NCBI GenBank assembly: GCA_035504595.1
Contig: DATJRQ010000018.1
Coordinates: 80,143 to 144,142, forward strand
Direction of reading: 5' to 3'
Length of the DNA: 64,000 nt
Source: Thermoplasmata archaeon
GTDB taxonomy: Archaea; Thermoplasmatota; Thermoplasmata; Lutacidiplasmatales; UBA184
The notes below the pieces were generated by a model. That model did no database searches and was not told the DNA's origin. It was given only the letters and a program-made list of their open reading frames with translations. Position numbers and translations under genes: made by a program. Positions 1 to 64,000 of this stretch are shown in pieces; positions within the stretch are counted from its first letter, which is position 1, and each line of letters opens with the position of its first letter.

Positions 1-424
1 CCGGCTCGTGGACCATCGCGAGCAGCGGTTCCAGGTAGAACGTCGAGTCGCACCGGTAGAGGTACGTGTTGAGCGGCTCGGGCGGTTCGACGATGAACGT
101 CACCGATTCGGACTTGTCGGCACCGATCGCCTTCGAGCCGACGAAGAACGCGACGCCGTTCGCGGGCGGCTCCTTGTACTGCCGCACGCGACCCATGAGC
201 GATTCGATCGCCCACATCACGTTCTTCCGGGTCGTCCGGCTCTTGATGTTCGAACTCTGCGCGTACTCGTTCCGCAGGTACGACATCACGTCGGAGACCT
301 GCTTGCCGGGCGATACGTACAGGCTGACGAGCTCGGTCGCCCGCCCGCGCACCGCCGCGATCTCGTCGAGCTTTCGCTGGAAGGAGTAGCGAGCGAGTTC
401 CTGGTCGCCCGAGACGGCGCTCAC
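1..424 (-). CDS. prf1: peptide chain release factor aRF1, N-terminal ~141 codons (3' end lies beyond window start)
   Basis: Not in the ORF track because it runs off the window. Hand translation of the minus strand from GTG at 424 gives VSAVSGDQELARYSFQRKLDEIAAVRGRATELVSLYVSPGKQVSDVMSYLRNEYAQSSNIKS... The universal eRF1/aRF1 NIKS motif is present. The in-frame YxCxxxF motif (YRCDSTF YLEPLL) lies near position 58. Confidence 0.85.
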   Translation of the reverse strand, partial: MSAVSGDQELARYSFQRKLDEIAAVRGRATELVSLYVSPGKQVSDVMSYLRNEYAQSSNIKSRTTRKNVMWAIESLMGRVRQYKEPPANGVAFFVGSKAIGADKSESVTFIVEPPEPLNTYLYRCDSTFYLEPLLAMVHEP

Positions 425-519
425 TGCGCGGCCCCCCTCGAGGCGATCGGGACGTGGCGCCGGCTCTCAGGTCGCGCCGCTACCGAACCGGTGCGGCGCC
501 CGTGCCCCGGGCGGGAGAG

Positions 520-837
520 TCAGAGCAGTCGGCGGACGTGCTCGTCGATGACCTCTTCGGGGTACGCGCCCACGATGCGGTCGACCAGCTTCCCCTGCTT
601 GTAGAACAGGAGGGTCGGGATGCTCATGATGCCGAGGGCGCCGGCCTTCTCGCCGTTGTCGTCCGAGTTCATCTTTCCGAACGCGACCTTGCCCTTGTAC
701 TTCTCGCTCAGGCGGTCGACGATCGGCGACACCATCCGGCACGGCCCGCACCACGGTGCCCAGACGTCGACGACGACCGCGGAGTTTTCCTGCGCGAACT
801 TGTCGAAGCCGGGGCCCCCGATTTCCTGGACGACCAT
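520..837 (-). CDS. trxA: thioredoxin
   Basis: Track ORF 520..918(-) with WCGPC active site. The internal ATG at 837 (MVVQEIGGPGFDKF...) gives a thioredoxin-sized ~105-aa product. Confidence 0.9.
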   Translation of the reverse strand: MVVQEIGGPGFDKFAQENSAVVVDVWAPWCGPCRMVSPIVDRLSEKYKGKVAFGKMNSDDNGEKAGALGIMSIPTLLFYKQGKLVDRIVGAYPEEVIDEHVRRLL

Positions 838-868
838 GGAGATTACCGATTCCTTCGAGGGCGGCCGG

Positions 869-876
869 TTATAAAA
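869..876 (-). promoter_or_regulatory. TATA-like box (TTTTATAA on minus strand) upstream of trxA
   Basis: Isolated A/T octamer in GC-rich spacer, about 32 nt upstream of the ATG at 837. Confidence 0.4.
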
Positions 877-983
877 TCGTTCGCGCGCCCCGACGCCACC
901 TGACGGCGCGCACCGCACTCGCCGGGTCCCTGCGCGGGACGCAATCCATCAGGTTCTTACTCTGTGTCGCCTTATCCTAGGTC

Positions 984-1817
984 GTGACGTATTCTTCCCC
1001 CCTTTCTGGTGCGCCAGCGCCATCGACCGAGCTGTCCCCCGCCGACGGCGAAGCGGTTCCCGTCTTCCTCGCCCGCACGAGCCGGCCCCCCTCGCTGCTG
1101 ACGCCGGCGGCGCGCAAGGGGATCCGCCAACGGATGCTGCTGCTGCGGCAGGCGAGCCTCGACCAGATCGCCCGCCTCTCCGGCGCGGGGCCCGCGGACC
1201 TCGCGAGGTTCCGACGGGACCTCCGGGCGAGCGACCTCCCCGATACCCTCCTCGAGCGCGGGGCGGGCCTCGCGTTCGCCCACGAACTCCCCCAGGGGGC
1301 CCTTTTGTACCTCCTCGTCCGCGCCGCGCGTCCTCGCACCGTGATCGAGACCGGCGTGCGCCCGGGCTACTCCACCGCGTGGATCCTCTCGGCGCTCGCC
1401 GCCAACGGATCCGGTTCCCTCATTTCGCTGGGTCCGGGGCCGGTCGCCGGGCGGAGCGCCGGGGTTCGGGACGTCGGCGTCGGCCAGTTCGTTCCGCCCG
1501 CGTTGCGATCTCGTTGGACGCTCGCGCTCGGGAACACCACGGACCGACTGCGCGAACTGCTCGCTCGAGCGGGGCCGGTCGACCTGTTCTTCTACGACAA
1601 CGGACCGGAGCTCGCCCGCGCCCGCTTCGAACTTCGGGCCGCGTGGGAGGTGCTCTCACCGACCGGGATCCTGCTCGCGCACCACATCGACGCGAATGCG
1701 GCGTGGAGAGAGCTGTGCCAACTGCAGGGCCTCCCGCCCCAGGTGTTCGACGCCGGCCCCCCTCCGATGGGGGCCCTCGGGATGCGCCGCGGACCCGGCG
1801 GTCGCGGGAGCGCCTAG
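984..1817 (+). CDS. class I SAM-dependent methyltransferase (O-methyltransferase-like)
   Basis: Track ORF with a Rossmann-type stretch VIETGVRPGYSTAWIL and a later DLFFYD acidic motif. Start is uncertain: GTG 984, or ATG 1134 which gives ~227 aa. Confidence 0.6.
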   Translation: MTYSSPLSGAPAPSTELSPADGEAVPVFLARTSRPPSLLTPAARKGIRQRMLLLRQASLDQIARLSGAGPADLARFRRDLRASDLPDTLLERGAGLAFAHELPQGALLYLLVRAARPRTVIETGVRPGYSTAWILSALAANGSGSLISLGPGPVAGRSAGVRDVGVGQFVPPALRSRWTLALGNTTDRLRELLARAGPVDLFFYDNGPELARARFELRAAWEVLSPTGILLAHHIDANAAWRELCQLQGLPPQVFDAGPPPMGALGMRRGPGGRGSA

Positions 1818-2341
1818 CGCTCGAGTTCCTCGACCAGGTGGATCGCGGCGGGCAGGATCAGCTTTTCGAGGGCGGTCCGAACGGCCCGCTCGCTCCCGGG
1901 CAGCGCGAAGACCGGCTTGCCGTGGAGGAGGTAGAGCGCGGCCCGGCTGATGATCGCGAGCGGCCCGACCTCCTGGTAGCTGACCGACCGGTAGATCTCG
2001 CCGAATCCCTCGAGCTTCTTTCCGCCCATTGTCTCGAGCGCGTTGACGGTGAGGTCGCGGGAGCTCACGCCCGTCCCCCCGACGGTGACGAGGCATTCGA
2101 CGGCGTGTTCCGCGAGCCACGGCTCGAGCTGGTCGCGCGCGTCCGCGATCGAGTTCGCGACGAGCGCGTAGTGGAGGACCTTGTGACCGGCCTTGCCGAT
2201 CAGTTCCTGGGCCAGTCGACCCGATGGGTCGTCCTCGATCGTGTGGGTGTCGGAAACGGACAGGACGCCGAAGCCGAGCGAGCGTGTCCCTCCGAGATGG
2301 TGGCGGCCGGCGCTCGTGGTGGGGGGACTCGATTCGCTCAT
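1814..2341 (-). CDS. moaB: molybdenum cofactor biosynthesis protein B (MoaB/MogA fold)
   Basis: Track ORF with motif VTVGGTGVSSRD. Its start overlaps the moaC stop by 4 nt, indicating an operon. Confidence 0.85.
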   Translation of the reverse strand: MSESSPPTTSAGRHHLGGTRSLGFGVLSVSDTHTIEDDPSGRLAQELIGKAGHKVLHYALVANSIADARDQLEPWLAEHAVECLVTVGGTGVSSRDLTVNALETMGGKKLEGFGEIYRSVSYQEVGPLAIISRAALYLLHGKPVFALPGSERAVRTALEKLILPAAIHLVEELER

Positions 2342-2787
2342 GTCCTTCGGAGGCGGCGCTTCCTCTTCGCCGCGACGCGAATCGGGCCGAGGGATGTCCG
2401 CGGATAAAGTCCGCGGTCGTTCTTCTCGAGGTATTTCACCATGTCCCAGACGGTCAGCAGCGCGACGGTTGCGCCGACGAGGGCTTCCATCTCGACGCCA
2501 GTCCGGTCGACCGCCTCCGCCTGGGCACGCACCCGGACCCCTCGCGTCGACACCGAGAGCTCGACCTCGCTCGCGCTCAGCGGGACAACGTGGCAGTGGG
2601 GGATCAGGTCCGGGGTCCTTTTCATGGCGAGGAGGCCGGCCATCTCGCCGGCACCGATCGGATCGCCTTTCGCCACCCGTCCCGCGCGCACCGCTCGCCG
2701 GGTCGGGGCCGATAGCGCGAGCTCTCCCACGACCACCGCGGTCCGGTGGAGTCGCTCCTTCGCCCCGACGTCCGCCTGGCGCGCCAT
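2338..2787 (-). CDS. moaC: cyclic pyranopterin monophosphate synthase MoaC
   Basis: Last 149 codons of track ORF 2338..3747(-), starting at ATG 2787 (MARQADVGAKERLHRTAVV...). MoaC-like segments LIPHCHVVPL and VEMEALVGATVALLTVWDM are present. Confidence 0.9.
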   Translation of the reverse strand: MARQADVGAKERLHRTAVVVGELALSAPTRRAVRAGRVAKGDPIGAGEMAGLLAMKRTPDLIPHCHVVPLSASEVELSVSTRGVRVRAQAEAVDRTGVEMEALVGATVALLTVWDMVKYLEKNDRGLYPRTSLGPIRVAAKRKRRLRRT

Positions 2788-2789
2788 GG

Positions 2790-3773
2790 TCACGAGCGCG
2801 CCGGGGGCCCCGCGGCGAGATGGGCGAGCACGGCCTCCAACTGCACGCGTTCTCCCGCCCCCTGGGCGAGCCGGAAGTCCACTTCGGCCAGGTACTCCAC
2901 GAGCCGGATCTTGTCCCGCGGAGGCAGTACCTTGTCGTCGATCTCGGGAAGGTAGCTGTGCATCGCCTTCAGGATCTCCTCGCCCGCAGCCCCCCGGTCG
3001 GTGAACAGGGCGTAGAGTCGGGACCGGGCTCCGACGAAATCCCCGCTGAGCGCTGCCCCCAGCATCCCCTCGACCTCCCGGCGAAGCGGGATCGTCGCGT
3101 TCTCTTGAACGGTCTTCGCGGTCACGTGGTCGGCGTGCGTGGCGGTGAGCTGAAGCAGGTTGATCGCCCGGCGCATGTCGCCGCTGCTCGCCGCGAGGAT
3201 CGCGTCGTACGCCTCCGCGTCCACCCGCTTCCCTTCGGACTTTGCGATCCGCTCGAGCTGTTCCCGGATCGCGGCGGTCGAGTAGGCGCGGAACCGGAAC
3301 ACCGCGCAACGGGACTGGATCGGTTCGATGATCCGCGACGAATAGTTGCAGGACAGGATGAACCGGCACGAGCCGGAGTACCGCTCCATGAGGCGCCGAA
3401 GGGACGCCTGGGCCTCGGCGGTGAGGTTGTCGGCCTCGTCCAGGAGCAGCAGCTTGAAGCTGACCCCCCCGAGCGGCGACGTTCGAGCGTACCCCTTGAT
3501 CGTCGTTCGAACGGTCTCGATGCCGCGTTCGTCGCTGCTGTTCAACTCGAGGAAGTTCTGCCGCCATTCGGCGCCGTACAGGTCGCGTGCGAGGGCGAGC
3601 GCGGCGGTGGTCTTGCCGGTGCCGGGCGGGCCGGCGAACATCAGGTGAGGGAGGGACTTCTTCTCCGCATACGACCGCAGCAGCGGGACGATCGTGTCCT
3701 GCCCCAGCATGTCGCGAAGCGATTGGGGGCGGTACTTCTCGACCCACACCGCTTCGGTCGTACGGCCGGCCAT
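2790..3773 (-). CDS. rfcS: replication factor C small subunit
   Basis: Track ORF 2790..4052(-), real start ATG 3773 (MAGRTTEAVWVEKYRPQSL). Walker A GPPGTGKT, Walker B LLLDEADNLT and SRC motif QSRCAVFRF are present. Confidence 0.95.
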   Translation of the reverse strand: MAGRTTEAVWVEKYRPQSLRDMLGQDTIVPLLRSYAEKKSLPHLMFAGPPGTGKTTAALALARDLYGAEWRQNFLELNSSDERGIETVRTTIKGYARTSPLGGVSFKLLLLDEADNLTAEAQASLRRLMERYSGSCRFILSCNYSSRIIEPIQSRCAVFRFRAYSTAAIREQLERIAKSEGKRVDAEAYDAILAASSGDMRRAINLLQLTATHADHVTAKTVQENATIPLRREVEGMLGAALSGDFVGARSRLYALFTDRGAAGEEILKAMHSYLPEIDDKVLPPRDKIRLVEYLAEVDFRLAQGAGERVQLEAVLAHLAAGPPARS

Positions 3774-3822
3774 CGCTCTCGGCCCGCTTCCCGGCGGCGC
3801 CTCTTTAGCGTTGCCCGCGGGG

Positions 3823-4269
3823 TCAAAGGCGCCCCGATGGTACGGCCGCCCTCCGACCCTCCAGGTACGCCCGTTCGTCCGCGCGGTGGCGGCGGAGCGA
3901 TTCGGCGAACACCCGGCCATACTGGCCGAGGGCCTGACGGTGCCCGCCGTGATCTTCCTGCGCCACGATCCGGAAGAACCAGTCGAGCTGCTCGTTCGAG
4001 GTCGCGAACCACGCATGGTCCGCTCGAAGCAGGGCCCGGGCCTCGGACGCACGGCCGCGCGGCGGCTCGGTGGCGTCGAGGCGGCGCGCGAACTCCCGAA
4101 CGTGTCGCTCGACCCGGCGCTCGAACGTCCGGACCGCGTGCTCCACGTCAGGGAGGGGGTACTCGGCGAGTCGGACGAGGTCGGAGCTCAGGCGCTCGAA
4201 CCAGTCCACCGCCGCATCGAAATCGTCCGGAACGGAGGGGATCCCCTCGGTCCGGTCGCGGGCGGTCAC
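3823..4269 (-). CDS. hypothetical protein (helical, acidic/aromatic-rich; function unknown)
   Basis: Track ORF with normal, non-artefactual amino-acid composition (W, F, D, E, H). No motif recognised with confidence. Confidence 0.5.
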   Translation of the reverse strand: MTARDRTEGIPSVPDDFDAAVDWFERLSSDLVRLAEYPLPDVEHAVRTFERRVERHVREFARRLDATEPPRGRASEARALLRADHAWFATSNEQLDWFFRIVAQEDHGGHRQALGQYGRVFAESLRRHRADERAYLEGRRAAVPSGRL

Positions 4270-4576
4270 CTCCGGTATCTCCGGCGGGTCGGCTAATCGG
4301 TTGCGGGCCGACGGTCACTCACCGGTCGTGAGTGTCGCCGGTGCGGGCCTCCCGTGCGCTGGGCCCTTGGTGATGGTCCGCCTCCCTCCTCTCGATGAAC
4401 GCCTTCGTGACCCGAAACGCCCTCGAGAGTGCCTCGATCCGCCGACCGAACCCCGTGCCCCCGACGTCCGACACCGGAGTCGAAGCGGTGCGCGCCGAGC
4501 CGCGCGGCTGGTTCGCCCGCCGCGCTCGCCCCGCCCACCCTCGCGCCAAATAGGAGACCGGCCTCGGGCGGGGGTC

Positions 4577-5467
4577 GTGACTCCCCCGCCCACGTTCCGG
4601 GACGGATACGCCACGGTCCACGGCTACCGATTCTTCTGGACGAGTTGCGGTGACCCGGGACCTTCCGGCACGATCGTGACCCTCCACGGCGGACCCGGGG
4701 GCACGTACGACTACCTCCTCTCGCTCGCCGACATGGCGGCGCACGGGTATCGCGTCATCTTCTACGACCAGCTCGGGTGCGGCAAGTCCGACCGGCCCCG
4801 GGACGACGCGGACTACACGGTCGACCGGGACGTGGCCGACCTCGAGGAGTTCTGCCGGGTGCTCGGGATCGAGCGGATGCATCTCCTGGGGTCCAGCTAC
4901 GGCGGTATGCTGGCAATCGCCTACGCGCTCGCGCACCGCTCTCGGCTCCGCACGATGACGATCGCGAGCGGCCTGGCGAGCGTTCCGCTCACGGTCCGGG
5001 AAATGTATCGGTTGACCCGCGAACTCCCGCCTCCGTTGCCCGCCTTCCTCGACCGGCACGAGGCGAGAGGCGAGTTTCAGCACCCGGAGTACCTCGCGGC
5101 CGTCGGGGAGTTCTACCGTCGCCACCTGTGCCGCCTCTCGCCCTGGCCCCCCGAGGTGACGTACACGCTCGAGCACGGCCTCTCCGACAAGTATCGGATC
5201 ATGAACGGACCGAACGAGTTCACGATCACCGGCCGGATCCACGATTACGACGCGACCCCCCGGCTCGGCGAGATCCGGATACCCACCCTGATCACGGTGG
5301 GCCGGTACGACGAAGTGACGCCGACGGTGGCCGAAGCGATCCATCGGGGGATTCCGGGCTCCGAGCTCGAACTCTTCCCCGAGAGCTCTCACACCGCGTT
5401 CTGGGAGGAACGGGAGCGGTACATGGCGCGGCTCGCAAGATTCCTCGCCGCCCACCCCGAGCCGTAG
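4577..5467 (+). CDS. pip: proline iminopeptidase (alpha/beta hydrolase, tricorn-interacting factor F1-like)
   Basis: C-terminal 296 codons of track ORF 4070..5467, from in-frame GTG 4577 (VTPPPTFRDGYATVHGY...). HGGPG oxyanion motif, nucleophile elbow GSSYGG, and NGPNEFTITG and PTLITVGRYDEVTP blocks recall Thermoplasma F1 from memory. Confidence 0.85.
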   Translation: MTPPPTFRDGYATVHGYRFFWTSCGDPGPSGTIVTLHGGPGGTYDYLLSLADMAAHGYRVIFYDQLGCGKSDRPRDDADYTVDRDVADLEEFCRVLGIERMHLLGSSYGGMLAIAYALAHRSRLRTMTIASGLASVPLTVREMYRLTRELPPPLPAFLDRHEARGEFQHPEYLAAVGEFYRRHLCRLSPWPPEVTYTLEHGLSDKYRIMNGPNEFTITGRIHDYDATPRLGEIRIPTLITVGRYDEVTPTVAEAIHRGIPGSELELFPESSHTAFWEERERYMARLARFLAAHPEP

Positions 5468-5480
5468 CCCGGGCGCCGGG

Positions 5481-6491
5481 TCACGACGTCCCGCCGCCCG
5501 CGGCACCGATCGGCACCCGCACGGGAGCGCGCGCCTCGATGGTTCGATGCAGTCGATACAGGAGGTACACGAAGAGCGCCGAAACGAGGAGGATTCCCGG
5601 TACGGTGAATTCGACGATCACGTCCCAGGCGAACAGGACCCCGAGCATTCCGCTGGCAAAGTAGAATTTCGAGCGGTCGAGGTCGGTCGTTCCCACGCGT
5701 CGGACGATGACGAGGATCGCGCCGAGCGACACGCCCGCCACGACGACGCCCGCGACGACCGCGGGAACGCGGTCCCCGCTGCTCGAGAGGATCAGGACCG
5801 ACGTCCAGCCGAGGAAGAACAGCGCGCCGTCGAGCGCGAGGCCCCACGACCCGATGCGCGACGGGCCGGGTCTCACGCGCAGCAGGTCCGCCGGCACGAG
5901 GATCGCGAGCGCGATCAGCGCCGCGATGAGCGCGAGGAACAGCGCGAGCAAGGCGGGGCTCGGACCGTATCCCACGACGAGCGCGAAGAGCGCCACGACC
6001 GCGACGTAGATCGTCGCCACGAGGGCGACCGCGCCGCGGTCCAGCCATCGGACCGCCTTGACGGCCGGGAACCACAGCTGCACGAGGAGGATCGGCAAGG
6101 CGATCGAATAGACGGCGTGGAACGCGCTGAGCCCCAGCGCCCACAACCAGTTCACACCGAACGCGTGCCCGTACCACCCAAGCGCGTCCACCGGCGCTCG
6201 TCCCGCGGGCTCGAAGAAGGTGTGGACGGCCAGCCCCTCCTCCGCGATGCCGTACGCCGCCCCGAGGAGAAGGATCGTCGCCCACCCCTTGTGGAAATAC
6301 ACCGTGAACTCTCGGATCAGGAGCGCGCCGGTGCCGTAGAGCCCTACGATCCCGAGGAACGATATCGCGAAGGCGAGCGGGTCGAAAAACAGCGTGGTGA
6401 TCGGGGTCGATCCGGTCAGGAGCTCGGGAATGGAGGGGGCGAGCAGGAGCAGCGCGAGCACCGGGAGACGAGGCCGGATCTCGATGCGCAC
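5481..6491 (-). CDS. polytopic integral membrane protein, unknown function
   Basis: Track ORF with about 9-10 hydrophobic helices and no recognised motif. Start GTG 6491; alternative GTG 6461. Confidence 0.7.
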   Translation of the reverse strand: MRIEIRPRLPVLALLLLAPSIPELLTGSTPITTLFFDPLAFAISFLGIVGLYGTGALLIREFTVYFHKGWATILLLGAAYGIAEEGLAVHTFFEPAGRAPVDALGWYGHAFGVNWLWALGLSAFHAVYSIALPILLVQLWFPAVKAVRWLDRGAVALVATIYVAVVALFALVVGYGPSPALLALFLALIAALIALAILVPADLLRVRPGPSRIGSWGLALDGALFFLGWTSVLILSSSGDRVPAVVAGVVVAGVSLGAILVIVRRVGTTDLDRSKFYFASGMLGVLFAWDVIVEFTVPGILLVSALFVYLLYRLHRTIEARAPVRVPIGAAGGGTS

Positions 6492-6550
6492 GGTTCTGTT
6501 TCGGAACGCCGCCTACTTGAAGCCGACGGACGGAGGAGCGACCGAGCGGG

Positions 6551-6558
6551 ATTATATT
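6551..6558 (+). promoter_or_regulatory. TATA-like box ATTATATT upstream of sppA
   Basis: Strong A/T octamer about 31 nt upstream of in-frame GTG 6589. Third-position GC between 6484 and 6588 is only about 72 percent by hand count, versus about 90 percent in clear coding regions. Confidence 0.45.
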
Positions 6559-6588
6559 CGCCTCCGAGCTCGAAGGTCGGAGCCCACC

Positions 6589-7383
6589 GTGCGGGAGCAG
6601 CTGGCGTACGTCGCGTTTCGCGGCACGATCCGCGAGCGGACGGTCGAGCCGTACTTGCGCATCCTGCGCGGCCTCCGCGAGCGCCGCCGCGTGAAGGGCG
6701 TCCTCCTCGACATCTCGAGCGGCGGGGGGGAGTCGATCGCCTCGACCGATTTTTACCTCGGGGTCAAGCGGCTCGACTCGGTGAAGCCCGTGGTCGCATC
6801 GATCGGAGCGATGGGGGCCTCGGGGGCGTACATGGCGGCCCTCGGAGCGCGGCGGATCTTCGCGTATCCGGAGAGCGCGGTCGGTTCGATCGGCGTGATC
6901 TATCCCCACGTGGCCGTCCGGGACCTCCTGCGCCGGCTCGGGGTCTCAGTCGAACTGCTCCATGCCGGCGAGCACAAGGACGCTTACCAGGGGTATCGTC
7001 CGCTGACCGACACGGAGCGGGCGAAGTTGCAATCGGTCGTGCAGGAAGGATACGACAACTTCGTGGGCCTCGTGGCCCGGGAGCGGAAGCGGCCGGTCGA
7101 GGAGATCCGGGGCCTGGCCACGGGAGAATTCTGGACCGGTTTCCGGGCGATGCAGCTCGGGCTCGTGGACGCGTTGGGCGACCACGAGACGGCGCTCGAG
7201 GAGCTCTCGAAGATGACGGGCGTCAGCGTCCGCAAGTCGGTCCGGGTCGCGCCCCCCCGGTCGTTCCTGGAGCGGTTCTTCTCCGGTGGCGCGGGCGCGA
7301 TGGCCGGCGGGATCGCGACGCGGGTCCACGAGTCGCTCGAGGATTCGATCCTCGACCCCGGCGGTTTCGGACTGCTCCGCTAG
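6589..7383 (+). CDS. sppA: signal peptide peptidase SppA-like (36K type, ClpP/crotonase fold)
   Basis: Track ORF 6394..7383 with motifs VLLDISSGGGES and GAMGASGAYMAA (SppA Ser region). Preferred start is GTG 6589 (REQLAYVAFRGTI); alternative ATG 6484. Confidence 0.8.
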   Translation: MREQLAYVAFRGTIRERTVEPYLRILRGLRERRRVKGVLLDISSGGGESIASTDFYLGVKRLDSVKPVVASIGAMGASGAYMAALGARRIFAYPESAVGSIGVIYPHVAVRDLLRRLGVSVELLHAGEHKDAYQGYRPLTDTERAKLQSVVQEGYDNFVGLVARERKRPVEEIRGLATGEFWTGFRAMQLGLVDALGDHETALEELSKMTGVSVRKSVRVAPPRSFLERFFSGGAGAMAGGIATRVHESLEDSILDPGGFGLLR

Positions 7384-7401
7384 GCCGCGCGAGCCCGAGC
7401 G

Positions 7402-7408
7402 TTATATA
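7402..7408 (+). promoter_or_regulatory. TATA box TTATATA upstream of secG/sec61beta
   Basis: Located 27-33 nt upstream of ATG 7435, a leaderless-type spacing. Confidence 0.55.
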
Positions 7409-7434
7409 CCGGCGGGCGCGTCGGACCGGTGCCC

Positions 7435-7596
7435 ATGCCCGACAACAAGCGGTCCGGCTTCTCGAGCGCAGCCGGTCTCATCCAGTACTACGACATGGAG
7501 GAGACCCGGGCGCTCAAGGTCAACCCGTACATCGTCATGGGGCTCGGGATCTTCGCCGCGTTCTTCATCGAGTTCCTGAACTGGCGGCTTATCTAG
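7435..7596 (+). CDS. secG: preprotein translocase subunit Sec61beta (archaeal SecG)
   Basis: Not in the track (53 aa). Hand translation gives MPDNKRSGFSSAAGLIQYYDMEETRALKVNPYIVMGLGIFAAFFIEFLNWRLI*. The SSAGL(I/V)(R/Q)Y motif plus a C-terminal tail-anchor helix are typical of Sec61beta. Confidence 0.8.
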   Translation: MPDNKRSGFSSAAGLIQYYDMEETRALKVNPYIVMGLGIFAAFFIEFLNWRLI

Positions 7597-7597
7597 G

Positions 7598-8578
7598 TCA
7601 CGCGGACGCGCGGACCATCGGCAGGGCGACCTCGGTCGGGTCCCGCCCCGGCAAGTACCGGCCCACGGACCGGAGCCCGAGGAGGTACACCTTCGATTCG
7701 GGCGACTCGTCGAGCAGCAGATATCCGGTCCGCGCGGCGAGCCGCCGCGCGAACTCGCCGATCTCCTCGTGGGACGGCACGTGATCGCGTCCGAGCCGCT
7801 GCCGCGACTTTCCCATGTAGACGTATCCTTTCGGTTCGACGAAGTCGGGGCGGGCGAGGAGGTCCAGTTCCGCGTACTCGTCGACCCATCCCAGGTTCCA
7901 GCCTTTGACGAGGGTGTGCCGAACCACGCGACGGGTTCGGAGGTCCCGAACGATCTCCAGCGACTCGCGGAGCCGTGCCCACGCGTCCTCGTACGCCGGC
8001 AGCGTCAGCCGACGGAACACCTGCTCGTTCGGGGCCGTCACGGAGACGTACAGCTGGGTGGGCAGGGGGTCGAGGGCTCGGAGCGCGTCGGGATTGGTCC
8101 CGTTCGTGACCAGGAACGTCGTGATCCCGCGCTCGTGGCAGATCTCGAGGAATCGGTTCATCTTCGGGTAGAGGGTCGGCTCGCCGGTCAGCGAGATCGC
8201 GATGTGGCGCGGCGACTGGGACTCGTCCCACCGCTCGAGGTCGACCGACGGGTCGCCCTTGAACCCGGAGAGGATGCGCCGCTGCGCGTCGACCGACAGG
8301 TCGAGGAGCCGCTCCGGGTCGTCGTATTCGGGCATCACGGCGTCGTTCTCCCATCCCTGGTTTCGCCAGCAGAACCGGCAGTGGAGGTTGCACGAGTCGA
8401 TCGCCGGTGACATCTGGAGGCACCGGTGGCTCTCGATCCCGTAGAATCGCCCCTTGTAGCAATCGCGGCCGCGGACGAGCGACTCCCGCGTCCAGTAGCA
8501 GATCTTGACCGCGGCGTGCTTCCCGACGAGCTGGTATCCCTGGCCGACGAGCTCGCTCGAGAGGTCCTGGTCGCCCAT
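7598..8578 (-). CDS. taw1: tRNA 4-demethylwyosine synthase Taw1 (radical SAM, TYW1 homologue)
   Basis: Track ORF with radical-SAM CNLHCRFCW (CxxxCxxC). The N-terminal KICYWTRESL...CYK auxiliary-cluster region is typical of TYW1/Taw1. Confidence 0.9.
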   Translation of the reverse strand: MGDQDLSSELVGQGYQLVGKHAAVKICYWTRESLVRGRDCYKGRFYGIESHRCLQMSPAIDSCNLHCRFCWRNQGWENDAVMPEYDDPERLLDLSVDAQRRILSGFKGDPSVDLERWDESQSPRHIAISLTGEPTLYPKMNRFLEICHERGITTFLVTNGTNPDALRALDPLPTQLYVSVTAPNEQVFRRLTLPAYEDAWARLRESLEIVRDLRTRRVVRHTLVKGWNLGWVDEYAELDLLARPDFVEPKGYVYMGKSRQRLGRDHVPSHEEIGEFARRLAARTGYLLLDESPESKVYLLGLRSVGRYLPGRDPTEVALPMVRASA

Positions 8579-8628
8579 CGGCCAGGTCGCGACCGACCGG
8601 CGGGGGATAACGGTTTGCGACGGGCCGC

Positions 8629-9495
8629 TTACGTGAACTCCTCACGCTCGAAGAGCGCGAGGCCGCCGAGTGTCGTGCCGACGAAGTAACCGAGCATGAC
8701 GCCGATCCCCTGCGCGTAAGTGGGGTACACGACGATCCCGGCGGCGGAAAGTCCGGCCGTGCGCGGGAGGCCGGTGATCGGGTAACTGAGGGCCGACTGC
8801 GCCCAGGTGATGATGAACCACGGGGTGACCCCGACCAGCCCCTCGACGAGGGCCGAGACGATCGTGAATCCGAAGAGGAACATGATCGCGACGATGATCA
8901 CGCCGTACATGCTCGTCTTGAACAGCGAGCTGAAGAGGAACGTCGTACCGAGGACGGCGGCGAGATAGAGCATCACCAGCGCGAACGACTCGAAGACGCC
9001 GGCGCCGATCGCTCCGCCCCCGACGAAGTACGCGCCCGCCAAGAGCAGCACGACGAAATAGACGCCGATCGTGACGAGCGAGGCCCCGAACGCCGCCAGG
9101 TACTTTCCGGCGTAGACGCTCCATCGCTTGATCGGAAGGCCCATCAGGTAGTAGCCCGTCTTGTTCTGGAACTCACCGGCAATCGCGTCGCCGCCGAAGA
9201 TGATGGCGCTGAAGATGATCAGGACCCCGACGCCCCCGATCCACGCGCTCCCGAAGAACGCAGCGCCCGTGGAGATCAGGCCGGCGGGACGGTAGTGCGC
9301 GATGACCGCGATGAGGATCGCGCTGATCGCCGCCACGATCCCGATCATCAGGAGGAAGCGCCGCGAGCGCAGGTAGTCGCGGAACTGATACCGGGACATC
9401 AGGAGGGCCTGCATCCACGACGGCGGGGTCGTGCCGAGGCTCCCGTCGGTGCGACCCGGGGCGCGGGCGATGACGGGGGAGCCGGTCGCGTTCAC
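8629..9495 (-). CDS. ABC-2 type transporter permease
   Basis: Track ORF with about 6 hydrophobic helices. Its start overlaps the stop of the upstream ABC ATPase by 4 nt. Confidence 0.75.
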   Translation of the reverse strand: MNATGSPVIARAPGRTDGSLGTTPPSWMQALLMSRYQFRDYLRSRRFLLMIGIVAAISAILIAVIAHYRPAGLISTGAAFFGSAWIGGVGVLIIFSAIIFGGDAIAGEFQNKTGYYLMGLPIKRWSVYAGKYLAAFGASLVTIGVYFVVLLLAGAYFVGGGAIGAGVFESFALVMLYLAAVLGTTFLFSSLFKTSMYGVIIVAIMFLFGFTIVSALVEGLVGVTPWFIITWAQSALSYPITGLPRTAGLSAAGIVVYPTYAQGIGVMLGYFVGTTLGGLALFEREEFT

Positions 9496-10439
9496 GAGTC
9501 CCCCGAAGTGATCTCGCGCAGGTAGACATCCTCGAGCGCGCTGCGCGACTCGTGGAATCCCACGAGGCCGAGACGAAGCGCCGCCACGGACTCAAGCACG
9601 TGCGAGCGAACGTCCGGCCCGCCTTGCACCACGAGGGAGAGCCGCCGGCCGTCCAGCCGCGACCACCCCGACACGCCGGGGAGGGAGGCGAGGCGTCCCT
9701 TCACATCGTCATCGCTCACCGGCCGAACGAACTCCACATCGACGGAGGTGCCACCGGCGGTCAACCGGGCATTGACGTGGTCGAGCGTATCGTAGAAGAG
9801 GAGTTTTCCCTTGTCAATGAGGACGACCTCGTCGCACACGTCGACGACCTCGCTCAGGATGTGGCTCGAGAAGAAGACGAGCCGACCCTCCCCTTTCAGA
9901 CCCCGGATGATGCCGCGCACCTCGGCCATCCCGCGGGGGTCGAGCCCGGTGCTCGGCTCGTCCAGCATGACCACATCCGGGTCGGAGAGCAGCGTCGAGG
10001 CGATGTTGATCCGCTGCTTCATTCCCTTGGAGAATTTGCCGACCTTCTTGTCGGCCCACTCGGTCATCTTGACCTCGTTAAGGACCTCGTCCGTGCGGCT
10101 GCGAACGTCCGCGCGCTCCATTCCCCGCAGCGAGCCGATCAGTTCGAGGGCCTCGCGGGGCGTCAGAGAGCCGTAGATCTCGGGGGTCTCGATGAGCGCG
10201 CCGCAGCTCGAGAGAGCGCTCTTGCGGTCCTTCTGGACCGAGATGCCGTTGATGAACGCCTCGCCGGCCGACGGGAAGATGAGGTCGGTGAACATCTTCA
10301 ACGTCGTCGTCTTGCCGGCGCCGTTCGGGCCGAGGAATCCGACGCACTTCGTTCCCTCGACCTTGAGGTTCAGATGACTGAGCGCCGTGAACGTCCCGAA
10401 GTTCCGCGAGAGGTCGCGGGCTTCAAGACTCGGATTCAT
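9492..10439 (-). CDS. ABC transporter ATP-binding protein
   Basis: Track ORF with Walker A GPNGAGKTT, signature-like FSKGMKQR and Walker B VVMLDEPSTGLD. Confidence 0.9.
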   Translation of the reverse strand: MNPSLEARDLSRNFGTFTALSHLNLKVEGTKCVGFLGPNGAGKTTTLKMFTDLIFPSAGEAFINGISVQKDRKSALSSCGALIETPEIYGSLTPREALELIGSLRGMERADVRSRTDEVLNEVKMTEWADKKVGKFSKGMKQRINIASTLLSDPDVVMLDEPSTGLDPRGMAEVRGIIRGLKGEGRLVFFSSHILSEVVDVCDEVVLIDKGKLLFYDTLDHVNARLTAGGTSVDVEFVRPVSDDDVKGRLASLPGVSGWSRLDGRRLSLVVQGGPDVRSHVLESVAALRLGLVGFHESRSALEDVYLREITSGDS

Positions 10440-10511
10440 GGAAAGGCTCCCCGGGGTTCGTCTCCCCCCTCCCCCCGGAATTGAAAAGGGTACCGTCCGA
10501 GTGACACGGCC

Positions 10512-12632
10512 TCACACTGCCGCGATGGGGGCTGCCCCGGGAGCAGGGCCGGGGGTCGGGAGACCGAGGTCCGTCCATCGAAGGGACAGCGAGTTCAGCA
10601 CGACCGAGGTGGACGACAGCCCCATCGCGAGGGCCCCGATGACGGGAAGCACCGTGTAGAGCGAGAGGCCGAAGATCGGCACGAGCGCGCCCATGGCGAC
10701 AGGCAACAGGATCGCGTTGTACCCGATCGCCCACGAAAGATTGCTCCGCACCCGTCGGACGGTGCGACGGGCCAACCGAAGTGCGGTCGGAACCCCGCGA
10801 AGGTCGGAGCGGACGAGGAGGACCTCTCCGGCCTCGCGCGCGACATCCGTGCCGGACCCGATGGCGATCCCCAACTCCGCGGCGCGGAGGGCCGGTGCGT
10901 CGTTGATGCCGTCGCCCACGTACGCGACGTGCCGACCGCTGGCCTGGAGTCGATGGATCAGCTCGAGCTTCCCCGCCGGGGTCAGTCCGGCGTGGACCTC
11001 GGAGATCCCGAGCTCGGCCGCGACGGCACGGGCCGCTGCTTCGTGGTCCCCGGTCGCCATCACGACCGGGACCCGGTCGTCGGCGAGGGCGTGCAGGGCT
11101 TCCCGTACTCCCGATCCGATCGCATCCCGGAACCCCAGCACGCCGATGATCGCACCGTCCCGGAGGACCTCGGAGCACGACCGCCCCTGGGACTCGAGCT
11201 CGCGGACCGTCACGGCCGCGTCTTCGAACCCCGGCGCCGTGACCCCGACGGCCGCACTTCGCAGCACTTGGATCTCGTGGGCTCCGACGCGCCCGCGGAC
11301 TCCCTCGCCGGGAATCGCGCGAACGTCCGCCGCCGGCGGCACGTTCATCCGACGCTCCCGGGCCGCTCCGCTCACTGCGCGCGCCAAGGGATGCTCCGAG
11401 AGGAACTCGACCGACGCAGCGTACTCGAGCACCGCCTCGGGCGCGACACCGCCCACCGGCCGGACGTCGCTGAGCGACGGTCGACCTCCCGTCAGGGTCC
11501 CCGTCTTGTCCGTCACGACGAGGTCCACCCGCGCGGCGCGCTCGATCGCGTCCTCGCCCCGGAACAGGACGCCCGATTCGGCCGCACGACCCGTTCCCAC
11601 TACGATGGCAGCGGGCGTCGCGATGCCGAACGCGCAGGGGCACGCGGTGATGCTCACGCTCACGAACACGAGGAGGGCGACCGTGAAGCCGGCCGCCCCG
11701 AACAGGTACCAGAACATCGCCGAAAGCAGCGCCAGCGCCAGCACGAGCGGCACGAAGACCCTGGCGATCCGGTCGGCCGTTCGCTGGAGGGGAACCCGCG
11801 ACATCTCCGAGTCGGTGAGGAGCCGCCCGACCTCCGCGAGGAAGGTGTCCTCGCCGACCCTCTCGGCCTCGACCTCGACGGCCCCCTCGCCGTTGACCGA
11901 CGCGGCGATCACTCGGTCCCCCGCGCGTTTGGAGACCGGCGTCGACTCGCCCGTGAGGAGCGACTCGTCCACGCTGGTCGCGCCGGAGCGGATCACTCCA
12001 TCGACCGGGAACCGGGCCCCCGGCACCACCCGGACCCGCTCCCCGGCCCGGACCTCCCCGAGCGCGACCGTCCGCTCGCCCTCCGGCCGGACGACGATCG
12101 CGTTGGTAGGCAGCAGATCGTTCAACCGATGCAACGCGGAACTGGCCCGATCGCGAGTCAGGTGCTCGAGATAGTTCCCGGTAAGGATGAGCGCGATGAT
12201 GAGCGACGACGCGTCGAAGAAGTACGCATGGGGAAGCCGCGAGGGGAGCGCGAGGGCCGCGACGCTGTACGCGTAGGCGGTCGTCGTGGCGACGGAGATC
12301 AGGACGTCCATGTTCCATCCCCGGTCGCGGAGGGCATCGCGGGTCCCCCGGTAGAATGGGGCCCCGGCGTACACCTGAACGACGGTGGCGAGGACCGCGG
12401 CGAGGACGGGCGATCCGGCGAACGATGCGACGTAGGTCAGGTAGACCACCGCCAGCGAGAGCGGCCACGCTACCGCGAGGCGGAAGCCGAGCTGCCGCAA
12501 CGAACGGGTCGGGTCGGCGAACTGGTGAAGGCAGCCTTCGGAACAGAAGTAGTAGGTGCGGTTGTCGCGGATGAGGTGAAGCGACTCCGGTCGCTCCTCG
12601 ACCGACATCCCACAGATCGGGTCGGTCGCCAT
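10512..12632 (-). CDS. copA: copper-translocating P1B-type ATPase with N-terminal TRASH/YHS-type metal-binding domain
   Basis: Track ORF 10512..12722(-), start ATG 12632 ([13 protein letters not shown]...YYFCSEGC). CPC transmembrane motif (ACPCAF), phosphorylation site DKTGTLT and hinge VGDGINDAP are present. Confidence 0.9.
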
Positions 12633-12672
12633 GGGTAGAGGGCCCCGAGACGTGGCGGGTCGCGGCGGGAGG

Positions 12673-12819
12673 CTACGCCGGCCGAACGCTGTGCGTACGG
12701 TCGTACGTCGCCTTGCACGCAACGGAGCAGAAGTAGACCGTCTCGGCTCCGTACGTGCCCCGCGTCGCCGCCTTCGAGTCTTCGATGGTCATCCCGCAGA
12801 TGGGGTCCTTGACCTTCAC
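12673..12819 (-). CDS. TRASH/YHS-domain mini-protein (putative copper chaperone, CopM-like)
   Basis: 48 codons from GTG 12819 inside track ORF 12673..13086(-): (M)[39 protein letters not shown]... It shows the same Cys pattern as the CopA N-terminus and lies 40 nt upstream of copA. Confidence 0.6.
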
Positions 12820-12841
12820 GACGCGTCGCACTCCGGGCCGG

Positions 12842-12847
12842 TTTAAA
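12842..12847. promoter_or_regulatory. palindromic TTTAAA box in the TRASH/rhodanese divergent spacer
   Basis: Located 23-28 nt upstream of GTG 12819 on the minus strand, so probably the cop promoter. It is about 64 nt from the rhodanese ATG on the plus strand. Confidence 0.4.
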
Positions 12848-12910
12848 GGTTCGGCGTCCGAGGGCAGTCCCGCCCAAAGACGTAAGTTCGACGGCCCATC
12901 TGTTCGCGCA

Positions 12911-13237
12911 ATGGTCGCCGAGCTACGCCCCGAGGAGGTCGCGGAGAAGATGAAGGGCTCGCCGGGTCGCGTCGTCTTGCTCGACGTGCGCGAGCCCGAC
13001 GAGCGGGAGATCGCCGCCATCGAACCTTCGATCCATATTCCAATGCGCGAGGTGCCGAACCGCCTCGCCGAGATCCCGAAGGACAAGGAAGTGGTGGTGT
13101 ACTGTCACGGCGGAACTCGTTCGGCGATGATCGCCGGTTTCCTGGAAGCTCACGGCTACACCCATGTCGCCAACCTCGACGGCGGGATCGACGCGTGGTC
13201 GCGCCGGGTCGACCCGAACGTGCCCCGGTACAGCTGA
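12911..13237 (+). CDS. single-domain rhodanese (sulfurtransferase)
   Basis: Track ORF 12755..13237, start ATG 12911 (MVAELRPEEV...). Active-site loop CHGGTRS and the LLDVREP.E motif are present. Confidence 0.85.
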   Translation: MVAELRPEEVAEKMKGSPGRVVLLDVREPDEREIAAIEPSIHIPMREVPNRLAEIPKDKEVVVYCHGGTRSAMIAGFLEAHGYTHVANLDGGIDAWSRRVDPNVPRYS

Positions 13238-13247
13238 ACCGCGACGG

Positions 13248-13583
13248 CTAGGAGCGACGCCGGGAGACCCGGTCGTCCGGGTTCGCTTCCAGCACCTCGA
13301 TGAACCCGCGCATCTTCCAGTAGGTGGCGAGGAACTCCTGCCCGCGGGGCGTGATGTCGTAGGCCGGTCGTCCGTCGATCTCCTCCACCCGAAGCAGGCC
13401 GAGCGCGACCAGTCGTTCCACGAAATTCCGTAACCGGTCGACCGGCATGCCGGCGCCGTAGGATACACGGGTGATCCGCGCGGCTCCGTGGTACCGTTTC
13501 ACGACTTCGAGGACCGTCGCGAAGAGGTCGGTCGCCTCCCGTCGCTTGGCCCCCGCGCGGCCGTCCTCGCGTCCGTTCAGCAT
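13248..13583 (-). CDS. winged helix-turn-helix DNA-binding protein
   Basis: Track ORF with wHTH-like ITRVSYGAGMPVDRLRNFVERLVALGLLRVEEIDGRPAYDITPRG. It lies 15 nt downstream of the beta-helix repeat gene on the same strand. Confidence 0.7.
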   Translation of the reverse strand: MLNGREDGRAGAKRREATDLFATVLEVVKRYHGAARITRVSYGAGMPVDRLRNFVERLVALGLLRVEEIDGRPAYDITPRGQEFLATYWKMRGFIEVLEANPDDRVSRRRS

Positions 13584-13598
13584 CGACCGACTTCCGGC

Positions 13599-14816
13599 CT
13601 AGAGGGGGAAGTCCGGAAGCGCGGCGACCTTTTGGGGGGGACGACCGACCGTCGCCCCGCGAGCGAGATCGAGGGTGCCCGTGTAGGTGACCTCGTCGGC
13701 GTGCGCATCCTCGCGCAACCGGACGTTCACGGCGAAAATGCGGCGCGCCTCCACCTTCTCCTCGAGCTCGACCTGCTCGCCGTAGACGTCCTCGACGCGG
13801 GCCCCCCGGTGCAGCTCGACCGTTCCCCCGACAAGGGGTCCGTACGCTCGGGACTTTCGCTCGAGGCGGATCCGTTCGGCCTTCAGCCCCTCGCGCGTGT
13901 TGACCTGACCGCGGACCTCCGCGGTGGACGTGATCACCGCACGACGGGCCTCGAGCTTTCCGCCGATCTCGAGCGCTTCCGCCTGGAGTGCCTCGCCGAC
14001 CGTCACCGCGCCGCCGACCTCGAGCCGCCCGGTGAGGAGAAGTGAACCGTGGACCTCGAACTTGCCACCGACTTCCACGCTGCGGCCGGACCCGTTGCCG
14101 GAGATCCGGCCGAGACCCCCGATCTCGAGGTCGTCGAACACGAGGTCGCGGTTCGCCGACAGGATCCCCCCGACGTCGACCGACCCGCCGCGACCGTTCT
14201 CCCGGAACTCAGCGAGCCCCCCGACCTCGAGCGAACCGAACCGGAGTTCCCGCTCGGTCAGGAAGCGACCCCCCACTTCGATCGAGCGCCGGACCTCGCC
14301 GCCGCCCATTCGGATCGCGCCGCCGACGGACAGGGTATCGATCTTGACCTCCGCGAGGTCGGCCGAGCCACCGGCCTCGACGGCCTCCGCGGTGAGTTGC
14401 CCGGCGAGCCGGAACTTTCCTCCGACCGACACCGACCGGGCCACGAGGGTCTGGAGACCCTCGAGCACGCCGCCGACCTCGAACTTCTCCGCGTCCGCGG
14501 GCCCCTTCACGCGAAGGGACCGGTCGACGTCGACGCGCCGGGCCTTCAGGGCTCCGTCCACCTCGAGAGCGCAGTCCCGCGCCTCGAGGTCCTCGTGGAC
14601 GACCAGGTCGCCGCCGATCTCGACCCGTCCGTCGTCCGCCCGGAAGCGTTGGCACTCTAGTCCGCCGGTCACCACCGCCGAGCCGTCGAACCGGGCTTCG
14701 CCCGTCACCGTGACCTTGGGGTCCCCCTGGATCCGCACGTCCTCATCGGCCCGCAGGTCCCCCTCGACCATCCCCAGCCGGATCTGGCTCCGGCGCGGGA
14801 TGCGCGTCTCTGCCAT
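13599..14816 (-). CDS. bactofilin-like (polymer-forming cytoskeletal family) beta-helix repeat protein, 405 aa
   Basis: Track ORF with at least 13 [E/D/S][V/I/A]GG motifs by hand count and a 17-residue period over residues ~113-300. No signal peptide or TM segment. Confidence 0.7.
   Translation of the reverse strand: MAETRIPRRSQIRLGMVEGDLRADEDVRIQGDPKVTVTGEARFDGSAVVTGGLECQRFRADDGRVEIGGDLVVHEDLEARDCALEVDGALKARRVDVDRSLRVKGPADAEKFEVGGVLEGLQTLVARSVSVGGKFRLAGQLTAEAVEAGGSADLAEVKIDTLSVGGAIRMGGGEVRRSIEVGGRFLTERELRFGSLEVGGLAEFRENGRGGSVDVGGILSANRDLVFDDLEIGGLGRISGNGSGRSVEVGGKFEVHGSLLLTGRLEVGGAVTVGEALQAEALEIGGKLEARRAVITSTAEVRGQVNTREGLKAERIRLERKSRAYGPLVGGTVELHRGARVEDVYGEQVELEEKVEARRIFAVNVRLREDAHADEVTYTGTLDLARGATVGRPPQKVAALPDFPL
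13917..14480 (-). repeat. 11 consecutive ~51-nt (17-aa) degenerate coding repeats
   Basis: xVGG motif positions at residues 113, 130, 147, 163, 180, 197, 214, 231, 248, 266 and 283 give spacings of 17,17,16,17,17,17,17,17,18,17. Confidence 0.7.
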
Positions 14817-14896
14817 GATGACCCCACCGTCGCCGAGGTCTATACGGCTAGGTCACCCCGGGTGAGCACGCGCAGAGAGTCCCCGAGCGCAACGGG

Positions 14897-15634
14897 ATGT
14901 ACCCCCGTATCGATGGGCTCGGCGTGACCGACTCGCTTCAGCAGGTGCGTTCGGAGGTCCTCGTGTGTCGGCGGTGCCCGCGGCTCGTCCGGTACCGGGA
15001 GCGGGTCGCGGTCGAGAAGAAGCGGGAGTTCCGCCACGAAGCGTACTGGGGAAAACCGGTCCCCGGCTTCGGCGACCCGAACGCGCGACTCGTCGTGGTG
15101 GGGCTCGCACCGGGGGCGCACGGTTCCAACCGCACCGGCCGGATGTTCACGGGCGACCGCTCCGCGGCGTTCCTCGTCCGTGCCTTCCATGCGACGGGGT
15201 TCGCGAACCAGCCCACTTCGGTTCGTCGCGGGGACGGGCTCGAGTACCGGGACCTCTATCTGACGGCCGGGGTCCGATGCGTGCCCCCCGACAATCGGCC
15301 GACGCCCGCGGAACGGACGAATTGCGCTCCCTTTCTGGAACGGGAGCTCCGGCTGCTCCCGGAGGCTCGCGCGATCCTCGCCCTGGGAGGTTTCGCGTGG
15401 GACGCGACGCGGGAGGTGCTCCCCTCGGTGTACGGCGGCGCGCGTCCGACGGTCCCGTTCTCCCACGGCGCCTGCGCCGTGGTCGCACCGAACGCGCCGC
15501 TGCTGTGGGGCTCGTACCATCCGAGTCCGCAGAACACGAACACGGGCAAGCTGACGTTCCCGATGCTCGTCGAGCTCCTCGTTCGGATCCGCGCCTCGTT
15601 CGACGCCCCGTCGGCCGTCCGCCGGCACGCTTAA
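14897..15634 (+). CDS. udg: uracil-DNA glycosylase, family 4/5 (family 5-like motif A)
   Basis: Track ORF with motif A GLAPGAHGSNRTGRMFTGD (GLAPG rather than family-4 GEAPG) and motif B SYHPSPQN. An N-terminal Cys pair (CRRC) is present. Confidence 0.85.
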   Translation: MYPRIDGLGVTDSLQQVRSEVLVCRRCPRLVRYRERVAVEKKREFRHEAYWGKPVPGFGDPNARLVVVGLAPGAHGSNRTGRMFTGDRSAAFLVRAFHATGFANQPTSVRRGDGLEYRDLYLTAGVRCVPPDNRPTPAERTNCAPFLERELRLLPEARAILALGGFAWDATREVLPSVYGGARPTVPFSHGACAVVAPNAPLLWGSYHPSPQNTNTGKLTFPMLVELLVRIRASFDAPSAVRRHA

Positions 15635-15646
15635 CGTCCCGACATC

Positions 15647-17632
15647 GTGGCGGGCCCGATGGTCGATCTCGAGGTGCTCGACCGGGATGGACTCGCGCGC
15701 CGGGCCCGGTTCTCGACGCCGCACGGTTCGATCGAAACTCCCGCCCTTCTGCCGGTCGTGCACCCGGACCCGACCCGGCAACCGGTGTCTCCGACCGAGA
15801 TGCGCCGGCGCCTCGGCGTTCGGGCGGTGATCACCTCCTCGTACATCACGTGGAGAACCCCACCCCTCCGCTCCGTCGCCGTCGAGCGGGGGATCCACGG
15901 TCTTCTCGACTTCGACGGCCCGGTCATGACCGATTCCGGGGCGTTCCAGCAGCACGCGTACGGATCGGTCGAGGTCGGCCCCGAGGAGATCCTCGACTTC
16001 CAGGGGACCATCGGCAGCGACATCGCCACGGCCCTCGACCTGTTCACCGAGCCCGAGGCGGACTTCGCGACCGCCGAAGCGGCGCTTGCGACCACCCTGG
16101 AGCGGGCCCGGGCGGCCCGGACCCGTCGGGCCGGCCTCCTGGCCGTACCCGTTCAGGGCGGGACCCACCCGGCCCTGCGGGCCCGCGCGGCCGACGAAGC
16201 GAGCACGCTCGCCGACGTCCTCGCGGTCGGCGGGGTCGTTCCGCTCCTCGAACAGTATCGATTCGTCGAGCTCGCCGACGCCCTTGCGGCCGCGCGGCCC
16301 CATCTCTCGCCGGCAGCGGCGGTGCATCTGTTCGGCACCGGCCATCCGATGACGTTCGCGTTCGCCGCCCTGTGGGGCGTCGACCTGTTCGACTCGTCCG
16401 CGTATCACAAGTTCGCCCGGCGGGGGAGTCTGCTCTTCCCCGAGGGTACGGTCGATATCGACGCGCTCCGCGAGGAGGTATGCCGATGCTTCCTGTGCGC
16501 GGAGCTACCTCTCACCGAGGTCGCCCGCCGCCCGCCAGCCGAGCGGGAGCAGCGGATCGCGTTCCACAACCTCGCGATGTCGGTCGAGGAGATCGGACGG
16601 GTCCGCCAGGCGATCCGCGACGGGACGCTCTGGGAGCTGGCCGAACGCCGAGCCGTGGTCCACCCCGCCCTGCGAGCGGGGTTGGCCCGAGCCCGCCATC
16701 ACGCCGAGGCGTTCCTGCCGACCGAGCCGGCGAGCCGCCGGGCGTTCCGGGAGATCACCGGGGAAAGTCGGGACCGTCCCGCGCTCGTTCGATTTCGCCG
16801 ACGCGTCGAAGAGTACGCGCGCGAATTCGCGCTACCGCAGCGGATCCGTCGGGTCCCGCTGCGCCCCGAATATCTGGGTCGAATTCCCACCACCGATCGC
16901 AGGGGGACGGAGATCGCGTGGCGGTGCGACACCCCGCTCGGGTTCGTGCCGCTGGAGCTGACCGAACTGTATCCCGTGGGCCCGTACCTCGGTGTCGCCG
17001 AATTCGAGGAGCGAGCGGTGCATCGGCCCCCGACCGCGGTCACCGAAGAGCTCGCCGCGACCCGCGCGTTGGACGCCGACCTCGAACGGGACTGGACCGA
17101 GGCGTGGACCCGCCGCCAGGTCGAGAGTCTTCTCCGATGGGAGTACGGACCGGTGGTAGGTCCGATGCTCGCCGCTTCCGGGGTAGGTCAGCGTTCGCGC
17201 CGAAGCGGTCGTCTCCGCACGATCCTCGTCGGGGAGCGTCCCGCTTTCGTCGTCGGGGTAGACGGGATCCCCCGACCGACGTTCTTCGGGGCCGCGCAGC
17301 TGCTGCCGTTGCTCTCGGACGCCCGCGGACGGGTGGTCGTGGCGGACGATGCCGTGCCGTTCGTGCAACAGGGCCGAAGTCTGTTCGCCCGGTTCGTCGT
17401 GAGCGCCGACCCGTCGCTGGTGCCGGACTCGAGCGCGATCCTCGTCGACGGGAGCGACGCGCTTCTCGCCGTCGGTCGGCTGGTGCTCGCTCCCCACGAG
17501 ATGCCCCAGCTGCGTCGGGGGGTCGCGGTTCGGGTGACCGCGCACGCCCGCTCTCCGCTGCCGGACGAGGACGACGGGAGTTCGGGGGACGAAGGGGACG
17601 AACGCGCTCCTCGCCCCGCCGGTGACCGTTAA
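15647..17632 (+). CDS. tgtA: archaeosine tRNA-guanine transglycosylase (ArcTGT) with C-terminal PUA-type extension
   Basis: Track ORF with N-terminus LDRDGLARRARFSTPHGSIETPALLPV, TDSGAFQ and a CxCxxC zinc site (CRCFLC). The 661-aa length is typical of ArcTGT. Alternative start ATG 15659. Confidence 0.9.
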   Translation: MAGPMVDLEVLDRDGLARRARFSTPHGSIETPALLPVVHPDPTRQPVSPTEMRRRLGVRAVITSSYITWRTPPLRSVAVERGIHGLLDFDGPVMTDSGAFQQHAYGSVEVGPEEILDFQGTIGSDIATALDLFTEPEADFATAEAALATTLERARAARTRRAGLLAVPVQGGTHPALRARAADEASTLADVLAVGGVVPLLEQYRFVELADALAAARPHLSPAAAVHLFGTGHPMTFAFAALWGVDLFDSSAYHKFARRGSLLFPEGTVDIDALREEVCRCFLCAELPLTEVARRPPAEREQRIAFHNLAMSVEEIGRVRQAIRDGTLWELAERRAVVHPALRAGLARARHHAEAFLPTEPASRRAFREITGESRDRPALVRFRRRVEEYAREFALPQRIRRVPLRPEYLGRIPTTDRRGTEIAWRCDTPLGFVPLELTELYPVGPYLGVAEFEERAVHRPPTAVTEELAATRALDADLERDWTEAWTRRQVESLLRWEYGPVVGPMLAASGVGQRSRRSGRLRTILVGERPAFVVGVDGIPRPTFFGAAQLLPLLSDARGRVVVADDAVPFVQQGRSLFARFVVSADPSLVPDSSAILVDGSDALLAVGRLVLAPHEMPQLRRGVAVRVTAHARSPLPDEDDGSSGDEGDERAPRPAGDR

Positions 17633-17679
17633 GAGGCATGCGCGGGTGGCTCGGCCCACTTCGGACCCGGGATGACCCT

Positions 17680-17910
17680 ATGACGCGCACGTACCTTCTG
17701 CTCCAGCTCGACAGCGAAGGCGCCCCCTATTCGGAGGTGGCCGAGCTGCTCGAGGACCTGGGGTTCCGCCCCGAGACCGAAGGGTACGATTTCCTCTACG
17801 AATGGGGTCGCCCGGCGACCGTGCGGGAGACGCTCGAGTTCGCCGACCGGATCCAGGAAGCGCTCCGCGGAAAGCGCGTCGGCTTCCGCATCGAGTCGAC
17901 GGAGGAGTGA
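17680..17910 (+). CDS. small acidic hypothetical protein (76 aa)
   Basis: Internal ATG of track ORF 17638..17910, with high third-position GC and protein-like composition. No motif recognised. Confidence 0.55.
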   Translation: MTRTYLLLQLDSEGAPYSEVAELLEDLGFRPETEGYDFLYEWGRPATVRETLEFADRIQEALRGKRVGFRIESTEE

Positions 17911-17968
17911 GCGCCCGTCGTCCGGCCGGGCGACGGACCGGCGGCGACCCGGGTCCCGCAAGGCAACC

Positions 17969-18955
17969 ATGGTAGTTTTGGGGATCGAATCGACCGCCCA
18001 CACGGCTTCCGTGGGCATCGTCGGGGAGGAGGCGCGGGTGCTGGGACTCGCTTCGGACATGTATCGCCCACCGGCCGGTGGAATCCATCCCCGCGAAGCC
18101 GCGAACCACCACGTGGAGATGCTCCCCGAACTGGTTCGGAAGGCCCTCGCGGAGGCGAAGGTGGGCCCCGGAGAGATCGACGCCGTCGCGTTCGCGCAGG
18201 GCCCCGGTCTCGGGCCGTGCCTCCGCGCCGGCGCAACCGTCGCCCGAATGCTGGCCCAGGCGTGGGAGAAGCCACTCGTCCCCGTCAACCACTGCGTCGC
18301 GCACGTGGAGATCGCCCGCGTGCTGAGCGGGCTCCCCGACCCGCTGCTCCTGTACGCCAGCGGCGGCAACACGCAGGTGATCGCGTACGGCCGCGGACGC
18401 TACCGGGTCCTCGGCGAGACGCTCGACATCGGGATCGGGAACTTCCTCGACAAGCTGTGGATCGAGTTGGGCGGGACGTTCCCCGGCGGTCCGGCGCTCG
18501 AGCTGGAAGCGAAACAGGGGACCGAGATCCACGAGCTTCCGTACTCCGTCCACGGGATGGACGTCGCCTTCTCCGGCATGCTCACCGCCGCGATCGGACT
18601 CCATCGAAAGGGGGTGCCCCGGCCGGACGTTGCCTACTCCGTCGAGGCCACCGCATATTCGATGCTGACCGAGATCACCGAGCGGGCCCTCGCGCACCGG
18701 CGGCGCGACGGGGTCGTGCTCGGCGGAGGGGTGGCGTGCAACGAGCGCCTCCGAGGGATGGTTCGCTCGATGGTCGAGGAACGGGGCGGCACGATGTTCG
18801 CGCCCCCGCGGGCGATGTGCGTCGACAACGGCGCGATGATCGCGTGGACGGGCACGCTCGCGTGGAGGTCCGATCGCTCGGTCCCGATCGAGCGCTCGGG
18901 CGTCGAGCCGCGCCAGCGGACCGACCTCGTCCCCACCCCGTGGCGCACGGATTGA
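17969..18955 (+). CDS. kae1: tRNA N6-adenosine threonylcarbamoyltransferase Kae1 (not fused to Bud32)
   Basis: Track ORF with N-terminus VLGIESTAHTASVGIV and metal-binding HCVAH. ASKHA-fold blocks match Kae1/TsaD, and the 328-aa length means the Kae1 domain alone. Confidence 0.95.
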   Translation: MVVLGIESTAHTASVGIVGEEARVLGLASDMYRPPAGGIHPREAANHHVEMLPELVRKALAEAKVGPGEIDAVAFAQGPGLGPCLRAGATVARMLAQAWEKPLVPVNHCVAHVEIARVLSGLPDPLLLYASGGNTQVIAYGRGRYRVLGETLDIGIGNFLDKLWIELGGTFPGGPALELEAKQGTEIHELPYSVHGMDVAFSGMLTAAIGLHRKGVPRPDVAYSVEATAYSMLTEITERALAHRRRDGVVLGGGVACNERLRGMVRSMVEERGGTMFAPPRAMCVDNGAMIAWTGTLAWRSDRSVPIERSGVEPRQRTDLVPTPWRTD

Positions 18956-18995
18956 GCTCGGGGCGGCTTATACGCAGGGCCCCCCTCGAGGGGGC

Positions 18996-20240
18996 GTGGA
19001 GGAGGTCGACGTCCTGGTCGTCGGCGGGGGACCCGCCGGTTCGACCACTGCCCACCGGCTCGCCGAGCGCGGCCACGACGTGCTCGTGGTCGAGGAGCAC
19101 GCTCGCATCGGTCTCCCCGTCCAGTGTGCCGGGCTCGTCTCGCAGCGGGTCCTGGACCTGGCGGGCTCGCGCCGCTTCGTTCGCGCCCCCGTCCGAGGGG
19201 CGACCGTGTATGGCCCGGGCCTCGGGTCCGTTTCCTTCCGTGCAGCGGAGCCGCGCGCGTTCGTCATCGACCGCAGCGGGCTCGACATCTACCTCGCGGA
19301 CCGCGCCGCGCGATCGGGTGCTCGGTACCGGAGCGGGACCCGATTCGACGAGCTCGTGCGACGCGCGCCGGGTCGCTCGGTGGTGCGCCTCACCGGGGTC
19401 GACGGGACCTCGAGCGAGGTCGCCGCCCGCCTGGTCGTGGGGGCGGACGGCGTGTCAAGCGCGGTGGCTCGGGCGTTCCGCCTGCGGCGGCCGGTGGAGA
19501 TCCTCCCGGCCTTCGAAGCCGAGTTTCCCGCCAGTCCGGGCGAGCCGGACCTCGTAGAAGTCTACCTGGGCCGGTCGTTCGCTCCGGGGCTGTTCGGCTG
19601 GTGGATCCCGGACGGGGCGGGCGGCGCGCGGGTCGGAGTGGCCGCCGACGCGGACGGTACCAGCGCCCGCGTCTACTTCGATCACCTTCTCGAGCATCTC
19701 GCTCGGCGGTTCGGCCAACGGCTGGCCAATCCGACGGCGTATCTGGTCTCCGGCATTCCCATCGGCACCGTCCCCCGTACGAGCGGCCCGGGCGTCGCCC
19801 TGGTCGGCGACGCGGCCGCCCAAGTGAAGCCGCTCTCCGGGGGCGGGATCTTCACCGGCATGCGGTGCGCCGAGATCCTGGCCGGCGTGGCCGACGGGGC
19901 GCTCCGCCAGGGGGACGCGACGGAGGCGGCGCTGGCGGAGTACGACCGCCGATGGCGCGCGGAGCTTGACGAGGAGTTCCGGCGCGCGCTCTATCTACGG
20001 CGGGTGTTCACCCGGCTATCGGACCCCGACCTCGACGCGATCGTCGCCGCTCTCCAGGGGGCGGGACTCACCGCGACGATCGTCGCCTTCGGGGACATCG
20101 ATTTCCCGACGCACGTCGTGCGCCAGCTCCTCCGTCAGTCCCCGTCCCTCGTGCGCTTGCTCCCGAAGGCGGTCGGGGCCTGGTGGTCGTCGTCGGCCCT
20201 CCGCGTTCCGGACTTGGACGTGGGCCCCCTTCGGAAGTAG
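18996..20240 (+). CDS. geranylgeranyl reductase family flavoprotein (digeranylgeranylglycerophospholipid reductase-like)
   Basis: Track ORF with FAD GxGxxG (VLVVGGGPAGSTTA) and GDAAAQVKPLSGGGI typical of the GGR family. Confidence 0.85.
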   Translation: MEEVDVLVVGGGPAGSTTAHRLAERGHDVLVVEEHARIGLPVQCAGLVSQRVLDLAGSRRFVRAPVRGATVYGPGLGSVSFRAAEPRAFVIDRSGLDIYLADRAARSGARYRSGTRFDELVRRAPGRSVVRLTGVDGTSSEVAARLVVGADGVSSAVARAFRLRRPVEILPAFEAEFPASPGEPDLVEVYLGRSFAPGLFGWWIPDGAGGARVGVAADADGTSARVYFDHLLEHLARRFGQRLANPTAYLVSGIPIGTVPRTSGPGVALVGDAAAQVKPLSGGGIFTGMRCAEILAGVADGALRQGDATEAALAEYDRRWRAELDEEFRRALYLRRVFTRLSDPDLDAIVAALQGAGLTATIVAFGDIDFPTHVVRQLLRQSPSLVRLLPKAVGAWWSSSALRVPDLDVGPLRK

Positions 20241-21022
20241 GTCCAGGCCCCGATCCCGACGAGGACCGCCGCGGCCACGAGCACCAGGGGCAGGACGACC
20301 GGGAAATCGGACGCCTCCACCACGATCGCGGTCTCGGTGAGGACCCCCGAGACGCCGAGCCGACTCAGGTTGAGGGTTGCGCTGCCGTTCGGGAGCTGCG
20401 TCGCGTTCGCCCACTGGGCCGCGGTGAACCATCCCCGGGATTCGAGGAGATAGCCGGTCGAGTTCTCGACGAACGAGAGCGAGACCCGGACCGCGAACGT
20501 TCCGCTGGGGGTGCTGGCGGATGTCGCCACGCCCACGGACCCGCGGTAGACCCCGGCCGGCGCCAGGGAGCCGACCGAGACGACGACCGAGCCGCCCGAC
20601 GAGATCGAGTTCGACAGGACCGGGGCGCCCGCGACGGTGACCGTGCTCGTGGCGTTACCCGGGAACGCGTTGAACGCGTACACCTGGAGCGTGAGGGCCG
20701 CCTGCGAGATCGCCCCGGACAAGGGATTCGCCACGGAGAAGGCGATCGAACCGGAGCCCCCGGGCATCAACGAGGGGGCCGAAAGATTGCCGAGGAAGGC
20801 ACGGTCGTAGGCAAGCGGCAACGCGGGATACCCGGCCACCGCTGGCCCGGGCGCTCCCGCGAGCGCGAGCAGGCTCGCCACGACGGCGATCGAACCGACC
20901 GCGCGGACGAGCGCTCTGGACCCCCGGCTACGCACCGGGCTCCTCCGGGAACCGCCCGCTCTCCGCGAGCGCGACGAGTCGCCGGATCCGCTCGACTGCC
21001 TGCCGGCGCCCGCGACGGCCAC
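20135..21022 (-). CDS. exported, sequon-rich protein with N-terminal signal/anchor and C-terminal TM helix
   Basis: Track ORF with hydrophobic AVGSIAVVASLLALAGAPG near the N-terminus and several N-x-S/T sequons (NLS, NAT, NST, NGS). A C-terminal helix VVLPLVLVAAAVLVGIGAW is followed by a basic tail. Start is uncertain: GTG 21022 overlaps the upstream gene by 95 nt. Confidence 0.55.
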   Translation of the reverse strand: MAVAGAGRQSSGSGDSSRSRRAGGSRRSPVRSRGSRALVRAVGSIAVVASLLALAGAPGPAVAGYPALPLAYDRAFLGNLSAPSLMPGGSGSIAFSVANPLSGAISQAALTLQVYAFNAFPGNATSTVTVAGAPVLSNSISSGGSVVVSVGSLAPAGVYRGSVGVATSASTPSGTFAVRVSLSFVENSTGYLLESRGWFTAAQWANATQLPNGSATLNLSRLGVSGVLTETAIVVEASDFPVVLPLVLVAAAVLVGIGAWTYFRRGPTSKSGTRRADDDHQAPTAFGSKRTRDGD

Positions 21023-21818
21023 CCGGCCCCAGGAGGCCCGGTGCGACCCGGCCCATCTCGGGTCGACTCGCCTTGAAAAGCGCGCGGGCGAGCGCCCGCG
21101 GGCGCCGGGTCAGCTCGACCGCGTCCAGATCCGCCCGGTACTCTTCCCGCTCGGTGAGCCGACTCGCGAAGTACGCGAGGATCGGGTCCCAGCGCATCAT
21201 ACGTGCGAGGGTACGCACGAACGTGAGGTACCGGCCGTCAAGCTCGCGGATGTGCCCCAGTTCGTGGGCGACCACCGCGGCGCGCTCCTCGTCGGACAGC
21301 ACGCGCATGAGTCCGTCGGACAGGAGGATCACGTCGCGACGCCGGGGCCGGCCGCCCGGGCCCACTTGGAGGAGGGTGAACGTGAACGCTTCGACCCGGT
21401 CGGCGGGGAACGCGAGCAATTGGGTCGGAGAGTCCGGCCGAGGAACGCTCTCCGGCCACGTCAGCTCCCGCGGCTTCAGGATCGCCAGGAACCCGCGGCC
21501 GACCGCCTGGCTCAGCAGGAACGCGGTCAGGAAGATCGCGAACGCGCCGACCGCTCCGAACGCCCAGACGAGGGCGAATCGCGGCTGCACGAGGAGAGTC
21601 GGGTCCGTCGCGAGGCGCACGACCGCGCTCCAACCGCCCGCCGACAGCACCCAGACGAGACCCGTGGTCGCAAAGACGGCCCAACAGGCCAGGAAGGCCA
21701 CCGCGAGACGGAACACCACGGTCGAGGTGGACTGGCGATACGCCAGGAGGAGTCCGACGCCGACCGCGACCCACGCGAGGACGGGAATGTAGAGGAGCCC
21801 GACGACCGGAGCGGTCAC
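20928..21818 (-). CDS. membrane zinc metalloprotease, M48/M56 (BlaR1-like protease domain only)
   Basis: Track ORF with about 4 N-terminal TM helices, then HEXXH (VVAHELGHI) and a downstream EREEYRAD. It sits immediately downstream of a BlaI-family repressor. Confidence 0.8.
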   Translation of the reverse strand: MTAPVVGLLYIPVLAWVAVGVGLLLAYRQSTSTVVFRLAVAFLACWAVFATTGLVWVLSAGGWSAVVRLATDPTLLVQPRFALVWAFGAVGAFAIFLTAFLLSQAVGRGFLAILKPRELTWPESVPRPDSPTQLLAFPADRVEAFTFTLLQVGPGGRPRRRDVILLSDGLMRVLSDEERAAVVAHELGHIRELDGRYLTFVRTLARMMRWDPILAYFASRLTEREEYRADLDAVELTRRPRALARALFKASRPEMGRVAPGLLGPGGRRGRRQAVERIRRLVALAESGRFPEEPGA

Positions 21819-21831
21819 GAGGACCTCCGCG

Positions 21832-22197
21832 TCACTCCAACCCGAGCCGCCGCTTGAACTCGCGTTCCTCGGACGGGTTCAGCTTGGCGATCTCTTCGTT
21901 CAAGTGGACGACTCCTGCGGGGCCGAACATCGCCACGACCCCCTTGAGCAAGTTCCGCAGATATTTCTGCTCCACGTCCGCCGTACGATAGACGTATCGT
22001 TCGCCGCCCCGGCACGTCTCCCGACGGCGACGCACCAACCCCTTGTCGTACAGGCGCGACAGGATCGTGGCCACGGTCGTGTAGGCGACGCGCGTTCCGC
22101 CCTTCTCGAGCGATTTGCGCACGTCGCGGGCCGGGGCCTCGTCGAGCTCGCGCAGGGCCGCCAGGACTTCCGTCTCGAGGGCCCCGATCATCTCCAC
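21832..22197 (-). CDS. BlaI/MecI/CopY family transcriptional repressor
   Basis: Track ORF with penicillinase-repressor signature AYTTVATILSRLYDKGLVRR...YVY. Confidence 0.85.
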   Translation of the reverse strand: MEMIGALETEVLAALRELDEAPARDVRKSLEKGGTRVAYTTVATILSRLYDKGLVRRRRETCRGGERYVYRTADVEQKYLRNLLKGVVAMFGPAGVVHLNEEIAKLNPSEEREFKRRLGLE

Positions 22198-22341
22198 GGC
22201 CGCGGGCGAACGAGCCGCGGAGGCGCCTTAATACATAGGGCGGAGGGGAACGAACGAGTATGTACCACTCCTATTCCCGGCCCCGCGAGCGGTCCGCGAC
22301 CGGGGCGAACTGTTTAGGGAGGGACCTTCTTCGAGGCCGCC

Positions 22342-23742
22342 GTGCCCGACGTTCCCGCCGGTCCGCAGTCGGTTCTCGACCTGGTGGGGAACACCCCGGT
22401 GATCCCGTTGCGCCGGGTGGTCCACGGGCTTCCGTATCGAGTGCTCGCGAAGCTCGAGTTCCTCAACCCGGGCGGCTCGGTGAAGGACCGGATCGGCCAG
22501 GTGATGATCGATGACGCGGAGAAACGGGGGCTCCTCAAACCGGGCGGGACGATCGTTGAAGCGACCAGCGGGAACACCGGGGTCGGTCTCGCCCTGATCG
22601 CCGCGGTGCGCGGCTACCGCGTGGTGTTCGTCCTGCCCGACAAGATGAGTTCGGAGAAGATCCGACTGCTCCGTTCGTATGGAGCCCGCGTCGTCATCAC
22701 CCCGAGCGGGGTCCCCCCCGACCATCCGATGAGCCACTACTCGGTCGCAAAACGGCTCGCCCGGGAGATCCCGGGGGCCTACTATCCGAACCAGTACGAG
22801 AATCCGGGGAACCCCGACGCCCACTACCGCTCGACCGGGCCGGAGATCGACCGCGCCGTCGGGAACGACCTCGCGGCCGTCATCGGGACGGTCGGTACCG
22901 GCGGGACGATGAGCGGCATCGGGCGGTACTTCAAGGAGCACCGCCCGACGGTCCGGATCGTGGCGGTCGACCCCAAGGGCTCGATCCTGGGACACTACTT
23001 CGAGTCGCATGAGCTCGCGAAGGCGGTCCCGTACTTGGTCGAGGGGATCGGCGAGGACATGATACCGAAGACGATCCACTTTCAGTACCTCGACGAGTTC
23101 GTCGAGGTGAACGACGGCGAGTCGTTCCACATGGCGCGTCGTCTCGCGCGCGAAGAAGGGCTGTTCGTCGGCGGCTCTTCCGGCTCGGCCGTCGCGGGCG
23201 CGGTCAAATGGCTGGCGAAGCGCCCGCTGCCCGAGGGCGCCACGGTCGTCGTGATCCTGCCGGACTCGGGCGACCGGTATCTGTCGAAATTCTACTCCGA
23301 CGATTGGATGCGGGAGAAGGGGTTCCTCGACATCGGCTCAACGGCCCGCGACCTCCTCGCGCGGAAGTCCGGAACGCCGGCGCTGGTGAGCGTGGACCCC
23401 ACGACGGTCGTGCGCGACGCGCTCGGTATCCTGCGCCACCACGGGATCTCGCAGTTGCCGGTCCTGGCGGGTCCCCAGAACGTCGGGAGCCTCCAGGAGG
23501 ACGAGATCCTGCGACGCGGGCTCGCCGACGAGACCGTCCTCGATCGGTCGGTCTCGGCCGTCGTCCAGCCACCGTTCCCGGAGGTCCCGGCCGACACGCC
23601 GGTCGCCGAGGTTCTCCACCGGTTGAAGGAGGAGAAGGTCCTCCTCGTCCGCGACGTCGTGACCGGCACTCCGATCGGTCTGCTGACCCGCCACGACATC
23701 GTCGGCTTCCTGTCCGAGCAGGGAGGTCCGAATGCGGTTTGA
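22342..23742 (+). CDS. cystathionine beta-synthase-type PLP enzyme (CysK fold + C-terminal CBS-domain pair)
   Basis: Track ORF with PLP-lysine motif FLNPGGSVKDR and GNTGVGLA. The C-terminal ~130 aa are CBS-pair-like (HGISQLPVL..., VLLVRD...GLLTRHDIV). Confidence 0.85.
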   Translation: MPDVPAGPQSVLDLVGNTPVIPLRRVVHGLPYRVLAKLEFLNPGGSVKDRIGQVMIDDAEKRGLLKPGGTIVEATSGNTGVGLALIAAVRGYRVVFVLPDKMSSEKIRLLRSYGARVVITPSGVPPDHPMSHYSVAKRLAREIPGAYYPNQYENPGNPDAHYRSTGPEIDRAVGNDLAAVIGTVGTGGTMSGIGRYFKEHRPTVRIVAVDPKGSILGHYFESHELAKAVPYLVEGIGEDMIPKTIHFQYLDEFVEVNDGESFHMARRLAREEGLFVGGSSGSAVAGAVKWLAKRPLPEGATVVVILPDSGDRYLSKFYSDDWMREKGFLDIGSTARDLLARKSGTPALVSVDPTTVVRDALGILRHHGISQLPVLAGPQNVGSLQEDEILRRGLADETVLDRSVSAVVQPPFPEVPADTPVAEVLHRLKEEKVLLVRDVVTGTPIGLLTRHDIVGFLSEQGGPNAV

Positions 23743-24877
23743 CACGCGCGCGATCCACGGCGCCCAGCCCGCCGACCCGTTGACGGGCGCGGTCAACGTT
23801 CCGATCTACCTCTCGAGCACCTTCCGCCAGTCGGCGCCCAACCGGAACCGCGGGTATGTCTACAGCCGGTCGGCGAACCCGACGCGCCATATGCTCGAGG
23901 ACGCGCTCGCCTCCGTGGAGGGCGGCCGCGCGGGCCTTGCGTTCTCTTCGGGTCTCGGCGCCTTGACGACGCTCCTCGAAGCGTTCCCGACGGGGAGCCG
24001 CATCGTGTCGGTCGACGACCTGTACGGCGGGACGTGGCGCCTGTTCGAGCACCACCGCCGCCAGTTCGGCATCCGGGTGGAGTACGTCGACATGACCAGG
24101 ACCGAGAACGTTGCGGCGGCGGTAGCGAGGGCCCGGACCGACCTTGTCTACCTCGAGACCCCGACGAACCCGCTCCTTCGGATCGTGGACATCCGGGCGG
24201 TCGCTCGGATCGCGCATCGCGCGGGCGCCCCCGTCGTCGTGGACAACACGTTCGCCTCTCCCGCGAACCAGCGACCGATCGAGCTCGGGGCGGACGTTGT
24301 GCTCCACTCGACCACGAAGTATCTCGGCGGGCACTCGGACATCATCGGGGGGGCGCTCGTCCTGAAGGATGCGACGCAGGCCGAACGGTACGCGTGGCTT
24401 CAGAACGCGGTCGGAGCCGTTCCGAGCCCGTTCGATTGCTTTCTGGTGCTGCGCGGTCTACACACGCTCGGGGCCCGGATGCGGGCGCACGAGGCGAGCG
24501 CCCGGGCGGTCGCCGAGGTGCTCGAATCCCACCGCAAGGCGCGGGCGGTGTACTATCCGGGCCGGCCCAGCCACGCGCAGCATCGCCTGGCGCGGCGGCA
24601 GATGGACGGATTCGGCGGCATCGTGACGTTCGACATCGCCGGAGGTCGTTCGGCGGCGCTTCGATTCCTGCGCGAGCTGAGGGTGTTCACCCTCGCCGAG
24701 AGTCTGGGCGGGGTGGAGTCGCTCGTCGACCACCCGGCCTCCATGACCCACGCGAGCGTTCCGAAGAAGGAGCGCGAAGCCCACGGGGTCACCGACGGCC
24801 TCCTGCGGCTGTCGTGCGGGATCGAAGACCCGGCCGACCTCGCCGACGACGTACGCGCGGCGCTGGGGAGGGTGTGA
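23732..24877 (+). CDS. cystathionine gamma-lyase/gamma-synthase family PLP enzyme
   Basis: Track ORF of the Cys/Met-metabolism PLP family with lysine motif STTKYLGGHSD. It overlaps the upstream stop by 11 nt. Confidence 0.9.
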   Translation: MRFDTRAIHGAQPADPLTGAVNVPIYLSSTFRQSAPNRNRGYVYSRSANPTRHMLEDALASVEGGRAGLAFSSGLGALTTLLEAFPTGSRIVSVDDLYGGTWRLFEHHRRQFGIRVEYVDMTRTENVAAAVARARTDLVYLETPTNPLLRIVDIRAVARIAHRAGAPVVVDNTFASPANQRPIELGADVVLHSTTKYLGGHSDIIGGALVLKDATQAERYAWLQNAVGAVPSPFDCFLVLRGLHTLGARMRAHEASARAVAEVLESHRKARAVYYPGRPSHAQHRLARRQMDGFGGIVTFDIAGGRSAALRFLRELRVFTLAESLGGVESLVDHPASMTHASVPKKEREAHGVTDGLLRLSCGIEDPADLADDVRAALGRV

Positions 24878-24880
24878 GGC

Positions 24881-26317
24881 ATGCGGCGGGTGCAGCTGTA
24901 CGATACCCGGACGCGGTCCGTTCGGGGGTTTGCGCCGATCGTGCCCCCGCGGGTCGGGCTGTATGTCTGCGGCCTGACCCCGTACGCGCCGGCGCACGTC
25001 GGACACGGTCGCACGTTCGTCGTCTTCGACATGGTCGTTCGGGCGCTCCGCCGGTGGGGCTACCGGGTCTTTTATGTACAGAACGTCACGAACCTCGACG
25101 ACAAGTTGATCACCCGGGCCGCGGAAGAAGGGGATGACCCGCTCGCGCTCGCGGAGCGGCATTTCCTCGATTACCGGCGGTCGATGGAGCGGCTCGGCGT
25201 CCGTTCGGTCGACTATTACCCGTTCGCGACGGACTATGTGCCCGAGATCCTGGAGCAGATCCGCGTGCTCGTCGAGAAGGGGTTCGCGTACGTCGCGTCG
25301 GACGGCTCGGTGTACTTCGACGTGGGGAAGTTCCCGCACTACGGGGCCCTGTCGGGCCAGAAGGTTGCGGCGCTCCAGCCCGGAGCGCGGGTGGAACTCG
25401 ACGCCCGGAAGCGCGCGCCCGAGGATTTCGTCATCTGGAAGGCGACGACCCCGGGGGAACCGAGCTGGGAGAGCCCGTACGGCCCGGGGCGGCCCGGATG
25501 GCACGTCGAGGATACGGCGATGACCGGCAAACTGCTCGGCGCCCGGTACGACCTCCACGGCGCGGGCCTCGACCTCATCTTTCCCCACCACGAAGCGGAG
25601 ATCGCGCTCTCCGAGTCCGCCACCGGGGTCGCCCCGATGGTCAACTACTGGATGCACTCCGGCTTTGTGACGATGACCGGTGAAAAAATGTCGAAATCGA
25701 TCGGAAATGTCGTCTCGCTCGAGAAGGCGATCGACGAGTTCGGCCCCGGGGTCCTGCGGTTCTACTACCTGAACGCCCACTACCGGAGCCCGGTCGATTT
25801 CGAGCCGGGGGTGAGTCTCGAGCAAGCCCGCGAGGCGTACGCTCGTCTCGCCCAACCGGCGGACCGCATCGCCGAGCTGATCGAGCGCGACGGCCCCGAG
25901 CGGGCGGGCGACCCCCTGCCGACGGACCTCGCTTCCGCGAGCGAGCAGCTCGTGGAACAGCTCGACGCGACGCTCGCGGAGGACTTTCACTCGCGCGAGG
26001 CGATCGCCCTGCTGTTCGGCTGGACCCGTCGCGTGGGGGAACTGGGAGCCGGCGTCGAGCATCTCTCCGGCGAGGCGCTCGGCTCGCTGGTGGCCCCCTA
26101 CGAGTGGGCCCAGGAGGTGCTCGGGTTCTTCGAGCGGGCCCCCGCGGCTCGGGCCGGAGGTTGGGCGGCGGTCGTCCCGCTGCTGCTCGCCGCGCGACGT
26201 CGGGCCCGGGACCGGGGCGACTACGCGGAAGCGGACCGGATCCGCGACGAGCTCCGCGCGGCGGGGGTCACGGTCGAGGACGGCCCCGACGGGAGCCGTT
26301 GGGAATTCGCGAAGTAG
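24881..26317 (+). CDS. cysS: cysteine--tRNA ligase
   Basis: Track ORF with HIGH-type motif (APAHVGHGRT) and KMSKS. It starts 3 nt after the previous stop. Confidence 0.95.
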   Translation: MRRVQLYDTRTRSVRGFAPIVPPRVGLYVCGLTPYAPAHVGHGRTFVVFDMVVRALRRWGYRVFYVQNVTNLDDKLITRAAEEGDDPLALAERHFLDYRRSMERLGVRSVDYYPFATDYVPEILEQIRVLVEKGFAYVASDGSVYFDVGKFPHYGALSGQKVAALQPGARVELDARKRAPEDFVIWKATTPGEPSWESPYGPGRPGWHVEDTAMTGKLLGARYDLHGAGLDLIFPHHEAEIALSESATGVAPMVNYWMHSGFVTMTGEKMSKSIGNVVSLEKAIDEFGPGVLRFYYLNAHYRSPVDFEPGVSLEQAREAYARLAQPADRIAELIERDGPERAGDPLPTDLASASEQLVEQLDATLAEDFHSREAIALLFGWTRRVGELGAGVEHLSGEALGSLVAPYEWAQEVLGFFERAPAARAGGWAAVVPLLLAARRRARDRGDYAEADRIRDELRAAGVTVEDGPDGSRWEFAK

Positions 26318-26325
26318 GCGGGACG

Positions 26326-27369
26326 ATGCGGGGGTTCGGATTCTCCGAGCACGGGGGCCTCGAACGTCTCGAGTTCGTGGAGATCGCCGAGCCCGAGCCC
26401 GGCCCCGGTGAGGTTCGGGTGGCCGTGCGCGCCGCGGCGTTCAACCGACTGGACCGGTTCACCCTCGCGGGGATCCCCGGGGTCCCGGTCGCGCGGCCTC
26501 ACGTCCTCGGCTCGGACGGTGCCGGCGTGGTCGACCGATGGGGCGCCGATGTCGGGGGATTCTCGCGGGGACAGGCCGTACTGCTGAACCCGGGGATCTG
26601 GGACGGGACGTGCGAGGCCTGTCGGCGGGGGCAGGAATCCCTTTGTCGTTCGTACCGGATCCTGGGCGAGCACACCCAGGGCTCCGCGACGCGGTTCGTC
26701 GTTCTCCCCGCTCGGAACGTTCACCCCCTTCCCGAGCGCCTCTCGTTCGCGGAGGGCGCCGCAGCGCCACTCGTTTTTCAAACCGCGTGGCGGGCGATGA
26801 AGACCGTCGGGGCTGTCGCTCCGGGCGATCGGGTCGCGGTCGTCGGGGCCGGAGGAGGCGTTCCCACCGCGGTCGTCCAGGTCGCGAAGTTGCTCGGCGC
26901 CACGGTCGTCGTCGCCTCCCGGTCCGCGGAGAAAGCGGAACGCGCGCGCGCGCTGGGGGCCGACGACACCGTCGTGTTCGATTCGGCGGACCACCCGCTC
27001 GACCGGGTGCTATGGCAATGGAGCGAGAAGAACGGCATGGACGTCATCTTCGATTCGGTCGGGACCGCCACCCTCCCCCGGTCGCTGCGCGCGCTCGCGC
27101 GGGGCGGCCGGGTCGTGGTGATCGGGGCGACGACCGGGCCGATGGCCGAGATCGACCTTCGGACCCTGTTCTGGCGCCAGGCATCGATCCGGGGCAGCAC
27201 GATGGCCGACGCTCGGGAGTTCCAGGAGGTACTGGCCCACCTGGCGGCGGGGCGGCTCCGGCCGGTCGTCGACTCCGAGCGCCCCCTCGCGGAGGCGGCC
27301 GACGCGTTCCGCCGGTTCGACGATCCGGAGTTGTTCGGGAAGATCGTGGTGACCGTGCCCCCCGACTAG
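26326..27369 (+). CDS. zinc-binding alcohol dehydrogenase / quinone oxidoreductase family (MDR)
   Basis: Last 347 codons of track ORF 26104..27369, from ATG 26326 (MRGFGFSEHGG...). GEVRV, Cys cluster CEACRRGQESLC and nucleotide fold VVGAGGGV are present. Confidence 0.85.
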   Translation: MRGFGFSEHGGLERLEFVEIAEPEPGPGEVRVAVRAAAFNRLDRFTLAGIPGVPVARPHVLGSDGAGVVDRWGADVGGFSRGQAVLLNPGIWDGTCEACRRGQESLCRSYRILGEHTQGSATRFVVLPARNVHPLPERLSFAEGAAAPLVFQTAWRAMKTVGAVAPGDRVAVVGAGGGVPTAVVQVAKLLGATVVVASRSAEKAERARALGADDTVVFDSADHPLDRVLWQWSEKNGMDVIFDSVGTATLPRSLRALARGGRVVVIGATTGPMAEIDLRTLFWRQASIRGSTMADAREFQEVLAHLAAGRLRPVVDSERPLAEAADAFRRFDDPELFGKIVVTVPPD

Positions 27370-27451
27370 CCCGCCGGGGCATCGCCCCCGACGGATTCGG
27401 CCCGTCGGCGGTCGGATATGTACCAATTCCTGCGCGCTTCCCGCCGTAGGA

Positions 27452-27459
27452 TTCAAATA
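27452..27459 (+). promoter_or_regulatory. TATA-like box TTCAAATA
   Basis: Located 25-32 nt upstream of in-frame GTG 27484 of the large surface-protein gene. Confidence 0.35.
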
Positions 27460-27483
27460 CAGGAAACCGGCCTCTTTTCGTCC

Positions 27484-30400
27484 GTGAGCCTTCGTTTGGG
27501 CAGCTCCCCACGTACCGGGGATGCCGCGCGTGCCCCCCGGAACTGGACAAAAGCGGCCCTCGCGTCCGCGGTCGTGCTGGTCATGGTGCTGAGCACCGCG
27601 TCGCTGTTCGCGGTGCCGACCGCCGCCCCGGGGATGGCGACCTCCCCCCTCGCTCCCGTTGCTCCCGGCGGACACGCCGCCGCGGCGGTCCAGCCGGCCG
27701 CGGGTCCGACGCACTCCGACCTGATCATCACCTCGGGCGAGACGTACACCATCGCCCCCGGAGCACCCACCATCTTCCCCGTCCCGTACTTCCAGGGCGG
27801 GAACATCACGGTTCAATCGGGCGGGACGCTCATCGTCCAGGACGTCAATCTCACGTTCGTCCAGTTCGTCGGCAGCAACGGTAGCCTCGCCCAGCGTCTC
27901 TCGCACATCTACCAGTTCACGAACTTCGGTACGGTCGAGATCCAGAACTCGACGATCACCACGGACACGTTCGTGCTCAGCCCGTTCGTCAAGCTCGACC
28001 TCGTCAACGAAGGAACGTTCACGGCGTGGAACACGTCGTTCGCCTTCCCCGGATGGATCGACAACACCGGCGCCGGCGCGTCGTTCACCCTGAACCGGTC
28101 GGTCGTCGAGGCGAATCCGTTCGTCCCCGAGATGCAGGAACCCCTCGCGATCCTGGGGGACACCGCCTACGCCGCCAGCATCTACACGACCGACGGCGCC
28201 CACTTCTACCTGTTCAACAGCTCGCTGAACAACACCTACGCCGACAACACGCTCCTCTACGGGAGTCCGGGTCCGGCGCCGCTGAGCGCCACGAGTGTCA
28301 CGCTCCCCGGCGACGCGAGCAACCTCCTCTCCACGCCGACCGATGTGGCGAACCTGACGCTGGACTACCTGTACAACGGGATCGGCACCGGGGCGGGCTA
28401 TGGCGTCGCCGGCGGCTACGTCATCGCGGACTACAACAACTCCCTCGCCGAATCGAACTACACCGCGAGCGTCGAGTACCAGGGGATCACCTACCCCATC
28501 GCCGGCGTGTTCAACTTCCAGGGCGGCGCCAGCGGTGCCTCGATCGAGTTCGCCCTCCCCACCGCGCTCATTGACGCGATCAACGCCGGGGGGATGTTCG
28601 AGTACCTCACGCAGACGTGCTCGTTCGGTGTCACCGCCGGCTGCGGCATCTATCTCAACTTCACGGCGCTCGCGGGCGCGGGTCCGGTCACGCTTAACCC
28701 GGCCGAGATCCTGCTCGAGGCGGCCGCACAGTACAACGCCTACGCGAACGACTCCACCGTCGTCGCGGTGAACTCCGCACTCGACCTGCAGTGGAACCCG
28801 CCCCCCGCGACCTCGTACTCGAAGTCGTACCCGTACCCCTGGAGCTCGAACCTGTTCTACCTCGTGAACGGTTCGACGGCGTACCTCGCGAACGTGTCGG
28901 TGCCGAACAGCTACACCGCGTACGACCAGTCCGCGTTCGTTCCGGACGCGACCAGCGTGGTCAACGTCTACCGGTGGGCCCAGTTCAATCTGTACAACCT
29001 GACCCTCGTCGACGGGTCGCTCGAACCGGAGGCCGTCGCCGGTGCGGCCGCCACGGCGTACTACGCCTACAACAGCGACCAGTACAGCAACTCCACCGCG
29101 AACGCCCTCAACAACCTCGCCGGGCTCGGGCTCCCCGCGCTCACGGGGTACGTCAACTTCTACGACGGCGAGCACGGAGTGTCGAAGTATGGCGTTTCCA
29201 ACTCGCTCGGCCAGGCGTACGTCCTGCTCGCCTCGAGCCAGCTCGATACCGACATCACCCTGCCGGACGGGTACTTCCTCGGGGCCTACAACGTCGCCTT
29301 CACCGTCCCGTATGTGGCGAACGCGACTTGGGCGCACGCGTCGGTTACGGCGTATCCGGAAGGCGTCGCGCTCGGTACGACCGGCTTCGGGAACTCCGAC
29401 CACCACTCGGTCCAGGTCCCGCTGCCGCCGCCCTCGGTGAAGCTCACGAACCTTCAGATCGTTGACGTCCCCTCGGGCGGCGAGCTGATCCTCACCAACT
29501 CCTACACCACCTCCGGCAATCTGACCATCAACGGGCCCGGCTACGCGTCGATCGTGATCCAGGCGACCCCGGTCGGCAGCGTGATCGGGGGCGGCTCCAC
29601 GGTCAATGTGGCGGAGGACGCCGACGTCGCGAACGGCTCGTTCGATATCGCATGGAACTCGCTCGTGGGGGTCCTCTCCCCGGGCACGACGTACCAGGTC
29701 ACGGCGTCGGCCACGTACAAGACGGCCGCCGACAACCAGGTCACGGTGGGCACTCCGCCCGGCACCTACAGCGTCCCGTCGAGCCCGTCCGCGGTCGGCT
29801 TCCTCTACCAGAAGCTCCTGGGCCTGCCACTCTGGGTATGGATCGCGATCGCCGCCGCGATCGTCATCGGCCTCGTTGCCGCGCTGCTCGTTACCCGGCG
29901 CCAGGCCGCGGGCAAGCTCGTCGAGTGCGGCGAATGCGGGGAGCTCATTCCCGAGGACGCCACCGTATGTCCGAAGTGCGGGGCGCAGTTCGAGACCGAG
30001 CTCGTGCGGTGCAGCCGTTGTTCGTCCACGATCCCCGCGAACTCCCAGTTCTGTCCGGAGTGCGGCGCGCAGCTGCTCGGCAAGCCGGGCGAAGGCGCGT
30101 CCGACCCGGAGCGCCAGGCCTACGCGGACTTCACGGAGAAGTACCGGGCCGAGGGGAAGAAGGAGCTCGGCGACAACTACACCGAGAGCGCCTTCTGGGA
30201 CTGGTGGAAGCGCCAGCCGACGTACGTTCCGTTCAGCCAGTGGAAGGCCCAGCAGAACAAGGGGGCCCCGCGGGCCGGCATGAGCGCTCCGCCGGCGGGT
30301 ACGGAGAGCGTGCCGCCGGCCACCTCGGCCACGACGGACGCGAACATGGCCGCGACGCCGCCTCCAACTTCCGCGCCCGGAGCCCCGCCGACGACGGGAA

Positions 30401-30525
30401 TGGCGGCTCCGCCGACCCCTCCCCCCTCCGCGGGCGCGACGGGACTCAAGCCGTGCCCGAACTGCGGCAAGGAGATCCCGCCGGAGTACCTGGTCTGTCC
30501 GTTCTGCGGCGCGGTGACCCAGTAG
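27484..30525 (+). CDS. large cell-surface (S-layer-like?) glycoprotein candidate: signal anchor, ~800-aa sequon-rich ectodomain, one TM helix, cytoplasmic tail with three zinc ribbons
   Basis: Track ORF 27418..30525 (longest start ATG 27418; GTG 27484 preferred). N-terminal hydrophobic AALASAVVLVMVLSTASLFAV and about 20 N-x-S/T sequons by hand count. TM helix LWVWIAIAAAIVIGLVAALLV is followed by CGECG..CPKCG, CSRCS..CPECG and a terminal CPNCG..CPFCG. Confidence 0.75.
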   Translation: MSLRLGSSPRTGDAARAPRNWTKAALASAVVLVMVLSTASLFAVPTAAPGMATSPLAPVAPGGHAAAAVQPAAGPTHSDLIITSGETYTIAPGAPTIFPVPYFQGGNITVQSGGTLIVQDVNLTFVQFVGSNGSLAQRLSHIYQFTNFGTVEIQNSTITTDTFVLSPFVKLDLVNEGTFTAWNTSFAFPGWIDNTGAGASFTLNRSVVEANPFVPEMQEPLAILGDTAYAASIYTTDGAHFYLFNSSLNNTYADNTLLYGSPGPAPLSATSVTLPGDASNLLSTPTDVANLTLDYLYNGIGTGAGYGVAGGYVIADYNNSLAESNYTASVEYQGITYPIAGVFNFQGGASGASIEFALPTALIDAINAGGMFEYLTQTCSFGVTAGCGIYLNFTALAGAGPVTLNPAEILLEAAAQYNAYANDSTVVAVNSALDLQWNPPPATSYSKSYPYPWSSNLFYLVNGSTAYLANVSVPNSYTAYDQSAFVPDATSVVNVYRWAQFNLYNLTLVDGSLEPEAVAGAAATAYYAYNSDQYSNSTANALNNLAGLGLPALTGYVNFYDGEHGVSKYGVSNSLGQAYVLLASSQLDTDITLPDGYFLGAYNVAFTVPYVANATWAHASVTAYPEGVALGTTGFGNSDHHSVQVPLPPPSVKLTNLQIVDVPSGGELILTNSYTTSGNLTINGPGYASIVIQATPVGSVIGGGSTVNVAEDADVANGSFDIAWNSLVGVLSPGTTYQVTASATYKTAADNQVTVGTPPGTYSVPSSPSAVGFLYQKLLGLPLWVWIAIAAAIVIGLVAALLVTRRQAAGKLVECGECGELIPEDATVCPKCGAQFETELVRCSRCSSTIPANSQFCPECGAQLLGKPGEGASDPERQAYADFTEKYRAEGKKELGDNYTESAFWDWWKRQPTYVPFSQWKAQQNKGAPRAGMSAPPAGTESVPPATSATTDANMAATPPPTSAPGAPPTTGMAAPPTPPPSAGATGLKPCPNCGKEIPPEYLVCPFCGAVTQ

Positions 30526-30606
30526 TCGCGAGCGCCCAAGCGCCGGTCCCGCCGTTCCGGTCCCCGAATCCTTAAGCGCCGCCGGGCCTCGGAGCCCCGG
30601 TTCCGC

Positions 30607-31839
30607 ATGGCCGGCGACGTCGAACGGGGCCGGCAGAAGGTCGAGTGGGCCCGGACCCACATGCCGGTGCTCGAAGGGATCCGGCGACGGTTCGAGACGG
30701 AGTTGCCGTTCCGGGGCCTTACGCTCTCGCTCGTGCTGCACGTGGAGGCCAAGACCGCCGCCCTCGCCCTCGCGCTCTCGGCCGGCGGGGGGGACGTCCA
30801 CCTGGCCGCCGGCAACCCGCTCTCGACCGACGACGACGCGGTCGCGGCGCTCCGCGAGGAGGGGCTGGACACCTGGGCCGAGAAGGGCGAGTCGGTGGCG
30901 GCGTACCACGCCGGCATCCGCGCGATGCTCGATGTCGACCCGGACGTGATCGTGGACGACGGGGCGGACCTCGTGGCCCTCGTCCACTCGACCCGGAGGG
31001 ACCGCGGGAAGGTCCGGGGGTCGACCGAGGAGACCACTACCGGCGTCACGCGCCTGCGGGCGCTCGAGAAGACCGGAACGCTCCTCTTCCCCGCGATCGA
31101 CGTCAACGACGCCGACATGAAGCATCTGTTCGACAACCGGTACGGGACCGGGCAGTCCACCCTCGAGGGGATCCTGACCGCGACGAACCTGCTCATCCCG
31201 AGCAAGGTGTGCGTCGTCGCCGGCTACGGCTGGTGCGGCAAGGGGGTCGCTGCGCGGCTCAGCGGGTTGGGGGGCGACGTGGTCGTCACCGAGGTCGACC
31301 CGGTGCGCGCCCTCGAAGCCCGCATGGACGGTTTCCGGGTGATGCCGATGCTGGACGCCGCCCGCATCGCCGACCTGATCGTCACCGTCACCGGGAACAC
31401 GCACATCGTCCGCGAGGAGCATTTCCGCGTTCTCAAGGACGGATGCCTCCTCGCGAACGCGGGGCACTTCGACGTCGAGGTCTCTCGGACCGACCTGGAA
31501 GGGCTCGCGGTGGCGCACCGGACCGTCCGGCCGCAGGTCGAGGAGTACCGGTTCGCCGACGGGCGCCGGACCTACCTGCTGGGCGAGGGGCGGCTCATCA
31601 ACCTCGCCGCCGGCCAGGGACACCCGGTCGAGATCATGGACCTCTCGTTCGCCCTGCAGGCGCTCAGCGCCGAGCACATCGCTCGGCACGGGCGGGAGAT
31701 GGCGCTCCGCGTCCACCCGGTGCCGGCGGCGCTCGACCGCTCGGTCGCGATGGCGGCGCTCCCGTCGATGGGGGTCCGGATCGACGAGCCGACCGAGGCG
31801 CAGAAGAGATACGCGGCCGAGTGGAAGGGGGGAACGTAG
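30607..31839 (+). CDS. ahcY: adenosylhomocysteinase
   Basis: Track ORF with N-terminus KVEWARTHMPVL, HVEAKTA, TTTGV and NAD fold VAGYGWCGKGVA. Confidence 0.95.
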   Translation: MAGDVERGRQKVEWARTHMPVLEGIRRRFETELPFRGLTLSLVLHVEAKTAALALALSAGGGDVHLAAGNPLSTDDDAVAALREEGLDTWAEKGESVAAYHAGIRAMLDVDPDVIVDDGADLVALVHSTRRDRGKVRGSTEETTTGVTRLRALEKTGTLLFPAIDVNDADMKHLFDNRYGTGQSTLEGILTATNLLIPSKVCVVAGYGWCGKGVAARLSGLGGDVVVTEVDPVRALEARMDGFRVMPMLDAARIADLIVTVTGNTHIVREEHFRVLKDGCLLANAGHFDVEVSRTDLEGLAVAHRTVRPQVEEYRFADGRRTYLLGEGRLINLAAGQGHPVEIMDLSFALQALSAEHIARHGREMALRVHPVPAALDRSVAMAALPSMGVRIDEPTEAQKRYAAEWKGGT

Positions 31840-31844
31840 GGACG

Positions 31845-32246
31845 ATGCCCGAAGCGGGAATTCCGAGCGAACTGCGGTACACGAAGAGCCACGAATGGGT
31901 CCGGATCGAGGGCGACACGCTGACGGTCGGGATCACCGACCACGCGCAGTCGGAGCTCACGGACATCGTGTACGTCGACCTGACGCTCAAGTCGAAGGAC
32001 GTGACGGCGGGCGCGTCGGTGCTCGTCCTCGAGTCCGTGAAGACGGTCGCCGACATTTACGCCCCAGCGAGCGGTACCGTGACGGCGGTGAACACCGAGT
32101 TGAAACCGCACCCCGACTACGTGAACCGGTACCCGTACGCCGAGGGGTGGATCTTCAAGATGAAGCCGGCGCCCGGCTTCGACCCGGCCACGCTCCTGAC
32201 CCCCGATCAGTACCGGGAGTTCCTCGCGAGCGGCGGCGAGGCGTAG
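31845..32246 (+). CDS. gcvH: glycine cleavage system protein H (lipoyl carrier)
   Basis: Last 133 codons of track ORF 30645..32246, from ATG 31845. YTKSHEWV, the lipoyl-lysine context LESVKTVADIYAP and EGWIFK are present. Confidence 0.9.
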   Translation: MPEAGIPSELRYTKSHEWVRIEGDTLTVGITDHAQSELTDIVYVDLTLKSKDVTAGASVLVLESVKTVADIYAPASGTVTAVNTELKPHPDYVNRYPYAEGWIFKMKPAPGFDPATLLTPDQYREFLASGGEA

Positions 32247-32249
32247 GGG

Positions 32250-34157
32250 CTACTTCCCTTCGAAGTTCGGCCGGCGACGTTCGAGGAACGCGCGCATCCC
32301 CTCGGTCCGGTCGCGGGTGCTGAACGTGTGCCCGGCGGACTCCGCCTCGATGTGGAGCGCGCTCGACGTCGACGCGTCCGCCCCGCGGTCGACAACCTGC
32401 TTCACCCACCGCACCGCGAGCGGGGCGTTCGACGCGATCATCTCGGCGATCGCCGCGGCCTCTTCGCGGGCGCGTCCGGCGGGAACGACCTTGGCGACGA
32501 TCCCGAGCCGGAACGCTTCCTGCGCGTCCACCCGCATCCCGGTGAAGACGAGCATCTTCGTGCGGGCGCGTCCGATGATCCGGGTGAGCCGGGTCGCGCC
32601 CCCCATCCCCGGATGGATCCCGAGGGTGACCTCGGGGAGGCCGAGCATCGCCCCGTCCGCGGCGACGATGAAGTCCGCGGCGAGGGCCAGCTCAAGCCCG
32701 CCGCCGAAGGCGTACCCTTCGACCAGCGCGATCACCGGTGTCGGGAATCGCTCGACCCGCTCGGCGACCCGCTGGCCCAGGAATCCGAAATCGACCCCCT
32801 CGGCGAGCGTCTTCTTCGACATTTCGTCGATGTCCGCGCCCGCGGCGAACACCGGTGAGGAACCCGCGAGCACGACCGCGCGGAGCCCCGGGGATCCCTC
32901 GAGGTCCCGGAACGTCGCGTCGATCTGGCCGAGCAGCTCGGAGTTGAGGGAGTTCAGAACCTCGGGGCGGTCCATCAGGACCCAGGCGATCGGCCCGTCC
33001 CGCTCCACGCGGACCAAGCGGAGCGGCCAGGTCCGGTCGCCTCGCGCCGCCCGGTCGCGAAGCTCCTGGGCCACGGGGAAGTTCCCGGGCCAGCGCTTCG
33101 CGTACCGTTCCACGAGCTCGAGCCCTTCGGCGAGGCCGCCGCTCGATAGCTGAGCGAACGGTCCCCACGAGCGGCGAAGTCCGACCGTCGCGCCGCGGTC
33201 GGTCGCCTCGGGCGACGCGACCCCCTCCTCGACCAACCGGGCCGCGATCCCGATCGTGAGGCCCAGGAGCCGCTCGCGTACCGCGAGCTTTTTCGCGGGC
33301 TCGACGGCGAACTCCTTCCACGCCCACGGCTGGCCGCTTCGGAACTGGGTCTCGAGCAGTTTCGACGGGGCGTACGCGGGTCCGAACGCTCGAGCGAGCG
33401 ATGTCTCGGCGTGGAACGCGATCGCGATACCGGTGACGTTCATCAGCTCGAACGGCCCCAGGGTGGCGCCGAACAGCTCCCGCCCGACCTCCTCGATCGT
33501 CGCGAGGTTCGCGACGTTCTCCTCGGCGAGCCGGGTCGACTCGTTCAGGTACGGGACGAAGAATCGGTTGACGCAGAAACCGGCCGCATCGGCGGTCTCG
33601 ATCGGGATCTTGCGCAGGAGGTAGCAGAACCGTTCCAGCTCGCGGAGGATCGCCGGCTCCGTCGACGTCCCCCCGATGATCTCGACGAGCTTGTTGATCG
33701 CGGCGGGGTAGAAGAAGTGGAGACCGGCGAACCGGCCCGGGTGGGGGAAACCGTCCGCGAGCGCCGTCACGGAGAGCGACGAAGTGTTCGTGGCGACGAC
33801 CGTTTCCGGGGGGACGAGGGGCGCGATCTCCTCGAAGAGCTTCTTCTTGACCGATTCGTCCTCGAAGACCGCCTCGACGACGAGGACCGTCCCCGTAACC
33901 GCTTCCGCGAGGTCGGTCGTGAACGTGACCCGTCCGAGGATCTCGTCGCGCTTGGCCGGGGTGAGCTTCTTGCGCTCGACCGCGCCCGTCAGCATCTTCT
34001 CCATCAGCGAACGACCCCGTTGGATCGCCGGAGCGTCGACATCCCGCACGCGCACGGTGAATCCGGCCTGAGCGCACGCCTGGGCAATGCCGCTCCCCAT
34101 GTTCCCGCCGCCGAGGACGGCGATGACGGCGGGCGGGCGCAGGGACGGAGGTGCCAT
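32250..34157 (-). CDS. fused 3-hydroxyacyl-CoA dehydrogenase / enoyl-CoA hydratase
   Basis: Track ORF with N-terminal NAD fold VLGGGNMGSGIA (HADH). The C-terminal crotonase domain carries FAAGADI. Confidence 0.9.
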   Translation of the reverse strand: MAPPSLRPPAVIAVLGGGNMGSGIAQACAQAGFTVRVRDVDAPAIQRGRSLMEKMLTGAVERKKLTPAKRDEILGRVTFTTDLAEAVTGTVLVVEAVFEDESVKKKLFEEIAPLVPPETVVATNTSSLSVTALADGFPHPGRFAGLHFFYPAAINKLVEIIGGTSTEPAILRELERFCYLLRKIPIETADAAGFCVNRFFVPYLNESTRLAEENVANLATIEEVGRELFGATLGPFELMNVTGIAIAFHAETSLARAFGPAYAPSKLLETQFRSGQPWAWKEFAVEPAKKLAVRERLLGLTIGIAARLVEEGVASPEATDRGATVGLRRSWGPFAQLSSGGLAEGLELVERYAKRWPGNFPVAQELRDRAARGDRTWPLRLVRVERDGPIAWVLMDRPEVLNSLNSELLGQIDATFRDLEGSPGLRAVVLAGSSPVFAAGADIDEMSKKTLAEGVDFGFLGQRVAERVERFPTPVIALVEGYAFGGGLELALAADFIVAADGAMLGLPEVTLGIHPGMGGATRLTRIIGRARTKMLVFTGMRVDAQEAFRLGIVAKVVPAGRAREEAAAIAEMIASNAPLAVRWVKQVVDRGADASTSSALHIEAESAGHTFSTRDRTEGMRAFLERRRPNFEGK

Positions 34158-34209
34158 CGATCCACTCCGGGAGGCAGCGCCCCCCGGACGGCGGAGCAGG
34201 GTCGCTCCG

Positions 34210-34217
34210 ATATAATT
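34210..34217 (-). promoter_or_regulatory. TATA-like box (ATATAATT) in divergent spacer, probably for the 32250..34157 gene
   Basis: Only A/T octamer in the spacer, 53-60 nt from ATG 34157. A GGAG lies about 12 nt before that ATG on the minus strand. Confidence 0.35.
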
Positions 34218-34245
34218 CTGGCCCTCGCGTCGCCCGCCGGGCGAG

Positions 34246-34259
34246 CTCCCTTAAGGGAG
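34246..34259. promoter_or_regulatory. perfect 14-nt palindrome CTCCCTTAAGGGAG (TTAA core) upstream of the GNAT gene
   Basis: The TTAA core lies 24-27 nt upstream of ATG 34278. It could be a TATA surrogate, an operator, or both. Confidence 0.35.
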
Positions 34260-34277
34260 AACGCCTCCTGACGTTGC

Positions 34278-35117
34278 ATGCGCGCGGCGAACTCCCTCGA
34301 GGTCGAAGCCGCGCTCGACTCCGAACGGCAGTTCGTGCTTACGCTGGGGGGCCTCGCGCTCGAGATCGCCGGCGCGACCCTCGTCACCCACGAAAAGTTG
34401 CCGGTCCCGCGGTTCAATTTCGTGCAGGAGCTCGGGGTGGGGCGCGAGCGACAGAGCGCGTTCTTCGAGCGCGCGCTCGACCACTACTTCCAACGCGCGC
34501 TCCGGCCCACCTTTCGGGTTCCGACGCCGGTCGCGCCGCACGTCGACGCCGGCCTTCGGCGTTTCGGCTTCCGACCCCGGGCCGCTCCGCTGGTCCTGAT
34601 GCTCGACGCCCCCGCCCGTCGTACCACCGAAACCCCCTCGGGGACCGTTCGGCCCGCGGAGCCCGCCGAGGTCGACCTGGTCGCCTCGTTCTGGACCGCG
34701 GAGCGGGAGCGGCCCGAGTTTCGGGCGGCGCTCGAGGTCGCCTGGAGCCACCCGAACCCGCACGAGCGGCTCCAGCCCCTGCTCGCCGAACGGGACGGCG
34801 AGGTGGTGGCAGCCGCCATCGTCTACCGCTACCGGACCGCGGCCGGAATCCACGCGGTCGCGACCCGACCCGCCGCCCGTGGCCACGGCGCCGCCTCCGA
34901 ACTGGTCGGATATGCCCTCGCCGCGGACCCGGTCGGGGCGGGGTTGCGCTACTCGATCTTCTCCGACTCGGCCCGGCTCGAGCACCGACTCGCGACCCTG
35001 GGGTTCGCGGCGGCGCGGGAGTTTCGGGAGTACGAGCTGCCCGCGGACGCGCAGTTGGCGTTCCCCCCCGCCGGGCCGGCGAGCGGCCCCCGGTGGCGGC
35101 CCCCGCGGGCTCCTTAG
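34278..35117 (+). CDS. GNAT-family N-acetyltransferase (tentative)
   Basis: Track ORF whose C-terminal half has a GNAT motif-A-like IHAVATRPAARGHGAASELV. The N-terminal half is unassigned. Confidence 0.55.
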   Translation: MRAANSLEVEAALDSERQFVLTLGGLALEIAGATLVTHEKLPVPRFNFVQELGVGRERQSAFFERALDHYFQRALRPTFRVPTPVAPHVDAGLRRFGFRPRAAPLVLMLDAPARRTTETPSGTVRPAEPAEVDLVASFWTAERERPEFRAALEVAWSHPNPHERLQPLLAERDGEVVAAAIVYRYRTAAGIHAVATRPAARGHGAASELVGYALAADPVGAGLRYSIFSDSARLEHRLATLGFAAAREFREYELPADAQLAFPPAGPASGPRWRPPRAP

Positions 35118-37453
35118 GTCGGCAGGCGGCGCAGGCTCGAGAGCTTCATGCGCTGCTCGAGCGACGCGATCGTGCGGATCGTGGTGACCACGGTGTCGGC
35201 GTTCAGCGAGATCGAGTCGATGCCTTCCCGGACGAGGAACTCGGCGAACTCCGGGTAGACGCTCGGCCCCTGCCCACAGATCCCCACGGTCCGGCCCTCG
35301 GCGTGGGCGCCGTCGATCAAGATCTGGATCGCGCGCTGCACGGCGGGGTCGCGCTCGTCGAAGTATCCCATGCGGCCCAGCGTCTCGGAATCCCGGTCGG
35401 CGCCCAGGACGAGCTGGGTGAGGTCGTTCGACCCGATGGAGAAGCCGTCGCAGTGTTTCGAGAACTCGCGGACCTGGAAGACGATGGAGGGGACTTCCGC
35501 CATGAGGTACAGCTGGAAGTCGCGGGACCGCCGCAGTCCCTGGGCTTTCATCATCTCGGCGATCTCCTCCAGCTCCCAGGTGTTGCGGACGAACGGCAAC
35601 ATCACCATCGCGTTCTTGAGACCCATCTCGGTCCGAACCCGGTGGATCGCCTCGAGCTCGCACAGGAACGCGGGTCGGTACACGGGAGAGATGTAGCGCG
35701 AGCAGCCGCGCCAGCCGATCATCGGGTTCTCCTCGACCGGCTCGAACTCCTCTCCGCCGGGCATGCCGCGGTACTCGTTCGTCTTGAAGTCGGAGGTTCG
35801 GATGATCACCGGCCGGGGCGCGAACGCCTGGCACACCTTGCCGATGCCGTCTGTGAGGCGCTTGACGAGCTCGTCCTTCTTCCCCTTCTTCAGGAGCGCG
35901 AGCGGGTGCTCGCGCACGTGGGCCGTGAAGATGAACTCGATCCGCAGCAGCCCGACGCCCGACACGGGCAGGCGCGAGTACTCCTCGGCCTTCTCGGGAA
36001 CGCCGACATTGACGTAGATCTTCGTGGCGGTCACGGGCACCCCTTCGTGGCCAAAGCCGCCCGAGGTCGCCGCCATCGCCACCGGTCCCGCCGCACCGGA
36101 CGGCTTGCCTCGCTGGACGATACCGCGGAACACGACGCCGGCCTTCCCGTCGACGGTCACTCCCGTGCCGTCGGCGATGAGCTTCGTCGCCTCGCGGGTC
36201 CCAACGACGCACGGAACTCCGAGCTCGCGCGAGACGATCGCCGCGTGGCAGGTCATTCCGCCCTCGTCCGTGACGATCGCCGCGGCCTGCGACATCGCCG
36301 GCACCATGTCCGGCGTGGTCATCGAAGTGACGAGCACTTCGCCGGCTTTCAGCTTGTCCATTTCGGCCGAACCGTGGAGGATCCTCGCGACCCCGGACGC
36401 GACCCCGGGGCTCGCGCCGAACCCTCGAAGGATAGGGGTTTCCTCCCCCCCGCCCGCGGCGGGCTCGGCCGGGTGGCCGCCGGCGGACGCCGTGGAAGTA
36501 GGGATGGTGGTCACGGGCCTCGCTTGCACAATGTACAACCCTTCTCGGTCGCCGCACCACTCGACATCCATCGGGCGGCGATAATGGGACTCGATGAGCC
36601 GGGCGAGCGAGACGAGCCGCGAGAGCCGGTGGTCCGAGAGCTTTTGGGCGCTCCGCTCGTCCGCGGGTACTGCCTCCCGCCGATTGCCGCCGTTCTCATC
36701 GCGCACCAGACGAATCTTCTGCTCGGATATCTGTTTGTGGACGAGCTTCTGGGTCGCGCCGTCGATGACGTAGTGGTCCGGGGTCACCTCGCCTCCGACG
36801 ATCGCCTCGCCGAGCCCCCAGCCCGCCTCGATGATCATGTGGTTCTCCCCGGTGTTCGGGTCGCGGGTGAACAGGATGCCGCTGACGGTCGCGTCGACCA
36901 TCTTCTGCACGAGGACCGCGAGCTTGACGTTCGAGTGATCGAACCCCTTCTTCTGCCGGTAGACGAGCACGCGCGGGGTGAACAGCGACCCCCAGCAGCG
37001 GCGCACGCCCTCGAGGATCGCATCGACGCCGGCGACGTTGAGATACGTGTCCTGAAGTCCGGCGAACGAGGCGTTCTCCATGTCCTCGAGCGTCGCGCTC
37101 GACCGGACCGCGGAGAACCGGACCGCGTGCAGGCGGGCGTAGCGTTCGTAGGCATCGGCGAGGGTCTTGCGAAGCCCCGGCGGGAACTCGGTCGCCTCGA
37201 ACGCCGATCGGATCCGCTTCGACGCCGCGTCGAACGTTTCGGGCTGCTCGGGTCGGATCGTCCCGAGGGCTGCCGGGATCTCGGTCCGCAGGATCGTCCC
37301 CTGGACGAACTCGGTGTACGCGTCGGTCGTGACCACGAACCCCGGCGGCACCGGGAGGCCCTGGCGGATCATCTCCCCGAGCTTACCGGCCTTCCCGCCG
37401 ACGAGTGCGATCTCCGCGTCCGAGACGTCCTGGAGGTCGACCGTCAACGGCAT
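35114..37453 (-). CDS. ppsA: phosphoenolpyruvate synthase (pyruvate, water dikinase)
   Basis: Track ORF 35114..37561(-), start ATG 37453 (MPLTVDLQDV...VGGKAGKLGEM). The phosphohistidine region GGMTCHAAIVSRELG and a C-terminal PEP-utilising TIM domain are present. Confidence 0.95.
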   Translation of the reverse strand: MPLTVDLQDVSDAEIALVGGKAGKLGEMIRQGLPVPPGFVVTTDAYTEFVQGTILRTEIPAALGTIRPEQPETFDAASKRIRSAFEATEFPPGLRKTLADAYERYARLHAVRFSAVRSSATLEDMENASFAGLQDTYLNVAGVDAILEGVRRCWGSLFTPRVLVYRQKKGFDHSNVKLAVLVQKMVDATVSGILFTRDPNTGENHMIIEAGWGLGEAIVGGEVTPDHYVIDGATQKLVHKQISEQKIRLVRDENGGNRREAVPADERSAQKLSDHRLSRLVSLARLIESHYRRPMDVEWCGDREGLYIVQARPVTTIPTSTASAGGHPAEPAAGGGEETPILRGFGASPGVASGVARILHGSAEMDKLKAGEVLVTSMTTPDMVPAMSQAAAIVTDEGGMTCHAAIVSRELGVPCVVGTREATKLIADGTGVTVDGKAGVVFRGIVQRGKPSGAAGPVAMAATSGGFGHEGVPVTATKIYVNVGVPEKAEEYSRLPVSGVGLLRIEFIFTAHVREHPLALLKKGKKDELVKRLTDGIGKVCQAFAPRPVIIRTSDFKTNEYRGMPGGEEFEPVEENPMIGWRGCSRYISPVYRPAFLCELEAIHRVRTEMGLKNAMVMLPFVRNTWELEEIAEMMKAQGLRRSRDFQLYLMAEVPSIVFQVREFSKHCDGFSIGSNDLTQLVLGADRDSETLGRMGYFDERDPAVQRAIQILIDGAHAEGRTVGICGQGPSVYPEFAEFLVREGIDSISLNADTVVTTIRTIASLEQRMKLSSLRRLPT

Positions 37454-37457
37454 CGGG

Positions 37458-38483
37458 TCACGCTCCCCCGCGTCGTTCGAGCACGAACGCCGCGAGATCC
37501 GAGGTGGGAGAGTATGGGTGCACCACGTGCTGGTCGACGACCGTCCAGTCCGTGGGAGCATCGAGGATGCGCGTCACGCTCGTACCTCTCTCCTCCCACT
37601 CCGCGCGCGACGTCACTTCGTAGTAGTAGAGACGGCCCCGCGGCGCGAGCGCCCGTGCCACCGACGGTAGATACTTAATCCCTTGGTGAGGGAGATTCAA
37701 GATGATACGGTCGGCCGGCGCCGCGGAGGGCGCGAACTCCTCGACGCGTCCTTCCTGCGCGTGGACCGGCGTCGAAAATCCCTGTCGGGCGTAGGCGGAC
37801 CGGAGGAGCGCGATCGCGACCGGGTTCGCGTCGACGGCGACCACACCGCGTGCCCGACCGTCGCGGGCGATCGTGAGCGAGAACGGGCCGACCCCGCAGC
37901 ACAGGTCGTACACCCGGTCGCCCGCGCGCACCTCCTCCGCGACGCGGGCGTGCTCCCGCGCAAGACGCGGGGAGAAGTACGCCCGCGCCAGGTCGACGTC
38001 GAGCTCGATCCCGTTCTCCCGGTGGCGGGTGGTCCACGGGCCGGACCCCGCGATCCGATGGAGAGAACGAGCACGCTCCGGCCCGCGTACGCCCCGGTCC
38101 GCGCCGACCAACCGCGCCCCCGGGACAAACGACAGCAGGGCCTCTCCGATCTGGTCGGCCCGACCCTCCATTTCGTCTGGTATCCGAATGACGACGATGT
38201 CCCCCACCACATCGAACGAACGGGGCAGCCGGGCCCTCTCCTCCGACGGCAGGCGTACGAGCTCGCGGTAGTCGGCGGGTCCCGGCCCCTCGAGCGGCGC
38301 AAAGTCGCGTTCGGACTCGGTTCCGAACCCGGACGGGACCTCGCCGGTATCGAGGAGAGGGAACACGAGGTCGGACTCGCTCCGTACAATCTCAAGGTCG
38401 GTACGGAGCAGGCCCGCCTCCCTCAGTGCCCGTCGCACCTCCTCGCCCCGCGACCGCGGGACTACCAGCGCCCGTGCCCTCAT
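37458..38483 (-). CDS. trm5: tRNA (guanine37-N1)-methyltransferase Trm5 family (Trm5/Taw22/TYW2-like)
   Basis: Track ORF with Met-10+-like core FDVVGDIVVI, YFSPRL, SAM site VYDLCCGVGPFS and the NLP motif (IILNLP). Confidence 0.8.
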   Translation of the reverse strand: MRARALVVPRSRGEEVRRALREAGLLRTDLEIVRSESDLVFPLLDTGEVPSGFGTESERDFAPLEGPGPADYRELVRLPSEERARLPRSFDVVGDIVVIRIPDEMEGRADQIGEALLSFVPGARLVGADRGVRGPERARSLHRIAGSGPWTTRHRENGIELDVDLARAYFSPRLAREHARVAEEVRAGDRVYDLCCGVGPFSLTIARDGRARGVVAVDANPVAIALLRSAYARQGFSTPVHAQEGRVEEFAPSAAPADRIILNLPHQGIKYLPSVARALAPRGRLYYYEVTSRAEWEERGTSVTRILDAPTDWTVVDQHVVHPYSPTSDLAAFVLERRGGA

Positions 38484-39820
38484 TCCGACGGGATCGTGGA
38501 GGGGCGGAGAAGCAGGGAGAGAACGTCGGACCCGCGCCGTACACCGAGAGAGCCGCGGGCCGCCGTCGACTCGCAGAACTTCGACCCGCCCGCGGGCGGA
38601 AGGGGAGCGACGCCCGCCCCGACGAGAAGGAACGGCACCGGGTCGTCCGAGTGCCCCTTCAGGATCGTCGGAGTGGCGTGATCGGCGGTTACGCCGAGCC
38701 GATACCGGGTGAAGTCGAGGCCGTCCAGGAACGGCCCGAAGAACGATCGGTCGATCGCTTCCACGACGTCCTTCTTGAGGGGGGCGTTCCCGTCGTGCCC
38801 GGGTTCGTCCGGCCCCTTCAAGTGGACGTACACGAACGGATAGGCCGCTAGGAGCTCGCGCGCGACCGCGGCCCGCTCGCGGTACCCGGCGTCGCGGTCG
38901 ACGCCCATCGGCCCCACGTAGCGGTCGTCGAGCTCGAGCACTCGGGCGATCCCGCGCTCGACCGGCATCTCGGTGAGCGAGGCGCCGGCCACGCCGGTCC
39001 TCGTCCGGAACGGAGCCAACGGGGATGGGGAGATCGTCCCCGCGTTCCGCACGAGCAGGAGGTTCGCGATCTTCTTTCCCGCGAGCGCGCGACGCGCATT
39101 CACCCGATGTCCGGCGAGCGATGCGGCCGAACGAGCGATGTACTCGTTGACCGCGCGCGCCGCGCGGGCGGCTTCGGGGGTGGCGTCCAACGGCTCCACC
39201 GGAAGGAGCTTCGGTTGCTCGGGACGCCGCGCCTGTCCCATGCCGCCGACTTTCTCGTAGAACGGGTCGGCGTTCGAGATGTTCGGCGAGAGAGCCCCGC
39301 CCGTGATCGGGTGAAGCCAGAGCACGCCGCGGTGCCCGACCGTGGCTCGAACCTCCGCGTGGATCCCCTCATCGGCCAGGAGGTCCGCGGAGGTCAGCGA
39401 CTCCGCGAGCTCGTTCGCCTCCGCGGTCGAAAGCGACCGTCCGACCCGGGAATCGAGGATCGTTCCCGCTCCGTCGGACGTGGCGAAGTTGAGCCGAAGG
39501 GCCACATCGCCCGGCCGAAGCGGGACGTCGACGCCGAGCGCCTCGAGCACGCCACGGCCCGGGGAGTCGTGCACGGGGTCGTATCCGAGCAGCGCGAACA
39601 CTCCGGCGTCCGACTCCGGCGCGACGCCGGGACCGACGACGACGATCTCTCCGATCTCTCCCTGGCGGACTAGCGCGTCGAGGTGCGGCGTCCGCGCCGC
39701 CTCGACCGGACTACGTCCCCCCGTGTCGGGGTGCGGACGGTCGCCCAGACCGTCGAGCACGATGAGCGCCACGCCGTCGGCGTTCTCGGGAAGGCGTGCG
39801 CGGGGGTCGGTTGCTAACAC
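38480..39820 (-). CDS. apgM: 2,3-bisphosphoglycerate-independent phosphoglycerate mutase, archaeal type
   Basis: Track ORF with N-terminus ALIVLDGLGDRP, TPHLD, and C-terminal TADHATP and HSDDPVPFL. These match the ApgM/alkaline-phosphatase superfamily pattern. Confidence 0.9.
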   Translation of the reverse strand: MLATDPRARLPENADGVALIVLDGLGDRPHPDTGGRSPVEAARTPHLDALVRQGEIGEIVVVGPGVAPESDAGVFALLGYDPVHDSPGRGVLEALGVDVPLRPGDVALRLNFATSDGAGTILDSRVGRSLSTAEANELAESLTSADLLADEGIHAEVRATVGHRGVLWLHPITGGALSPNISNADPFYEKVGGMGQARRPEQPKLLPVEPLDATPEAARAARAVNEYIARSAASLAGHRVNARRALAGKKIANLLLVRNAGTISPSPLAPFRTRTGVAGASLTEMPVERGIARVLELDDRYVGPMGVDRDAGYRERAAVARELLAAYPFVYVHLKGPDEPGHDGNAPLKKDVVEAIDRSFFGPFLDGLDFTRYRLGVTADHATPTILKGHSDDPVPFLLVGAGVAPLPPAGGSKFCESTAARGSLGVRRGSDVLSLLLRPSTIPSE

Positions 39821-39821
39821 G

Positions 39822-39828
39822 TATAAAG
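39822..39828 (+). promoter_or_regulatory. TATA box TATAAAG
   Basis: Located 25-31 nt upstream of in-frame GTG 39853 of the zinc-ribbon membrane protein gene. Confidence 0.5.
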
Positions 39829-39852
39829 GGAGGCCGGCCTTGCCCCCGTTCC

Positions 39853-40929
39853 GTGCAGCAACAGAAGCCCACCCGTCTTAGGGCTTTCCTTCAGAAGCCC
39901 GTCGGAAAGGCGCTTCTGCTCGCGTTCGCGATCGCCTTCGTCTTCGCGGCGACCGCGTACGTCAGCGTACTTCTCGGTATCCCCGCGATCCTTCTCACCG
40001 GGCTCGCCGTCCCGATCTGGGCCGGTCTGAAGGCGCCCCGGTACCTCGCCCTGTCGGGCCTGGTCGTCCTGCTGCTCGTCGCGCCGCTCGCCAACGTCGT
40101 GCTGGTCCAGGAGCTGATGACGCCGATCGCTCCCGTCGATTCGGGCAACTCGCTGCCGACGGGGAACGGCGGGTCCGTGCTGCAGAACGCCTCGGTGTCG
40201 CCGTACGTCGGGGGCACCGCCACGAACTACACCTGGACGGTGACGGTCGTGCCGAAGTACATTCCCAATTATCCGACCAACACCACCGAGTCGGTGACCC
40301 TCTTCGTCTCCAACTGTCCGGGAGCTACGACCAACGACAGCCTGAACTGTGCGACCCCGTACCCGTTCTGGGCGTTCGCTCAGTCCGCGGTGAACCTCTC
40401 CACGAGCACGTTGTTCACGTTCCACTACCAGATCGGCTCGCTCGGCGTGTGGGACTGGCAGATCGGCCTCAACGTGACAAACCACGGCACGAACCTGTCG
40501 TACCAGATCCTGCTCTCGGGGGACCCGACGTACAACGGGATCGAGGGCCCGGTGGTCGGCACGTTCGCCGACATCTACGGCTCGTTCCTCGGGCCCGTCT
40601 ACGTGGAGGTGCTCCTCTACCTGGGCGCGTCGTTCTACTTCGTCCTGCTGATCTACATGATCTTCAAGCGGCGGGAGCGGAACCGTCAGGAAACCGCGAA
40701 GCGCGCCGCCGGCCCAACGCCCACCGACGGCTCGGCCCCCGCGAGCGCGTCAGGCCCCGGTGCTTCGGCGGCCCCGCGAGCCGCCGCGGTCGCGTCGGCC
40801 CAGGAAGGAACGTGTCCGAGCTGCGGCGCCGTCGTCTACGCGGGAGAGAAGACCTGCTGGAAGTGCGGTGCGACGCTCGGGGCGGTCGCGTCGAGCGCAC
40901 CGTTGCCTTCGTCGACCCCGAAGGGATGA
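39853..40929 (+). CDS. membrane protein: N-terminal TM helices, sequon-rich ectodomain, TM helix, cytoplasmic zinc ribbon
   Basis: Track ORF 39796..40929, preferred start GTG 39853. About 3 N-terminal helices, sequons NAS, NYT, NTT, NDS, NLS, NVT and NLS, and TM helix VEVLLYLGASFYFVLLIYMIF are present. The C-terminus carries CPSCG..CWKCG. Confidence 0.7.
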   Translation: MQQQKPTRLRAFLQKPVGKALLLAFAIAFVFAATAYVSVLLGIPAILLTGLAVPIWAGLKAPRYLALSGLVVLLLVAPLANVVLVQELMTPIAPVDSGNSLPTGNGGSVLQNASVSPYVGGTATNYTWTVTVVPKYIPNYPTNTTESVTLFVSNCPGATTNDSLNCATPYPFWAFAQSAVNLSTSTLFTFHYQIGSLGVWDWQIGLNVTNHGTNLSYQILLSGDPTYNGIEGPVVGTFADIYGSFLGPVYVEVLLYLGASFYFVLLIYMIFKRRERNRQETAKRAAGPTPTDGSAPASASGPGASAAPRAAAVASAQEGTCPSCGAVVYAGEKTCWKCGATLGAVASSAPLPSSTPKG

Positions 40930-40945
40930 ACCTTCGCTTTGCGGT

Positions 40946-42238
40946 TTACGGTAGGCGCACGGGGACCGTCTGTCCCGAGTACGCTCCGATGCCGAGGACG
41001 ATGAACGTGTTCCCGACCCCGGCCGGGTTGACCGTTCCCATGTCGATCGAGATCTCGTATCCGTTCGTGAGCGGGCTCGACGTCTTGAACCCCGCCGCGT
41101 AGGTGGAGAACCCGGAGTTCGGCATCAGCATCGTGTACGGGGACGAGGGGGCCACATAGCTCGCGGACACCGTGCCGGGGGCGGTGGTGGTCGAGAGGGC
41201 GAACGCGCCGTGGGTGGTTGCCGCGAACGTGGCGCCCGACGGTGCCAGCACTTCGAATAGAACGTTGCCGAAGGTGATCGGCGAGTACAAGATCGGGACT
41301 ACGTAGTAGTAGTCGTTCGCCGCCTGGCACGCCGCGACGGGCGTAGCCGCGGCGGTGCACTTTCCCGCGGAGGTGGCGGTACCCAGCGCGATCGTGTGCG
41401 TGATAAGGGTCGAGTACGGAGTGATGTAGATCGGGATCGCGGTGACCCCGGTGACCCCGCCGGTTGTCGTGGCGTTCACGATACCGTAGTACGCACCGCT
41501 CGCGGTGGTCCATCCCGCCGGCACCGTGAAGTTCCATGCTCCGGCCAGGTAGACCATCCGGTGGAGGGCAGTGAACGTCCCCGGAACTCCGGAGAGATTC
41601 ACGAACACGTTGTTGCCCGGATAGACGTTGCCAATTTCGACGCTGATGTTGAACGACTCCCCGATCGCCGGGCTAGTCGGGTTGGTGGCCGGGTCGTAGA
41701 ACACAGGGGGGAGCAGCGCGGGGGTGCCAGGGAGAACCGCGCTGAAGAGCAGGGAAGTGCCCGAGACGATGCTGATCGTGATGTTATCCGGGAGAACGGG
41801 ACGGAATCCCCCGGTGAAGTTGGACCCGAGGACGAACGTTTCGCCGGGGTTCCACGCCATCCCGGCCGGGATGCCGCCGGCGGTCAGCGGGTAGGGGCTC
41901 TGGAACTCCGGTCCTTTCGGATGGAGGGACGACTGAAGGTAGACCAGGGCGGATCGGGGGACAACGGGGCCCGCATTGTAGGCGATGGTGATCTGAGCGA
42001 CCGCAATACCGGAACCGTTGGCTTCGGTCACCAACTGCGCCGAGAACGAGCTCGAACTCTGGTTCAAGGGGGTCGGAAATCCGAGGACGAAAGTCAGGAT
42101 CGATGCGAAGATCACCACGGTAAGACCCAGCAACAGAATCGTTGCCACGACGTCGGATACCGCTCGCGGACTCCGTCGGAAGCGGCGGTCATACCGGTGG
42201 CCGCGAGCGGGGGGGGCCAACGAAGCGAAGCGGTGCAC
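40946..42238 (-). CDS. archaeal type IV pilin-like protein (class III signal peptide), 430 aa
   Basis: Track ORF with N-terminus ...RRSPRAVSDVVATILLLGLTVVIFASI, the basic-then-A/G-then-hydrophobic pattern of prepilin-peptidase substrates. The C-terminal module is shared with the next two genes. Confidence 0.75.
   Translation of the reverse strand: MHRFASLAPPARGHRYDRRFRRSPRAVSDVVATILLLGLTVVIFASILTFVLGFPTPLNQSSSSFSAQLVTEANGSGIAVAQITIAYNAGPVVPRSALVYLQSSLHPKGPEFQSPYPLTAGGIPAGMAWNPGETFVLGSNFTGGFRPVLPDNITISIVSGTSLLFSAVLPGTPALLPPVFYDPATNPTSPAIGESFNISVEIGNVYPGNNVFVNLSGVPGTFTALHRMVYLAGAWNFTVPAGWTTASGAYYGIVNATTTGGVTGVTAIPIYITPYSTLITHTIALGTATSAGKCTAAATPVAACQAANDYYYVVPILYSPITFGNVLFEVLAPSGATFAATTHGAFALSTTTAPGTVSASYVAPSSPYTMLMPNSGFSTYAAGFKTSSPLTNGYEISIDMGTVNPAGVGNTFIVLGIGAYSGQTVPVRLP
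41303..41340. repeat. 38-nt segment nearly identical (2 mismatches) to 42614..42651
   Basis: GTAGTAGTAGTCGTTCGCCGCCTG(G/A)CACGCCGCGAC(G/C)GG on the plus strand. It encodes the shared PVAACQAANDYYY peptide of the two large pilin-like paralogues. Confidence 0.8.
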
Positions 42239-42259
42239 GGACCAGTTCCCTCCTCGCCC

Positions 42260-43624
42260 CTAAGGGAGTGCGACCGCAACGTAGCTCGTGTACGGTCCGA
42301 CCCCGAGAACCAGGAAGTTCAGTCCGGTGCCGGCGGGGTTGACAGTCCCGACGTCGACTTCGATTATGTACGAAGTCGTCAGGGGGGACGAGGTCGTAAG
42401 CGCCCCGCCGAACGTGGAGAAACCGGACGTCGGCATCTGCATCGCGTAGGGCGAGGCGGTGACGTAACTAGCAGCGACCGTCGTGAGGGTCGTTGAGAGC
42501 GCGACCGCGAACGCGCCGTGGGTCGTGCCGTCATACACGGTGCGGGTTGACGTCAGGACTTCGAAGAGCACGTTGCCAAAGGTCAACGGCGGCGATCCGG
42601 TGATCGTGATCTTGTAGTAGTAGTCGTTCGCCGCCTGACACGCGGCGACCGGTGTCGCGGCCGCCGTACACTTGGCGGACGCCGCGACGGGGGTCCCCAT
42701 CGTGAAGACGCTGCCGATGAGCGTTGAATATGGAGTGATGTACACCGGCACCGCCGAAGTGCCGGACCAGCCGTACCCGGCGGTGGTTGTGGCCGTGATC
42801 GGGACGTAGTACGTTCCGGCGGCGGTGGTGGACCCGAGTGAGATCGAATACGACCACTGCCCCGTCGCGGCGGAGTAGGTCATCGCCACCGGGGTCGTCT
42901 GGGTTGAAAGGCCGGGTAGGCCGGAAAGGATCGCGGTCACCGAGGTGCCCGCGCCCGGTACGACCCCCTGGATCGAGGCCCAGATTGCGAATGGGCCCCC
43001 AATCACGGGGACAGCCGGCGTGGTGCCGGTCGACAGGAACGCGAAGGACTGAGAGGTGGTCGCTACCGGCAGCGCGACGGTAAAGAGGACCTGATAATCG
43101 TAGTAAATGTACACGCTGATCGTGTCGGGCTGCGATCCGGCGAACGCGTACGGGTGACACGGCGCCGTGCACGGCGAGCCCGTCGGGACGAAGCTCGTCA
43201 GGAGCCAGGTCTGCCCGAGGTTCCAAGTGTTACCGGTAACGTTGCCGTTCGGGAGGGTGTACGTCCCGGTGTACTGCGAACTTGTGGGGAAGTACTTCGA
43301 TCGGACGTAGATCGAGGTCTGCGACGAAACCGGTGGTCCCGCGAGGTGCGTGATGGAAACTGCCGTGATGAAGCCCCCCGTCCCGGTGGCATTTGGAGTC
43401 ACAGTGAGGCGTGCCTGGAATTGGTTGGAATTCTGCGCGGGAGGCGCCGGGAACGCCGAGACCCACGCAAAGATCGACGAAAAGAGGACGACCGTCATCG
43501 CCAGGAGCAGAATGGTTGCGATGACCTCCGAGACCGCCCGACGCGACCGGACGAGGCGGCCCCGATATCCCAGACGCCCACCCTTCCCGTTCAGGAAACG
43601 ATGGTTCGAACCTTCCTGAAGCAT
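42260..43624 (-). CDS. archaeal type IV pilin-like protein (class III signal peptide), 454 aa, paralogue of 40946..42238
   Basis: Track ORF with ...RSRRAVSEVIATILLLAMTVVLFSSI. The C-terminal ~170 aa are clearly alignable by eye to the neighbour. Confidence 0.75.
   Translation of the reverse strand: MLQEGSNHRFLNGKGGRLGYRGRLVRSRRAVSEVIATILLLAMTVVLFSSIFAWVSAFPAPPAQNSNQFQARLTVTPNATGTGGFITAVSITHLAGPPVSSQTSIYVRSKYFPTSSQYTGTYTLPNGNVTGNTWNLGQTWLLTSFVPTGSPCTAPCHPYAFAGSQPDTISVYIYYDYQVLFTVALPVATTSQSFAFLSTGTTPAVPVIGGPFAIWASIQGVVPGAGTSVTAILSGLPGLSTQTTPVAMTYSAATGQWSYSISLGSTTAAGTYYVPITATTTAGYGWSGTSAVPVYITPYSTLIGSVFTMGTPVAASAKCTAAATPVAACQAANDYYYKITITGSPPLTFGNVLFEVLTSTRTVYDGTTHGAFAVALSTTLTTVAASYVTASPYAMQMPTSGFSTFGGALTTSSPLTTSYIIEVDVGTVNPAGTGLNFLVLGVGPYTSYVAVALP
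42614..42651. repeat. second copy of the 38-nt paralogue segment
   Basis: See 41303..41340. Confidence 0.8.
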
Positions 43625-43771
43625 CGATTACCCAGTGAATCGCCGGCGCGCATCGATTAGAGGCGGGAAGCGCGTATTTAGACGTTGTCGTTTGGATCGG
43701 AGCGACTGGCCCGTTCCGGAGGGCGAAGAGAAAGTGAAAGGAAAGGGTTGGCACCGTTTCGACCGCGCGCT

Positions 43772-44404
43772 CTACGGGAGCGACACCGGGGACGTCGTAC
43801 CGGAGTACGAGCCGACCCCAATCGCCACGAACGTGTAGCCCTGGCCGGACGGCGAGGGGGCAGTCCCCAGGTCAATGACGATCGTGTAGATGCTCGTCAG
43901 CGGGCTTGAGGACGAGCACGTGTTGCCGTTGCACGCCCCAGCGACCGCGCTAAAGACCGAGAACGGGCTCGTCATCGCCAACGACGCGGACGTCGCGGCG
44001 CTCGCTGCGACCGCCACACCAGCGGTGTTCACGATCGCGAAGCCACCGGTACCCGTCGTGATCGCGGCAATCGATCCGGTCGCCGTCTTGACCTCGAACT
44101 GGGCGCTCGTGAAGGTGATCGACGAGCTCTCCACGGTCAACGTGTAGATGATGTCGCCCGCCTTGCACCCGTTCGCAGCGTAGGTGTTCCCCGCGCCGCA
44201 CGTGGACGAAACCGGGTTTCCTGCGTTGAAGGCGGTCCCGATCCCCACCGAGCCAGGTCCGTGGGTCAGGCCCGTGATCAGCACGTACAACACGGCGGCC
44301 AATACGACCGTGATCGCGACGAGCAAAATCGTCGCAATGATCGGCGATACCCCGCGCTTCCGCGCCTTTCTCCAGCTTCGCTCGCTCTTTCCAAAGACGT
44401 TCAT
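43772..44404 (-). CDS. archaeal type IV pilin (class III signal peptide), 210 aa
   Basis: Track ORF with MNVFGKSERSWRKARKRGVSPIIATILLVAITVVLAAV, a near-canonical archaeal pilin/DUF1628-type N-terminus. GGAGG lies just upstream of the ATG. Confidence 0.8.
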   Translation of the reverse strand: MNVFGKSERSWRKARKRGVSPIIATILLVAITVVLAAVLYVLITGLTHGPGSVGIGTAFNAGNPVSSTCGAGNTYAANGCKAGDIIYTLTVESSSITFTSAQFEVKTATGSIAAITTGTGGFAIVNTAGVAVAASAATSASLAMTSPFSVFSAVAGACNGNTCSSSSPLTSIYTIVIDLGTAPSPSGQGYTFVAIGVGSYSGTTSPVSLP

Positions 44405-44461
44405 TCCGCTTTTCCTCCGAGGGGTCGGTTGACCCGCGGGGAACGCTATGGCAAGGACCTG

Positions 44462-44470
44462 CTATATAAA
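44462..44470 (-). promoter_or_regulatory. TATA box (CTTTATATAG on minus strand) for the pilin gene(s)
   Basis: Strongest TATA in the spacer, about 58-66 nt upstream of ATG 44404. This is compatible with a ~30-nt leader carrying the GGAGG. Confidence 0.5.
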
Positions 44471-44764
44471 GGGTAAGGTCGAGTGTCCCGACAATCAACG
44501 ACTCCAATATCGGCGATAGACGTAATGCGTACCAATGCGTATAACAACTTACTCGGGCCCGGGCCCGCAGCGGCTGGGCGCCGGGGGATTTCTCACCGCG
44601 ACCGCTGCATCGTGCGAGCGTCCCCATCAAGAACCCATCGGAGCACTCGCACGCTGGTGCCGGGGCGGTTCCGCGCGTGCGAGCCCCCCTGCCCGCCTCC
44701 CCACCTATCGCGTGGCGAACCGGAAGTCCCCTTATCCCACTTGGCTCTGGCCGGCGAAGGACCA

Positions 44765-45766
44765 ATGCGAGCGATGGTGCTGCGGCAACCGAAGCAACTG
44801 CTCGAAATGGCCGAACGGGCCCTCCCCGAGCCCAGGGGCGCTCAGGTTCAGATCCAGGTCGCGGCGTGCGGGGTGTGTCGGACCGATCTCCACATCGTGG
44901 ACGGCGAGCTGCCGTCGCCGAAGCTTCCTCTCATTCCTGGACACGAGATTGTCGGGAAGGTCACGAGAGTGGGGCCCGGGGCCCACCGTTTCCGTCCCGG
45001 CGACAGGGTTGGGGTCCCGTGGCTGGGATGGACGTGCGGCGAGTGCCCTTACTGCCGGGCTGGAAAGGAGAACCTCTGCGACCGCGCCGGGTTTACGGGA
45101 TTCACAATCGATGGCGGGTACGCCGATTCAACGGTGGCCGATGAGCGGTTCGTCTTTCCGGTCCCCGCGCAGTTTTCGGACGTGGAAGCGGCCCCGCTCT
45201 TTTGTGCCGGAATGATCGGCTACCGTGCCCTGCGCTTCGCCGGCGATGCCGAGAAAATCGGCCTCTACGGTTTCGGGGCCGCCGCGCATCTCGTGGTGCA
45301 GGTCGCTCGACATCGAGGCGCCCGAGTATTCGCGTTCACCCGCCCCGGCGACCGTTCCGGCCAGGAGTTCGCTCTCCGACTCGGCGCCGAATGGGCCGGA
45401 GGATCCGACGAACGCCCCCCCGAGGCCCTGGACGCTGCACTGATCTTCGCGCCCGTCGGTGCCCTCGTACCCCTCGCCCTCGCCGCGACCAACAAGGGCG
45501 GGGTCGTCGTCTGCGCGGGCATCCACATGAGCGACGTTCCGTCCTTCCCGTACGAGCTCCTCTGGCAGGAGCGCGGGGTGCGTTCGGTCGCCAACCTCAC
45601 CCGCCAGGACGGGGATGACTTCCTGGAGTTGGCCCGTTCCGCAAGGATCCGGACGGTCACCACTCCGTTTCCGTTGACCGCGGCGAACGAGGCGCTCGGC
45701 CGCCTTCGTGAGGGCGGGCTCGAGGGCGCGGCGGTTCTCGTGCCGGGGGACTCGGCCGGGACCTAG
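44765..45766 (+). CDS. zinc-dependent alcohol dehydrogenase (MDR family)
   Basis: Last 333 codons of track ORF 44483..45766, from ATG 44765 (MRAMVLRQPKQ...). GVCRTDLH, GHE and structural-zinc CGECPYCRAGKENLC are present. Confidence 0.9.
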   Translation: MRAMVLRQPKQLLEMAERALPEPRGAQVQIQVAACGVCRTDLHIVDGELPSPKLPLIPGHEIVGKVTRVGPGAHRFRPGDRVGVPWLGWTCGECPYCRAGKENLCDRAGFTGFTIDGGYADSTVADERFVFPVPAQFSDVEAAPLFCAGMIGYRALRFAGDAEKIGLYGFGAAAHLVVQVARHRGARVFAFTRPGDRSGQEFALRLGAEWAGGSDERPPEALDAALIFAPVGALVPLALAATNKGGVVVCAGIHMSDVPSFPYELLWQERGVRSVANLTRQDGDDFLELARSARIRTVTTPFPLTAANEALGRLREGGLEGAAVLVPGDSAGT

Positions 45767-45859
45767 ACACGGCGTGTTCGCGCCCCTATGCGAGCGCATA
45801 CCGCGCTCGCCGCCGCTTCAAATCCCGGGTCGCGCGAGGGAGGGTCGAGAACCCCGCCC

Positions 45860-46573
45860 ATGGCGACCCACCTTCGCATCAGTCTCACGATCCTCAGCAT
45901 GGGATTCGCGGTGGAAGGCATTGCCGAGCTGTACTCGCTCACCACGGCGGGCGCGCTCTTGCCCGGAACGAGTTGGCTGTTCCTCTTGCCGGCGCTCATC
46001 ACGGTCCTGGGCCTCCTGTTCATCCTGGTCGGAAAGCACGAGTGGGACGAGGTCCATCGGAATCGCGTGCACCGAGCCAATACGGTATTCGTGGCCAGTC
46101 TCGTGGCGGGGGTGGTCGCGATCCTCGAACTCGGGGCGCTCGCCCTCTACCCCGCCTTCGGAACCCCCTGGTGGGCGGAGCTCCTGTTCGGCGGGGCCGC
46201 CGCCGGCTTTGTCCTCGGAACCTTCGTCACGTACAGTCTGTTGGTCTTCCATCTAGTCCACACGCCGAGCAAGGGAGCGCTCGTCGCGGCGATGGCCTGG
46301 GCGCTCCTCGTCTCCGCATTCATCGGGGTCACCCTGGCCGCGGACCTTCCGTCGATCCTCGGGCTCATCCGGGCGAGGTCGTTGTCATTCGAGTCCCTGT
46401 TCGGGCCGATCGATTACCTCGTGTCGTTCCTGTTCCTCTCGTACTTCCTGCTGCTCGCGGCCTACGTGGATGCGCACGTCACGGTCGCGCGGGGGCTCCC
46501 GAGGAAGACCCGGCCGCGCGGGCCCCCGGGCGAAGGGCCGGCCCGGGCCCAGACCTCGAACATCGCGCGCTGA
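45860..46573 (+). CDS. integral membrane protein, unknown function
   Basis: Track ORF 45788..46573, start ATG 45860 (MATHLRISLT...). About 7 hydrophobic helices. Confidence 0.7.
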   Translation: MATHLRISLTILSMGFAVEGIAELYSLTTAGALLPGTSWLFLLPALITVLGLLFILVGKHEWDEVHRNRVHRANTVFVASLVAGVVAILELGALALYPAFGTPWWAELLFGGAAAGFVLGTFVTYSLLVFHLVHTPSKGALVAAMAWALLVSAFIGVTLAADLPSILGLIRARSLSFESLFGPIDYLVSFLFLSYFLLLAAYVDAHVTVARGLPRKTRPRGPPGEGPARAQTSNIAR

Positions 46574-46629
46574 ACTCGGGATCGCGATTTCCGGAGGAGG
46601 TTATACTGACCCGACCCGGGCGAATGCAC

Positions 46630-46659
46630 TTGTTCGACAGCTCTAAAAAACTGTTCGAC
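46630..46659 (+). repeat. two exact TGTTCGACA boxes, 21 nt apart (46630-46638, 46651-46659)
   Basis: Read directly from the sequence. They lie in the most A/T-rich intergenic stretch of the window. Confidence 0.85.
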
Positions 46660-46688
46660 ACGTCAGAAAAGTCCCAAACGCGACCTAA

Positions 46689-46696
46689 CTTTTTTT
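46689..46696 (+). terminator. oligo-T run (T8), archaeal-type terminator candidate
   Basis: The only T8 run I saw in the window. It lies 116 nt after the stop of the 45860..46573 gene and upstream of the RHH gene promoter. Confidence 0.4.
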
Positions 46697-46719
46697 TCGC
46701 GTCAGTCCAACGTGCGTTT

Positions 46720-46728
46720 GTTTAAGTA
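46720..46728 (+). promoter_or_regulatory. TATA-like box TTTAAGTAT
   Basis: Located 23-31 nt upstream of GTG 46751 of the RHH gene. Confidence 0.5.
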
Positions 46729-46750
46729 TCAGGAATCTACATGCCTCAGC

Positions 46751-47257
46751 GTGGCCGTGTTCGACAAGTCCGCATCGCGTCCCGGGGCGCCCGTTCGGGC
46801 GCCGGACGAGCGCGGAACCGACACGGAAGACGCGCGCATCGCCCTACGGTGCAACCTGAAGGAGCTTCGGCTGGTCGACTCGTTCGTCGGCAACGGCGAG
46901 TTCGAGTCCCGCTCGGAGCTCATGCGGGCGGCGCTGCACGCGTTTCTCCGGTCGCACGCCCTGTCGACCGCGCCCACGCCCCCCGTAGATGCCGAGGGCC
47001 TCGTCGAGGTCCCCGTGCGCCTGCGGCCCGACGAGTACGCCGACTTCGAGGCCTACGCCCGGCACGTCGCGAACGGACAATCGGTGAGGGACCTCCTCGC
47101 CCAGATCGTCCGGCACGGCGAGGCCGAGATGAAGGTCCACGAGCTCGCAGCCCGAGCTCGCGCAACGGTGCGCGAAGCGGTCGAAAACCGGGCCAGCGCG
47201 GGAGCTCTCCAGGAGAGCGGCAAGGACCTGGAGCGGAAGGGGGTCGTCGGGCGCTAG
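46751..47257 (+). CDS. tandem ribbon-helix-helix (CopG/Arc/MetJ-like) DNA-binding protein
   Basis: Track ORF 46712..47257, preferred leaderless start GTG 46751. RHH-1 is IALRCNLKELRLVDSFVGNGEFESRSELMRAALHAFL. RHH-2 is VPVRLRPDEYADFEAYARHVANGQSVRDLLAQIVRHG, followed by a helical C-terminal tail. Confidence 0.7.
   Translation: MAVFDKSASRPGAPVRAPDERGTDTEDARIALRCNLKELRLVDSFVGNGEFESRSELMRAALHAFLRSHALSTAPTPPVDAEGLVEVPVRLRPDEYADFEAYARHVANGQSVRDLLAQIVRHGEAEMKVHELAARARATVREAVENRASAGALQESGKDLERKGVVGR
46757..46765 (+). repeat. third exact TGTTCGACA box, overlapping codons 3-5 of the RHH gene
   Basis: Read directly. It lies 106 nt (about 5 x 21) downstream of the second box. Confidence 0.8.
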
Positions 47258-47298
47258 ACGGGCGGAGGACGAGATCGAAGGCGGCACGAGGGGGGGTT

Positions 47299-48222
47299 GT
47301 GGGAGTCTACGAGGCCGAGCGGGTACAGAGCGACCGAAACTCCGCGCCGGGATACGGCGAGCCGATCGAGGACGGCGGGTACGACAACCTGCGCCTCGGG
47401 CAGGACGTTCGATTCGTCCTGGTCGCAGTCGGCGGGGGAGCGATCCGGGTCGGAAGGGAGATCGCGCGTCGCCACATCCGCCATCTCGAGACCGTTGCGA
47501 TCAATTGCGACCCCAAGGTCCAGGGATTCGATGACTACGACCGCCGCGTCTACCTGGGGCCCGACTCGGGCGCCGAGGTCGACACCGGCGGCTCCGCGGT
47601 CGTCGGAGGGGTTCTCGCGCGCGCGGCCGAGCCGGCGCTCGAGCGGATCTTCCATGGGGCCACGTTCGTCATCCTCGTCGGGAGCCTGGGCGGCGGCGCC
47701 GGCAGCGGGGCGTTCCCGTACCTGCTCGACGTAGCCTGCCGTCACTCCGAGGTCCTGAGCGCCTTCGTGATCAAGCCGTTCCGGTGCGAGGGGGAGCGCC
47801 GTGCGCTCGCCGACCGGACGATCGCGCGCCTGCAGTTCGTCGACTCGTTCGTCGAGCGCCAGGAGAGCGGACATGCGTCGCTCTCGACGCTCGACAACGA
47901 GTCCCTCGCCCGCGCCCAGGGCCATCTCGCGTTCCATGAGGTGAGCCGCCACTGGGCGGGCGTCATCGAGCGGCACATCGAGACGTCCTTCGTCGCCCCG
48001 GTCGAGGCGCTGGTCGAAGCCGTGCAGATGACCCGCGTCGCCACCGAGCTTCCCATGAACCGGCTGCCCGAGGCCGAGGCCCCGGCGCTGGGCGGCTATC
48101 CCCCCGCACCTCCGTCGGGACCCGATTTTCCGCCGCTGCTCCCGGCCGCGACGGGTCGGCCCGCCGAGGTCGAGCTGACGTTCGAGGTCGAGCCCCAGGC
48201 TCGACCCGTCAGTCCGTCGTAG
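47299..48222 (+). CDS. FtsZ/tubulin-superfamily GTPase lacking the FtsZ C-terminal domain (307 aa)
   Basis: Last 307 codons of track ORF 46741..48222, from GTG 47299 preceded by GAGGGGGG. FVLVAVGGGAIRVG matches the FtsZ T1 region and TVAINCDPKV matches FFAVNTDAQA. FVILVGSLGGGAGSGAFPYLLDVA matches the GGGTG(S/T)G signature, and SAFVIKPFRCEGERR matches VVTKPFNFEGKKR. A Pro-rich tail ends in VELTFEVE. Confidence 0.8.
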   Translation: MGVYEAERVQSDRNSAPGYGEPIEDGGYDNLRLGQDVRFVLVAVGGGAIRVGREIARRHIRHLETVAINCDPKVQGFDDYDRRVYLGPDSGAEVDTGGSAVVGGVLARAAEPALERIFHGATFVILVGSLGGGAGSGAFPYLLDVACRHSEVLSAFVIKPFRCEGERRALADRTIARLQFVDSFVERQESGHASLSTLDNESLARAQGHLAFHEVSRHWAGVIERHIETSFVAPVEALVEAVQMTRVATELPMNRLPEAEAPALGGYPPAPPSGPDFPPLLPAATGRPAEVELTFEVEPQARPVSPS

Positions 48223-48291
48223 CGGCGCGGGGTGCGGGTCGCGCGGCCCGCCCTCAGGGCTTATGAACGGAACCGCTTCCCGTCTTCCGCC

Positions 48292-48468
48292 ATGAACGGT
48301 CGGTGGGTCACGGTCCTGCTGCTGTGGGTCGTGCCCGCCGTGGCGATCGGCGCCACGGTCGCCTGGTTCAACTCGAACCCGCTCGCGATCATGATCGCGC
48401 TGTCCGCGATGATCCTCGGGGCGCTGTATCTGTTGACCTACAGCGAGCGGTTCGGCGCCGCCGGATAG
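48292..48468 (+). CDS. 58-aa two-helix membrane mini-protein
   Basis: Internal ATG of track ORF 48232..48468: MNGRWVTVLLLWVVPAVAIGATVAWFNSNPLAIMIALSAMILGALYLLTYSERFGAAG. Confidence 0.55.
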   Translation: MNGRWVTVLLLWVVPAVAIGATVAWFNSNPLAIMIALSAMILGALYLLTYSERFGAAG

Positions 48469-48475
48469 TCGCGTT

Positions 48476-49273
48476 CTACCGGTACATCTCCGGCGACGGC
48501 GGCACCTCGGAGGGGGCCCCGGCGTTCGCGCTGGCGGTCGATTGGGATTTCATGACCGCGCGGAGCGCCTTCTCGATCTGCTCGGCCTGAGCGCGGAGCG
48601 GTCGAGTGTCGATCTGCAGTTCGGGTAGCACGCGGTCGAGCGTCTCGATCAACGCCGCGCCGGCACGGTGGTCGGGCAACCCCTCGGCGACGCGCGCGCT
48701 GACGAGCAGCACCGCGATCGGAACCCGGCGGCTCATGCCGCGGACGAGCATCGCGCCCGACACGCCCCCGATGACGCCCTCCTCGAGCGCCCGGGTGCGG
48801 GCCGCGGCGAACGCCTTCGCGAAATCGGGGTCCTTCCGGGCGAACGCGACCCATACCTGCTCGTCGGAGGGTGCCTCGTCCCCCGGCGTCTCGGGCTCGT
48901 CGTCCTCCGGGTGGGGCACGACCCCCTCGAGGCAGATGATCATCCGTGCCTCTCGCCGCTCGGCGGCGTCCAGGATCGTCGACGCGATCCCGTTCGCCTG
49001 GCTGGGCGACGGGGGGAATTCGGAGAGGACCAACGCGAGGTCGGGGCGACCGTAGACCCGGATCGTAGGGTTCACGACCCCACCGGACACGACCGCGATC
49101 GGCGGGAGGTCGGGGGACTCGAACCGGGCGATCCGCGGCAGTTGGAGGACTCGCAGAATGTAGTGAGCGGCGACGATCGTGGCGAGCCCGGCGCTCGGGA
49201 ACGCCGATAGCACGACCGACCCCCTGGCGAACGCCGCATCGGCCGCCGACTCGTCGCGCCACGTGAATTCCAT
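48476..49273 (-). CDS. PAC2-family proteasome assembly chaperone (PbaA/PbaB-like)
   Basis: Track ORF of ~265 aa with PAC2/DUF75-like N-terminus (VLSAFPSAGLATIVAAHYIL). The C-terminal HbYX-type tripeptide (M-Y-R) is characteristic of proteasome alpha-ring binders. Confidence 0.8.
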   Translation of the reverse strand: MEFTWRDESAADAAFARGSVVLSAFPSAGLATIVAAHYILRVLQLPRIARFESPDLPPIAVVSGGVVNPTIRVYGRPDLALVLSEFPPSPSQANGIASTILDAAERREARMIICLEGVVPHPEDDEPETPGDEAPSDEQVWVAFARKDPDFAKAFAAARTRALEEGVIGGVSGAMLVRGMSRRVPIAVLLVSARVAEGLPDHRAGAALIETLDRVLPELQIDTRPLRAQAEQIEKALRAVMKSQSTASANAGAPSEVPPSPEMYR

Positions 49274-49394
49274 GCGTACCGGGGGGTCCGAAGCCGTCCC
49301 GGCTCTTTAACGCGCCCGCACCGGTCGGGGGTCAGACCCCCCGCGCCGCGTGAGGACGGTAATTCCAAGTACTCCGCGCCACTGCGACGCCGAC

Positions 49395-50429
49395 GTGGGG
49401 CTTCCCCTCAAGGACCTCGTCGCCGCGCAGGAGCTTTCGTGGGACGCCCTGGCGGGGCGGACTCTCGCAGTCGACGGATTCAACGCCGCCTATCAGTTCC
49501 TCGCGACGATCCGCCAGCGAGACGGCCAGCTGTTCACGGACCCCGCCGGGAAGGTCACCAGTCACCTGATGGGCACCTTCTACCGTACGACGTCCCTGCT
49601 GCAGCAGGGGGTGCTCCCGGTATGGGTCTTCGACGGGAAACCTCCCGAGCGAAAGGCCGGCACGATCCGACAGCGGATCGCCGCGAAGGAGAAGGCGGAA
49701 GGAGAGTACCGGGAGGCCCTCGCCGCTGGGGACCTTGAGACCGCCCGGCGGAAGGCCGCGCAGACCTCCCGTCTGACCCGCCCGATGGTCGACGAACTCG
49801 TCGAGCTGCTGGGCGCGATGGGGGTGCCGACGGTGCAAGCCCCGGGCGAAGGGGAGGCGCAGTCGGCCGTGATGGCCGCGCAGGGCACCGTCTGGGCGAG
49901 CGCCTCGGAGGATTACGACACCCTCCTGTTCGGCGCGCCCCGCCTCGTCCGGGGGCTCGCGGCTCGGGGCCGCGGAGGGGCGACCCCCGGCGCCCAGTTC
50001 GTCGACCGGGCGGAGCTCCTCGCGACCCTCGGGATCGACGGGGAGGAACTGATCACGCTCGGGATCATCATCGGCACCGACTTCAACGACGGCGTGCGGG
50101 GGTATGGCCCCAAGAAGGCGCTGAAGGCGGTCCGGGAGCACCTGGGGTTCCGCGCTACGGTCGAGAAGCTGGGCCTCGACCTCGCGGAGGCTGACGCGGT
50201 CGCCGAGATCTTCCGCCACCCGACCTCTATGACCGTACCGGCGCCCGCGTTCGGACCGGTCAACGAGGAAGCGGTCCGACGGATCCTCGTGGATGGCCAC
50301 GGCTTCTCGGAGGAACGCGTCCGGGCCGCGATCGCTCGGGCCCGCCAGCGGCCGCGCGTCGCCGCGTCACCCGCCGAGGCGAAGAGTCATCAGACCCTGC
50401 TCGACACGTTCGGCGGGGGTGGGGAATGA
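49395..50429 (+). CDS. fen: flap endonuclease 1
   Basis: Track ORF 49350..50429, start GTG 49395 (VGLPLKDLV...). AVDGFNAAYQFL, VWVFDGKPPERK, GEGEAQ and SEDYDTLLFGAP are present. Confidence 0.95.
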   Translation: MGLPLKDLVAAQELSWDALAGRTLAVDGFNAAYQFLATIRQRDGQLFTDPAGKVTSHLMGTFYRTTSLLQQGVLPVWVFDGKPPERKAGTIRQRIAAKEKAEGEYREALAAGDLETARRKAAQTSRLTRPMVDELVELLGAMGVPTVQAPGEGEAQSAVMAAQGTVWASASEDYDTLLFGAPRLVRGLAARGRGGATPGAQFVDRAELLATLGIDGEELITLGIIIGTDFNDGVRGYGPKKALKAVREHLGFRATVEKLGLDLAEADAVAEIFRHPTSMTVPAPAFGPVNEEAVRRILVDGHGFSEERVRAAIARARQRPRVAASPAEAKSHQTLLDTFGGGGE

Positions 50430-51898
50430 GCCGGTTCGAGTGCGTGCCCAATTTTTCCGAGGGCCGGGACGCCGCGAAGGTCGCTCGCATCGCCGACGCC
50501 GCGCGCGAGGTCGCGGGCGTTACCGTGCTGGACGTCGAGAGCGACCCGGCCCACCACCGATCGGTCATCAGCCTGGTCGGGGAGGGGGACGCCCTGCTCG
50601 ACGCGGTGCTGCGGATGATGAAGGTCGCCACCGCGACGATCGACCTCACCCAGCACCACGGCGAGCACCCCCGCATGGGAGCGACCGATGTCGTCCCGTT
50701 CGTGCCGCTCGGGGAAGCGACCATGGCGGAGGCGATCCGGCTCGCCGAGAGACTGGGCGAACGGGTCGGGGCCGAACTCGGCATCCCGGTGTACCTGTAC
50801 GGCGCTGCGGCCCGGCGGCCCGACCGCGCCGATCTCGCCAAGGTGCGGGAGGGCCAGTTCGAGGGCATCCGTGATACGATCGGAACGGAGCCGTCGCGCG
50901 CGCCCGATTTCGGACCGGCGAGCGTCCATCCCACCGCGGGCGCGGTCGCGATCGGCGCCCGACCGGTCCTGATCGCCTACAACGCGTACCTGACCACTCC
51001 CGACGTCGCCGTCGCCAAGCGGATCGCCAAAGCGGTGCGGGCGCGGGACGGCGGACTCCCCGAGGTGAAGGCGCTCGGGTTCGACATCCCGGAGCGTCAC
51101 CGTGCCCAGGTGTCGATGAACCTCACGGACTACCGCACCACCCCGATCCATCGGGCCCTCGAAGCGGTGCGCCGTGAAGCGCAACGGTACGGGGTCGGCG
51201 TCGAGGAGTCCGAGATCGTCGGGCTCGTGCCCGAGGATGCGCTGTTCGACGCCGCCGAGTACTATCTTCAGCTCCATGCCTTCCGCCGCGATGCGATCCT
51301 CGAGCGAAAGGTCCGGTCGCTCGACGCCGGTCCCCGCGCGGAGAGCCTGGCCCACTTCACCGACCGACTCGCGGCCCGCACGCCGACCCCGGGCGGGGGC
51401 AGCGCCTCGGCGGCCGCGGCGGCGCTCGGTGCGGCTCTCGGAGAGATGGTGCTCGCGTACTCCCTCGACGCGAAGAGCCCGGCCCCCGACCTCCTCGCCG
51501 TGCACCGCCGGTTGACCGACGGTCGCCATCGGATGCTCGAGCTCGTCGAGGAGGACGCCGGCGCCTACGAGGCCGTCCGGACGGCGAAACGGGCCCGAAA
51601 GGAGAAACCCGGCGAGACGGCGACCGAGGCGGCGTATCTCGCGGCCCTGCGGGGGGCCGCGTCCGTTCCCCTCGAGACCGCCCGGCTGGCGACCGACCTC
51701 GCGGTCGCGCTGGAAGCGGTACGCGCCCGAACGAAGACGGCTCTCGCCAGCGATTTTGTCAGCGCTCTGGCGCTGTTCCGGGCCGCGACGGAAGGAGCCC
51801 TCGCGAACGTGGCGATCAACCTCGACGACCTCCGGGCAGCGGGCGTCCCGACCGCGGAGGTCGAACGCGAGGTCGCCCGCCTCCGGCCCCCGGGATAG
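50426..51898 (+). CDS. glutamate formimidoyltransferase fused to formiminotetrahydrofolate cyclodeaminase-like domain
   Basis: Track ORF with N-terminus ECVPNFSEGRD...HHRSV typical of the FT domain. The C-terminal ~180 aa are helical and cyclodeaminase-like (TPGGGSASAAAAALGAALGEMV). ATGA overlap with the fen stop. Confidence 0.85.
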   Translation: MSRFECVPNFSEGRDAAKVARIADAAREVAGVTVLDVESDPAHHRSVISLVGEGDALLDAVLRMMKVATATIDLTQHHGEHPRMGATDVVPFVPLGEATMAEAIRLAERLGERVGAELGIPVYLYGAAARRPDRADLAKVREGQFEGIRDTIGTEPSRAPDFGPASVHPTAGAVAIGARPVLIAYNAYLTTPDVAVAKRIAKAVRARDGGLPEVKALGFDIPERHRAQVSMNLTDYRTTPIHRALEAVRREAQRYGVGVEESEIVGLVPEDALFDAAEYYLQLHAFRRDAILERKVRSLDAGPRAESLAHFTDRLAARTPTPGGGSASAAAAALGAALGEMVLAYSLDAKSPAPDLLAVHRRLTDGRHRMLELVEEDAGAYEAVRTAKRARKEKPGETATEAAYLAALRGAASVPLETARLATDLAVALEAVRARTKTALASDFVSALALFRAATEGALANVAINLDDLRAAGVPTAEVEREVARLRPPG

Positions 51899-51903
51899 AC
51901 CGC

Positions 51904-52635
51904 ATGGCGACCTCGGATAACTCGGCACGTGCGGTCCGTCCGGCGGTCTGGGTGAACTGCGCTGCATCGGCCGACGGTCGGCTGGCGTTCGCGCACGGGA
52001 CCCGGGCGGTCCTCTCGTCGCCGGAGGACCTTCGCCGCGTGCAGCAGTTGCGGGCGAACGCGGACGCGATCCTCGTGGGCGTCGGCACCGTGATCCAGGA
52101 TGACCCCTCGCTCCGCGTGCACTGGGAGCTGCTCGAACGTCCGGAGGGACCGGCGCCGACTCGGGTCGTCGTCGATTCGACCGGTCGCACGCCCGACACC
52201 GCGCGGCTGCTCGACCGGTCCGCACCGACCATCGTCGGTACGACGACCCGCTCGACCCGCAAGTTTCCCGACCACGTGCGGACGGTCGTCGCCGGCACGC
52301 TGAACGTCGACCTGAGCGAGCTGTTCGTGCGGCTGTACCAGATGGGGATCCGACGGCTGATGGTCGAGGGCGGCGCGGACATCCTGGCGAGCGTGCTGCG
52401 GGAGGGCCTGTTCGACCGGTGGACGGTCTACTACGCGCCCGCGGTGATCGGCGGTATCACCGCCCCGCCCATCGTCCGGGGACCGGAGTCGAGCGGCCCC
52501 GACGACTGGCTGCGACTCGAGCTCGCGGGCGTCGAGCGGGTCGGCGAGGGGTACGTCGCGACGTACCTGCCCGCCCGCCGCAACGCATCCGTTAAGCCCG
52601 AGCGCGGTTCCCCCGCCCCGGAGAACGTCCCGTGA
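51904..52635 (+). CDS. 2,5-diamino-6-ribosylamino-4(3H)-pyrimidinone 5'-phosphate reductase (RibD C-terminal/Rib7-like, archaeal riboflavin pathway)
   Basis: Track ORF with a DHFR-like reductase pattern: VNCAASADGRLA, DAILVGVGTVIQDDPSLRV, and LMVEGGADILASVLREGLFD. Confidence 0.8.
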   Translation: MATSDNSARAVRPAVWVNCAASADGRLAFAHGTRAVLSSPEDLRRVQQLRANADAILVGVGTVIQDDPSLRVHWELLERPEGPAPTRVVVDSTGRTPDTARLLDRSAPTIVGTTTRSTRKFPDHVRTVVAGTLNVDLSELFVRLYQMGIRRLMVEGGADILASVLREGLFDRWTVYYAPAVIGGITAPPIVRGPESSGPDDWLRLELAGVERVGEGYVATYLPARRNASVKPERGSPAPENVP

Positions 52636-53636
52636 AGCTCGTGCACTTCACCCTCGCCGATCAGTTCCACTTCGGGATGATGACCGACGCGAACGAGTTC
52701 CTCGACCTCGACACGGCCTGCCGCGACTACTTCGGCGTCAACCCGGTCAAGGGGGCCGACCCGAGCCGGTTCCGCGACATGCAGCAGTTCTTCCAGGGCG
52801 GCTCCGACTCGGTCCAGATCACGAAGAAGATCCTGGAGTACATCGACCGCCGGCGCCAGATGGGGTGGACACCGCGGGCGGCGACGGGTGCGCGCTTCCT
52901 GTTCAAGGCCGAAGAAGGGATCCGCCTCCTCGCCCCGGTCGTGCGGGGCGCGAAGATCTACTGCCTCGCCGGGAATTCCAAGAGCCACCTCGCCGAGCAG
53001 AAGAAGGCCGCCCCGAAGCAACCGTACTTCTTCACGCGTTTCGCGAACAGCCTGGCCGGCCCGAGCGAGTCGCTGTTCCTCAACCCGGCCGGCGCCTTCC
53101 CGGACGTCGAACTCGAGCTCGCGGCGGTGATCGGCAAGAAGGGCAAGCATATCCCGGCCGCGAACGCAATGGAGCATGTGGCCGGCTACACGATCGCGTT
53201 CGACCTGGGCTACCGCGACCTGCAGTACCCCGCGGAGGGCCCCACCGACTGGGTGATGGGGAAAGGGTTCGACACGACCATGGGCGTCGGTCCCTGGGTC
53301 GTCCCCAAAGAAGAGGTCGGCGACGTCTACCCGCTGCGGATGGAGCTCAAGGTCAATGGCACGGTCCGCCAGCAGGGCGACACCAACGACTACGTGTTCC
53401 GGATCCCCCAGATCCTCGCCCACCTGTCCACCGGGATCACCCTCGAGGCGGGCGACGTGATCTCCCTCGGGAGCCTCGGCGGAGTGCCGGGCTTTGAGTT
53501 CGGCAACGAGTCGCGGAAGCTGAAAGCGGGCGACACGGTCGAGGGCCAGATCGAGAAGATCGGCCGCCTCGTCATGCCGGTGAAGTCGGAAGTACCGCTT
53601 CTCCCCGCAGCACCAGAAAAAGCGCCAGCGGCGTAG
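52632..53636 (+). CDS. fumarylacetoacetate hydrolase (FAH) family protein
   Basis: Track ORF with FAH-fold blocks VELELAAVIGKKG, GYTIAFDL and KGFDT, plus LEAGDVISLGS. GTGA overlap with the previous stop. Confidence 0.85.
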   Translation: MKLVHFTLADQFHFGMMTDANEFLDLDTACRDYFGVNPVKGADPSRFRDMQQFFQGGSDSVQITKKILEYIDRRRQMGWTPRAATGARFLFKAEEGIRLLAPVVRGAKIYCLAGNSKSHLAEQKKAAPKQPYFFTRFANSLAGPSESLFLNPAGAFPDVELELAAVIGKKGKHIPAANAMEHVAGYTIAFDLGYRDLQYPAEGPTDWVMGKGFDTTMGVGPWVVPKEEVGDVYPLRMELKVNGTVRQQGDTNDYVFRIPQILAHLSTGITLEAGDVISLGSLGGVPGFEFGNESRKLKAGDTVEGQIEKIGRLVMPVKSEVPLLPAAPEKAPAA

Positions 53637-54837
53637 GCAGGCTCGCCGTCGCACCGGCCCGGCCCGACAGGCCCCCAGCCGGGAACGGATACGCGACGTC
53701 CTGGGTGAAGTCGACCGTCGTCCGCGCGCCGTCGAGCGGGCCGGGGAGCGCGTCGCGGAACGGGTCGAAGTCGTCGAGCGCCTCCCGTTCGAGCGGAACG
53801 ACCCGGAGCCCGGTGCCTCCGTGGAGCGAGCCCGGCAGCCGGATCAGCCGGTGGATGTCCGTCGTCACCGGCGCGTCGGTCTCCCCCTGGAGCTCGATCG
53901 CGGCCCGCGGCAGGACCGCGGCCAGGAACTCGTCCGGGACCTCCTTCTGGAACACCTCGAGGGTCCCGGTCTTCCGGATCTTCGCGGCCCCGTCGCCCTC
54001 GAGAAGGGCGCGCGCCCATTTCCTCGCTTTCGCCGGCGCGACCCCGAACCCGACCATCTCCTCGGCGGCCGCTTTGGGACCGACCTTCTGCCAGCGATCG
54101 AGCAGCTCGAGGACGGACCGGGTCGTTCGCCCCGACCAGCCGGGCGCGTCCGGCGCCACGAGATATCGGGCGCGCGGCACGGAGGAGCGGCCCCGCCGGG
54201 TCGTCGGTTCCTCGTCGCCCGACTCCCCGCCGACCGGGACGTCGACCGTCTGCTCGCGGGTTCGCACGGCCCGCAGGGGGTCGACCCCGGTCCCGAGCAC
54301 GTAGTCCACGAGCTCGCGCCGCTCCGGGCTCGTGAGCGAGCGGAACCCCTCGGCCCGAACGTGCACGTGGTACCCCCGGCCCCCGGAGAAGACGACCGCG
54401 GTCTCGCGCGGGTCGATCCCGAAGTCGCCGAAGAGGAAGTCATCGAGCAACGCCACGAGCTTCCGTTTCACGAGGGCGAGCTGGCCCTCGAAGCGCAACG
54501 ATTCGGCGCCGCGCAGGTGGTCGCTGTCGAGGTCGAAGATCAGGTCGGCGCCGAGCCACTCCTTCGCGGACATGTTCGTTTCGGCGGGATGGCGATAGTA
54601 CGCCGAGGAGTAGTACACATGCCGCGGCACCTCGGTCGTGAGGAACGCGCGAAACTCCTCGGGGGTCCGCAGGGTCGCGTGGCGGCGCATGAACGTCTCG
54701 GTGGCGAACGGGAACGCGGCGAACTCGCGACGCGTGAGCCGCTCGGGGGGATCGACCCGGGCGCGATGGTAGTAGTCCCCAAACACCGTCCGTGCCCACG
54801 CGAGCGTCGGCGCGTCCAGCGGGACGGTCTTCGCCAC
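53572..54837 (-). CDS. priS: DNA primase small (catalytic) subunit PriS
   Basis: Track ORF with the AEP catalytic motif LIFDLDSDH and SGGRGYHVHV. It also contains RLPGSLHGGTG. Confidence 0.9.
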   Translation of the reverse strand: MAKTVPLDAPTLAWARTVFGDYYHRARVDPPERLTRREFAAFPFATETFMRRHATLRTPEEFRAFLTTEVPRHVYYSSAYYRHPAETNMSAKEWLGADLIFDLDSDHLRGAESLRFEGQLALVKRKLVALLDDFLFGDFGIDPRETAVVFSGGRGYHVHVRAEGFRSLTSPERRELVDYVLGTGVDPLRAVRTREQTVDVPVGGESGDEEPTTRRGRSSVPRARYLVAPDAPGWSGRTTRSVLELLDRWQKVGPKAAAEEMVGFGVAPAKARKWARALLEGDGAAKIRKTGTLEVFQKEVPDEFLAAVLPRAAIELQGETDAPVTTDIHRLIRLPGSLHGGTGLRVVPLEREALDDFDPFRDALPGPLDGARTTVDFTQDVAYPFPAGGLSGRAGATASLPTPLALFLVLRGEAVLPTSPA

Positions 54838-54841
54838 CGCG

Positions 54842-55426
54842 TCACTCCGGCCCGTCGTCCGGTAGCGGCTCGACGGAACTCCGCCCGAGCAGGTCCTGCA
54901 CCGCGGCGTACCGTCGGGCGCGCGCGAGGAAGTGGAACACGGTCGAGTGCTCGCTCCCCTTCAGGAGCAGTTCGACCGCGTGGGTGCCGCGATCGAGCTG
55001 TTCCTCGTCCCCGATCAGGGCGACCGTCGACCCGTAGACGCTGATGGAGCACCCCGAGAGGTCCTCGAGCCGGGATCGGGCGCGCCCCCGGGTGCCGATC
55101 GCCCGCGCCCGGATCCGCCGGAGCGCGGCCTTCTCGTGCTTGCCTGTCGTGAACTTGATGTCGAGGATGGCGAGGTAGTCGCTGTCCTTCAGGAGCCGCA
55201 TCGCCCGCTCCGGCGAGAAACCGCGTCCGATCGCGACGACGATATCGCGCGCCTTCATCGCGCGCATCGGCTCGGCGTCCGGGCTCGAGATCGCGACCTC
55301 GCCTTCCTGGGTGTCGATGTCGAGGCGGGCGCCGGTCCGCGCGACGATCTCCTTCTTCGTGCGACCTCCCGGCCCGATCAGCGCGCCGATCCGGTCGTCG
55401 GGGATTCGCGCGAACAGCTCCGGCAT
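54842..55426 (-). CDS. KH-domain RNA-binding protein (Dim2/Pno1-like)
   Basis: Track ORF with GxxG loops (IGPGGRTKK, IGTRGRAR). It sits immediately downstream of a RIO kinase, a common archaeal pairing. Confidence 0.85.
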   Translation of the reverse strand: MPELFARIPDDRIGALIGPGGRTKKEIVARTGARLDIDTQEGEVAISSPDAEPMRAMKARDIVVAIGRGFSPERAMRLLKDSDYLAILDIKFTTGKHEKAALRRIRARAIGTRGRARSRLEDLSGCSISVYGSTVALIGDEEQLDRGTHAVELLLKGSEHSTVFHFLARARRYAAVQDLLGRSSVEPLPDDGPE

Positions 55427-55428
55427 CG

Positions 55429-56217
55429 CTACGCCTCCGCGGGGGCGGGGCCGAGGGAGTCCCCTCCCACCGCGTGCACGAACTCCGAGGTCGTCACGTC
55501 GACGCCGAGTCGGCCGAGGAACTTGGCGTAGTTGGCGAGGTCCCGTTCCAGAAGCGCCGCGGCCTGCGGATGGTCGGTCGGGATCGCTTGCGCGACGTCG
55601 ATCAGGACCACCTTGCCGTTCGCGAGGAGCGTATTGTACGGAGAGAGGTCGCCGTGCACGAGATGGGCGATCCGGACCATCTTTCCGATCTGTTCGACCA
55701 GGTCGCGGTAGACCGCCTCGGGGTCCTCGATCAGGGCATCCCGCAGCCGCGGGGCCGCCCCGTCGCCCTCGGAGATGAACTCCATCACGAGGACGTTCCG
55801 AAGGTGCGCGTACGGGTAGGGCACTCGCACCCCGGCGTCAGTTAATCGCCCGAGCAGGGTATGCTCGCGTCGGGTCCACGCGACGATCAGTCCCCCGTAG
55901 TTCCGAACGCTCGTCGTTCGGCGCAGCGCCTCGAGCGCGTACTCGGGGAGGTGTCGGAACGTCGTGTTCCCGATACGATACACCTTGACGGCGCGGAATT
56001 CATCGCCCTTGGTGGCGCGGAAGACACCGCCCTCTTTGCCGGTGGAGATCGGGTAGTCGATCGACTCGAACTGGCCTTGCGAGACGAGGCGCGATACCGC
56101 GAGGAGCGTCGCGTGGTCGAAGAACTCGTCCAGGAGCTTCCGCGCCTGGCCCTCCTTGCGTCGATCCTCCGTCCGCTCCTTGCGGCGGGGGAAGACGAGG
56201 TCCTCGGCGCGGGGCAT
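55429..56217 (-). CDS. rio1: RIO1-type serine protein kinase
   Basis: Track ORF 55429..56331(-), start ATG 56217 (MPRAEDLVF...). ISTGKEGGVF (STGKEA-type loop), catalytic VHGDLSPYN and IDVAQA are present. There is no N-terminal wHTH, so Rio1 rather than Rio2. Confidence 0.9.
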   Translation of the reverse strand: MPRAEDLVFPRRKERTEDRRKEGQARKLLDEFFDHATLLAVSRLVSQGQFESIDYPISTGKEGGVFRATKGDEFRAVKVYRIGNTTFRHLPEYALEALRRTTSVRNYGGLIVAWTRREHTLLGRLTDAGVRVPYPYAHLRNVLVMEFISEGDGAAPRLRDALIEDPEAVYRDLVEQIGKMVRIAHLVHGDLSPYNTLLANGKVVLIDVAQAIPTDHPQAAALLERDLANYAKFLGRLGVDVTTSEFVHAVGGDSLGPAPAEA

Positions 56218-56301
56218 TACCGTGACGTACCGTCCCCCCGACTTAGGCTCTCGGGACGGTGGCCCCGGCGGACGTAGGCACGTGGCGCGACTGTAACCAC
56301 G

Positions 56302-56308
56302 TCTATAT
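56302..56308 (+). promoter_or_regulatory. TATA-like box TCTATAT
   Basis: Located 26-32 nt upstream of ATG 56334. Confidence 0.5.
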
Positions 56309-56333
56309 CCCTCCCTCCGGGCCTGGTACATCG

Positions 56334-56903
56334 ATGGCGCTGCTCGGCATGACCCCCGGTCCCCGGCCGGTGTCCCCCACGCCGGGCGGTGGGTCGGCCC
56401 CGGAGTTCCACGGCCCGTTCCCCGCGGCCCGCCTCCTCGAAGGCACGGCCGATTATGACGCGGTCTTCCGGGTCGTTCGGTCGGCAGTGCACCAGGTGCT
56501 CGGGATCGAGCGGCCCGGCCTCGGACTGGGGCTCTCCAACCTTCCGCCGTACGTCGGGGCCTACTGGCAGGTCACCGGGAACCTCATCGTGATGAACGAG
56601 GGACTCGTCCAGGCGATGAAGGCGAACGCCGAATCCCCCCTTGAGTTCAACAGCTTCGTCTACGTGATACTCGCCCACGAGTACCTGCATTCGCTCGGGT
56701 ACCTGGACGAGTCCGCAGTCCGGAAAGTGACGGCGTACGTGACCCGGACGGCGTTCGGCCCGGACCATGTGGCGACCCGCATGGCCGAGGGGGACCTCTG
56801 GCGCCAGTATCCGTTCCTTGCCTACGCCCCCGGCGGGAACGGACAGCGGCTCAAGGTCGTCTCGCGGTTTGACCTCGCGAGCACCCAGAACTACATCCGA
56901 TAA
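56334..56903 (+). CDS. hypothetical protein with HEXXH motif (putative minimal zinc metalloprotease)
   Basis: Track ORF 56259..56903, start ATG 56334. Contains ILAHEYLHSLGYLDE. No signal peptide or TM helix. Confidence 0.6.
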   Translation: MALLGMTPGPRPVSPTPGGGSAPEFHGPFPAARLLEGTADYDAVFRVVRSAVHQVLGIERPGLGLGLSNLPPYVGAYWQVTGNLIVMNEGLVQAMKANAESPLEFNSFVYVILAHEYLHSLGYLDESAVRKVTAYVTRTAFGPDHVATRMAEGDLWRQYPFLAYAPGGNGQRLKVVSRFDLASTQNYIR

Positions 56904-56968
56904 GCTCGCCGGGCGGCGAGAACCTTCGCCGGGCTTATCTTCGACTCCGACTTTCGCCGCCCCGCTCC

Positions 56969-57439
56969 ATGACCGGGGTCAACGACTCCATCGGCATCGC
57001 GATCGTGATCGTCGGGCTCGCGCTGCTCGTTTTTGAGCTCGTGCACCCGGGCGCGCTCCTGATCATCCCGGCGTCGATCCTGCTGGTGGCCGGGTTCCTG
57101 TACCTGTTCCTGCCGAACGTGCTGCTCAACAGCGTCGAGGGGCCCGTCATCGTCGTGGTCGCCGCCATTCTCGGCGCCCTGATCGAGGTGCCGTATTACC
57201 GGTGGGTGGCGCCGGTGCATCGACCGATGAGCACGACCAGCGGCGGGCTGGTCGGTGAGGAGGCGATCGTCGTCACGCCGGTCGAGCCGAACAACATCCG
57301 CGGCAAGGTGAAGGTGAAGTCCGAGATCTGGTCGGCCCGCTCCGACAAGCCGATCCCCGTCGGGACCCGGGTACGGGTCGTCCACGGCGAGGGCGTTTCC
57401 GTGACCGTACAGCCGATCGACTCGCCGCCGGCGAACTGA
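56969..57439 (+). CDS. NfeD-family membrane protein (short form, C-terminal OB-fold, no protease domain)
   Basis: Track ORF with about 3 TM helices, then GEEAIVVTPVEP..GKVKVKSEIWSARSD..IPVGTRVRVV. It lies directly upstream of a stomatin gene. Confidence 0.85.
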   Translation: MTGVNDSIGIAIVIVGLALLVFELVHPGALLIIPASILLVAGFLYLFLPNVLLNSVEGPVIVVVAAILGALIEVPYYRWVAPVHRPMSTTSGGLVGEEAIVVTPVEPNNIRGKVKVKSEIWSARSDKPIPVGTRVRVVHGEGVSVTVQPIDSPPAN

Positions 57440-57453
57440 GGAGAACGAACACC

Positions 57454-58692
57454 ATGGACTACACGGACGTCATCGTAGCGATACTGCTGATCCTGGTCAT
57501 CCTGCTCGTGCTGCTGACACGGATGATCTACACGATCGCACCGTACCAGCAGGGGATCGTCACGCTCCTCGGCTCGTACAAACGGATGATCAACCCCGGG
57601 TTCAACATGGTGAGCCCGCTCGCCCAGGTGCTCAAGATCGACCTTCGTACGCAGGTACTCGAAGTTCCGCGCCAGGAGGTCATCACCAAGGACAACTCGC
57701 CGACCAACGTCGACGCGATCATCTACATCAAAGTGGTCGACGCGCCGAAGGCGATCTTCCAGGTTCAGAACTACCAGGTCGCCACGCTCGCCCTCGCCCA
57801 GACGACCCTCCGGTCGATCATCGGCGACATGGAGCTCGACGAAGTGCTGTACAACCGCGAGCGGATCAACGCCCGGCTCCGGGACATCCTCGACGAGTCC
57901 ACTGACAAGTGGGGCGTACGCGTCGACGCGGTCGAGATCAAGGAAGTCGACCCCGTCGGTCCGGTCAAGACCGCGATGGAGGAGCAAACCTCCGCGGAAC
58001 GCCAGCGGCGGGCCGCGGTGCTGCGCGCGGACGGCGAGAAGCGGAGCGCGATCCTCGTTTCCGAGGGGCAGAAGCGTTCTCGCATCCTGCAGGCCGAAGG
58101 CGTTCGGCAGTCGCAGATCCTCGAGGCCGAAGGGGCTCGGGTCGCGACGATCCTTGAGGCCCAGGGAGAGGCGCAGCGGCTCCGGATCCTTGCGCTCGGC
58201 GCGGGCACCCTGGACGCGAAGGCCCTGACCGTCCTGTCGCTCGACACCGTCGCGCAGGTCGGCAACGGACAGGCGACGAAGATCCTGTTCCCGTTCGAGT
58301 TCTCGCGCCTGATGGAAGGCGCGTCCGAGTACCTCGGCACGAGCCGCCAGGTACCCGACCGACCGCTCAACTCGTTGAACGACCTCGAGGCGCGCATCGG
58401 CTCGATGGACGATATTCTCGGGCCGATCCCGAAGCAGGAAGAGCTGCTCACCGAGATCAAGACGATCGAGGAAGAGATCAAGGCGGAATCCGAGGACTCC
58501 TCGAGCGTGGTGAGCTCGTTCGGGAAGGGCGGTCGCACCGCCGCCGTCGGGCCCGACCTCCCCGATGCGGACGGCTTCGCACCGCCGCCGGCCCCGGTGG
58601 CCCAGTCGGGTGTCGCCGCTTCCGCGGGTCCCTCCCCGCAGACCGGGGCAGCGGACCCCAAGAAGCAGCGACCGTCCTCATCGGCCAAGTAG
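57454..58692 (+). CDS. SPFH/band-7 (stomatin/prohibitin-like) protein with long low-complexity tail
   Basis: Track ORF with an N-terminal TM helix and SPFH core (ITKDNSPTNVDAIIYIKVVD). A coiled-coil region precedes an Ala/Pro/Ser-rich C-terminus. Confidence 0.9.
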   Translation: MDYTDVIVAILLILVILLVLLTRMIYTIAPYQQGIVTLLGSYKRMINPGFNMVSPLAQVLKIDLRTQVLEVPRQEVITKDNSPTNVDAIIYIKVVDAPKAIFQVQNYQVATLALAQTTLRSIIGDMELDEVLYNRERINARLRDILDESTDKWGVRVDAVEIKEVDPVGPVKTAMEEQTSAERQRRAAVLRADGEKRSAILVSEGQKRSRILQAEGVRQSQILEAEGARVATILEAQGEAQRLRILALGAGTLDAKALTVLSLDTVAQVGNGQATKILFPFEFSRLMEGASEYLGTSRQVPDRPLNSLNDLEARIGSMDDILGPIPKQEELLTEIKTIEEEIKAESEDSSSVVSSFGKGGRTAAVGPDLPDADGFAPPPAPVAQSGVAASAGPSPQTGAADPKKQRPSSSAK

Positions 58693-58718
58693 CCGTCCGA
58701 GACGCCGGGCGGGCATCG

Positions 58719-58946
58719 ATGAAGATCTATTCGGAGCGTCTCGCGATCAAGTACCTCGTGTCGGACCACGGGGTCTGCCTCGGCGTCGACATGAAGGACC
58801 GCTCGTACCTGTTCCTGATGTCGAGGCGCGGGGTGGTGCTCGAGCGACGCCCGTGGGGCGACACGGTGGTCGAGGACCTCGACTACGAGATCCCCGCCAT
58901 CGCGGACGCCCTCGCCGAGGAGCACTCGGCCCGTTCGAACGCGTAG
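58719..58946 (+). CDS. small hypothetical protein (75 aa)
   Basis: Track ORF with very high third-position GC and normal composition. It lies 26 nt after the stomatin stop. Confidence 0.55.
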   Translation: MKIYSERLAIKYLVSDHGVCLGVDMKDRSYLFLMSRRGVVLERRPWGDTVVEDLDYEIPAIADALAEEHSARSNA

Positions 58947-59018
58947 CGCCGCCGGCCGTGCGAAGCGGGGACCGCGACGCGGCCGGTTCCGGGCCGTCAC
59001 CCGGCCGCGCGCGCGGTA

Positions 59019-60125
59019 CTAGAGGATGCGACCGGCCCGAATGACCGGGGTGCCGTCGACGGCGATCTCGGCGCCGGCGAGCGAGAACCAGGTGAAGAAA
59101 TTCGACCGGTTGGATCCGTTGAGGAACCGGTTCCCGCCGATCTGCAAGGAAACGCTGCCGCCCTCAACCGTCTCGAGGTTCGGAATGTCCGTGACGGCGG
59201 GGTTCAGCCCGAACTTGAGAATGCTGGCGCGGTCCTTGCCCGCGGTGCCGCTCTTGTACTGACGGGCCAACTCCCGTCCCCCTTCCTTCACCGAGTAGTT
59301 GGCCAGCTTGCCATGCACGAATCTCAGGGCGCCTCCGGCGTGCCAGTTCCACCAGATGTTGGTCCGACGGTTGGCGTGAAAGCTCCCCTCCGCGGTCTTG
59401 GAGTCGAGCGCGACGTCGACCGTTCCCGCCGGGGCTTGCTGGAGCATCCCCGAGGCGGGATCGCCCTTTCTCCACGGCTTCGGTCTCCCGTCGGTCAGGC
59501 GAAGTCCCGCGCCGGCCAGGCCGACTTCCACGTCGGTGCCGTTGGAATGCGTGATCCGGACCGTCGTTCCGTTCGCGAGGGCTTTGCTCAGCCGCGCGCC
59601 GCTCTTGGCCATCACCTCGGGGTCGGTGAGCAGGGCCTGCTGCATGCCTTCCTCCCACCGGGCGAGGTCCAAACGCCATTCTTTGGCCCGTTGCGCGGTC
59701 ACGAAACCGCTGGTCATCCGGACCCCGCGGAGCCCCGCCTTTCGGGCGACCTCGTACCACGGCCAGTTCCAGTCGAAGGCGTCATTGGCGCTGTCGGGAA
59801 ACGTTTCGAGCCGGTCGGTATCGCCCGGCCCCCAGAAGTTCACGTACACGTCGGCGGCGCGCAGCGCAGCCCACTCGGGGGCGCTCGACTCCCCGAGGAG
59901 CCTGCTCTGCTTCCGGTCGATGGCACGCCACCATGAGTTCTCGTCGCCGTACAGGAAGAGCACCCGGCCGCCGACCCGGCGGACCTCGTCCACCATCGCC
60001 GACGCCATCGGCATCGTGTGGTCCCATGACTCGATGATCACGTTCTCCCCCGCGCGGACCCGGAGATACTTGGTCACAACGCTGCGGGCCGCGACGCGCT
60101 GCCGCTTGGACGGAGTCTTTGGCAT
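59019..60125 (-). CDS. aminopeptidase, M29 (AmpS/aminopeptidase T)-like (tentative)
   Basis: Track ORF 59019..60230(-), start ATG 60125 (MPKTPSKRQ...). Overall resemblance to COG2309-type proteins is recalled from memory, with no sharp motif. TACAAATA box lies 26-33 nt upstream. Confidence 0.55.
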   Translation of the reverse strand: MPKTPSKRQRVAARSVVTKYLRVRAGENVIIESWDHTMPMASAMVDEVRRVGGRVLFLYGDENSWWRAIDRKQSRLLGESSAPEWAALRAADVYVNFWGPGDTDRLETFPDSANDAFDWNWPWYEVARKAGLRGVRMTSGFVTAQRAKEWRLDLARWEEGMQQALLTDPEVMAKSGARLSKALANGTTVRITHSNGTDVEVGLAGAGLRLTDGRPKPWRKGDPASGMLQQAPAGTVDVALDSKTAEGSFHANRRTNIWWNWHAGGALRFVHGKLANYSVKEGGRELARQYKSGTAGKDRASILKFGLNPAVTDIPNLETVEGGSVSLQIGGNRFLNGSNRSNFFTWFSLAGAEIAVDGTPVIRAGRIL

Positions 60126-60267
60126 GGCCCGGGGCCTACCTCGGCCCGCGTATTTGTACACGGCGGGAGGTCGTGGAACGGTGGGCCGCTCGTCGCCGAC
60201 GGTGGCCCTTCCCGCCGACGCCCCGGCCACCCGTCAGGCGTCGCGACCACCTGCTGCGGATGCCGGC

Positions 60268-61059
60268 CTAGCGGACTGGCGTCACTCGACGACGGTCCAT
60301 CGATCCCCAGCGATCCGGGGCGAAAAATCCCCGCAACAGTTTGCCATACACGAACGGTGCGTGGACCACCGCACGAGGTCGGCGACTGTTCAGCGAGATC
60401 AGAAGGACGACCTCGGCGGCGTTGGCGAGCTCGTAGGCGCTCACGCCGGCCGCGCGTCGCAGCTGCGCCCCTTGCCATTCGGGCCAGTTCCGGACGCGGT
60501 AGATCGCCCGGTGCTCCATCGCGTCCGGCACGTAGCGGACGCGGAGGTGCTGCCGGCGAACTGCACGACGGAGATAGAACGTCTCGGCTCCTTGCGCCTC
60601 GGGGGGAATGGCGACCGACGTGGCCCATTTCCGACGGAGCAGCGTGAGTCCCAAGGGCAAACCGTAGAGGAAGCGGTGCCCGACCGACGCGCCGACCACC
60701 GCCGCCGTGCGCGGTTTTTCGAGCTCCTCGAGCGCCCGTTCATAGAAGTCGGGGCGCCGGACGATCACGTCCCCGTCGAGGAACAGTACGAGGTCCGACG
60801 TCGCGAGCGAGAGGGCGAGCGTTCGGGCGTAGCCGAGCCCGACCTCTTCGAAGTGGAGCTCGGCCCCAAACTGGCGGGCGATCTCCGCGGTGCGGTCCGT
60901 GCTGTGACGATCGACGACGATCAGCTTCCCGATCGGAAGGTGCGCTCGAGCCGCCGCGAGGCACGCATGCAGGTCGCGGGCGGAGTTGAACGTGGCGAGC
61001 AGAACGTCGACCGGTGGCGTCGGCGCACCCCGCCCCGGTCGTCCCTCCCCTCGCCCCAC
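60268..61059 (-). CDS. family 2 glycosyltransferase
   Basis: Track ORF with VDVLLATFNSA (GT-A N-terminus), VVDRHSTDRT and the DxD-type LFLDGDV. Confidence 0.8.
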   Translation of the reverse strand: MGRGEGRPGRGAPTPPVDVLLATFNSARDLHACLAAARAHLPIGKLIVVDRHSTDRTAEIARQFGAELHFEEVGLGYARTLALSLATSDLVLFLDGDVIVRRPDFYERALEELEKPRTAAVVGASVGHRFLYGLPLGLTLLRRKWATSVAIPPEAQGAETFYLRRAVRRQHLRVRYVPDAMEHRAIYRVRNWPEWQGAQLRRAAGVSAYELANAAEVVLLISLNSRRPRAVVHAPFVYGKLLRGFFAPDRWGSMDRRRVTPVR

Positions 61060-61115
61060 GGGTCAAGCGATTGCGCACCACCTATAAGCGGCGGCGATGA
61101 CTCCCAGCCACGAAT

Positions 61116-61907
61116 ATGAGCGAGCCGATCCTGACGCACCGGGAGGGGGCCGTCGTAGAGATCCGGATCAACCGACCCGACCGGCTGAACGCGATCGACG
61201 TCCCGACCTTCGCGTTGTTTCGCAAGGAGCTCCAGGCGGCGGCCCTGGACCGGGGCGTGCGCGCGGTCATCTTGACCGGAGAGGGTCGCGCGTTCTCGGC
61301 CGGGGGCGATGTCGCGACGATGGACGAGCATCGTGCCCGGGGAACACTCCCCCTCCTCTTCCACGACCTCACCGCGGGCCAGGAGCTCGCGATCCGGGAG
61401 ATCGTCGGGATGCGAAAGCCGGTGCTCGCCTCTCTGCCGGGGGTCGCTGCCGGCGGAGGACTTTCCCTCGCGCTGGCCGCGGACTGGAGGATCGCCGCGG
61501 AGAACGCCGTCCTGGTCCCCGCGTTCCCCGGGCTCGGTGCGGTACCGGACGGCGGGCTCACGTACTTCCTCCCCCATTTCCTCGGCATCGGGCTGGCTCA
61601 GGAGATTCTCTTCTCGAACGCGAAGATCCCCGCCGTCCGCGCGCGCGAGCTCGGTCTCGTTCACGAGATCGTCCCGCCCGCCGAACTGGACGTCCGAGCG
61701 TGGGCCCGCGCCCAGGAACTGGCGGCGGGTCCAACGTTCGCGTACGGCTGGATGAAGCGGCTCATGACCGCGGCGTTCAGCGAGAGCCTCGAGAGCCAGA
61801 TGATGCTCGAGCGGCGAGGCGCAGTGGAGGCGGCCGAAGGGACGGAGCTCCCCGAGGGCATCCGAGCGTTCCGGGAGAAGCGTACGCCGAGATTCGGCGG
61901 TCCTTAG
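61116..61907 (+). CDS. enoyl-CoA hydratase/isomerase family protein
   Basis: Track ORF with crotonase motifs INRPDRLNA, FSAGGD and GVAAGGGLSLALAAD. Confidence 0.9.
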   Translation: MSEPILTHREGAVVEIRINRPDRLNAIDVPTFALFRKELQAAALDRGVRAVILTGEGRAFSAGGDVATMDEHRARGTLPLLFHDLTAGQELAIREIVGMRKPVLASLPGVAAGGGLSLALAADWRIAAENAVLVPAFPGLGAVPDGGLTYFLPHFLGIGLAQEILFSNAKIPAVRARELGLVHEIVPPAELDVRAWARAQELAAGPTFAYGWMKRLMTAAFSESLESQMMLERRGAVEAAEGTELPEGIRAFREKRTPRFGGP

Positions 61908-62527
61908 GGGGCAACGGGGCCGGTCCATGGGCGCTCGAGCGAGGACTCGAGGCGCCTCCGCACGTCCGGCCACTCGCGATCGAGGATGCTGAAGAACACC
62001 GAGGAACGAAGGTATCCGTCGGGGAGCAGCGCGTCCTCCCGATGGACGCCCTCACGAACCGCTCCGAGACGCGCGATGGCGGCCTGCGAGCGTTCGTTGC
62101 GCAGGTCGGTCTGGAGTTGCACCCGGTGCGCGTGCTCCCTTTCGAACGCATGGCCGAGCATCAGGAGCTTCGACTCCGAGTTTACCGGGGTACGCCAGTA
62201 CTCCGGGGCGAACCACGTGCCTCCGACCTCGACCGACCGGTTCTCGCGATCGACGCGCAGGAACCGGGTCATTCCAATCGGACGGCGGTCGGGGAGGATC
62301 GTGGCGGTGAACGGCAACCCGGTCCCTGCGGTCTGCTCGGCGAGTATCACGTCGATCACGTGGTCCATGTCCCGCGCCGAGCCGACCGAGCCGACGCGGA
62401 GGTAGCGGAAGACCGCGGGGTCGCGAGCTGCGGCGAACAGAGCGTCCCGGTGCCCCCGGAGCAGCGGCACGAGCTCGATGTACCGACCGCGAAGGGAGAC
62501 CGGGGTTCGGAAGCTGTGCTCGTCCAT
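61904..62527 (-). CDS. GNAT N-acetyltransferase (RimJ/RimL-like)
   Basis: Track ORF 61904..62620(-), start ATG 62527 ([22 protein letters not shown]...). [27 protein letters not shown] is typical of this subfamily. Confidence 0.85.
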
Positions 62528-62606
62528 TTTCCGTCCGCACCGGACCCGATTCCATAACGGCAACGGAGGCCCGGGGCGCGACGATTCGCGTCCGGGCCGG
62601 TGGAGG

Positions 62607-62614
62607 TTAAATAA
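62607..62614 (+). promoter_or_regulatory. TATA box TTAAATAA for the nuo/fpo operon
   Basis: Located 48-55 nt upstream of GTG 62662. AGGAGG at 62651-62656 supplies a Shine-Dalgarno on the short leader. Confidence 0.5.
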
Positions 62615-62661
62615 CGTCAAGAGGTCGTCAAATTGTCACCGGCGACCGGTAGGAGGTTTCG

Positions 62662-63027
62662 GTGGAAGCGGGCACCACGACGTTCCTGGTTTTCGTGTTC
62701 GTCGCCGCCGCCTTCGGCGTGGGATCCATCGTCGCGAACCGAACGCTGGGCGCCAAGCGTCGCCAGTCGTACCTCCAGTTGACGACCTACGAATGCGGGG
62801 AGGAGGCCGAGGGAGAGGCGCAGATCGACTTCCCGACGCAGCACTACACGTTCGCGATCGTCTTCGTCGCGGTGGACGTCCTGGGATTCATCCTGGCCCT
62901 CTGGGCCCTGACCTTCCGGGGACCGAACTCGGCGTGGTTCCCGATCTTTATCGCGGTCGGGTTCACGGCGCTCGCGATCACCGGAATCTACTACGCGCTG
63001 AGCGGCGAGAAGAGGTGGGTGATCTGA
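62662..63027 (+). CDS. nuoA: NADH-quinone (or F420H2/ferredoxin) oxidoreductase subunit A
   Basis: Track ORF with three TM helices and the conserved YECG motif (TTYECGEEA). Confidence 0.9.
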
Positions 63028-63098
63028 CGACCCCCGCAGCGCAGACCGCACCGCCGCGGCGCGCGGCGGAGGAGTTCCGCCTCGAGGGGGAGCTGCCC

Positions 63099-63641
63099 AT
63101 GGCGACCTCGGCCGCGGTCCCGTTCCTCGAGCTCGAGACGCTCCGCGCGAAGGAGTTCATCCCGGCCGCTCGAGAGGCGCTCTCCTCCATGATCGCAGAG
63201 CAGGGGCAGGCGAAAGTGATCCGCCCCGTGTTCAACTGGGCGGGCCGGAACTCCCTGTTCCCGTTGCACTGGGGCCTTGCGTGCTGCGCGATCGAGTTCG
63301 CGGCGGCGTTCGGTGCCCGCTGGGACGCCGAGCGGTTCGGGGTCGTCCCGCGGTCGTCGCCTCGGCAGTGCGACCTGATGATCGTGAACGGCACCGTCAC
63401 CTGGAAGGTCGCGCACAAACTGATCACGCTCTACGAGCAGATGCCCGAGCCGAAGTGGGTCATCGCCATGGGGAACTGCGCGACCGGGGGCGGCCCGTTC
63501 CGCACCGCGTACTCCGTCGTGCCGGGCGTGGACAAGCTCGTTCCCGTCGACATCTACATCGCGGGGTGCCCGCCGCGGCCCGAGGCGATGTTGGACGGGA
63601 TCCTGAAACTCGAGGAACTGATTCGGGAGCGCAAGGAATAG
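63099..63641 (+). CDS. nuoB: NADH-quinone oxidoreductase subunit B (N2 Fe-S subunit)
   Basis: C-terminal part of track ORF 62478..63641 with [17 protein letters not shown] and GCPPRPE. Preferred start is ATG 63099, preceded by GAGGGGGAG. Alternative GTG 63015 overlaps nuoA. Confidence 0.9.
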
Positions 63642-63675
63642 GCGGCGCCCCGACCCCGCCGAAGGAGAGAGAGCG

Positions 63676-64000
63676 GTGCTGCCGGACGACCTGTCGCGGG
63701 TATTGGGCCCGAAGTTGGGGGATCGCCTCCTCGGGGTGGACCCGTTCCCCGGCACCGCCGGTCGGGTCCGCTTCCGACCCGACGCGGCGCTCGAGCTGTT
63801 CCGCGCGGTACGGGACGACCTCCAGTTCGGCCACCTCTCGATGGTCGGAGGGATCGACTGGGTCGACCACCGCGAGGTGTTCTACATCGCCTGGTCCGAC
63901 GGCACGAAGCAGTACGTGGTCCTTTCCGCCGACCTTCCCGCCGAAGCGGCGCACATCGAGTCAGCCTCGCCAGTCTGGCCGAGCGCGAACTGGCACGAGC
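63676..64000 (+). CDS. nuoC: NADH-quinone oxidoreductase subunit C (30-kDa subunit), N-terminal part; continues beyond window
   Basis: Hand translation from GTG 63676 (after GAAGGAGAGAGAG) gives VLPDDLSRVLGPKLGDRLLGVDPFPGTAGRVRFRPDAALELFRAVRDDLQFGHLSMVGGIDW...SANWHE, a NuoC-like pattern. Confidence 0.8.
   Translation, partial: MLPDDLSRVLGPKLGDRLLGVDPFPGTAGRVRFRPDAALELFRAVRDDLQFGHLSMVGGIDWVDHREVFYIAWSDGTKQYVVLSADLPAEAAHIESASPVWPSANWHE

What the first reader, a model, noticed from the sequence alone, without database searches (positions are those of the whole stretch)
46574..48468. Candidate novel cytomotive/positioning cassette: iterated DNA boxes + tandem-RHH binder + truncated FtsZ/tubulin-like GTPase + 2-TM mini-protein
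Three co-directional, tightly spaced genes form the cassette: 46751-47257 (RHH), 47299-48222 (FtsZ-like GTPase) and 48292-48468 (58 aa, two hydrophobic helices). They sit behind the most A/T-rich spacer of the window. That spacer carries three exact TGTTCGACA boxes at 46630, 46651 and 46757. A 9-mer of this composition is expected about 0.1 times per strand in 64 kb by my rough estimate, so three within 140 nt is not chance. The logic resembles plasmid segregation modules. In those, a ParR (RHH) or TubR adaptor binds iterated centromere repeats and couples them to a filament-forming NTPase (ParM or TubZ). Here an RHH-type binder is paired with a tubulin-fold GTPase and a possible membrane tether, in what otherwise looks like ordinary chromosome. 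I do not recall a characterised archaeal system with this composition; that statement rests on memory only.
Basis: partly seen in the sequence, partly recalled or inferred. Interest (0 to 1): 0.8.

Follow-up and report, generated by a model that had tools for sequence, protein, structure and literature searches.

The report
Half-FtsZ module with RHH regulator
A group of uncultured Thermoplasmata archaea carries a conserved, undescribed gene module: a DNA-binding regulator, a "half" FtsZ that has only the GTP-binding half of the cell-division protein, and a tiny membrane protein; its repeated DNA boxes sit where promoter control sites sit, so it resembles the known archaeal cdrS-ftsZ2 division operon more than a DNA-segregation machine.

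Summary
Downstream are an RHH gene, a 307-aa FtsZ-like gene with no FtsZ_C domain, and a 58-aa two-TM gene.

- **Synteny:** the trio is syntenic in all 35 related Thermoplasmata MAG loci. It is also kept in a 38%-identical relative with different flanking genes. A 30%-identical sister group keeps it with the mini gene inverted.
- **DNA elements:** five upstream elements are 98-100% conserved with fixed spacing, while the spacers are only about 40-47% identical. Two are TATA-like (GTTATAC, GTTTAAGTA) and three are GTTCGAC boxes. Two boxes lie just downstream of a TATA-like element, and box 3 overlaps the true GTG start at 46757.
- **Proteins:** the GTPase model is the FtsZ N-domain plus helix H7. 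It is followed by a Pro-rich disordered linker and a conserved EVELTFEVE tail, with no T7 loop or C-subdomain. The closest curated families for the RHH are the archaeal cell-cycle regulators CdrS and aCcr1.
- **Mobile elements:** no relatives were found in viral or plasmid collections.

Best reading: an autoregulated RHH plus truncated-FtsZ operon, with a separately promoted membrane partner. It is a new variant of the cdrS-ftsZ2 theme, and a ParR/TubR-type segregation system is unlikely. The function is inferred, not shown.

The parts
46600..46606 (+). Distal TATA-like element GTTATAC (putative promoter P1)
   Evidence: Invariant in 33/33 loci that have a full upstream region, and 31-33 nt upstream of the box 1 core. 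It fits the (C/T)TTA(T/A)(A/G/T) elements found 28-37 nt before other gene starts in this window. Promoter function is inferred.
46631..46639 (+). Box 1, TGTTCGACA (core GTTCGAC 46632-46638)
   Evidence: Exact match. The core is 100% conserved in 33 loci, while the flanking spacers are 39-45% identical. It lies about where a transcript from P1 would start.
46652..46666 (+). Box 2, extended element TGTTCGACACGTCAG
   Evidence: 97.6% column identity over 15 nt. It lies 20-21 nt (two helical turns) after box 1 and 105-107 nt before the box 3 core.
46720..46728 (+). Proximal TATA-like box GTTTAAGTA (promoter P2 of the RHH/FtsZ-like operon)
   Evidence: 99% conserved. TTAAGTA starts exactly 35 nt before the GTG start in 34/34 loci. 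This predicts a leaderless or very short-leader mRNA (inference).
46757..46767 (+). Box 3, GTGTTCGACAA, overlapping the start codon of the RHH gene
   Evidence: Invariant in 34 loci. The synonymous third positions (TTC, GAC) never vary, although TTC is used for 95% of Phe codons and GAC for 86% of Asp codons elsewhere in these genes. The naive probability of that is about 1e-3, ignoring relatedness.
46757..47257 (+). RHH-type DNA-binding protein, 166 aa. It has an N-terminal disordered tail, RHH unit 1 (about residues 25-70), a second strand-helix-helix unit (about 82-120), a long C-terminal helix, and a conserved SGKDLERKGVVGR end.
   Evidence: RHH_1 at 0.006 and CdrS NF058555 at 2.4e-4; CdrS is the best NCBIfam family in 49/49 members, best E 4e-7, below the curated cut-off. 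Foldseek gives local matches to ParD/PrpA, NikR and Arc RHH domains (rmsd about 1 A over 45 residues, prob up to 0.99, E-values poor). Mean column identity is 80%. The second unit is not recognised by sequence.
47290..47296 (+). G-run (Shine-Dalgarno-like) ahead of the FtsZ-like start
   Evidence: GGGGGGGTTGTG is conserved across loci in the 41-nt spacer between the RHH stop codon and the FtsZ-like GTG. Co-transcription with the RHH gene is inferred.
47299..48222 (+). Truncated FtsZ paralogue ('half-FtsZ'), 307 aa
   Evidence: PF00091 at 8e-11 over residues 41-178 with no FtsZ_C; TIGR00065 scores 62.7 bits against a cut-off of 295. The family length is 285-320 aa in all 120 listed of the 429 matching clusters. 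Only about 25 clusters at 50% identity exist among 1.8 billion representatives, followed by a sharp drop to generic FtsZ hits that cover only residues 36-185.
47413..48048 (+). FtsZ N-terminal GTPase domain plus core helix H7 (residues 39-250)
   Evidence: AF2 block-mean pLDDT is 75-97 over residues 41-230 and falls to 66-69 at the end of H7. Elements are S1-S6 and H1-H7. All top Foldseek PDB hits are FtsZ: about 197-200 aligned columns, rmsd 2.6-3.0 A, E about 1e-11. Conserved motifs are GGG (T1), SLGGGxGSG (T4), KPFxCEGxRR and LDNE.
48049..48165 (+). Pro-rich disordered linker (residues 251-289). It takes the place of the C-terminal subdomain and T7 loop.
   Evidence: pLDDT is below 50 for residues 254-294. 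The region is variable and Pro-rich in alignments. It is too short (about 57 residues to the end of the protein) to hold an FtsZ C-subdomain.
48166..48192 (+). Conserved acidic C-terminal peptide EVELTFEVE (residues 290-298)
   Evidence: E292, F295 and E296 are invariant; E290, L293 and T294 are at least 90% conserved in 80 sequences. E296 is kept in all 17 sequences of the wider alignment. It lacks the archaeal FtsZ CTD 'GID' motif (PMC8178401). A partner-binding role is inferred.
48260..48266 (+). TATA-like element CTTATGA ahead of the mini gene
   Evidence: The TTA is invariant and positionally fixed about 31 nt before the ATG in 34 loci. GC-rich hairpin-like sequences often lie between the FtsZ-like stop codon and this element.
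48292..48468 (+). Two-TM mini membrane protein (58 aa here, 55 aa in most relatives)
   Evidence: tblastn hits in every locus whose sequence extends far enough to include it (33 of 35), at 46-76% identity. Conserved features are an MDGR start, an F-x-SNP turn between two hydrophobic helices, and a YLL(T/S)Y-x-E-x-F end. A 56-aa homologue (54% identity) is kept in distant locus L036. A 63-66 aa two-TM gene sits convergently in the sister group. No Pfam, NCBIfam, PHROG or PADLOC family matches.

Best explanation
This is a conserved chromosomal module of a clade of uncultured, high-GC Thermoplasmata.

Gene organisation. It consists of a bicistronic operon that encodes an RHH transcription factor and a C-terminally truncated FtsZ paralogue. 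A separately promoted gene for a 55-58 aa two-TM protein follows.

The boxes. The GTTCGAC boxes (9-bp near-palindrome TGTTCGACA, compare TGTC-N-GACA in a distant relative) are most likely operators of the RHH protein. Box 3 overlaps the start codon, just downstream of the proximal TATA box. Box 1 lies just downstream of a second, distal TATA-like element. Box 2 lies two helical turns after box 1 and about ten turns before box 3. Occupancy would therefore autoregulate the operon by blocking the pre-initiation complex, possibly with looping through the long C-terminal helix. This is how aCcr1 represses cdvA, and how CdrL/CdrS control cdrS-ftsZ2.

The half-FtsZ. It keeps the nucleotide-binding domain and helix H7 but has no T7 loop or C-subdomain. 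It cannot act as the catalytic 'upper' subunit of a protofilament. It is most plausibly a GTP-binding modulator of an FtsZ-type division or membrane-remodelling machinery, for example a cap, a nucleator or an anchor. Its flexible linker and conserved acidic C-terminal peptide would serve as a docking tail, with the co-conserved mini membrane protein as the leading candidate tether.

Shown here: gene content, fold, domain loss, synteny, invariance and spacing of the DNA elements, and absence from mobile-element collections.

Inferred: who binds the boxes, autoregulation, GTP binding, the partner of the tail, and any role in division.
For: Synteny:
- The RHH, FtsZ-like and mini genes are adjacent in all 35 species-level loci.
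- The trio persists in L036 (GTPase 38% identical, RHH 35%, mini 54%) with unrelated flanking genes.
- It persists in the 30%-identical sister group, with the mini-type gene inverted.

Cis elements:
- Five elements are 98-100% conserved, against 39-47% in the spacers.
- Spacings are fixed: 31-33, 20-21, 68-70 and exactly 35 nt.
- The TATA-like elements match other promoter-like elements in the window.
- There is no conserved RNA structure (alifold -1.6 kcal/mol) and no Rfam hit.

RHH protein:
- CdrS is the best curated family for 49/49 members. Sister-group RHHs hit aCcr1 (2e-6) and CdrS (5e-6).
- The recognition strand ARIALRC is invariant wherever the box is invariant. In L036 both the strand (VKLAFRT) and the boxes (TGTCGGACA, TGTCCGACG) differ.

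Published precedents:
- cdrS-ftsZ2 co-transcription, and CdrL binding upstream of it (PMC7439475).
- CdrS motifs at -110 to -41 from transcription starts (PMC8406309).
- The 9-bp palindromic aCcr1-box between TATA and start codon, which represses cdvA (PMC9976878).

GTPase:
- The AF2 core is confident and ends after H7.
- Only FtsZ structures match, over about 200 residues.
- The T1, T4 and T5-type motifs are conserved.

Mobile elements: no homologues in IMG/VR or PLSDB, and no PADLOC hit; the only PHROG hit is a weak RHH match to a 'transcriptional repressor' family (E 0.002).
Against: - No binding, expression or localisation data exist. All members are from uncultured MAGs.
- The CdrS/aCcr1 matches are far below the curated cut-offs (21-27 bits against 60-100). 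They show a related RHH, not orthology.
- I could not determine whether these genomes also encode canonical FtsZ1, FtsZ2 or SepF, so 'modulator of FtsZ' has no demonstrated target.
- Box 3 lies in coding sequence, so part of its conservation is due to the MFD(N/K) N-terminus.
- The distal GTTATAC element may be something other than a promoter.
- Box motifs are not evident upstream of the sister-group loci.
- Some distant family members have degenerate T1 and T4 motifs (GGEAGTE, GGETGSS), so nucleotide binding may not be universal.
- The mini gene has its own promoter, so its link to the other two genes rests on conserved adjacency only.
Confidence: 0.6

Rival explanations
1. Segregation or positioning machine. 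The boxes are a centromere, the RHH protein is a ParR/TubR-like adaptor, and the FtsZ-like GTPase forms cytomotive filaments. These filaments would move or anchor this chromosomal site, with the mini protein as a membrane tether.
For: - Iterated boxes lie next to the adaptor gene. parC and tubC also double as operators.
- The RHH fold is that of ParR and ParG. One sister-group RHH has a faint ParR hit (0.026).
- The GTPase has a flexible linker and a conserved C-terminal peptide. TubZ uses a C-terminal tail to bind TubR (my own knowledge).
- All three genes are co-conserved.
Against: - The GTPase lacks the C-terminal subdomain and T7 loop that are needed for head-to-tail, hydrolysing FtsZ/TubZ/tubulin filaments.
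- There are only three boxes. Two of them lie just downstream of TATA-like elements, where an operator would act.
- The module lies in conserved housekeeping chromosomal context. No relative is found in 2.9 million viral contigs or 72,556 plasmids.
- The closest curated RHH families are the transcription factors CdrS and aCcr1.
Confidence: 0.1
2. The gene pair is the lineage's own orthologue of cdrS-ftsZ2. Here FtsZ2 has lost its C-terminal half and CdrS has grown extra domains. Under this reading the half-FtsZ is the clade's FtsZ2 replacement working with FtsZ1, rather than an additional paralogue.
For: - The gene order matches the widely conserved cdrS-ftsZ2 locus: an RHH gene immediately upstream of, and co-directional with, an FtsZ-family gene (PMC7439475).
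- CdrS is the top curated family for every RHH member.
- Only FtsZ structures match the GTPase; no CetZ, TubZ or tubulin structures do.
Against: - The N-domain is only about 25-35% identical to any canonical FtsZ. Its best canonical matches are bacterial-type FtsZs rather than archaeal FtsZ2.
- The archaeal FtsZ CTD 'GID' motif is absent (PMC8178401).
- I could not check whether canonical ftsZ2 and cdrS exist elsewhere in these genomes.
- No phylogeny was made.
Confidence: 0.2
3. The half-FtsZ and the mini protein form a membrane-remodelling or signalling GTPase switch unrelated to cytokinesis, analogous in spirit to the FtsZl1 systems. The RHH protein is simply its local repressor.
For: - Divergent FtsZ-like proteins that lack the T6-H7 elements or the C-domain, and are linked to membrane proteins, have been proposed to remodel membranes (PMC2875224).
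- The partner here is a membrane protein.
- Some members have degenerate GTP motifs, which suggests a non-polymer role.
Against: - The protein is not an FtsZl1 member. Tubulin_2 scores E 0.13 against PF00091 at 8e-11.
- No vWA, kinase or OmpA neighbours are present.
- The RHH affinities to CdrS and aCcr1 point to cell-cycle control.
Confidence: 0.08
4. The AT-rich spacer with repeated boxes is a replication origin (ORB-like repeats around an unwinding element), or it encodes a structured leader or small RNA.
For: This is the AT-richest 100-200 nt of the window. It has direct repeats, and a distal promoter-like element that could drive a non-coding transcript.
Against: - All boxes are in one orientation.
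- There is no GC-skew inflection at this position.
- The boxes travel with the gene module rather than with the locus (L036).
- The sequence between the boxes is not conserved and shows no covarying structure. There is no Rfam hit.
Confidence: 0.02

Closest known systems
cdrS-ftsZ2 operon with CdrL/CdrS control (Halobacterium salinarum, Haloferax volcanii; conserved in Euryarchaeota)
   Same: - An RHH transcription-factor gene lies immediately upstream of, and is co-transcribed with, an FtsZ-family gene.
- An RHH protein (CdrL) binds upstream of that operon (PMC7439475).
- CdrS recognises a symmetric motif near promoters (PMC8406309).
- CdrS is the best curated match of the RHH here.
   Different: - CdrS is a single RHH domain of about 60 aa. 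Here the protein is 166 aa, with a second strand-helix-helix unit and a long helix.
- FtsZ2 is a complete FtsZ (PF00091 plus a C-terminal domain). Here the C-subdomain, T7 loop and GID tail are missing.
- A co-conserved 2-TM mini protein is added.
- Match scores are far below the family cut-off, so orthology is unproven.
aCcr1 / aCcr1-box control of cdvA in Sulfolobales
   Same: [quoted passage not shown]
- Here 9-bp near-palindromic boxes lie downstream of TATA-like elements. Sister-group RHHs hit the aCcr1 model at 2e-6.
   Different: - A different archaeal phylum, target gene (cdvA, ESCRT system) and box sequence.
- aCcr1 is not encoded next to its target.
- No binding data exist here.
Truncated FtsZ paralogues of Hyphomicrobiales (Agrobacterium tumefaciens FtsZ1 and FtsZ3)
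   Same: These are conserved extra FtsZ copies that lack part of the canonical protein. They are proposed to tune division, and FtsZ1 overexpression blocks division (bioRxiv 10.1101/2025.09.29.679267).
   Different: They are bacterial and are described there as duplications of the FtsZ GTPase. From my own recollection, not checked here, A. tumefaciens FtsZ1 keeps the full globular domain and lacks the linker and tail, the reverse of the truncation here. The preprint abstract does not report a dedicated RHH regulator or mini membrane partner.
FtsZl1 (Pfam Tubulin_2) systems of Makarova and Koonin 2010
   Same: Highly divergent FtsZ-superfamily proteins without a recognisable T6-H7 region or C-domain. 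They are encoded with membrane-associated partners and were predicted not to be the main division protein (PMC2875224).
   Different: The protein here matches PF00091 and not Tubulin_2. It keeps H7. It has no vWA, kinase, GTPase or OmpA neighbours. It is restricted to a narrow archaeal clade.
TubZRC and ParMRC plasmid partition systems
   Same: An adaptor binds iterated DNA repeats next to its own gene and is paired with a cytoskeletal NTPase. ParR is an RHH protein. The NTPase has a C-terminal tail that could dock an adaptor.
   Different: TubZ and ParM are complete filament formers; this GTPase is half a protein. Centromeres carry more repeats (7-10, from my own knowledge). Those systems are plasmid- or phage-borne, whereas this one is chromosomal, clade-wide and absent from PLSDB and IMG/VR.

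Membership tests
FtsZ (canonical; TIGR00065, or PF00091 plus PF12327) | N-terminal GTPase domain with T1 (GGGGxN) and T4 (GGGTG[ST]G) nucleotide-binding loops | tested here: met
   PF00091 at 8e-11. Conserved GGG and SLGGGxGSG, KPFxCEGxRR and LDNE motifs. All PDB and Foldseek hits are FtsZ. In most main-clade members the T4 Thr is replaced by Ala.
FtsZ (canonical; TIGR00065, or PF00091 plus PF12327) | C-terminal subdomain (FtsZ_C) with the T7 synergy loop that completes the GTPase site of the next subunit | tested here: not met
   No PF12327 hit. TIGR00065 scores 62.7 bits against a cut-off of 295. The model ends after H7 (residue 250), followed by about 57 mostly disordered, Pro-rich residues.
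FtsZ (canonical; TIGR00065, or PF00091 plus PF12327) | Archaeal C-terminal SepF-binding peptide (LDDFIDGI, nearly invariant GID; PMC8178401) | tested here: not met
   The conserved tail is EVELTFEVE. No GID motif occurs in any of the 80 aligned sequences.
CdrS (NCBIfam NF058555) and the cdrS-ftsZ2 locus | Small (about 60 aa) single-domain RHH protein scoring above the family cut-off | tested here: not met
   21 bits against a cut-off of 100. The protein is 166 aa. Even so, CdrS is the top curated family in 49/49 members.
CdrS (NCBIfam NF058555) and the cdrS-ftsZ2 locus | RHH gene immediately upstream of, and co-directional with, an FtsZ-family gene | tested here: met
   A 41-nt spacer with a conserved G-run. 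The arrangement is found in every locus whose sequence reaches the RHH gene, and in L036, L038 and L039. Co-transcription was not tested.
CdrS (NCBIfam NF058555) and the cdrS-ftsZ2 locus | The partner is a full-length FtsZ2 required for constriction | tested here: not met
   The partner lacks the C-subdomain. Function is not testable with these tools.
RHH (Arc/MetJ/CopG) DNA-binding superfamily | Beta-strand, helix, helix unit with a G-x-[ST] turn, pairing into a two-stranded ribbon | tested here: inconclusive
   Unit 1: RHH_1 at 0.006 and CdrS at 2.4e-4, with local Foldseek matches to ParD, NikR and Arc (rmsd about 1 A over 45 residues, poor E-values). Unit 2: the pattern VEVPVRL-helix-NGQS-helix only, with no profile hit and no similarity to unit 1. 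Model pTM is 0.35. The ribbon pairing was not verifiable.
ParMRC or TubZRC-type partition system | Self-polymerising NTPase with complete filament interfaces | tested here: not met
   The bottom-face (T7 and C-subdomain) half of the longitudinal interface is absent. Polymerisation itself is not testable here.
ParMRC or TubZRC-type partition system | Centromere of multiple iterated adaptor sites | tested here: inconclusive
   Three conserved boxes only, two of them just downstream of TATA-like elements. Operators and centromeres can coincide.
ParMRC or TubZRC-type partition system | Residence on plasmids or phages, or another unit that needs active partition | tested here: not met
   No relative in IMG/VR or PLSDB. 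The flanks are housekeeping genes: PAC2, FEN1, ADH, FTCD.
FtsZl1 (Pfam PF13809 Tubulin_2) | Match to Tubulin_2, with vWA, kinase, GTPase or OmpA operon partners | tested here: not met
   Tubulin_2 scores E 0.13 over 18 residues only. None of those neighbours is present.

The most novel reading that the evidence does not exclude
The half-FtsZ is a new kind of tubulin-superfamily element: a single-domain, GTP-loaded 'end piece'. It would dock through its acidic C-terminal peptide to the 2-TM mini protein, to the RHH protein, or to both. In that way it would cap or nucleate canonical FtsZ filaments at the membrane. That would directly link chromosome position and cytokinesis in wall-less archaea.
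Probability: 0.12. Interest if true: 0.85.

Novelty: new variant of a known kind. Interest (0 to 1): 0.55.

Why it matters
If the reading is right, a whole clade of soil, peat and sediment Thermoplasmata keeps a stripped-down FtsZ under strong purifying selection. Mean column identity is 71% for the half-FtsZ and 80% for its regulator.

This FtsZ has only the nucleotide-binding half plus a docking tail. It comes with a dedicated CdrS/aCcr1-like regulator and a tiny membrane partner. That combination would be a natural experiment on three questions:
- what the FtsZ N-domain can do on its own (capping, nucleation or switching);
- how far the RHH-based control of archaeal division genes extends beyond haloarchaea and Sulfolobales;
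- how FtsZ-type proteins are tethered to membranes when SepF-type motifs are absent.

The invariant 9-bp boxes with fixed spacing give an immediately testable operator. The family is annotated only as 'hypothetical protein', and I found no paper that describes it.

Tried and rejected
1. **Sequencing frameshift of an ordinary FtsZ: rejected.** The length is 285-320 aa in all 120 listed of the 429 matching clusters. Only 69 nt separate the gene from the mini gene. No FtsZ_C hit exists in any frame or member.
2. **FtsZl1 membership: rejected** (PMC2875224, PMC9871819).
3. **Fourth box at 31127 as part of a regulon: rejected.** It lies inside the AhcY coding sequence, at LFDN codons. One-mismatch copies across the window are explained by the common TTC-GAC (Phe-Asp) codon pair.
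4. **Small ORF starting at box 1: rejected.** Box 1 and box 2 are in frame in the window, but there is no conserved start codon and the spacing is 20 nt in 5 loci.
5. **Structured leader or small RNA between the two TATA-like elements: rejected.** The alifold energy is -1.6 kcal/mol, from invariant bases only, and there is no Rfam hit.
6. **Replication origin: no support**.
7. **Internal duplication of the RHH unit: not detectable.** hhalign gave probability 0.4%, and Pfam found nothing on the second half. A PDB profile search of the RHH family gave nothing significant.
8. **Defence-system or phage origin: no support.** PADLOC gave nothing. The only PHROG hit is a weak 'transcriptional repressor' match (0.002) on the RHH.
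9. **Canonical FtsZ elsewhere in the window or the fetched loci: none found**.
10. **Box motif in the sister group:** no convincing copies upstream of L038 or L039.
11. **Supplementary tables of the CdrS paper, to check for Thermoplasmata entries:** not held.

Full report
**1. What is in the sequence**

The region 46574-48468 lies in a 69% GC archaeal window. Close relatives are all labelled Thermoplasmata archaeon MAGs. The spacer ahead of the cassette is the most AT-rich stretch of the whole window: GC is 41% over 46642-46741.

It occurs once more at 31127. About 0.27 copies are expected per window, and none of 100 shuffles gave four. The 31127 copy lies inside the S-adenosylhomocysteine hydrolase gene, where it encodes LFDN. 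I set it aside as coincidence.

Three co-directional ORFs follow the spacer:
- an RHH-type protein;
- a 307-aa FtsZ-like protein (47299-48222);
- a 58-aa protein with two hydrophobic helices (48292-48468).

**2. The proteins**

*The GTPase.* It matches PF00091 only over residues 41-178 (8e-11). It has no FtsZ_C hit. It scores 62.7 bits on the FtsZ equivalog model, whose cut-off is 295.

A profile of 80 family members hits only FtsZ chains in the PDB, and only over residues about 41-185.

The AlphaFold2 model is confident over most of residues 39-250, with block-mean pLDDT of 75-97 over residues 41-230 and 66-69 at the end of helix H7. It contains strands S1-S6, helices H1-H6 and a long helix H7. 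After that comes a segment with pLDDT below 50 (residues 254-294) and then the end of the protein.

Foldseek returns only FtsZ structures. About 197-200 columns align at 2.6-3.0 A, with E about 1e-11.

The protein is therefore the N-terminal nucleotide-binding domain of FtsZ plus H7. About 57 residues follow, which is too few for the C-terminal subdomain, and there is no T7 loop.

These motifs are conserved:
- the T1-type GGG;
- the T4-type SLGGGxGSG;
- KPFxCEGxRR;
- LDNE.

The Pro-rich linker ends in a conserved acidic peptide, EVELTFEVE. It does not carry the nearly invariant GID motif of archaeal FtsZ C-terminal peptides that bind SepF (PMC8178401).

The short length is not a sequencing artefact. 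All 120 listed of the 429 matching clusters are 285-320 aa, fragments aside. A full scan of 1.8 billion cluster representatives finds only about 25 family clusters. The scores then drop sharply to generic FtsZ hits that cover the N-domain alone.

The protein is not an FtsZl1 (Tubulin_2) member (PMC2875224, PMC9871819).

The GTG at 46757, inside box 3, is invariant and gives 166 aa, the modal length of homologues.

Residues about 25-70 form an RHH unit by weak profile matches: RHH_1 at 0.006 and the CdrS model NF058555 at 2.4e-4. Local structural matches to ParD/PrpA, NikR and Arc agree, at about 1 A over 45 residues, though their E-values are poor.

All 49 aligned family members have CdrS as their best NCBIfam family (best E 4e-7). 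The equivalent proteins of a sister group hit aCcr1 (2e-6), CdrS (5e-6) and NikR. All these scores are far below the curated cut-offs. They show a related RHH, not orthology.

The second half has the strand-helix-G-x-S-helix pattern of an RHH. No profile recognises it, and it shows no detectable similarity to the first half. 'Tandem RHH' therefore remains unproven.

A long C-terminal helix and an invariant SGKDLERKGVVGR end complete the protein.

*The mini protein.* It is 55 aa in most relatives. It has an MDGR start, two hydrophobic helices joined by a conserved F-x-SNP turn, and a conserved YLL(T/S)Y-x-E-x-F end. It matches no family in any library.

**3. Comparative evidence**

A scan of one genome per species returned 35 loci, all from Thermoplasmata MAGs.

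The RHH, FtsZ-like and mini genes are adjacent in every locus that is long enough. GTPase identity falls as low as 54% across these loci. Those loci also share PAC2 and FEN1 neighbours, so this result alone could reflect close relatedness.

Two further observations remove that objection:
- A family member only 38% identical (L036) sits between unrelated genes: NDK, Sua5 and peptidase M24 upstream, and a class I aminoacyl-tRNA synthetase gene (Pfam tRNA-synt_1e) downstream. It still has a 152-aa RHH homologue (35% identity, E 4e-19) directly upstream and a 56-aa mini homologue (54% identity) directly downstream.
- A sister group about 30% identical, with GC 46-49% and nine clusters, has a 157-162 aa RHH gene directly upstream. 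A 63-66 aa two-TM gene lies directly downstream, on the opposite strand.

The association of the three genes therefore survives changes of neighbourhood, and even a change of orientation. No relative was found in IMG/VR viral contigs or in PLSDB plasmids.

**4. The DNA elements**

I aligned 300 nt around the RHH start from 33 loci. Five islands of conservation stand in otherwise unalignable sequence:

| Element | Window coordinates | Column identity |
|---|---|---|
| GTTATAC (distal TATA-like) | 46600-46606 | 100% |
| GTTCGAC (box 1 core) | 46632-46638 | 100% |
| TGTTCGACACGTCAG (box 2) | 46652-46666 | 97.6% |
| GTTTAAGTA (proximal TATA-like) | 46720-46728 | 99% |
| GTGTTCGACAA (box 3) | 46757-46767 | 100% |
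| Spacers between the elements | - | 39-47% |

The spacings are fixed:
- GTTATAC to box 1: 31-33 nt;
- box 1 to box 2: 20-21 nt;
- box 2 to TTAAGTA: 68-70 nt;
- TTAAGTA to the GTG start: exactly 35 nt in 34 of 34 loci.

Elements of the form (C/T)TTA(T/A)(A/G/T) lie 28-37 nt before the starts of other genes in this window, for example CTTAAGC before the AhcY gene and GCTTATACG before the gene at 18996. GTTTAAGTA and GTTATAC therefore look like this organism's TATA boxes, and the mRNAs look leaderless or nearly so.

On that reading, box 3 overlaps the transcription start and start codon of the operon. Box 1 sits at the start of a distal promoter. Box 2 lies two helical turns after box 1 and about ten turns before box 3.

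Box 3 is coding (MFD). Its synonymous positions never vary, although TTC accounts for 95% of Phe codons and GAC for 86% of Asp codons elsewhere in these genes. The naive probability is about 1e-3, ignoring relatedness.

Other readings of the spacer do not hold:
- A small ORF from box 1 is excluded. There is no conserved start codon, and the spacing breaks the frame in 5 loci.
- A structured RNA is not supported. The alifold energy is -1.6 kcal/mol with no covariation, and there is no Rfam hit.
- A replication origin is not supported. There is no GC-skew inflection, and the boxes travel with the module rather than with the locus.

In L036 the boxes are TGTCGGACA and TGTCCGACG, a 9-bp palindrome TGTC-N-GACA. 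They lie between a TTTTAAATAT box and the start codon. The RHH recognition strand also differs there (VKLAFRT against the invariant ARIALRC). That pairing is what one expects if the RHH protein reads the boxes, but it is a single comparison. In the sister group I saw no convincing boxes.

Further downstream, the 41-nt spacer between the RHH and FtsZ-like genes carries a conserved G-run just ahead of the GTG. The mini gene has its own invariant TTA within a CTTA(A/T)GA element about 31 nt before its ATG. The unit is therefore best described as a bicistronic operon plus a separately promoted neighbour.

**5. How it most likely works**

What is shown is the anatomy described above. The following steps are inferred.

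- The RHH protein binds the GTTCGAC boxes and autoregulates the operon. The positions match published archaeal RHH cell-cycle regulators:
  - CdrL binds upstream of cdrS-ftsZ2 (PMC7439475).
  - CdrS motifs lie 41-110 nt upstream of transcription starts (PMC8406309).
- The half-FtsZ retains a nucleotide pocket but cannot donate a T7 loop. It cannot be a normal, hydrolysis-competent filament subunit. It could sit on one end of an FtsZ filament, or act as a GTP switch.
- Its linker-plus-peptide tail copies the logic of the FtsZ C-terminal tail. The co-conserved mini membrane protein is the obvious candidate partner.

Bacterial truncated FtsZ paralogues that perturb division when overexpressed are a loose precedent (bioRxiv 10.1101/2025.09.29.679267).

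I give this reading 0.6. The weakest points are:
- I could not establish whether these genomes have canonical FtsZ1, FtsZ2 or SepF. None is in the window or in the fetched loci.
- Some distant family members have degenerate GTP motifs.

**6. Rivals**

- *Segregation or positioning reading (0.1).* It fits the iterated boxes, the RHH adaptor and the tailed NTPase. It is weakened by the missing half of the filament interface, the small number of boxes and their positions beside the TATA-like elements, the chromosomal clade-wide distribution, and the absence from mobile elements.
- *Derived orthologue of cdrS-ftsZ2 (0.2).* Under this variant the pair is not an extra paralogue. This concerns origin more than mechanism, and it needs whole-genome inventories and a tree.
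- *Non-division membrane GTPase switch (0.08).*
- *Origin or RNA readings (0.02).* These have little support.

**7. Novelty and verdict**

The pairing of an RHH regulator gene with an FtsZ-family gene is already known, so the cassette is not categorically new.

What I found no description of is this particular combination:
- a conserved FtsZ reduced to its N-domain plus H7, with a docking tail;
- an enlarged CdrS/aCcr1-like regulator;
- a co-conserved 55-aa two-TM protein;
- a precisely spaced set of invariant operator-like boxes.

The proteins are annotated as hypothetical. Four literature searches found no paper on them.

I rate it a new variant of a known kind, with interest 0.55. It offers a clear, testable hypothesis about FtsZ regulation in an unstudied archaeal clade. 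There is no functional evidence, and no cultured host.

Noticed in passing
window 27418-30525 (+): A 1035-aa predicted surface or membrane protein. Its tail carries a double zinc ribbon (PF12773, 7e-13) and further zinc-ribbon repeats (PF13240, three stretches). Double-zinc-ribbon or zinc-finger domains also occur in the haloarchaeal division-related proteins CdrL (PMC7439475) and CdpC (bioRxiv 10.64898/2026.07.16.738847). No link to the cassette was tested.
   Followed up: partly
window 42260-43624 (-) and 43772-44404 (-): Two archaeal type IV pilin-like genes (Pilin_N, 3e-10 and 6e-6). They lie in the lowest-GC 4-kb stretch of the window (65% against 69%). Their intergenic regions are the next most AT-rich spots after the cassette spacer.
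   Followed up: partly
window 6589, 18996, 25106, 30607, 52632, 56487 (+) and 837 (-), upstream regions: TATA-like elements of the form (C/T)TTA(T/A)(A/G/T) lie 28-40 nt before candidate start codons. This suggests mostly leaderless or short-leader mRNAs in this organism. The pattern is useful for correcting start codons across the window.
   Followed up: partly
window 45788-46573 (+): A 261-aa multi-pass membrane protein directly upstream of the cassette, with no family match. It is conserved only in the six closest loci (L001-L004, L022, L027), so it is not part of the module.
   Followed up: partly
window 46741-48222 (+) and many other places: Very long spurious ORFs on both strands and in alternative frames, as expected at 69% GC. 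One example is a 493-aa ORF that runs through the RHH gene, out of frame with it, into the FtsZ-like gene's frame; another is a 1568-aa antisense ORF at 27010-31716. ORF length alone is not evidence of a gene here.
   Followed up: no
L027 and L035 (related loci): In these two long-read-style assemblies the RHH and FtsZ-like genes align only in pieces, with shifted coordinates. In L027 the boxes fall at -63 and -42 instead of -120 and -99, and the FtsZ-like match is split. This is most likely indel errors or local rearrangement in those assemblies.
   Followed up: no
proteins P0131 and P0133 (distant family members): The T4 nucleotide-binding motif is degenerate (SLGGEAGTE and SLGGETGSS), and in P0133 the T1 motif is as well (VGGAAV). 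The C-terminal [DE]-V-E-[LI]-x-[FL]-E peptide and the overall length are kept. This suggests that a sub-lineage may have lost GTP binding.
   Followed up: no
window 48476-49273 (-) and 49350-50429 (+): A divergent pair of genes: a PAC2-family proteasome-assembly chaperone (1.5e-30) and flap endonuclease FEN1 (XPG_N and XPG_I). They sit immediately downstream of the cassette in nearly all close relatives. In Haloferax, CdrS binds upstream of proteasome genes (PMC8406309). Whether the adjacency here means anything was not tested.
   Followed up: no

What the first reader, a model, noticed from the sequence alone, without database searches (positions are those of the whole stretch)
47299..48222. 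FtsZ-like GTPase domain without the FtsZ C-terminal domain, ending in a Pro-rich linker plus short conserved-looking peptide
By eye the protein aligns block-for-block with E. coli FtsZ, recalled from memory. The matching blocks are the T1 region, the NTD..AL block, the GGGTGTG signature (here GGGAGSG), the KPF.FEG block and the IPND-like TLDNE. About 50 residues after the H7-equivalent helix it runs into PEAEAPALGGYPPAPPSGPDFPPLLPAATGRP and terminates with AEVELTFEVEPQARPVSPS. There is no room for the ~100-aa C-terminal subdomain. The disordered linker plus terminal peptide is reminiscent of the FtsZ C-terminal tail that docks membrane anchors. FtsZ-like families lacking the C-terminal domain have been predicted by comparative genomics, but I cannot tell without a search whether this protein belongs to one of them.
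Basis: partly seen in the sequence, partly recalled or inferred. Interest (0 to 1): 0.7.

Follow-up and report, generated by a model that had tools for sequence, protein, structure and literature searches.

The report
Single-domain FtsZ2 descendant in Thermoplasmata
This gene encodes a conserved archaeal relative of the cell-division protein FtsZ that keeps only the GTP-binding half, and it probably replaces the usual second FtsZ in one order of soil archaea, which makes it a natural test of what half an FtsZ can do.

Summary
Window 47299-48222 (+) encodes a 307-aa protein with a clear FtsZ nucleotide-binding domain and helix H7. It has no T7 loop and no C-terminal subdomain. It ends in a roughly 58-aa disordered Pro-rich tail carrying a conserved acidic amphipathic peptide (E-V-E-L-T-F-E-V).

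It is not a one-off. It belongs to a full-length-conserved family found in at least 104 species-level genomes, all high-GC Thermoplasmata MAGs, including ones titled UBA184 and Ca. Lutacidiplasmatales. It is annotated as hypothetical throughout and I found no description of it in the literature.

It does not belong to the predicted FtsZl1 or FtsZl2 families. Profile comparison and gene order mark it as a diverged counterpart of archaeal FtsZ2. It sits behind a CdrS-type tandem ribbon-helix-helix (RHH) gene, as in the cdrS-ftsZ2 operon, and three TGTTCGACA boxes lie around that gene's promoter and start codon. A conserved 55-58-aa two-TM protein follows it.

At least one MAG assembly carrying it also has a canonical, very conserved FtsZ1.

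The most likely role is inferred, not shown: a GTP-binding subunit that cannot extend a filament. It would act on FtsZ1 filaments by binding or capping their ends, or by tethering them to the membrane. Verdict: new variant of a known kind.

The parts
46631..46639 (+). Box 1, TGTTCGACA (putative RHH operator)
   Evidence: Exact 9-mer. There are only 4 exact copies in the 64-kb window and 3 of them cluster here. A box at the same position, with the GTTCGAC core but variable flanking bases, is present in most orthologous loci.
46652..46660 (+). Box 2, TGTTCGACA, 21 nt from box 1
   Evidence: Across 91 distinct loci (1.42 Mb), 169 of 175 exact copies fall in this upstream region.
46722..46729 (+). 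TATA-like element TTTAAGTA of the RHH/FtsZ-like operon (inferred)
   Evidence: Read from the sequence. A similar GTTTAAGTA element precedes ftsZ1 in L165, L166 and L179. It ends 28 nt before the GTG start, which suggests a leaderless or near-leaderless mRNA.
46758..46766 (+). Box 3, TGTTCGACA, overlapping the RHH start codon and the predicted transcription start
   Evidence: The conserved 'VFDK' at the protein N-terminus corresponds to this DNA box.
46757..47257 (+). CdrS-type tandem ribbon-helix-helix (RHH) protein, 166 aa, with a long C-terminal helix ending in LERKGVVGR
   Evidence: Weak Pfam RHH_1 hit. 333 homologues, all from Thermoplasmata MAGs, most often 166 aa, with locus tags adjacent to the FtsZ-like gene. 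The AF2 secondary structure shows two strand-helix-helix units (low confidence). hhalign against CdrS ORFs gives probability 95%, E=2e-8.
47299..48222 (+). Single-domain FtsZ-like GTPase, 307 aa plus stop (the finding)
47404..47931 (+). Nucleotide-binding domain, residues 36-211. Contains T1 GGGA, N-C-D, T3 D-T-G-G-S, T4 GGGAGSG (47689-47709), T5 KPFRCEGERR and T6 L-D-N, plus a family-specific extra helix at 182-189.
   Evidence: AF2. Family-invariant residues are G45 G46 E64 G131 G132 G135 P160 F161 E164 R167 R168 D199 N200.
47932..48045 (+). Extended helix H7, residues 212-249. It replaces the T7 loop and H8. P234 and E236 are nearly invariant.
48046..48219 (+). Disordered Pro-rich tail, residues 250-307, with conserved motifs PMNRIP, L-P-A and the terminal peptide
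   Evidence: pLDDT 44-56. Motif conservation.
48163..48192 (+). Conserved acidic amphipathic peptide A-E-V-E-L-T-F-E-V-E, residues 289-298
   Evidence: E292 and E296 are invariant in the 13-sequence alignment, which includes members only 36-40% identical to the window protein.
48292..48468 (+). 58-aa two-TM hairpin protein: M-[DNS]-G-[RK]...F-x-S-N-P...G-G-x-Y-L-L-[TS]-Y
   Evidence: High third-position GC. Detected downstream of the FtsZ-like gene in nearly all related loci. This includes L088, where the PAC2/FEN1/FTCD homologues are not found nearby.

Best explanation
What it is (high confidence): a member of an undescribed family of single-domain FtsZ proteins restricted to high-GC Thermoplasmata. 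It is the strongly diverged counterpart of archaeal FtsZ2. It keeps the nucleotide-binding domain and helix H7, has lost the T7 catalytic loop and the whole C-terminal subdomain, and has gained a disordered tail with a conserved acidic beta-strand-like peptide.

It is expressed from a three-gene unit: a CdrS-type tandem RHH protein, the FtsZ-like gene, and a two-TM mini-protein. Three TGTTCGACA boxes lie around the promoter and start codon, and the RHH protein most likely binds them to autoregulate the unit. At least one MAG assembly carrying the gene also has a canonical, very conserved FtsZ1.

How it most likely works (inferred, lower confidence): the protein binds GTP on its intact 'top' face. 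It has no 'bottom' face, so it cannot extend a canonical head-to-tail filament and cannot trigger GTP hydrolysis in a neighbouring subunit. It would therefore act as a terminal subunit on FtsZ1 filaments. It would dock onto the exposed C-terminal (plus-end) interface and cap or stabilise that end. Its tail would tether the complex to the membrane through the co-encoded two-TM protein or another partner. The RHH regulator would keep its dosage tightly controlled.
For: Shown:
- N-domain-only architecture.
- Strict conservation of T1, T4, T5 and T6 and of the tail peptide across about 100 distinct sequences.
- A distinct family: 18 representatives at E<1e-30, full-length members 302-321 aa, then a sharp drop to generic FtsZ at about 1e-11.
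- At least 104 GTDB species, all Thermoplasmata MAGs.
- The RHH / FtsZ-like / TM triad is kept in nearly all related loci examined. This includes members 35-40% identical and L088, where the PAC2/FEN1/FTCD homologues are not detected nearby.
- TGTTCGACA boxes at fixed positions; 169 of 175 exact copies in 1.42 Mb lie in the upstream region.
- FtsZ2 affinity. Every family member scores 13-29 bits higher against the cdrS-linked FtsZ2 profile than against FtsZ1 or bacterial profiles, and leave-one-out controls discriminate the two families (relabelled). hhalign gives 152.9 against 119.7 and 120.9.
- CdrS-like ORFs lie directly upstream of FtsZ2 in L117-L123, L149 and L152. The one in Methanomassiliicoccales L123 is itself a tandem RHH. 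The RHH family against CdrS gives probability 95%, E=2e-8.
- A canonical FtsZ1 (376-379 aa, intact N-L-D-Y-A-D T7 loop, C-terminal domain present) occurs in the same assembly (JABEUK01: L165, with the FtsZ-like gene in L075). It is abundant in the same peat and soil metagenomes.

From the literature:
- The FtsZ plus end is the C-terminal polymerisation interface and can be capped (PMC9897490).
- In H. volcanii, SepF binds FtsZ2 but not FtsZ1 (PMC8187382).
Against: - No direct evidence exists for GTP binding, for interaction with FtsZ1, or for binding of the tail to the two-TM protein.
- The H7 residues that contact guanine in FtsZ are replaced by the family-specific motif H-W-A.
- The nearly invariant P234-x-E236 could be a vestigial T7 that still supports some self-assembly.
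- Absence of a canonical FtsZ2 in these genomes rests on weak evidence: none appeared in a 600-row sample of one scan.
- Co-occurrence with FtsZ1 is shown for only one MAG assembly. Elsewhere it rests on shared sample types.
- In a rough neighbour-joining tree the family sits on a long branch outside all canonical clades rather than inside FtsZ2.
Confidence: 0.45

Rival explanations
1. Self-assembling non-canonical filament. The protein still polymerises on its own through a new interface, for example the extended H7 with E236 acting as a surrogate catalytic residue or the family-specific helix 182-189. It would carry out an FtsZ2-like constriction role, anchored by its tail to the two-TM protein.
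For: P234 and E236 are nearly invariant at the position where T7 begins in FtsZ. The family-specific insertion is conserved. Makarova and Koonin raised the same possibility for FtsZl1, which also lacks recognisable T6-H7 and C-terminal elements.
Against: The whole bottom interface (T7, H8, C-terminal subdomain) is missing. AF2 models 212-249 as one helix with no loop.
Confidence: 0.2
2. Non-cytoskeletal GTP switch coupled to the RHH regulator. The GTPase domain would sense nucleotide state, and its acidic tail strand would bind the RHH protein, for example its basic V-R-L-R strand or its C-terminal helix, to modulate DNA binding. The module would then be a regulatory circuit and not a filament component.
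For: The RHH gene and the boxes are tightly and universally linked to the gene. The tail peptide is acidic and has a beta-strand-like alternating pattern, while the second RHH strand is basic.
Against: It gives the conserved membrane mini-protein no role. In other archaea CdrS regulates ftsZ2 transcription without any such feedback being known (PMC7439475). The tubulin/FtsZ domains with known functions that came up here (FtsZ, CetZ, TubZ, PhuZ) are all filament-forming proteins (established knowledge).
Confidence: 0.15
3. TubZRC-like DNA segregation. The RHH protein would be a centromere-binding adaptor on the TGTTCGACA repeats, and the tubulin-like GTPase would pull or position DNA through its C-terminal tail.
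For: The layout of repeats, then a DNA-binding protein gene, then a tubulin-like GTPase with a flexible conserved tail resembles tubC-tubR-tubZ (established knowledge; titles and abstracts listed).
Against: There are only 2-3 boxes, placed like an operator over the promoter and start codon. The family profile matches FtsZ at 2e-17, but TubZ and RepX only at 0.01-0.1 and PhuZ at about 1e-3. The protein lacks the polymerisation domain. The chromosomal position is conserved, with no sign of a mobile element.
Confidence: 0.08
4. Decaying remnant of FtsZ2 with no function, or an annotation or assembly artefact such as a truncated gene.
For: It is shorter than any canonical FtsZ. In this window a small ORF follows in the same frame after a TAG stop.
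Against: The same length of 302-321 aa and the same ends are found in more than 100 species down to 36% identity. Nucleotide-binding motifs and tail motifs are invariant. The downstream ORF is a separate two-TM protein, and it lies in other frames in other loci.
Confidence: 0.02

Closest known systems
Archaeal FtsZ2 with its upstream RHH regulator CdrS (cdrS-ftsZ2 operon; Darnell et al. 2020, PMC7439475)
   Same: An RHH gene lies immediately upstream on the same strand. The N-domain scores best against the FtsZ2 profile. The T6 motif L-D-N is shared with most FtsZ2 sequences examined. The Thermoplasmata CdrS in L123 is also a tandem RHH.
   Different: It has no T7 loop, no C-terminal subdomain and no GID-type C-terminal peptide. 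The RHH protein is 166 aa with an added long helix. Conserved TGTTCGACA boxes and a two-TM mini-protein gene have been added. It is only about 30% identical to any canonical FtsZ.
FtsZl1 and FtsZl2 (Makarova and Koonin 2010, PMC2875224)
   Same: They are divergent FtsZ/tubulin GTPase domains. FtsZl1 also lacks a recognisable FtsZ C-terminal domain, and a membrane-related role was suspected for it.
   Different: FtsZl1 is about 1000 aa with a coiled coil and a helical C-domain, in an operon with vWA, GTPase and OmpA proteins. FtsZl2 has a C-terminal region of about 300 aa and is proteobacterial. This protein is 307 aa, is much closer to canonical FtsZ, and has different neighbours.
FtsZ plus-end cappers and engineered bottom-face FtsZ mutants (MipZ, PMC9897490; Du et al. 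2018, cited there)
   Same: A molecule that occupies the C-terminal polymerisation interface of the last subunit and offers no new interface stops filament growth. By its architecture, a top-face-only FtsZ would do the same.
   Different: Those are unrelated proteins or laboratory mutants. Here the capper would be a natural, conserved FtsZ paralogue with its own tail and operon partners. The activity is not demonstrated.
TubZ-TubR-tubC type III partition
   Same: The order is DNA repeats, a DNA-binding protein gene and a tubulin-superfamily GTPase with a flexible conserved C-terminal tail.
   Different: TubZ has both domains and polymerises, and TubR is a winged-helix protein. Sequence similarity to TubZ and RepX is marginal (E 0.01-0.1).
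Truncated extra FtsZ homologues in bacteria (for example Agrobacterium tumefaciens, bioRxiv 10.1101/412759)
   Same: An additional FtsZ homologue coexists with a canonical FtsZ.
   Different: That case is bacterial and sporadic. No conserved tail, RHH gene or TM partner is reported in the abstract I saw. I did not read that paper in full.

Membership tests
Tubulin/FtsZ superfamily (PF00091 GTPase domain) | Significant match to the GTPase-domain profile, with the G-G-G-x-G-[ST]-G signature | tested here: met
   PF00091 scores 43 bits against a cutoff of 33. GGGAGSG lies at residues 131-137. The best Foldseek hits are all FtsZ.
Canonical FtsZ (TIGR00065 equivalog) | Whole-protein score above the curated cutoff | tested here: not met
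   62.7 bits against a cutoff of 295.2, and only residues 36-185 match.
Canonical FtsZ | T7 synergy loop (N-x-D-x-x-D) after H7 | tested here: not met
   The aligned segment is A-P-V-E-A-L-V-E-A-V, modelled as helix. Only P234 and E236 are conserved.
Canonical FtsZ | C-terminal subdomain (PF12327, strands S7-S10) | tested here: not met
   There is no Pfam hit. AF2 shows disorder after residue 249. Foldseek covers about 195 of about 305 target residues.
Archaeal FtsZ | C-terminal 'GID'-type peptide, the motif used to define the SepF-binding FtsZ C-terminal domain (PMC8178401) | tested here: not met
   The tail ends in AEVELTFEVEPQARPVSPS. The FtsZ1 of the same lineage ends in EEVIDLVR.
Archaeal FtsZ2 (as evolutionary origin) | N-domain closer to the FtsZ2 profile than to FtsZ1 or bacterial profiles | tested here: met
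   HMM scores are 13-29 bits higher for all 11 members. hhalign gives 152.9 against 119.7 and 120.9. The labels were corrected. In a neighbour-joining tree the family is not nested within FtsZ2.
cdrS-ftsZ2 operon | RHH regulator gene immediately upstream on the same strand | tested here: met
   The RHH gene ends 41 nt before the start codon. This holds in nearly all loci that retain upstream sequence. hhalign against CdrS ORFs gives probability 95%. RHH domains in general resemble one another, so orthology is inferred from similarity together with position.
FtsZl1 (Makarova and Koonin) | [quoted passage not shown] | tested here: not met
   The protein is 307 aa with no coiled coil. Its neighbours are an RHH protein and a two-TM protein (compared).
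FtsZl2 | C-terminal alpha/beta region of about 300 aa; Proteobacteria | tested here: not met
   The length and the taxonomy do not fit (compared).
CetZ, TubZ and PhuZ | Closer to these families than to FtsZ | tested here: not met
   Family profile against the PDB: FtsZ 2e-17, PhuZ 8e-4, RepX 9e-3, TubZ 0.09, CetZ 4b45 0.25.
Functional GTPase or polymer | GTP binding, GTP hydrolysis and assembly | not testable with these tools
   The only available evidence is conservation of motifs T1, T4, T5 and T6.

The most novel reading that the evidence does not exclude
In this order of Thermoplasmata the two-FtsZ division machinery has been rebuilt. FtsZ2 has been replaced by a single-domain FtsZ that cannot extend filaments. 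It would work as a built-in, GTP-dependent plus-end cap or membrane tether for FtsZ1 filaments. It would use a new tail peptide and a dedicated two-TM anchor in place of, or alongside, SepF, with dosage set by a CdrS-type autoregulator.
Probability: 0.25. Interest if true: 0.8.

Novelty: new variant of a known kind. Interest (0 to 1): 0.68.

Why it matters
FtsZ and tubulin proteins are generally understood as two-subdomain units whose assembly and GTPase activity need both faces. A family that natural selection has kept for a long time with only the nucleotide-binding face shows that this half alone has a selectable function. It points to a natural filament-end regulator made from FtsZ itself.

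It also indicates that the widely conserved archaeal cdrS-ftsZ2 module can be remodelled radically. That bears on what FtsZ2 contributes to division in wall-less archaea.

The find also gives concrete material for experiments: a small protein, a candidate membrane partner, a candidate operator sequence and a candidate filament partner (FtsZ1).

These archaea are recovered mainly from soil and peat metagenomes and are known here only as MAGs, so their cell biology is otherwise out of reach.

Tried and rejected
- FtsZl1/FtsZl2 membership was rejected after reading the defining paper.
- I first took the window for a haloarchaeon because of the high GC, the archaeal pilins and PAC2. The homologue names corrected this to Thermoplasmata.
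- I first mislabelled the two archaeal FtsZ clades. I corrected this once CdrS-like ORFs were found upstream of the clade I had called FtsZ1, and once the Methanobrevibacter sequence fell in the other clade. All conclusions here use the corrected labels.
- The hunt for the lineage's canonical FtsZ had several dead ends:
  - The Lutacidiplasmatales paper and its supplements do not mention FtsZ.
  - The homologue search with P0261 returned FtsZ2-clade sequences, those with names being Methanothrix, Methanosarcinales, Archaeoglobi and similar. Their contigs are 52-55% GC.
  - The single-protein scan with P0238 found nothing relevant.
  - The alignment scan examined only 600 pattern rows.
- A same-contig link between FtsZ1 and the FtsZ-like gene was not obtained.
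- Stop-codon read-through into the downstream same-frame ORF was rejected. The downstream gene lies in other frames in other loci.
- Defence-system and phage libraries gave essentially nothing. PADLOC had no hits. PHROGs gave only a weak transcriptional-repressor match for the RHH protein.
- Rfam found nothing in the window.
- The AF2 model of the RHH protein has low confidence (pLDDT 62), so I did not run a fold search on it.
Full report
**Observation**

A third-position GC frame plot supports this frame from about 47340 to the stop. It also shows that the longer ORF starting at 46741 is an artefact, because a different gene occupies 46757-47257. Homologues begin at the same M/V-G-x-Y-E-A-E-R, so the GTG at 47299, preceded by a GAGGGGGG Shine-Dalgarno-like run, is the start.

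The FtsZ similarity is significant but confined to the N-terminal domain:
- Pfam PF00091: 43 bits (cutoff 33), residues 41-178.
- TIGR00065: E=3.6e-17, but only 62.7 bits against a cutoff of 295, residues 36-185.
- PDB FtsZ chains: about 3e-13, and 2e-17 with a family profile.

**Anatomy**

An AlphaFold2 model built on 31 family members is confident over residues about 40-240 (pLDDT above 90). It shows the FtsZ N-domain order S1-H1 through S6-H6, with one extra helix at 182-189. One long helix follows at 212-249, and nothing ordered comes after it. Foldseek against the PDB returns only FtsZ chains in its top 50. It aligns about 190-200 columns of targets that are about 305 residues long, with a TM-score of about 0.5 either way. 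That corresponds to the N-domain plus H7.

Where FtsZ has the T7 loop (P-G-L-I-N-V-D-F-A-D), this protein has A-P-V-E-A-L-V-E-A-V, which is modelled as helix. Only P234 and E236 are nearly invariant there. Over about 100 distinct family sequences the invariant or near-invariant positions are the nucleotide-binding elements. These are T1 G45-G46-G47, N69/D71, T3 G98, T4 G131-G132-x-x-G135, T5 P160-F161-x-x-E164-x-x-R167-R168 and T6 D199-N200. The H7 residues that contact guanine in FtsZ are replaced by a family-specific H-W-A.

The last 58 residues are Pro-rich and predicted to be disordered. They still carry conserved short motifs: PMNRIP, L-P-A and the terminal [DE]-V-E-L-x-F-E-V. In this last motif E292 and E296 are invariant and hydrophobic residues alternate, which is the pattern of an amphipathic acidic beta-strand.

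**Family and distribution**

A word-indexed search found 429 relatives. All 120 listed are 268-320 aa and nearly all align over 91-100% of the query. The sources name them 'hypothetical protein' or 'Tubulin/FtsZ family, GTPase domain', and the NCBI entries are from Thermoplasmata MAGs.

An exhaustive search of 1.84 billion cluster representatives gave 18 hits below 1e-30. Among these are full-length members of 302-321 aa at 36-52% identity aligned over nearly their whole length. The next hits drop sharply to E about 1e-18. After that come thousands of generic FtsZ proteins at about 1e-11 that match only residues about 36-185.

Scans of one genome per GTDB species found at least 104 species. 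All but two records are titled Thermoplasmata or Thermoplasmatales archaeon, including UBA184, UBA61 and a Ca. Lutacidiplasmatales MAG. The divergent loci I checked have 63-70% GC.

I found no paper describing this family. The closest published category is the unnamed group of 'non-canonical tubulin-superfamily proteins' (PMC9856176).

**Neighbourhood**

In nearly all related loci the gene is preceded on the same strand by an RHH gene of about 166 aa and followed by a gene for a 55-58-aa two-TM protein. The triad also persists in most of the most divergent members, at 35-40% identity. In L088 the homologues of the flanking housekeeping genes PAC2, FEN1 and FTCD are not detected nearby, yet the triad is intact. 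The triad is therefore a unit and not just inherited gene order.

The RHH protein has two strand-helix-helix repeats (R-I-A-L-R-C... and V-E-V-P-V-R-L-R-P...) and a long C-terminal helix ending in L-E-R-K-G-V-V-G-R. Its 333 detectable homologues all come from the same kind of MAG, and their locus tags are adjacent to the FtsZ-like gene.

A cis-element emerged from this analysis. TGTTCGACA occurs exactly four times in the 64-kb window, and three copies lie at 46631, 46652 and 46758, spaced 21 and 106 nt apart. The same boxes sit at the same positions relative to the RHH coding sequence in almost all main-clade loci. A divergent subclade has two boxes 24 nt apart. In 91 distinct loci (1.42 Mb), 169 of 175 exact copies lie in this upstream region.

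Box 3 overlaps the GTG start of the RHH gene (46757). That start lies 28 nt past a TATA-like TTTAAGTA, which is the arrangement expected for an operator on a leaderless transcript. That the RHH protein binds these boxes is an inference.

**Relation to FtsZ1 and FtsZ2**

To place the family I collected canonical FtsZ genes with their flanks. I first labelled the two archaeal clades the wrong way round, and two observations corrected this.
- A CdrS-like ORF (M-E-R-V-T-L-R-I-P-K-Q-Q-I...G-E-F-P-N-R-S-E-A-I-R) lies immediately upstream of FtsZ in L117-L123, L149 and L152. This includes a Haloferax FtsZ of about 400 aa, so that clade is FtsZ2, the partner of cdrS (PMC7439475).
- The Methanobrevibacter FtsZ falls in the other clade, and pseudomurein methanogens have only FtsZ1 (bioRxiv 10.1101/2020.06.04.133736).

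With the corrected labels, all 11 family members tested score 13-29 bits higher against the FtsZ2 N-domain profile than against the FtsZ1 or bacterial profiles. Profile-profile comparison gives 152.9 (E=5e-24) for FtsZ2, against 119.7 and 120.9 for the other two. Leave-one-out controls separate true FtsZ1 from true FtsZ2 by 33-111 bits. The T6 motif L-D-N-E also resembles the L-D-N-N of most FtsZ2 sequences examined and differs from the P-N-D of FtsZ1.

The window's RHH protein hits the CdrS ORFs directly (phmmer 1.6e-5 and 1.9e-4). At profile level the match has probability 95%, E=2e-8. In the one Methanomassiliicoccales locus examined (L123), the CdrS ORF upstream of a normal two-domain FtsZ2 is itself a tandem RHH. 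The pairwise alignment with it runs into the second strand.

The simplest reading is that RHH-166 plus the FtsZ-like gene is a remodelled Thermoplasmata cdrS-ftsZ2 operon, in which FtsZ2 lost T7 and the C-terminal subdomain. One caveat applies: in a rough neighbour-joining tree the family is monophyletic but sits on a long branch outside all canonical clades.

**Co-occurring canonical FtsZ**

No second tubulin-family gene lies in the window or within 10 kb in 86 related loci. A scan with an FtsZ alignment examined only 600 pattern matches. It recovered three canonical FtsZ genes from Thermoplasmata MAGs of 65-68% GC (L165, L166, L179). L165 is on contig JABEUK010000151.1, from the same assembly as the FtsZ-like locus L075 on JABEUK010000138.1.

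This protein is 376-379 aa. It has an intact V-N-L-D-Y-A-D T7 loop, a C-terminal subdomain and an E-E-V-I-D-L-V-R end. It groups with FtsZ1 and has no CdrS ORF or TGTTCGACA box upstream. It is remarkably conserved: the three copies are 90-95% identical, and the two found in the protein collection belong to a single 90%-identity cluster of 565 members named 'cell division protein FtsZ [Thermoplasmata archaeon]'. It is also common in JGI metagenomes, including one sample (Ga0116217) that also carries the FtsZ-like gene.

No canonical FtsZ2 from such genomes appeared in the same 600-row sample, although the ranking would have favoured it. That is only weak evidence of absence.

**Mechanism**

Three things are shown: the protein keeps the nucleotide-binding top face under strong constraint, it lacks the bottom face, and at least one MAG carrying it also has a canonical FtsZ1.

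Two things are established elsewhere. FtsZ subunits add through their N-terminal face onto the exposed C-terminal interface at the plus end, and that interface can be capped (PMC9897490). In H. volcanii, SepF anchors FtsZ2 but not FtsZ1 (PMC8187382).

The rest is inferred. A top-face-only subunit can add once to an FtsZ1 filament end and cannot be built upon. It also cannot supply T7 to hydrolyse a neighbour's GTP, so it should behave as an end-binding, capping or stabilising subunit. Its conserved tail and the co-encoded two-TM protein suggest tethering to the membrane. Autoregulation by the RHH protein fits a factor whose dose must be limited.

I put about 0.85 on the identity and evolutionary reading and about 0.3 on this specific mechanism. 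The rivals are a novel self-assembly mode, a GTP switch feeding back on the RHH regulator, a TubZRC-like DNA-positioning system and a functionless relic. They are listed with their evidence in the rival explanations, and the conservation pattern effectively excludes the relic.

**Comparison and novelty**

The protein works like, and derives from, FtsZ, but it fails four defining tests for canonical FtsZ: the equivalog score, the T7 loop, the C-terminal subdomain and the GID-type tail. It also fails the definitions of FtsZl1 and FtsZl2, and it is far from CetZ, TubZ and PhuZ.

It is best filed as a new family-level variant within the FtsZ/tubulin superfamily with its own conserved operon and operator. 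Several other short FtsZ-like proteins without a C-terminal domain exist in low-GC metagenomes (P0150, P0169, P0158, P0204, P0246). The phenomenon may therefore be broader, but I could not retrieve their genomic context.

**Limits**

- Co-occurrence with FtsZ1 rests on one MAG assembly and on shared sample types.
- Absence of canonical FtsZ2 and the status of SepF in these genomes were not established.
- No biochemical property was tested.
- The phylogeny is a distance tree.

Noticed in passing
window 13599-14816 (-): A 405-aa protein with a bactofilin (PF04519) domain, a polymer-forming cytoskeletal family, lies next to a winged-helix gene.
   Followed up: no
window 27418-30525 (+): A 1035-aa protein whose only Pfam matches are zinc-ribbon and double-zinc-ribbon (DZR) domains near its C-terminus. 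Haloarchaeal CdrL is also often annotated through a DZR domain. I did not test for any link.
   Followed up: no
window 40946-44404 (-); L179 6363-7913; L166 2352-4100: Three archaeal type IV pilin-N proteins lie upstream of the operon on the opposite strand, and their homologues are found upstream in most related loci. ORFs with a hydrophobic N-terminal segment resembling a pilin-type signal peptide also flank ftsZ1 in the high-GC Thermoplasmata loci (not scanned against Pfam).
   Followed up: partly
window 48223-48291: In this window the two-TM ORF continues in the same reading frame after the TAG stop of the FtsZ-like gene. In other loci the spacing is not a multiple of three, so this looks coincidental and not like read-through.
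   Followed up: yes
L112 6142-6240; L113 4512-4610; L115 11113-11208: In an unidentified archaeal lineage of 52-55% GC, a 31-32-aa single-TM ORF (MNELLLFQILALAFSVILVLGTIYSIRLYLEI) overlaps the stop codon of canonical ftsZ2. This hints that small membrane partners of FtsZ2 may be more widespread.
   Followed up: partly
proteins P0150, P0169, P0158, P0204, P0246: Other FtsZ-like proteins of 250-300 aa without a C-terminal subdomain come from low-GC metagenomes. They also score best against the FtsZ2 profile and end in acidic or Pro-rich tails. Their genomic context is unknown.
   Followed up: partly
protein P0238: A 438-aa, very Arg/Ala-rich archaeal protein has an N-terminal extension of about 135 residues ahead of a two-domain FtsZ2-type body. 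I guessed the extension to be an HTH domain but did not test this. Its T7 motif is altered (R-F-D-L-A-E). No close relative was found in the species-representative genomes.
   Followed up: partly
protein P0143: A 731-aa protein made of two complete FtsZ units in tandem. It was the best-scoring hit outside the family.
   Followed up: no
L165, L166 and L179, about 50 nt upstream of ftsZ1: A nearly identical stretch (GCGTATGACGCTCGTCTGACAAA) lies between a TATA-like GTTTAAGTA and the ftsZ1 start codon in three genomes. It may be a conserved leader or a regulatory site.
   Followed up: no
window 49937-50019 (+): ARAGORN calls a tRNA-Pro inside the FEN1 (XPG) coding sequence. This is probably a false positive, and Rfam found no RNA family in the window.
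   Followed up: no
window 47299-47390 (residues 1-30 of the FtsZ-like protein): The disordered N-terminus carries a conserved Y-E-A-E-R...D-R motif in the main clade. This is a second short linear motif besides those in the tail.
   Followed up: no
window 45788-46573 (+): A 261-aa multi-TM protein with no Pfam match lies just upstream of the operon. It is present only in the closest relatives, so it is not part of the conserved unit.
   Followed up: yes
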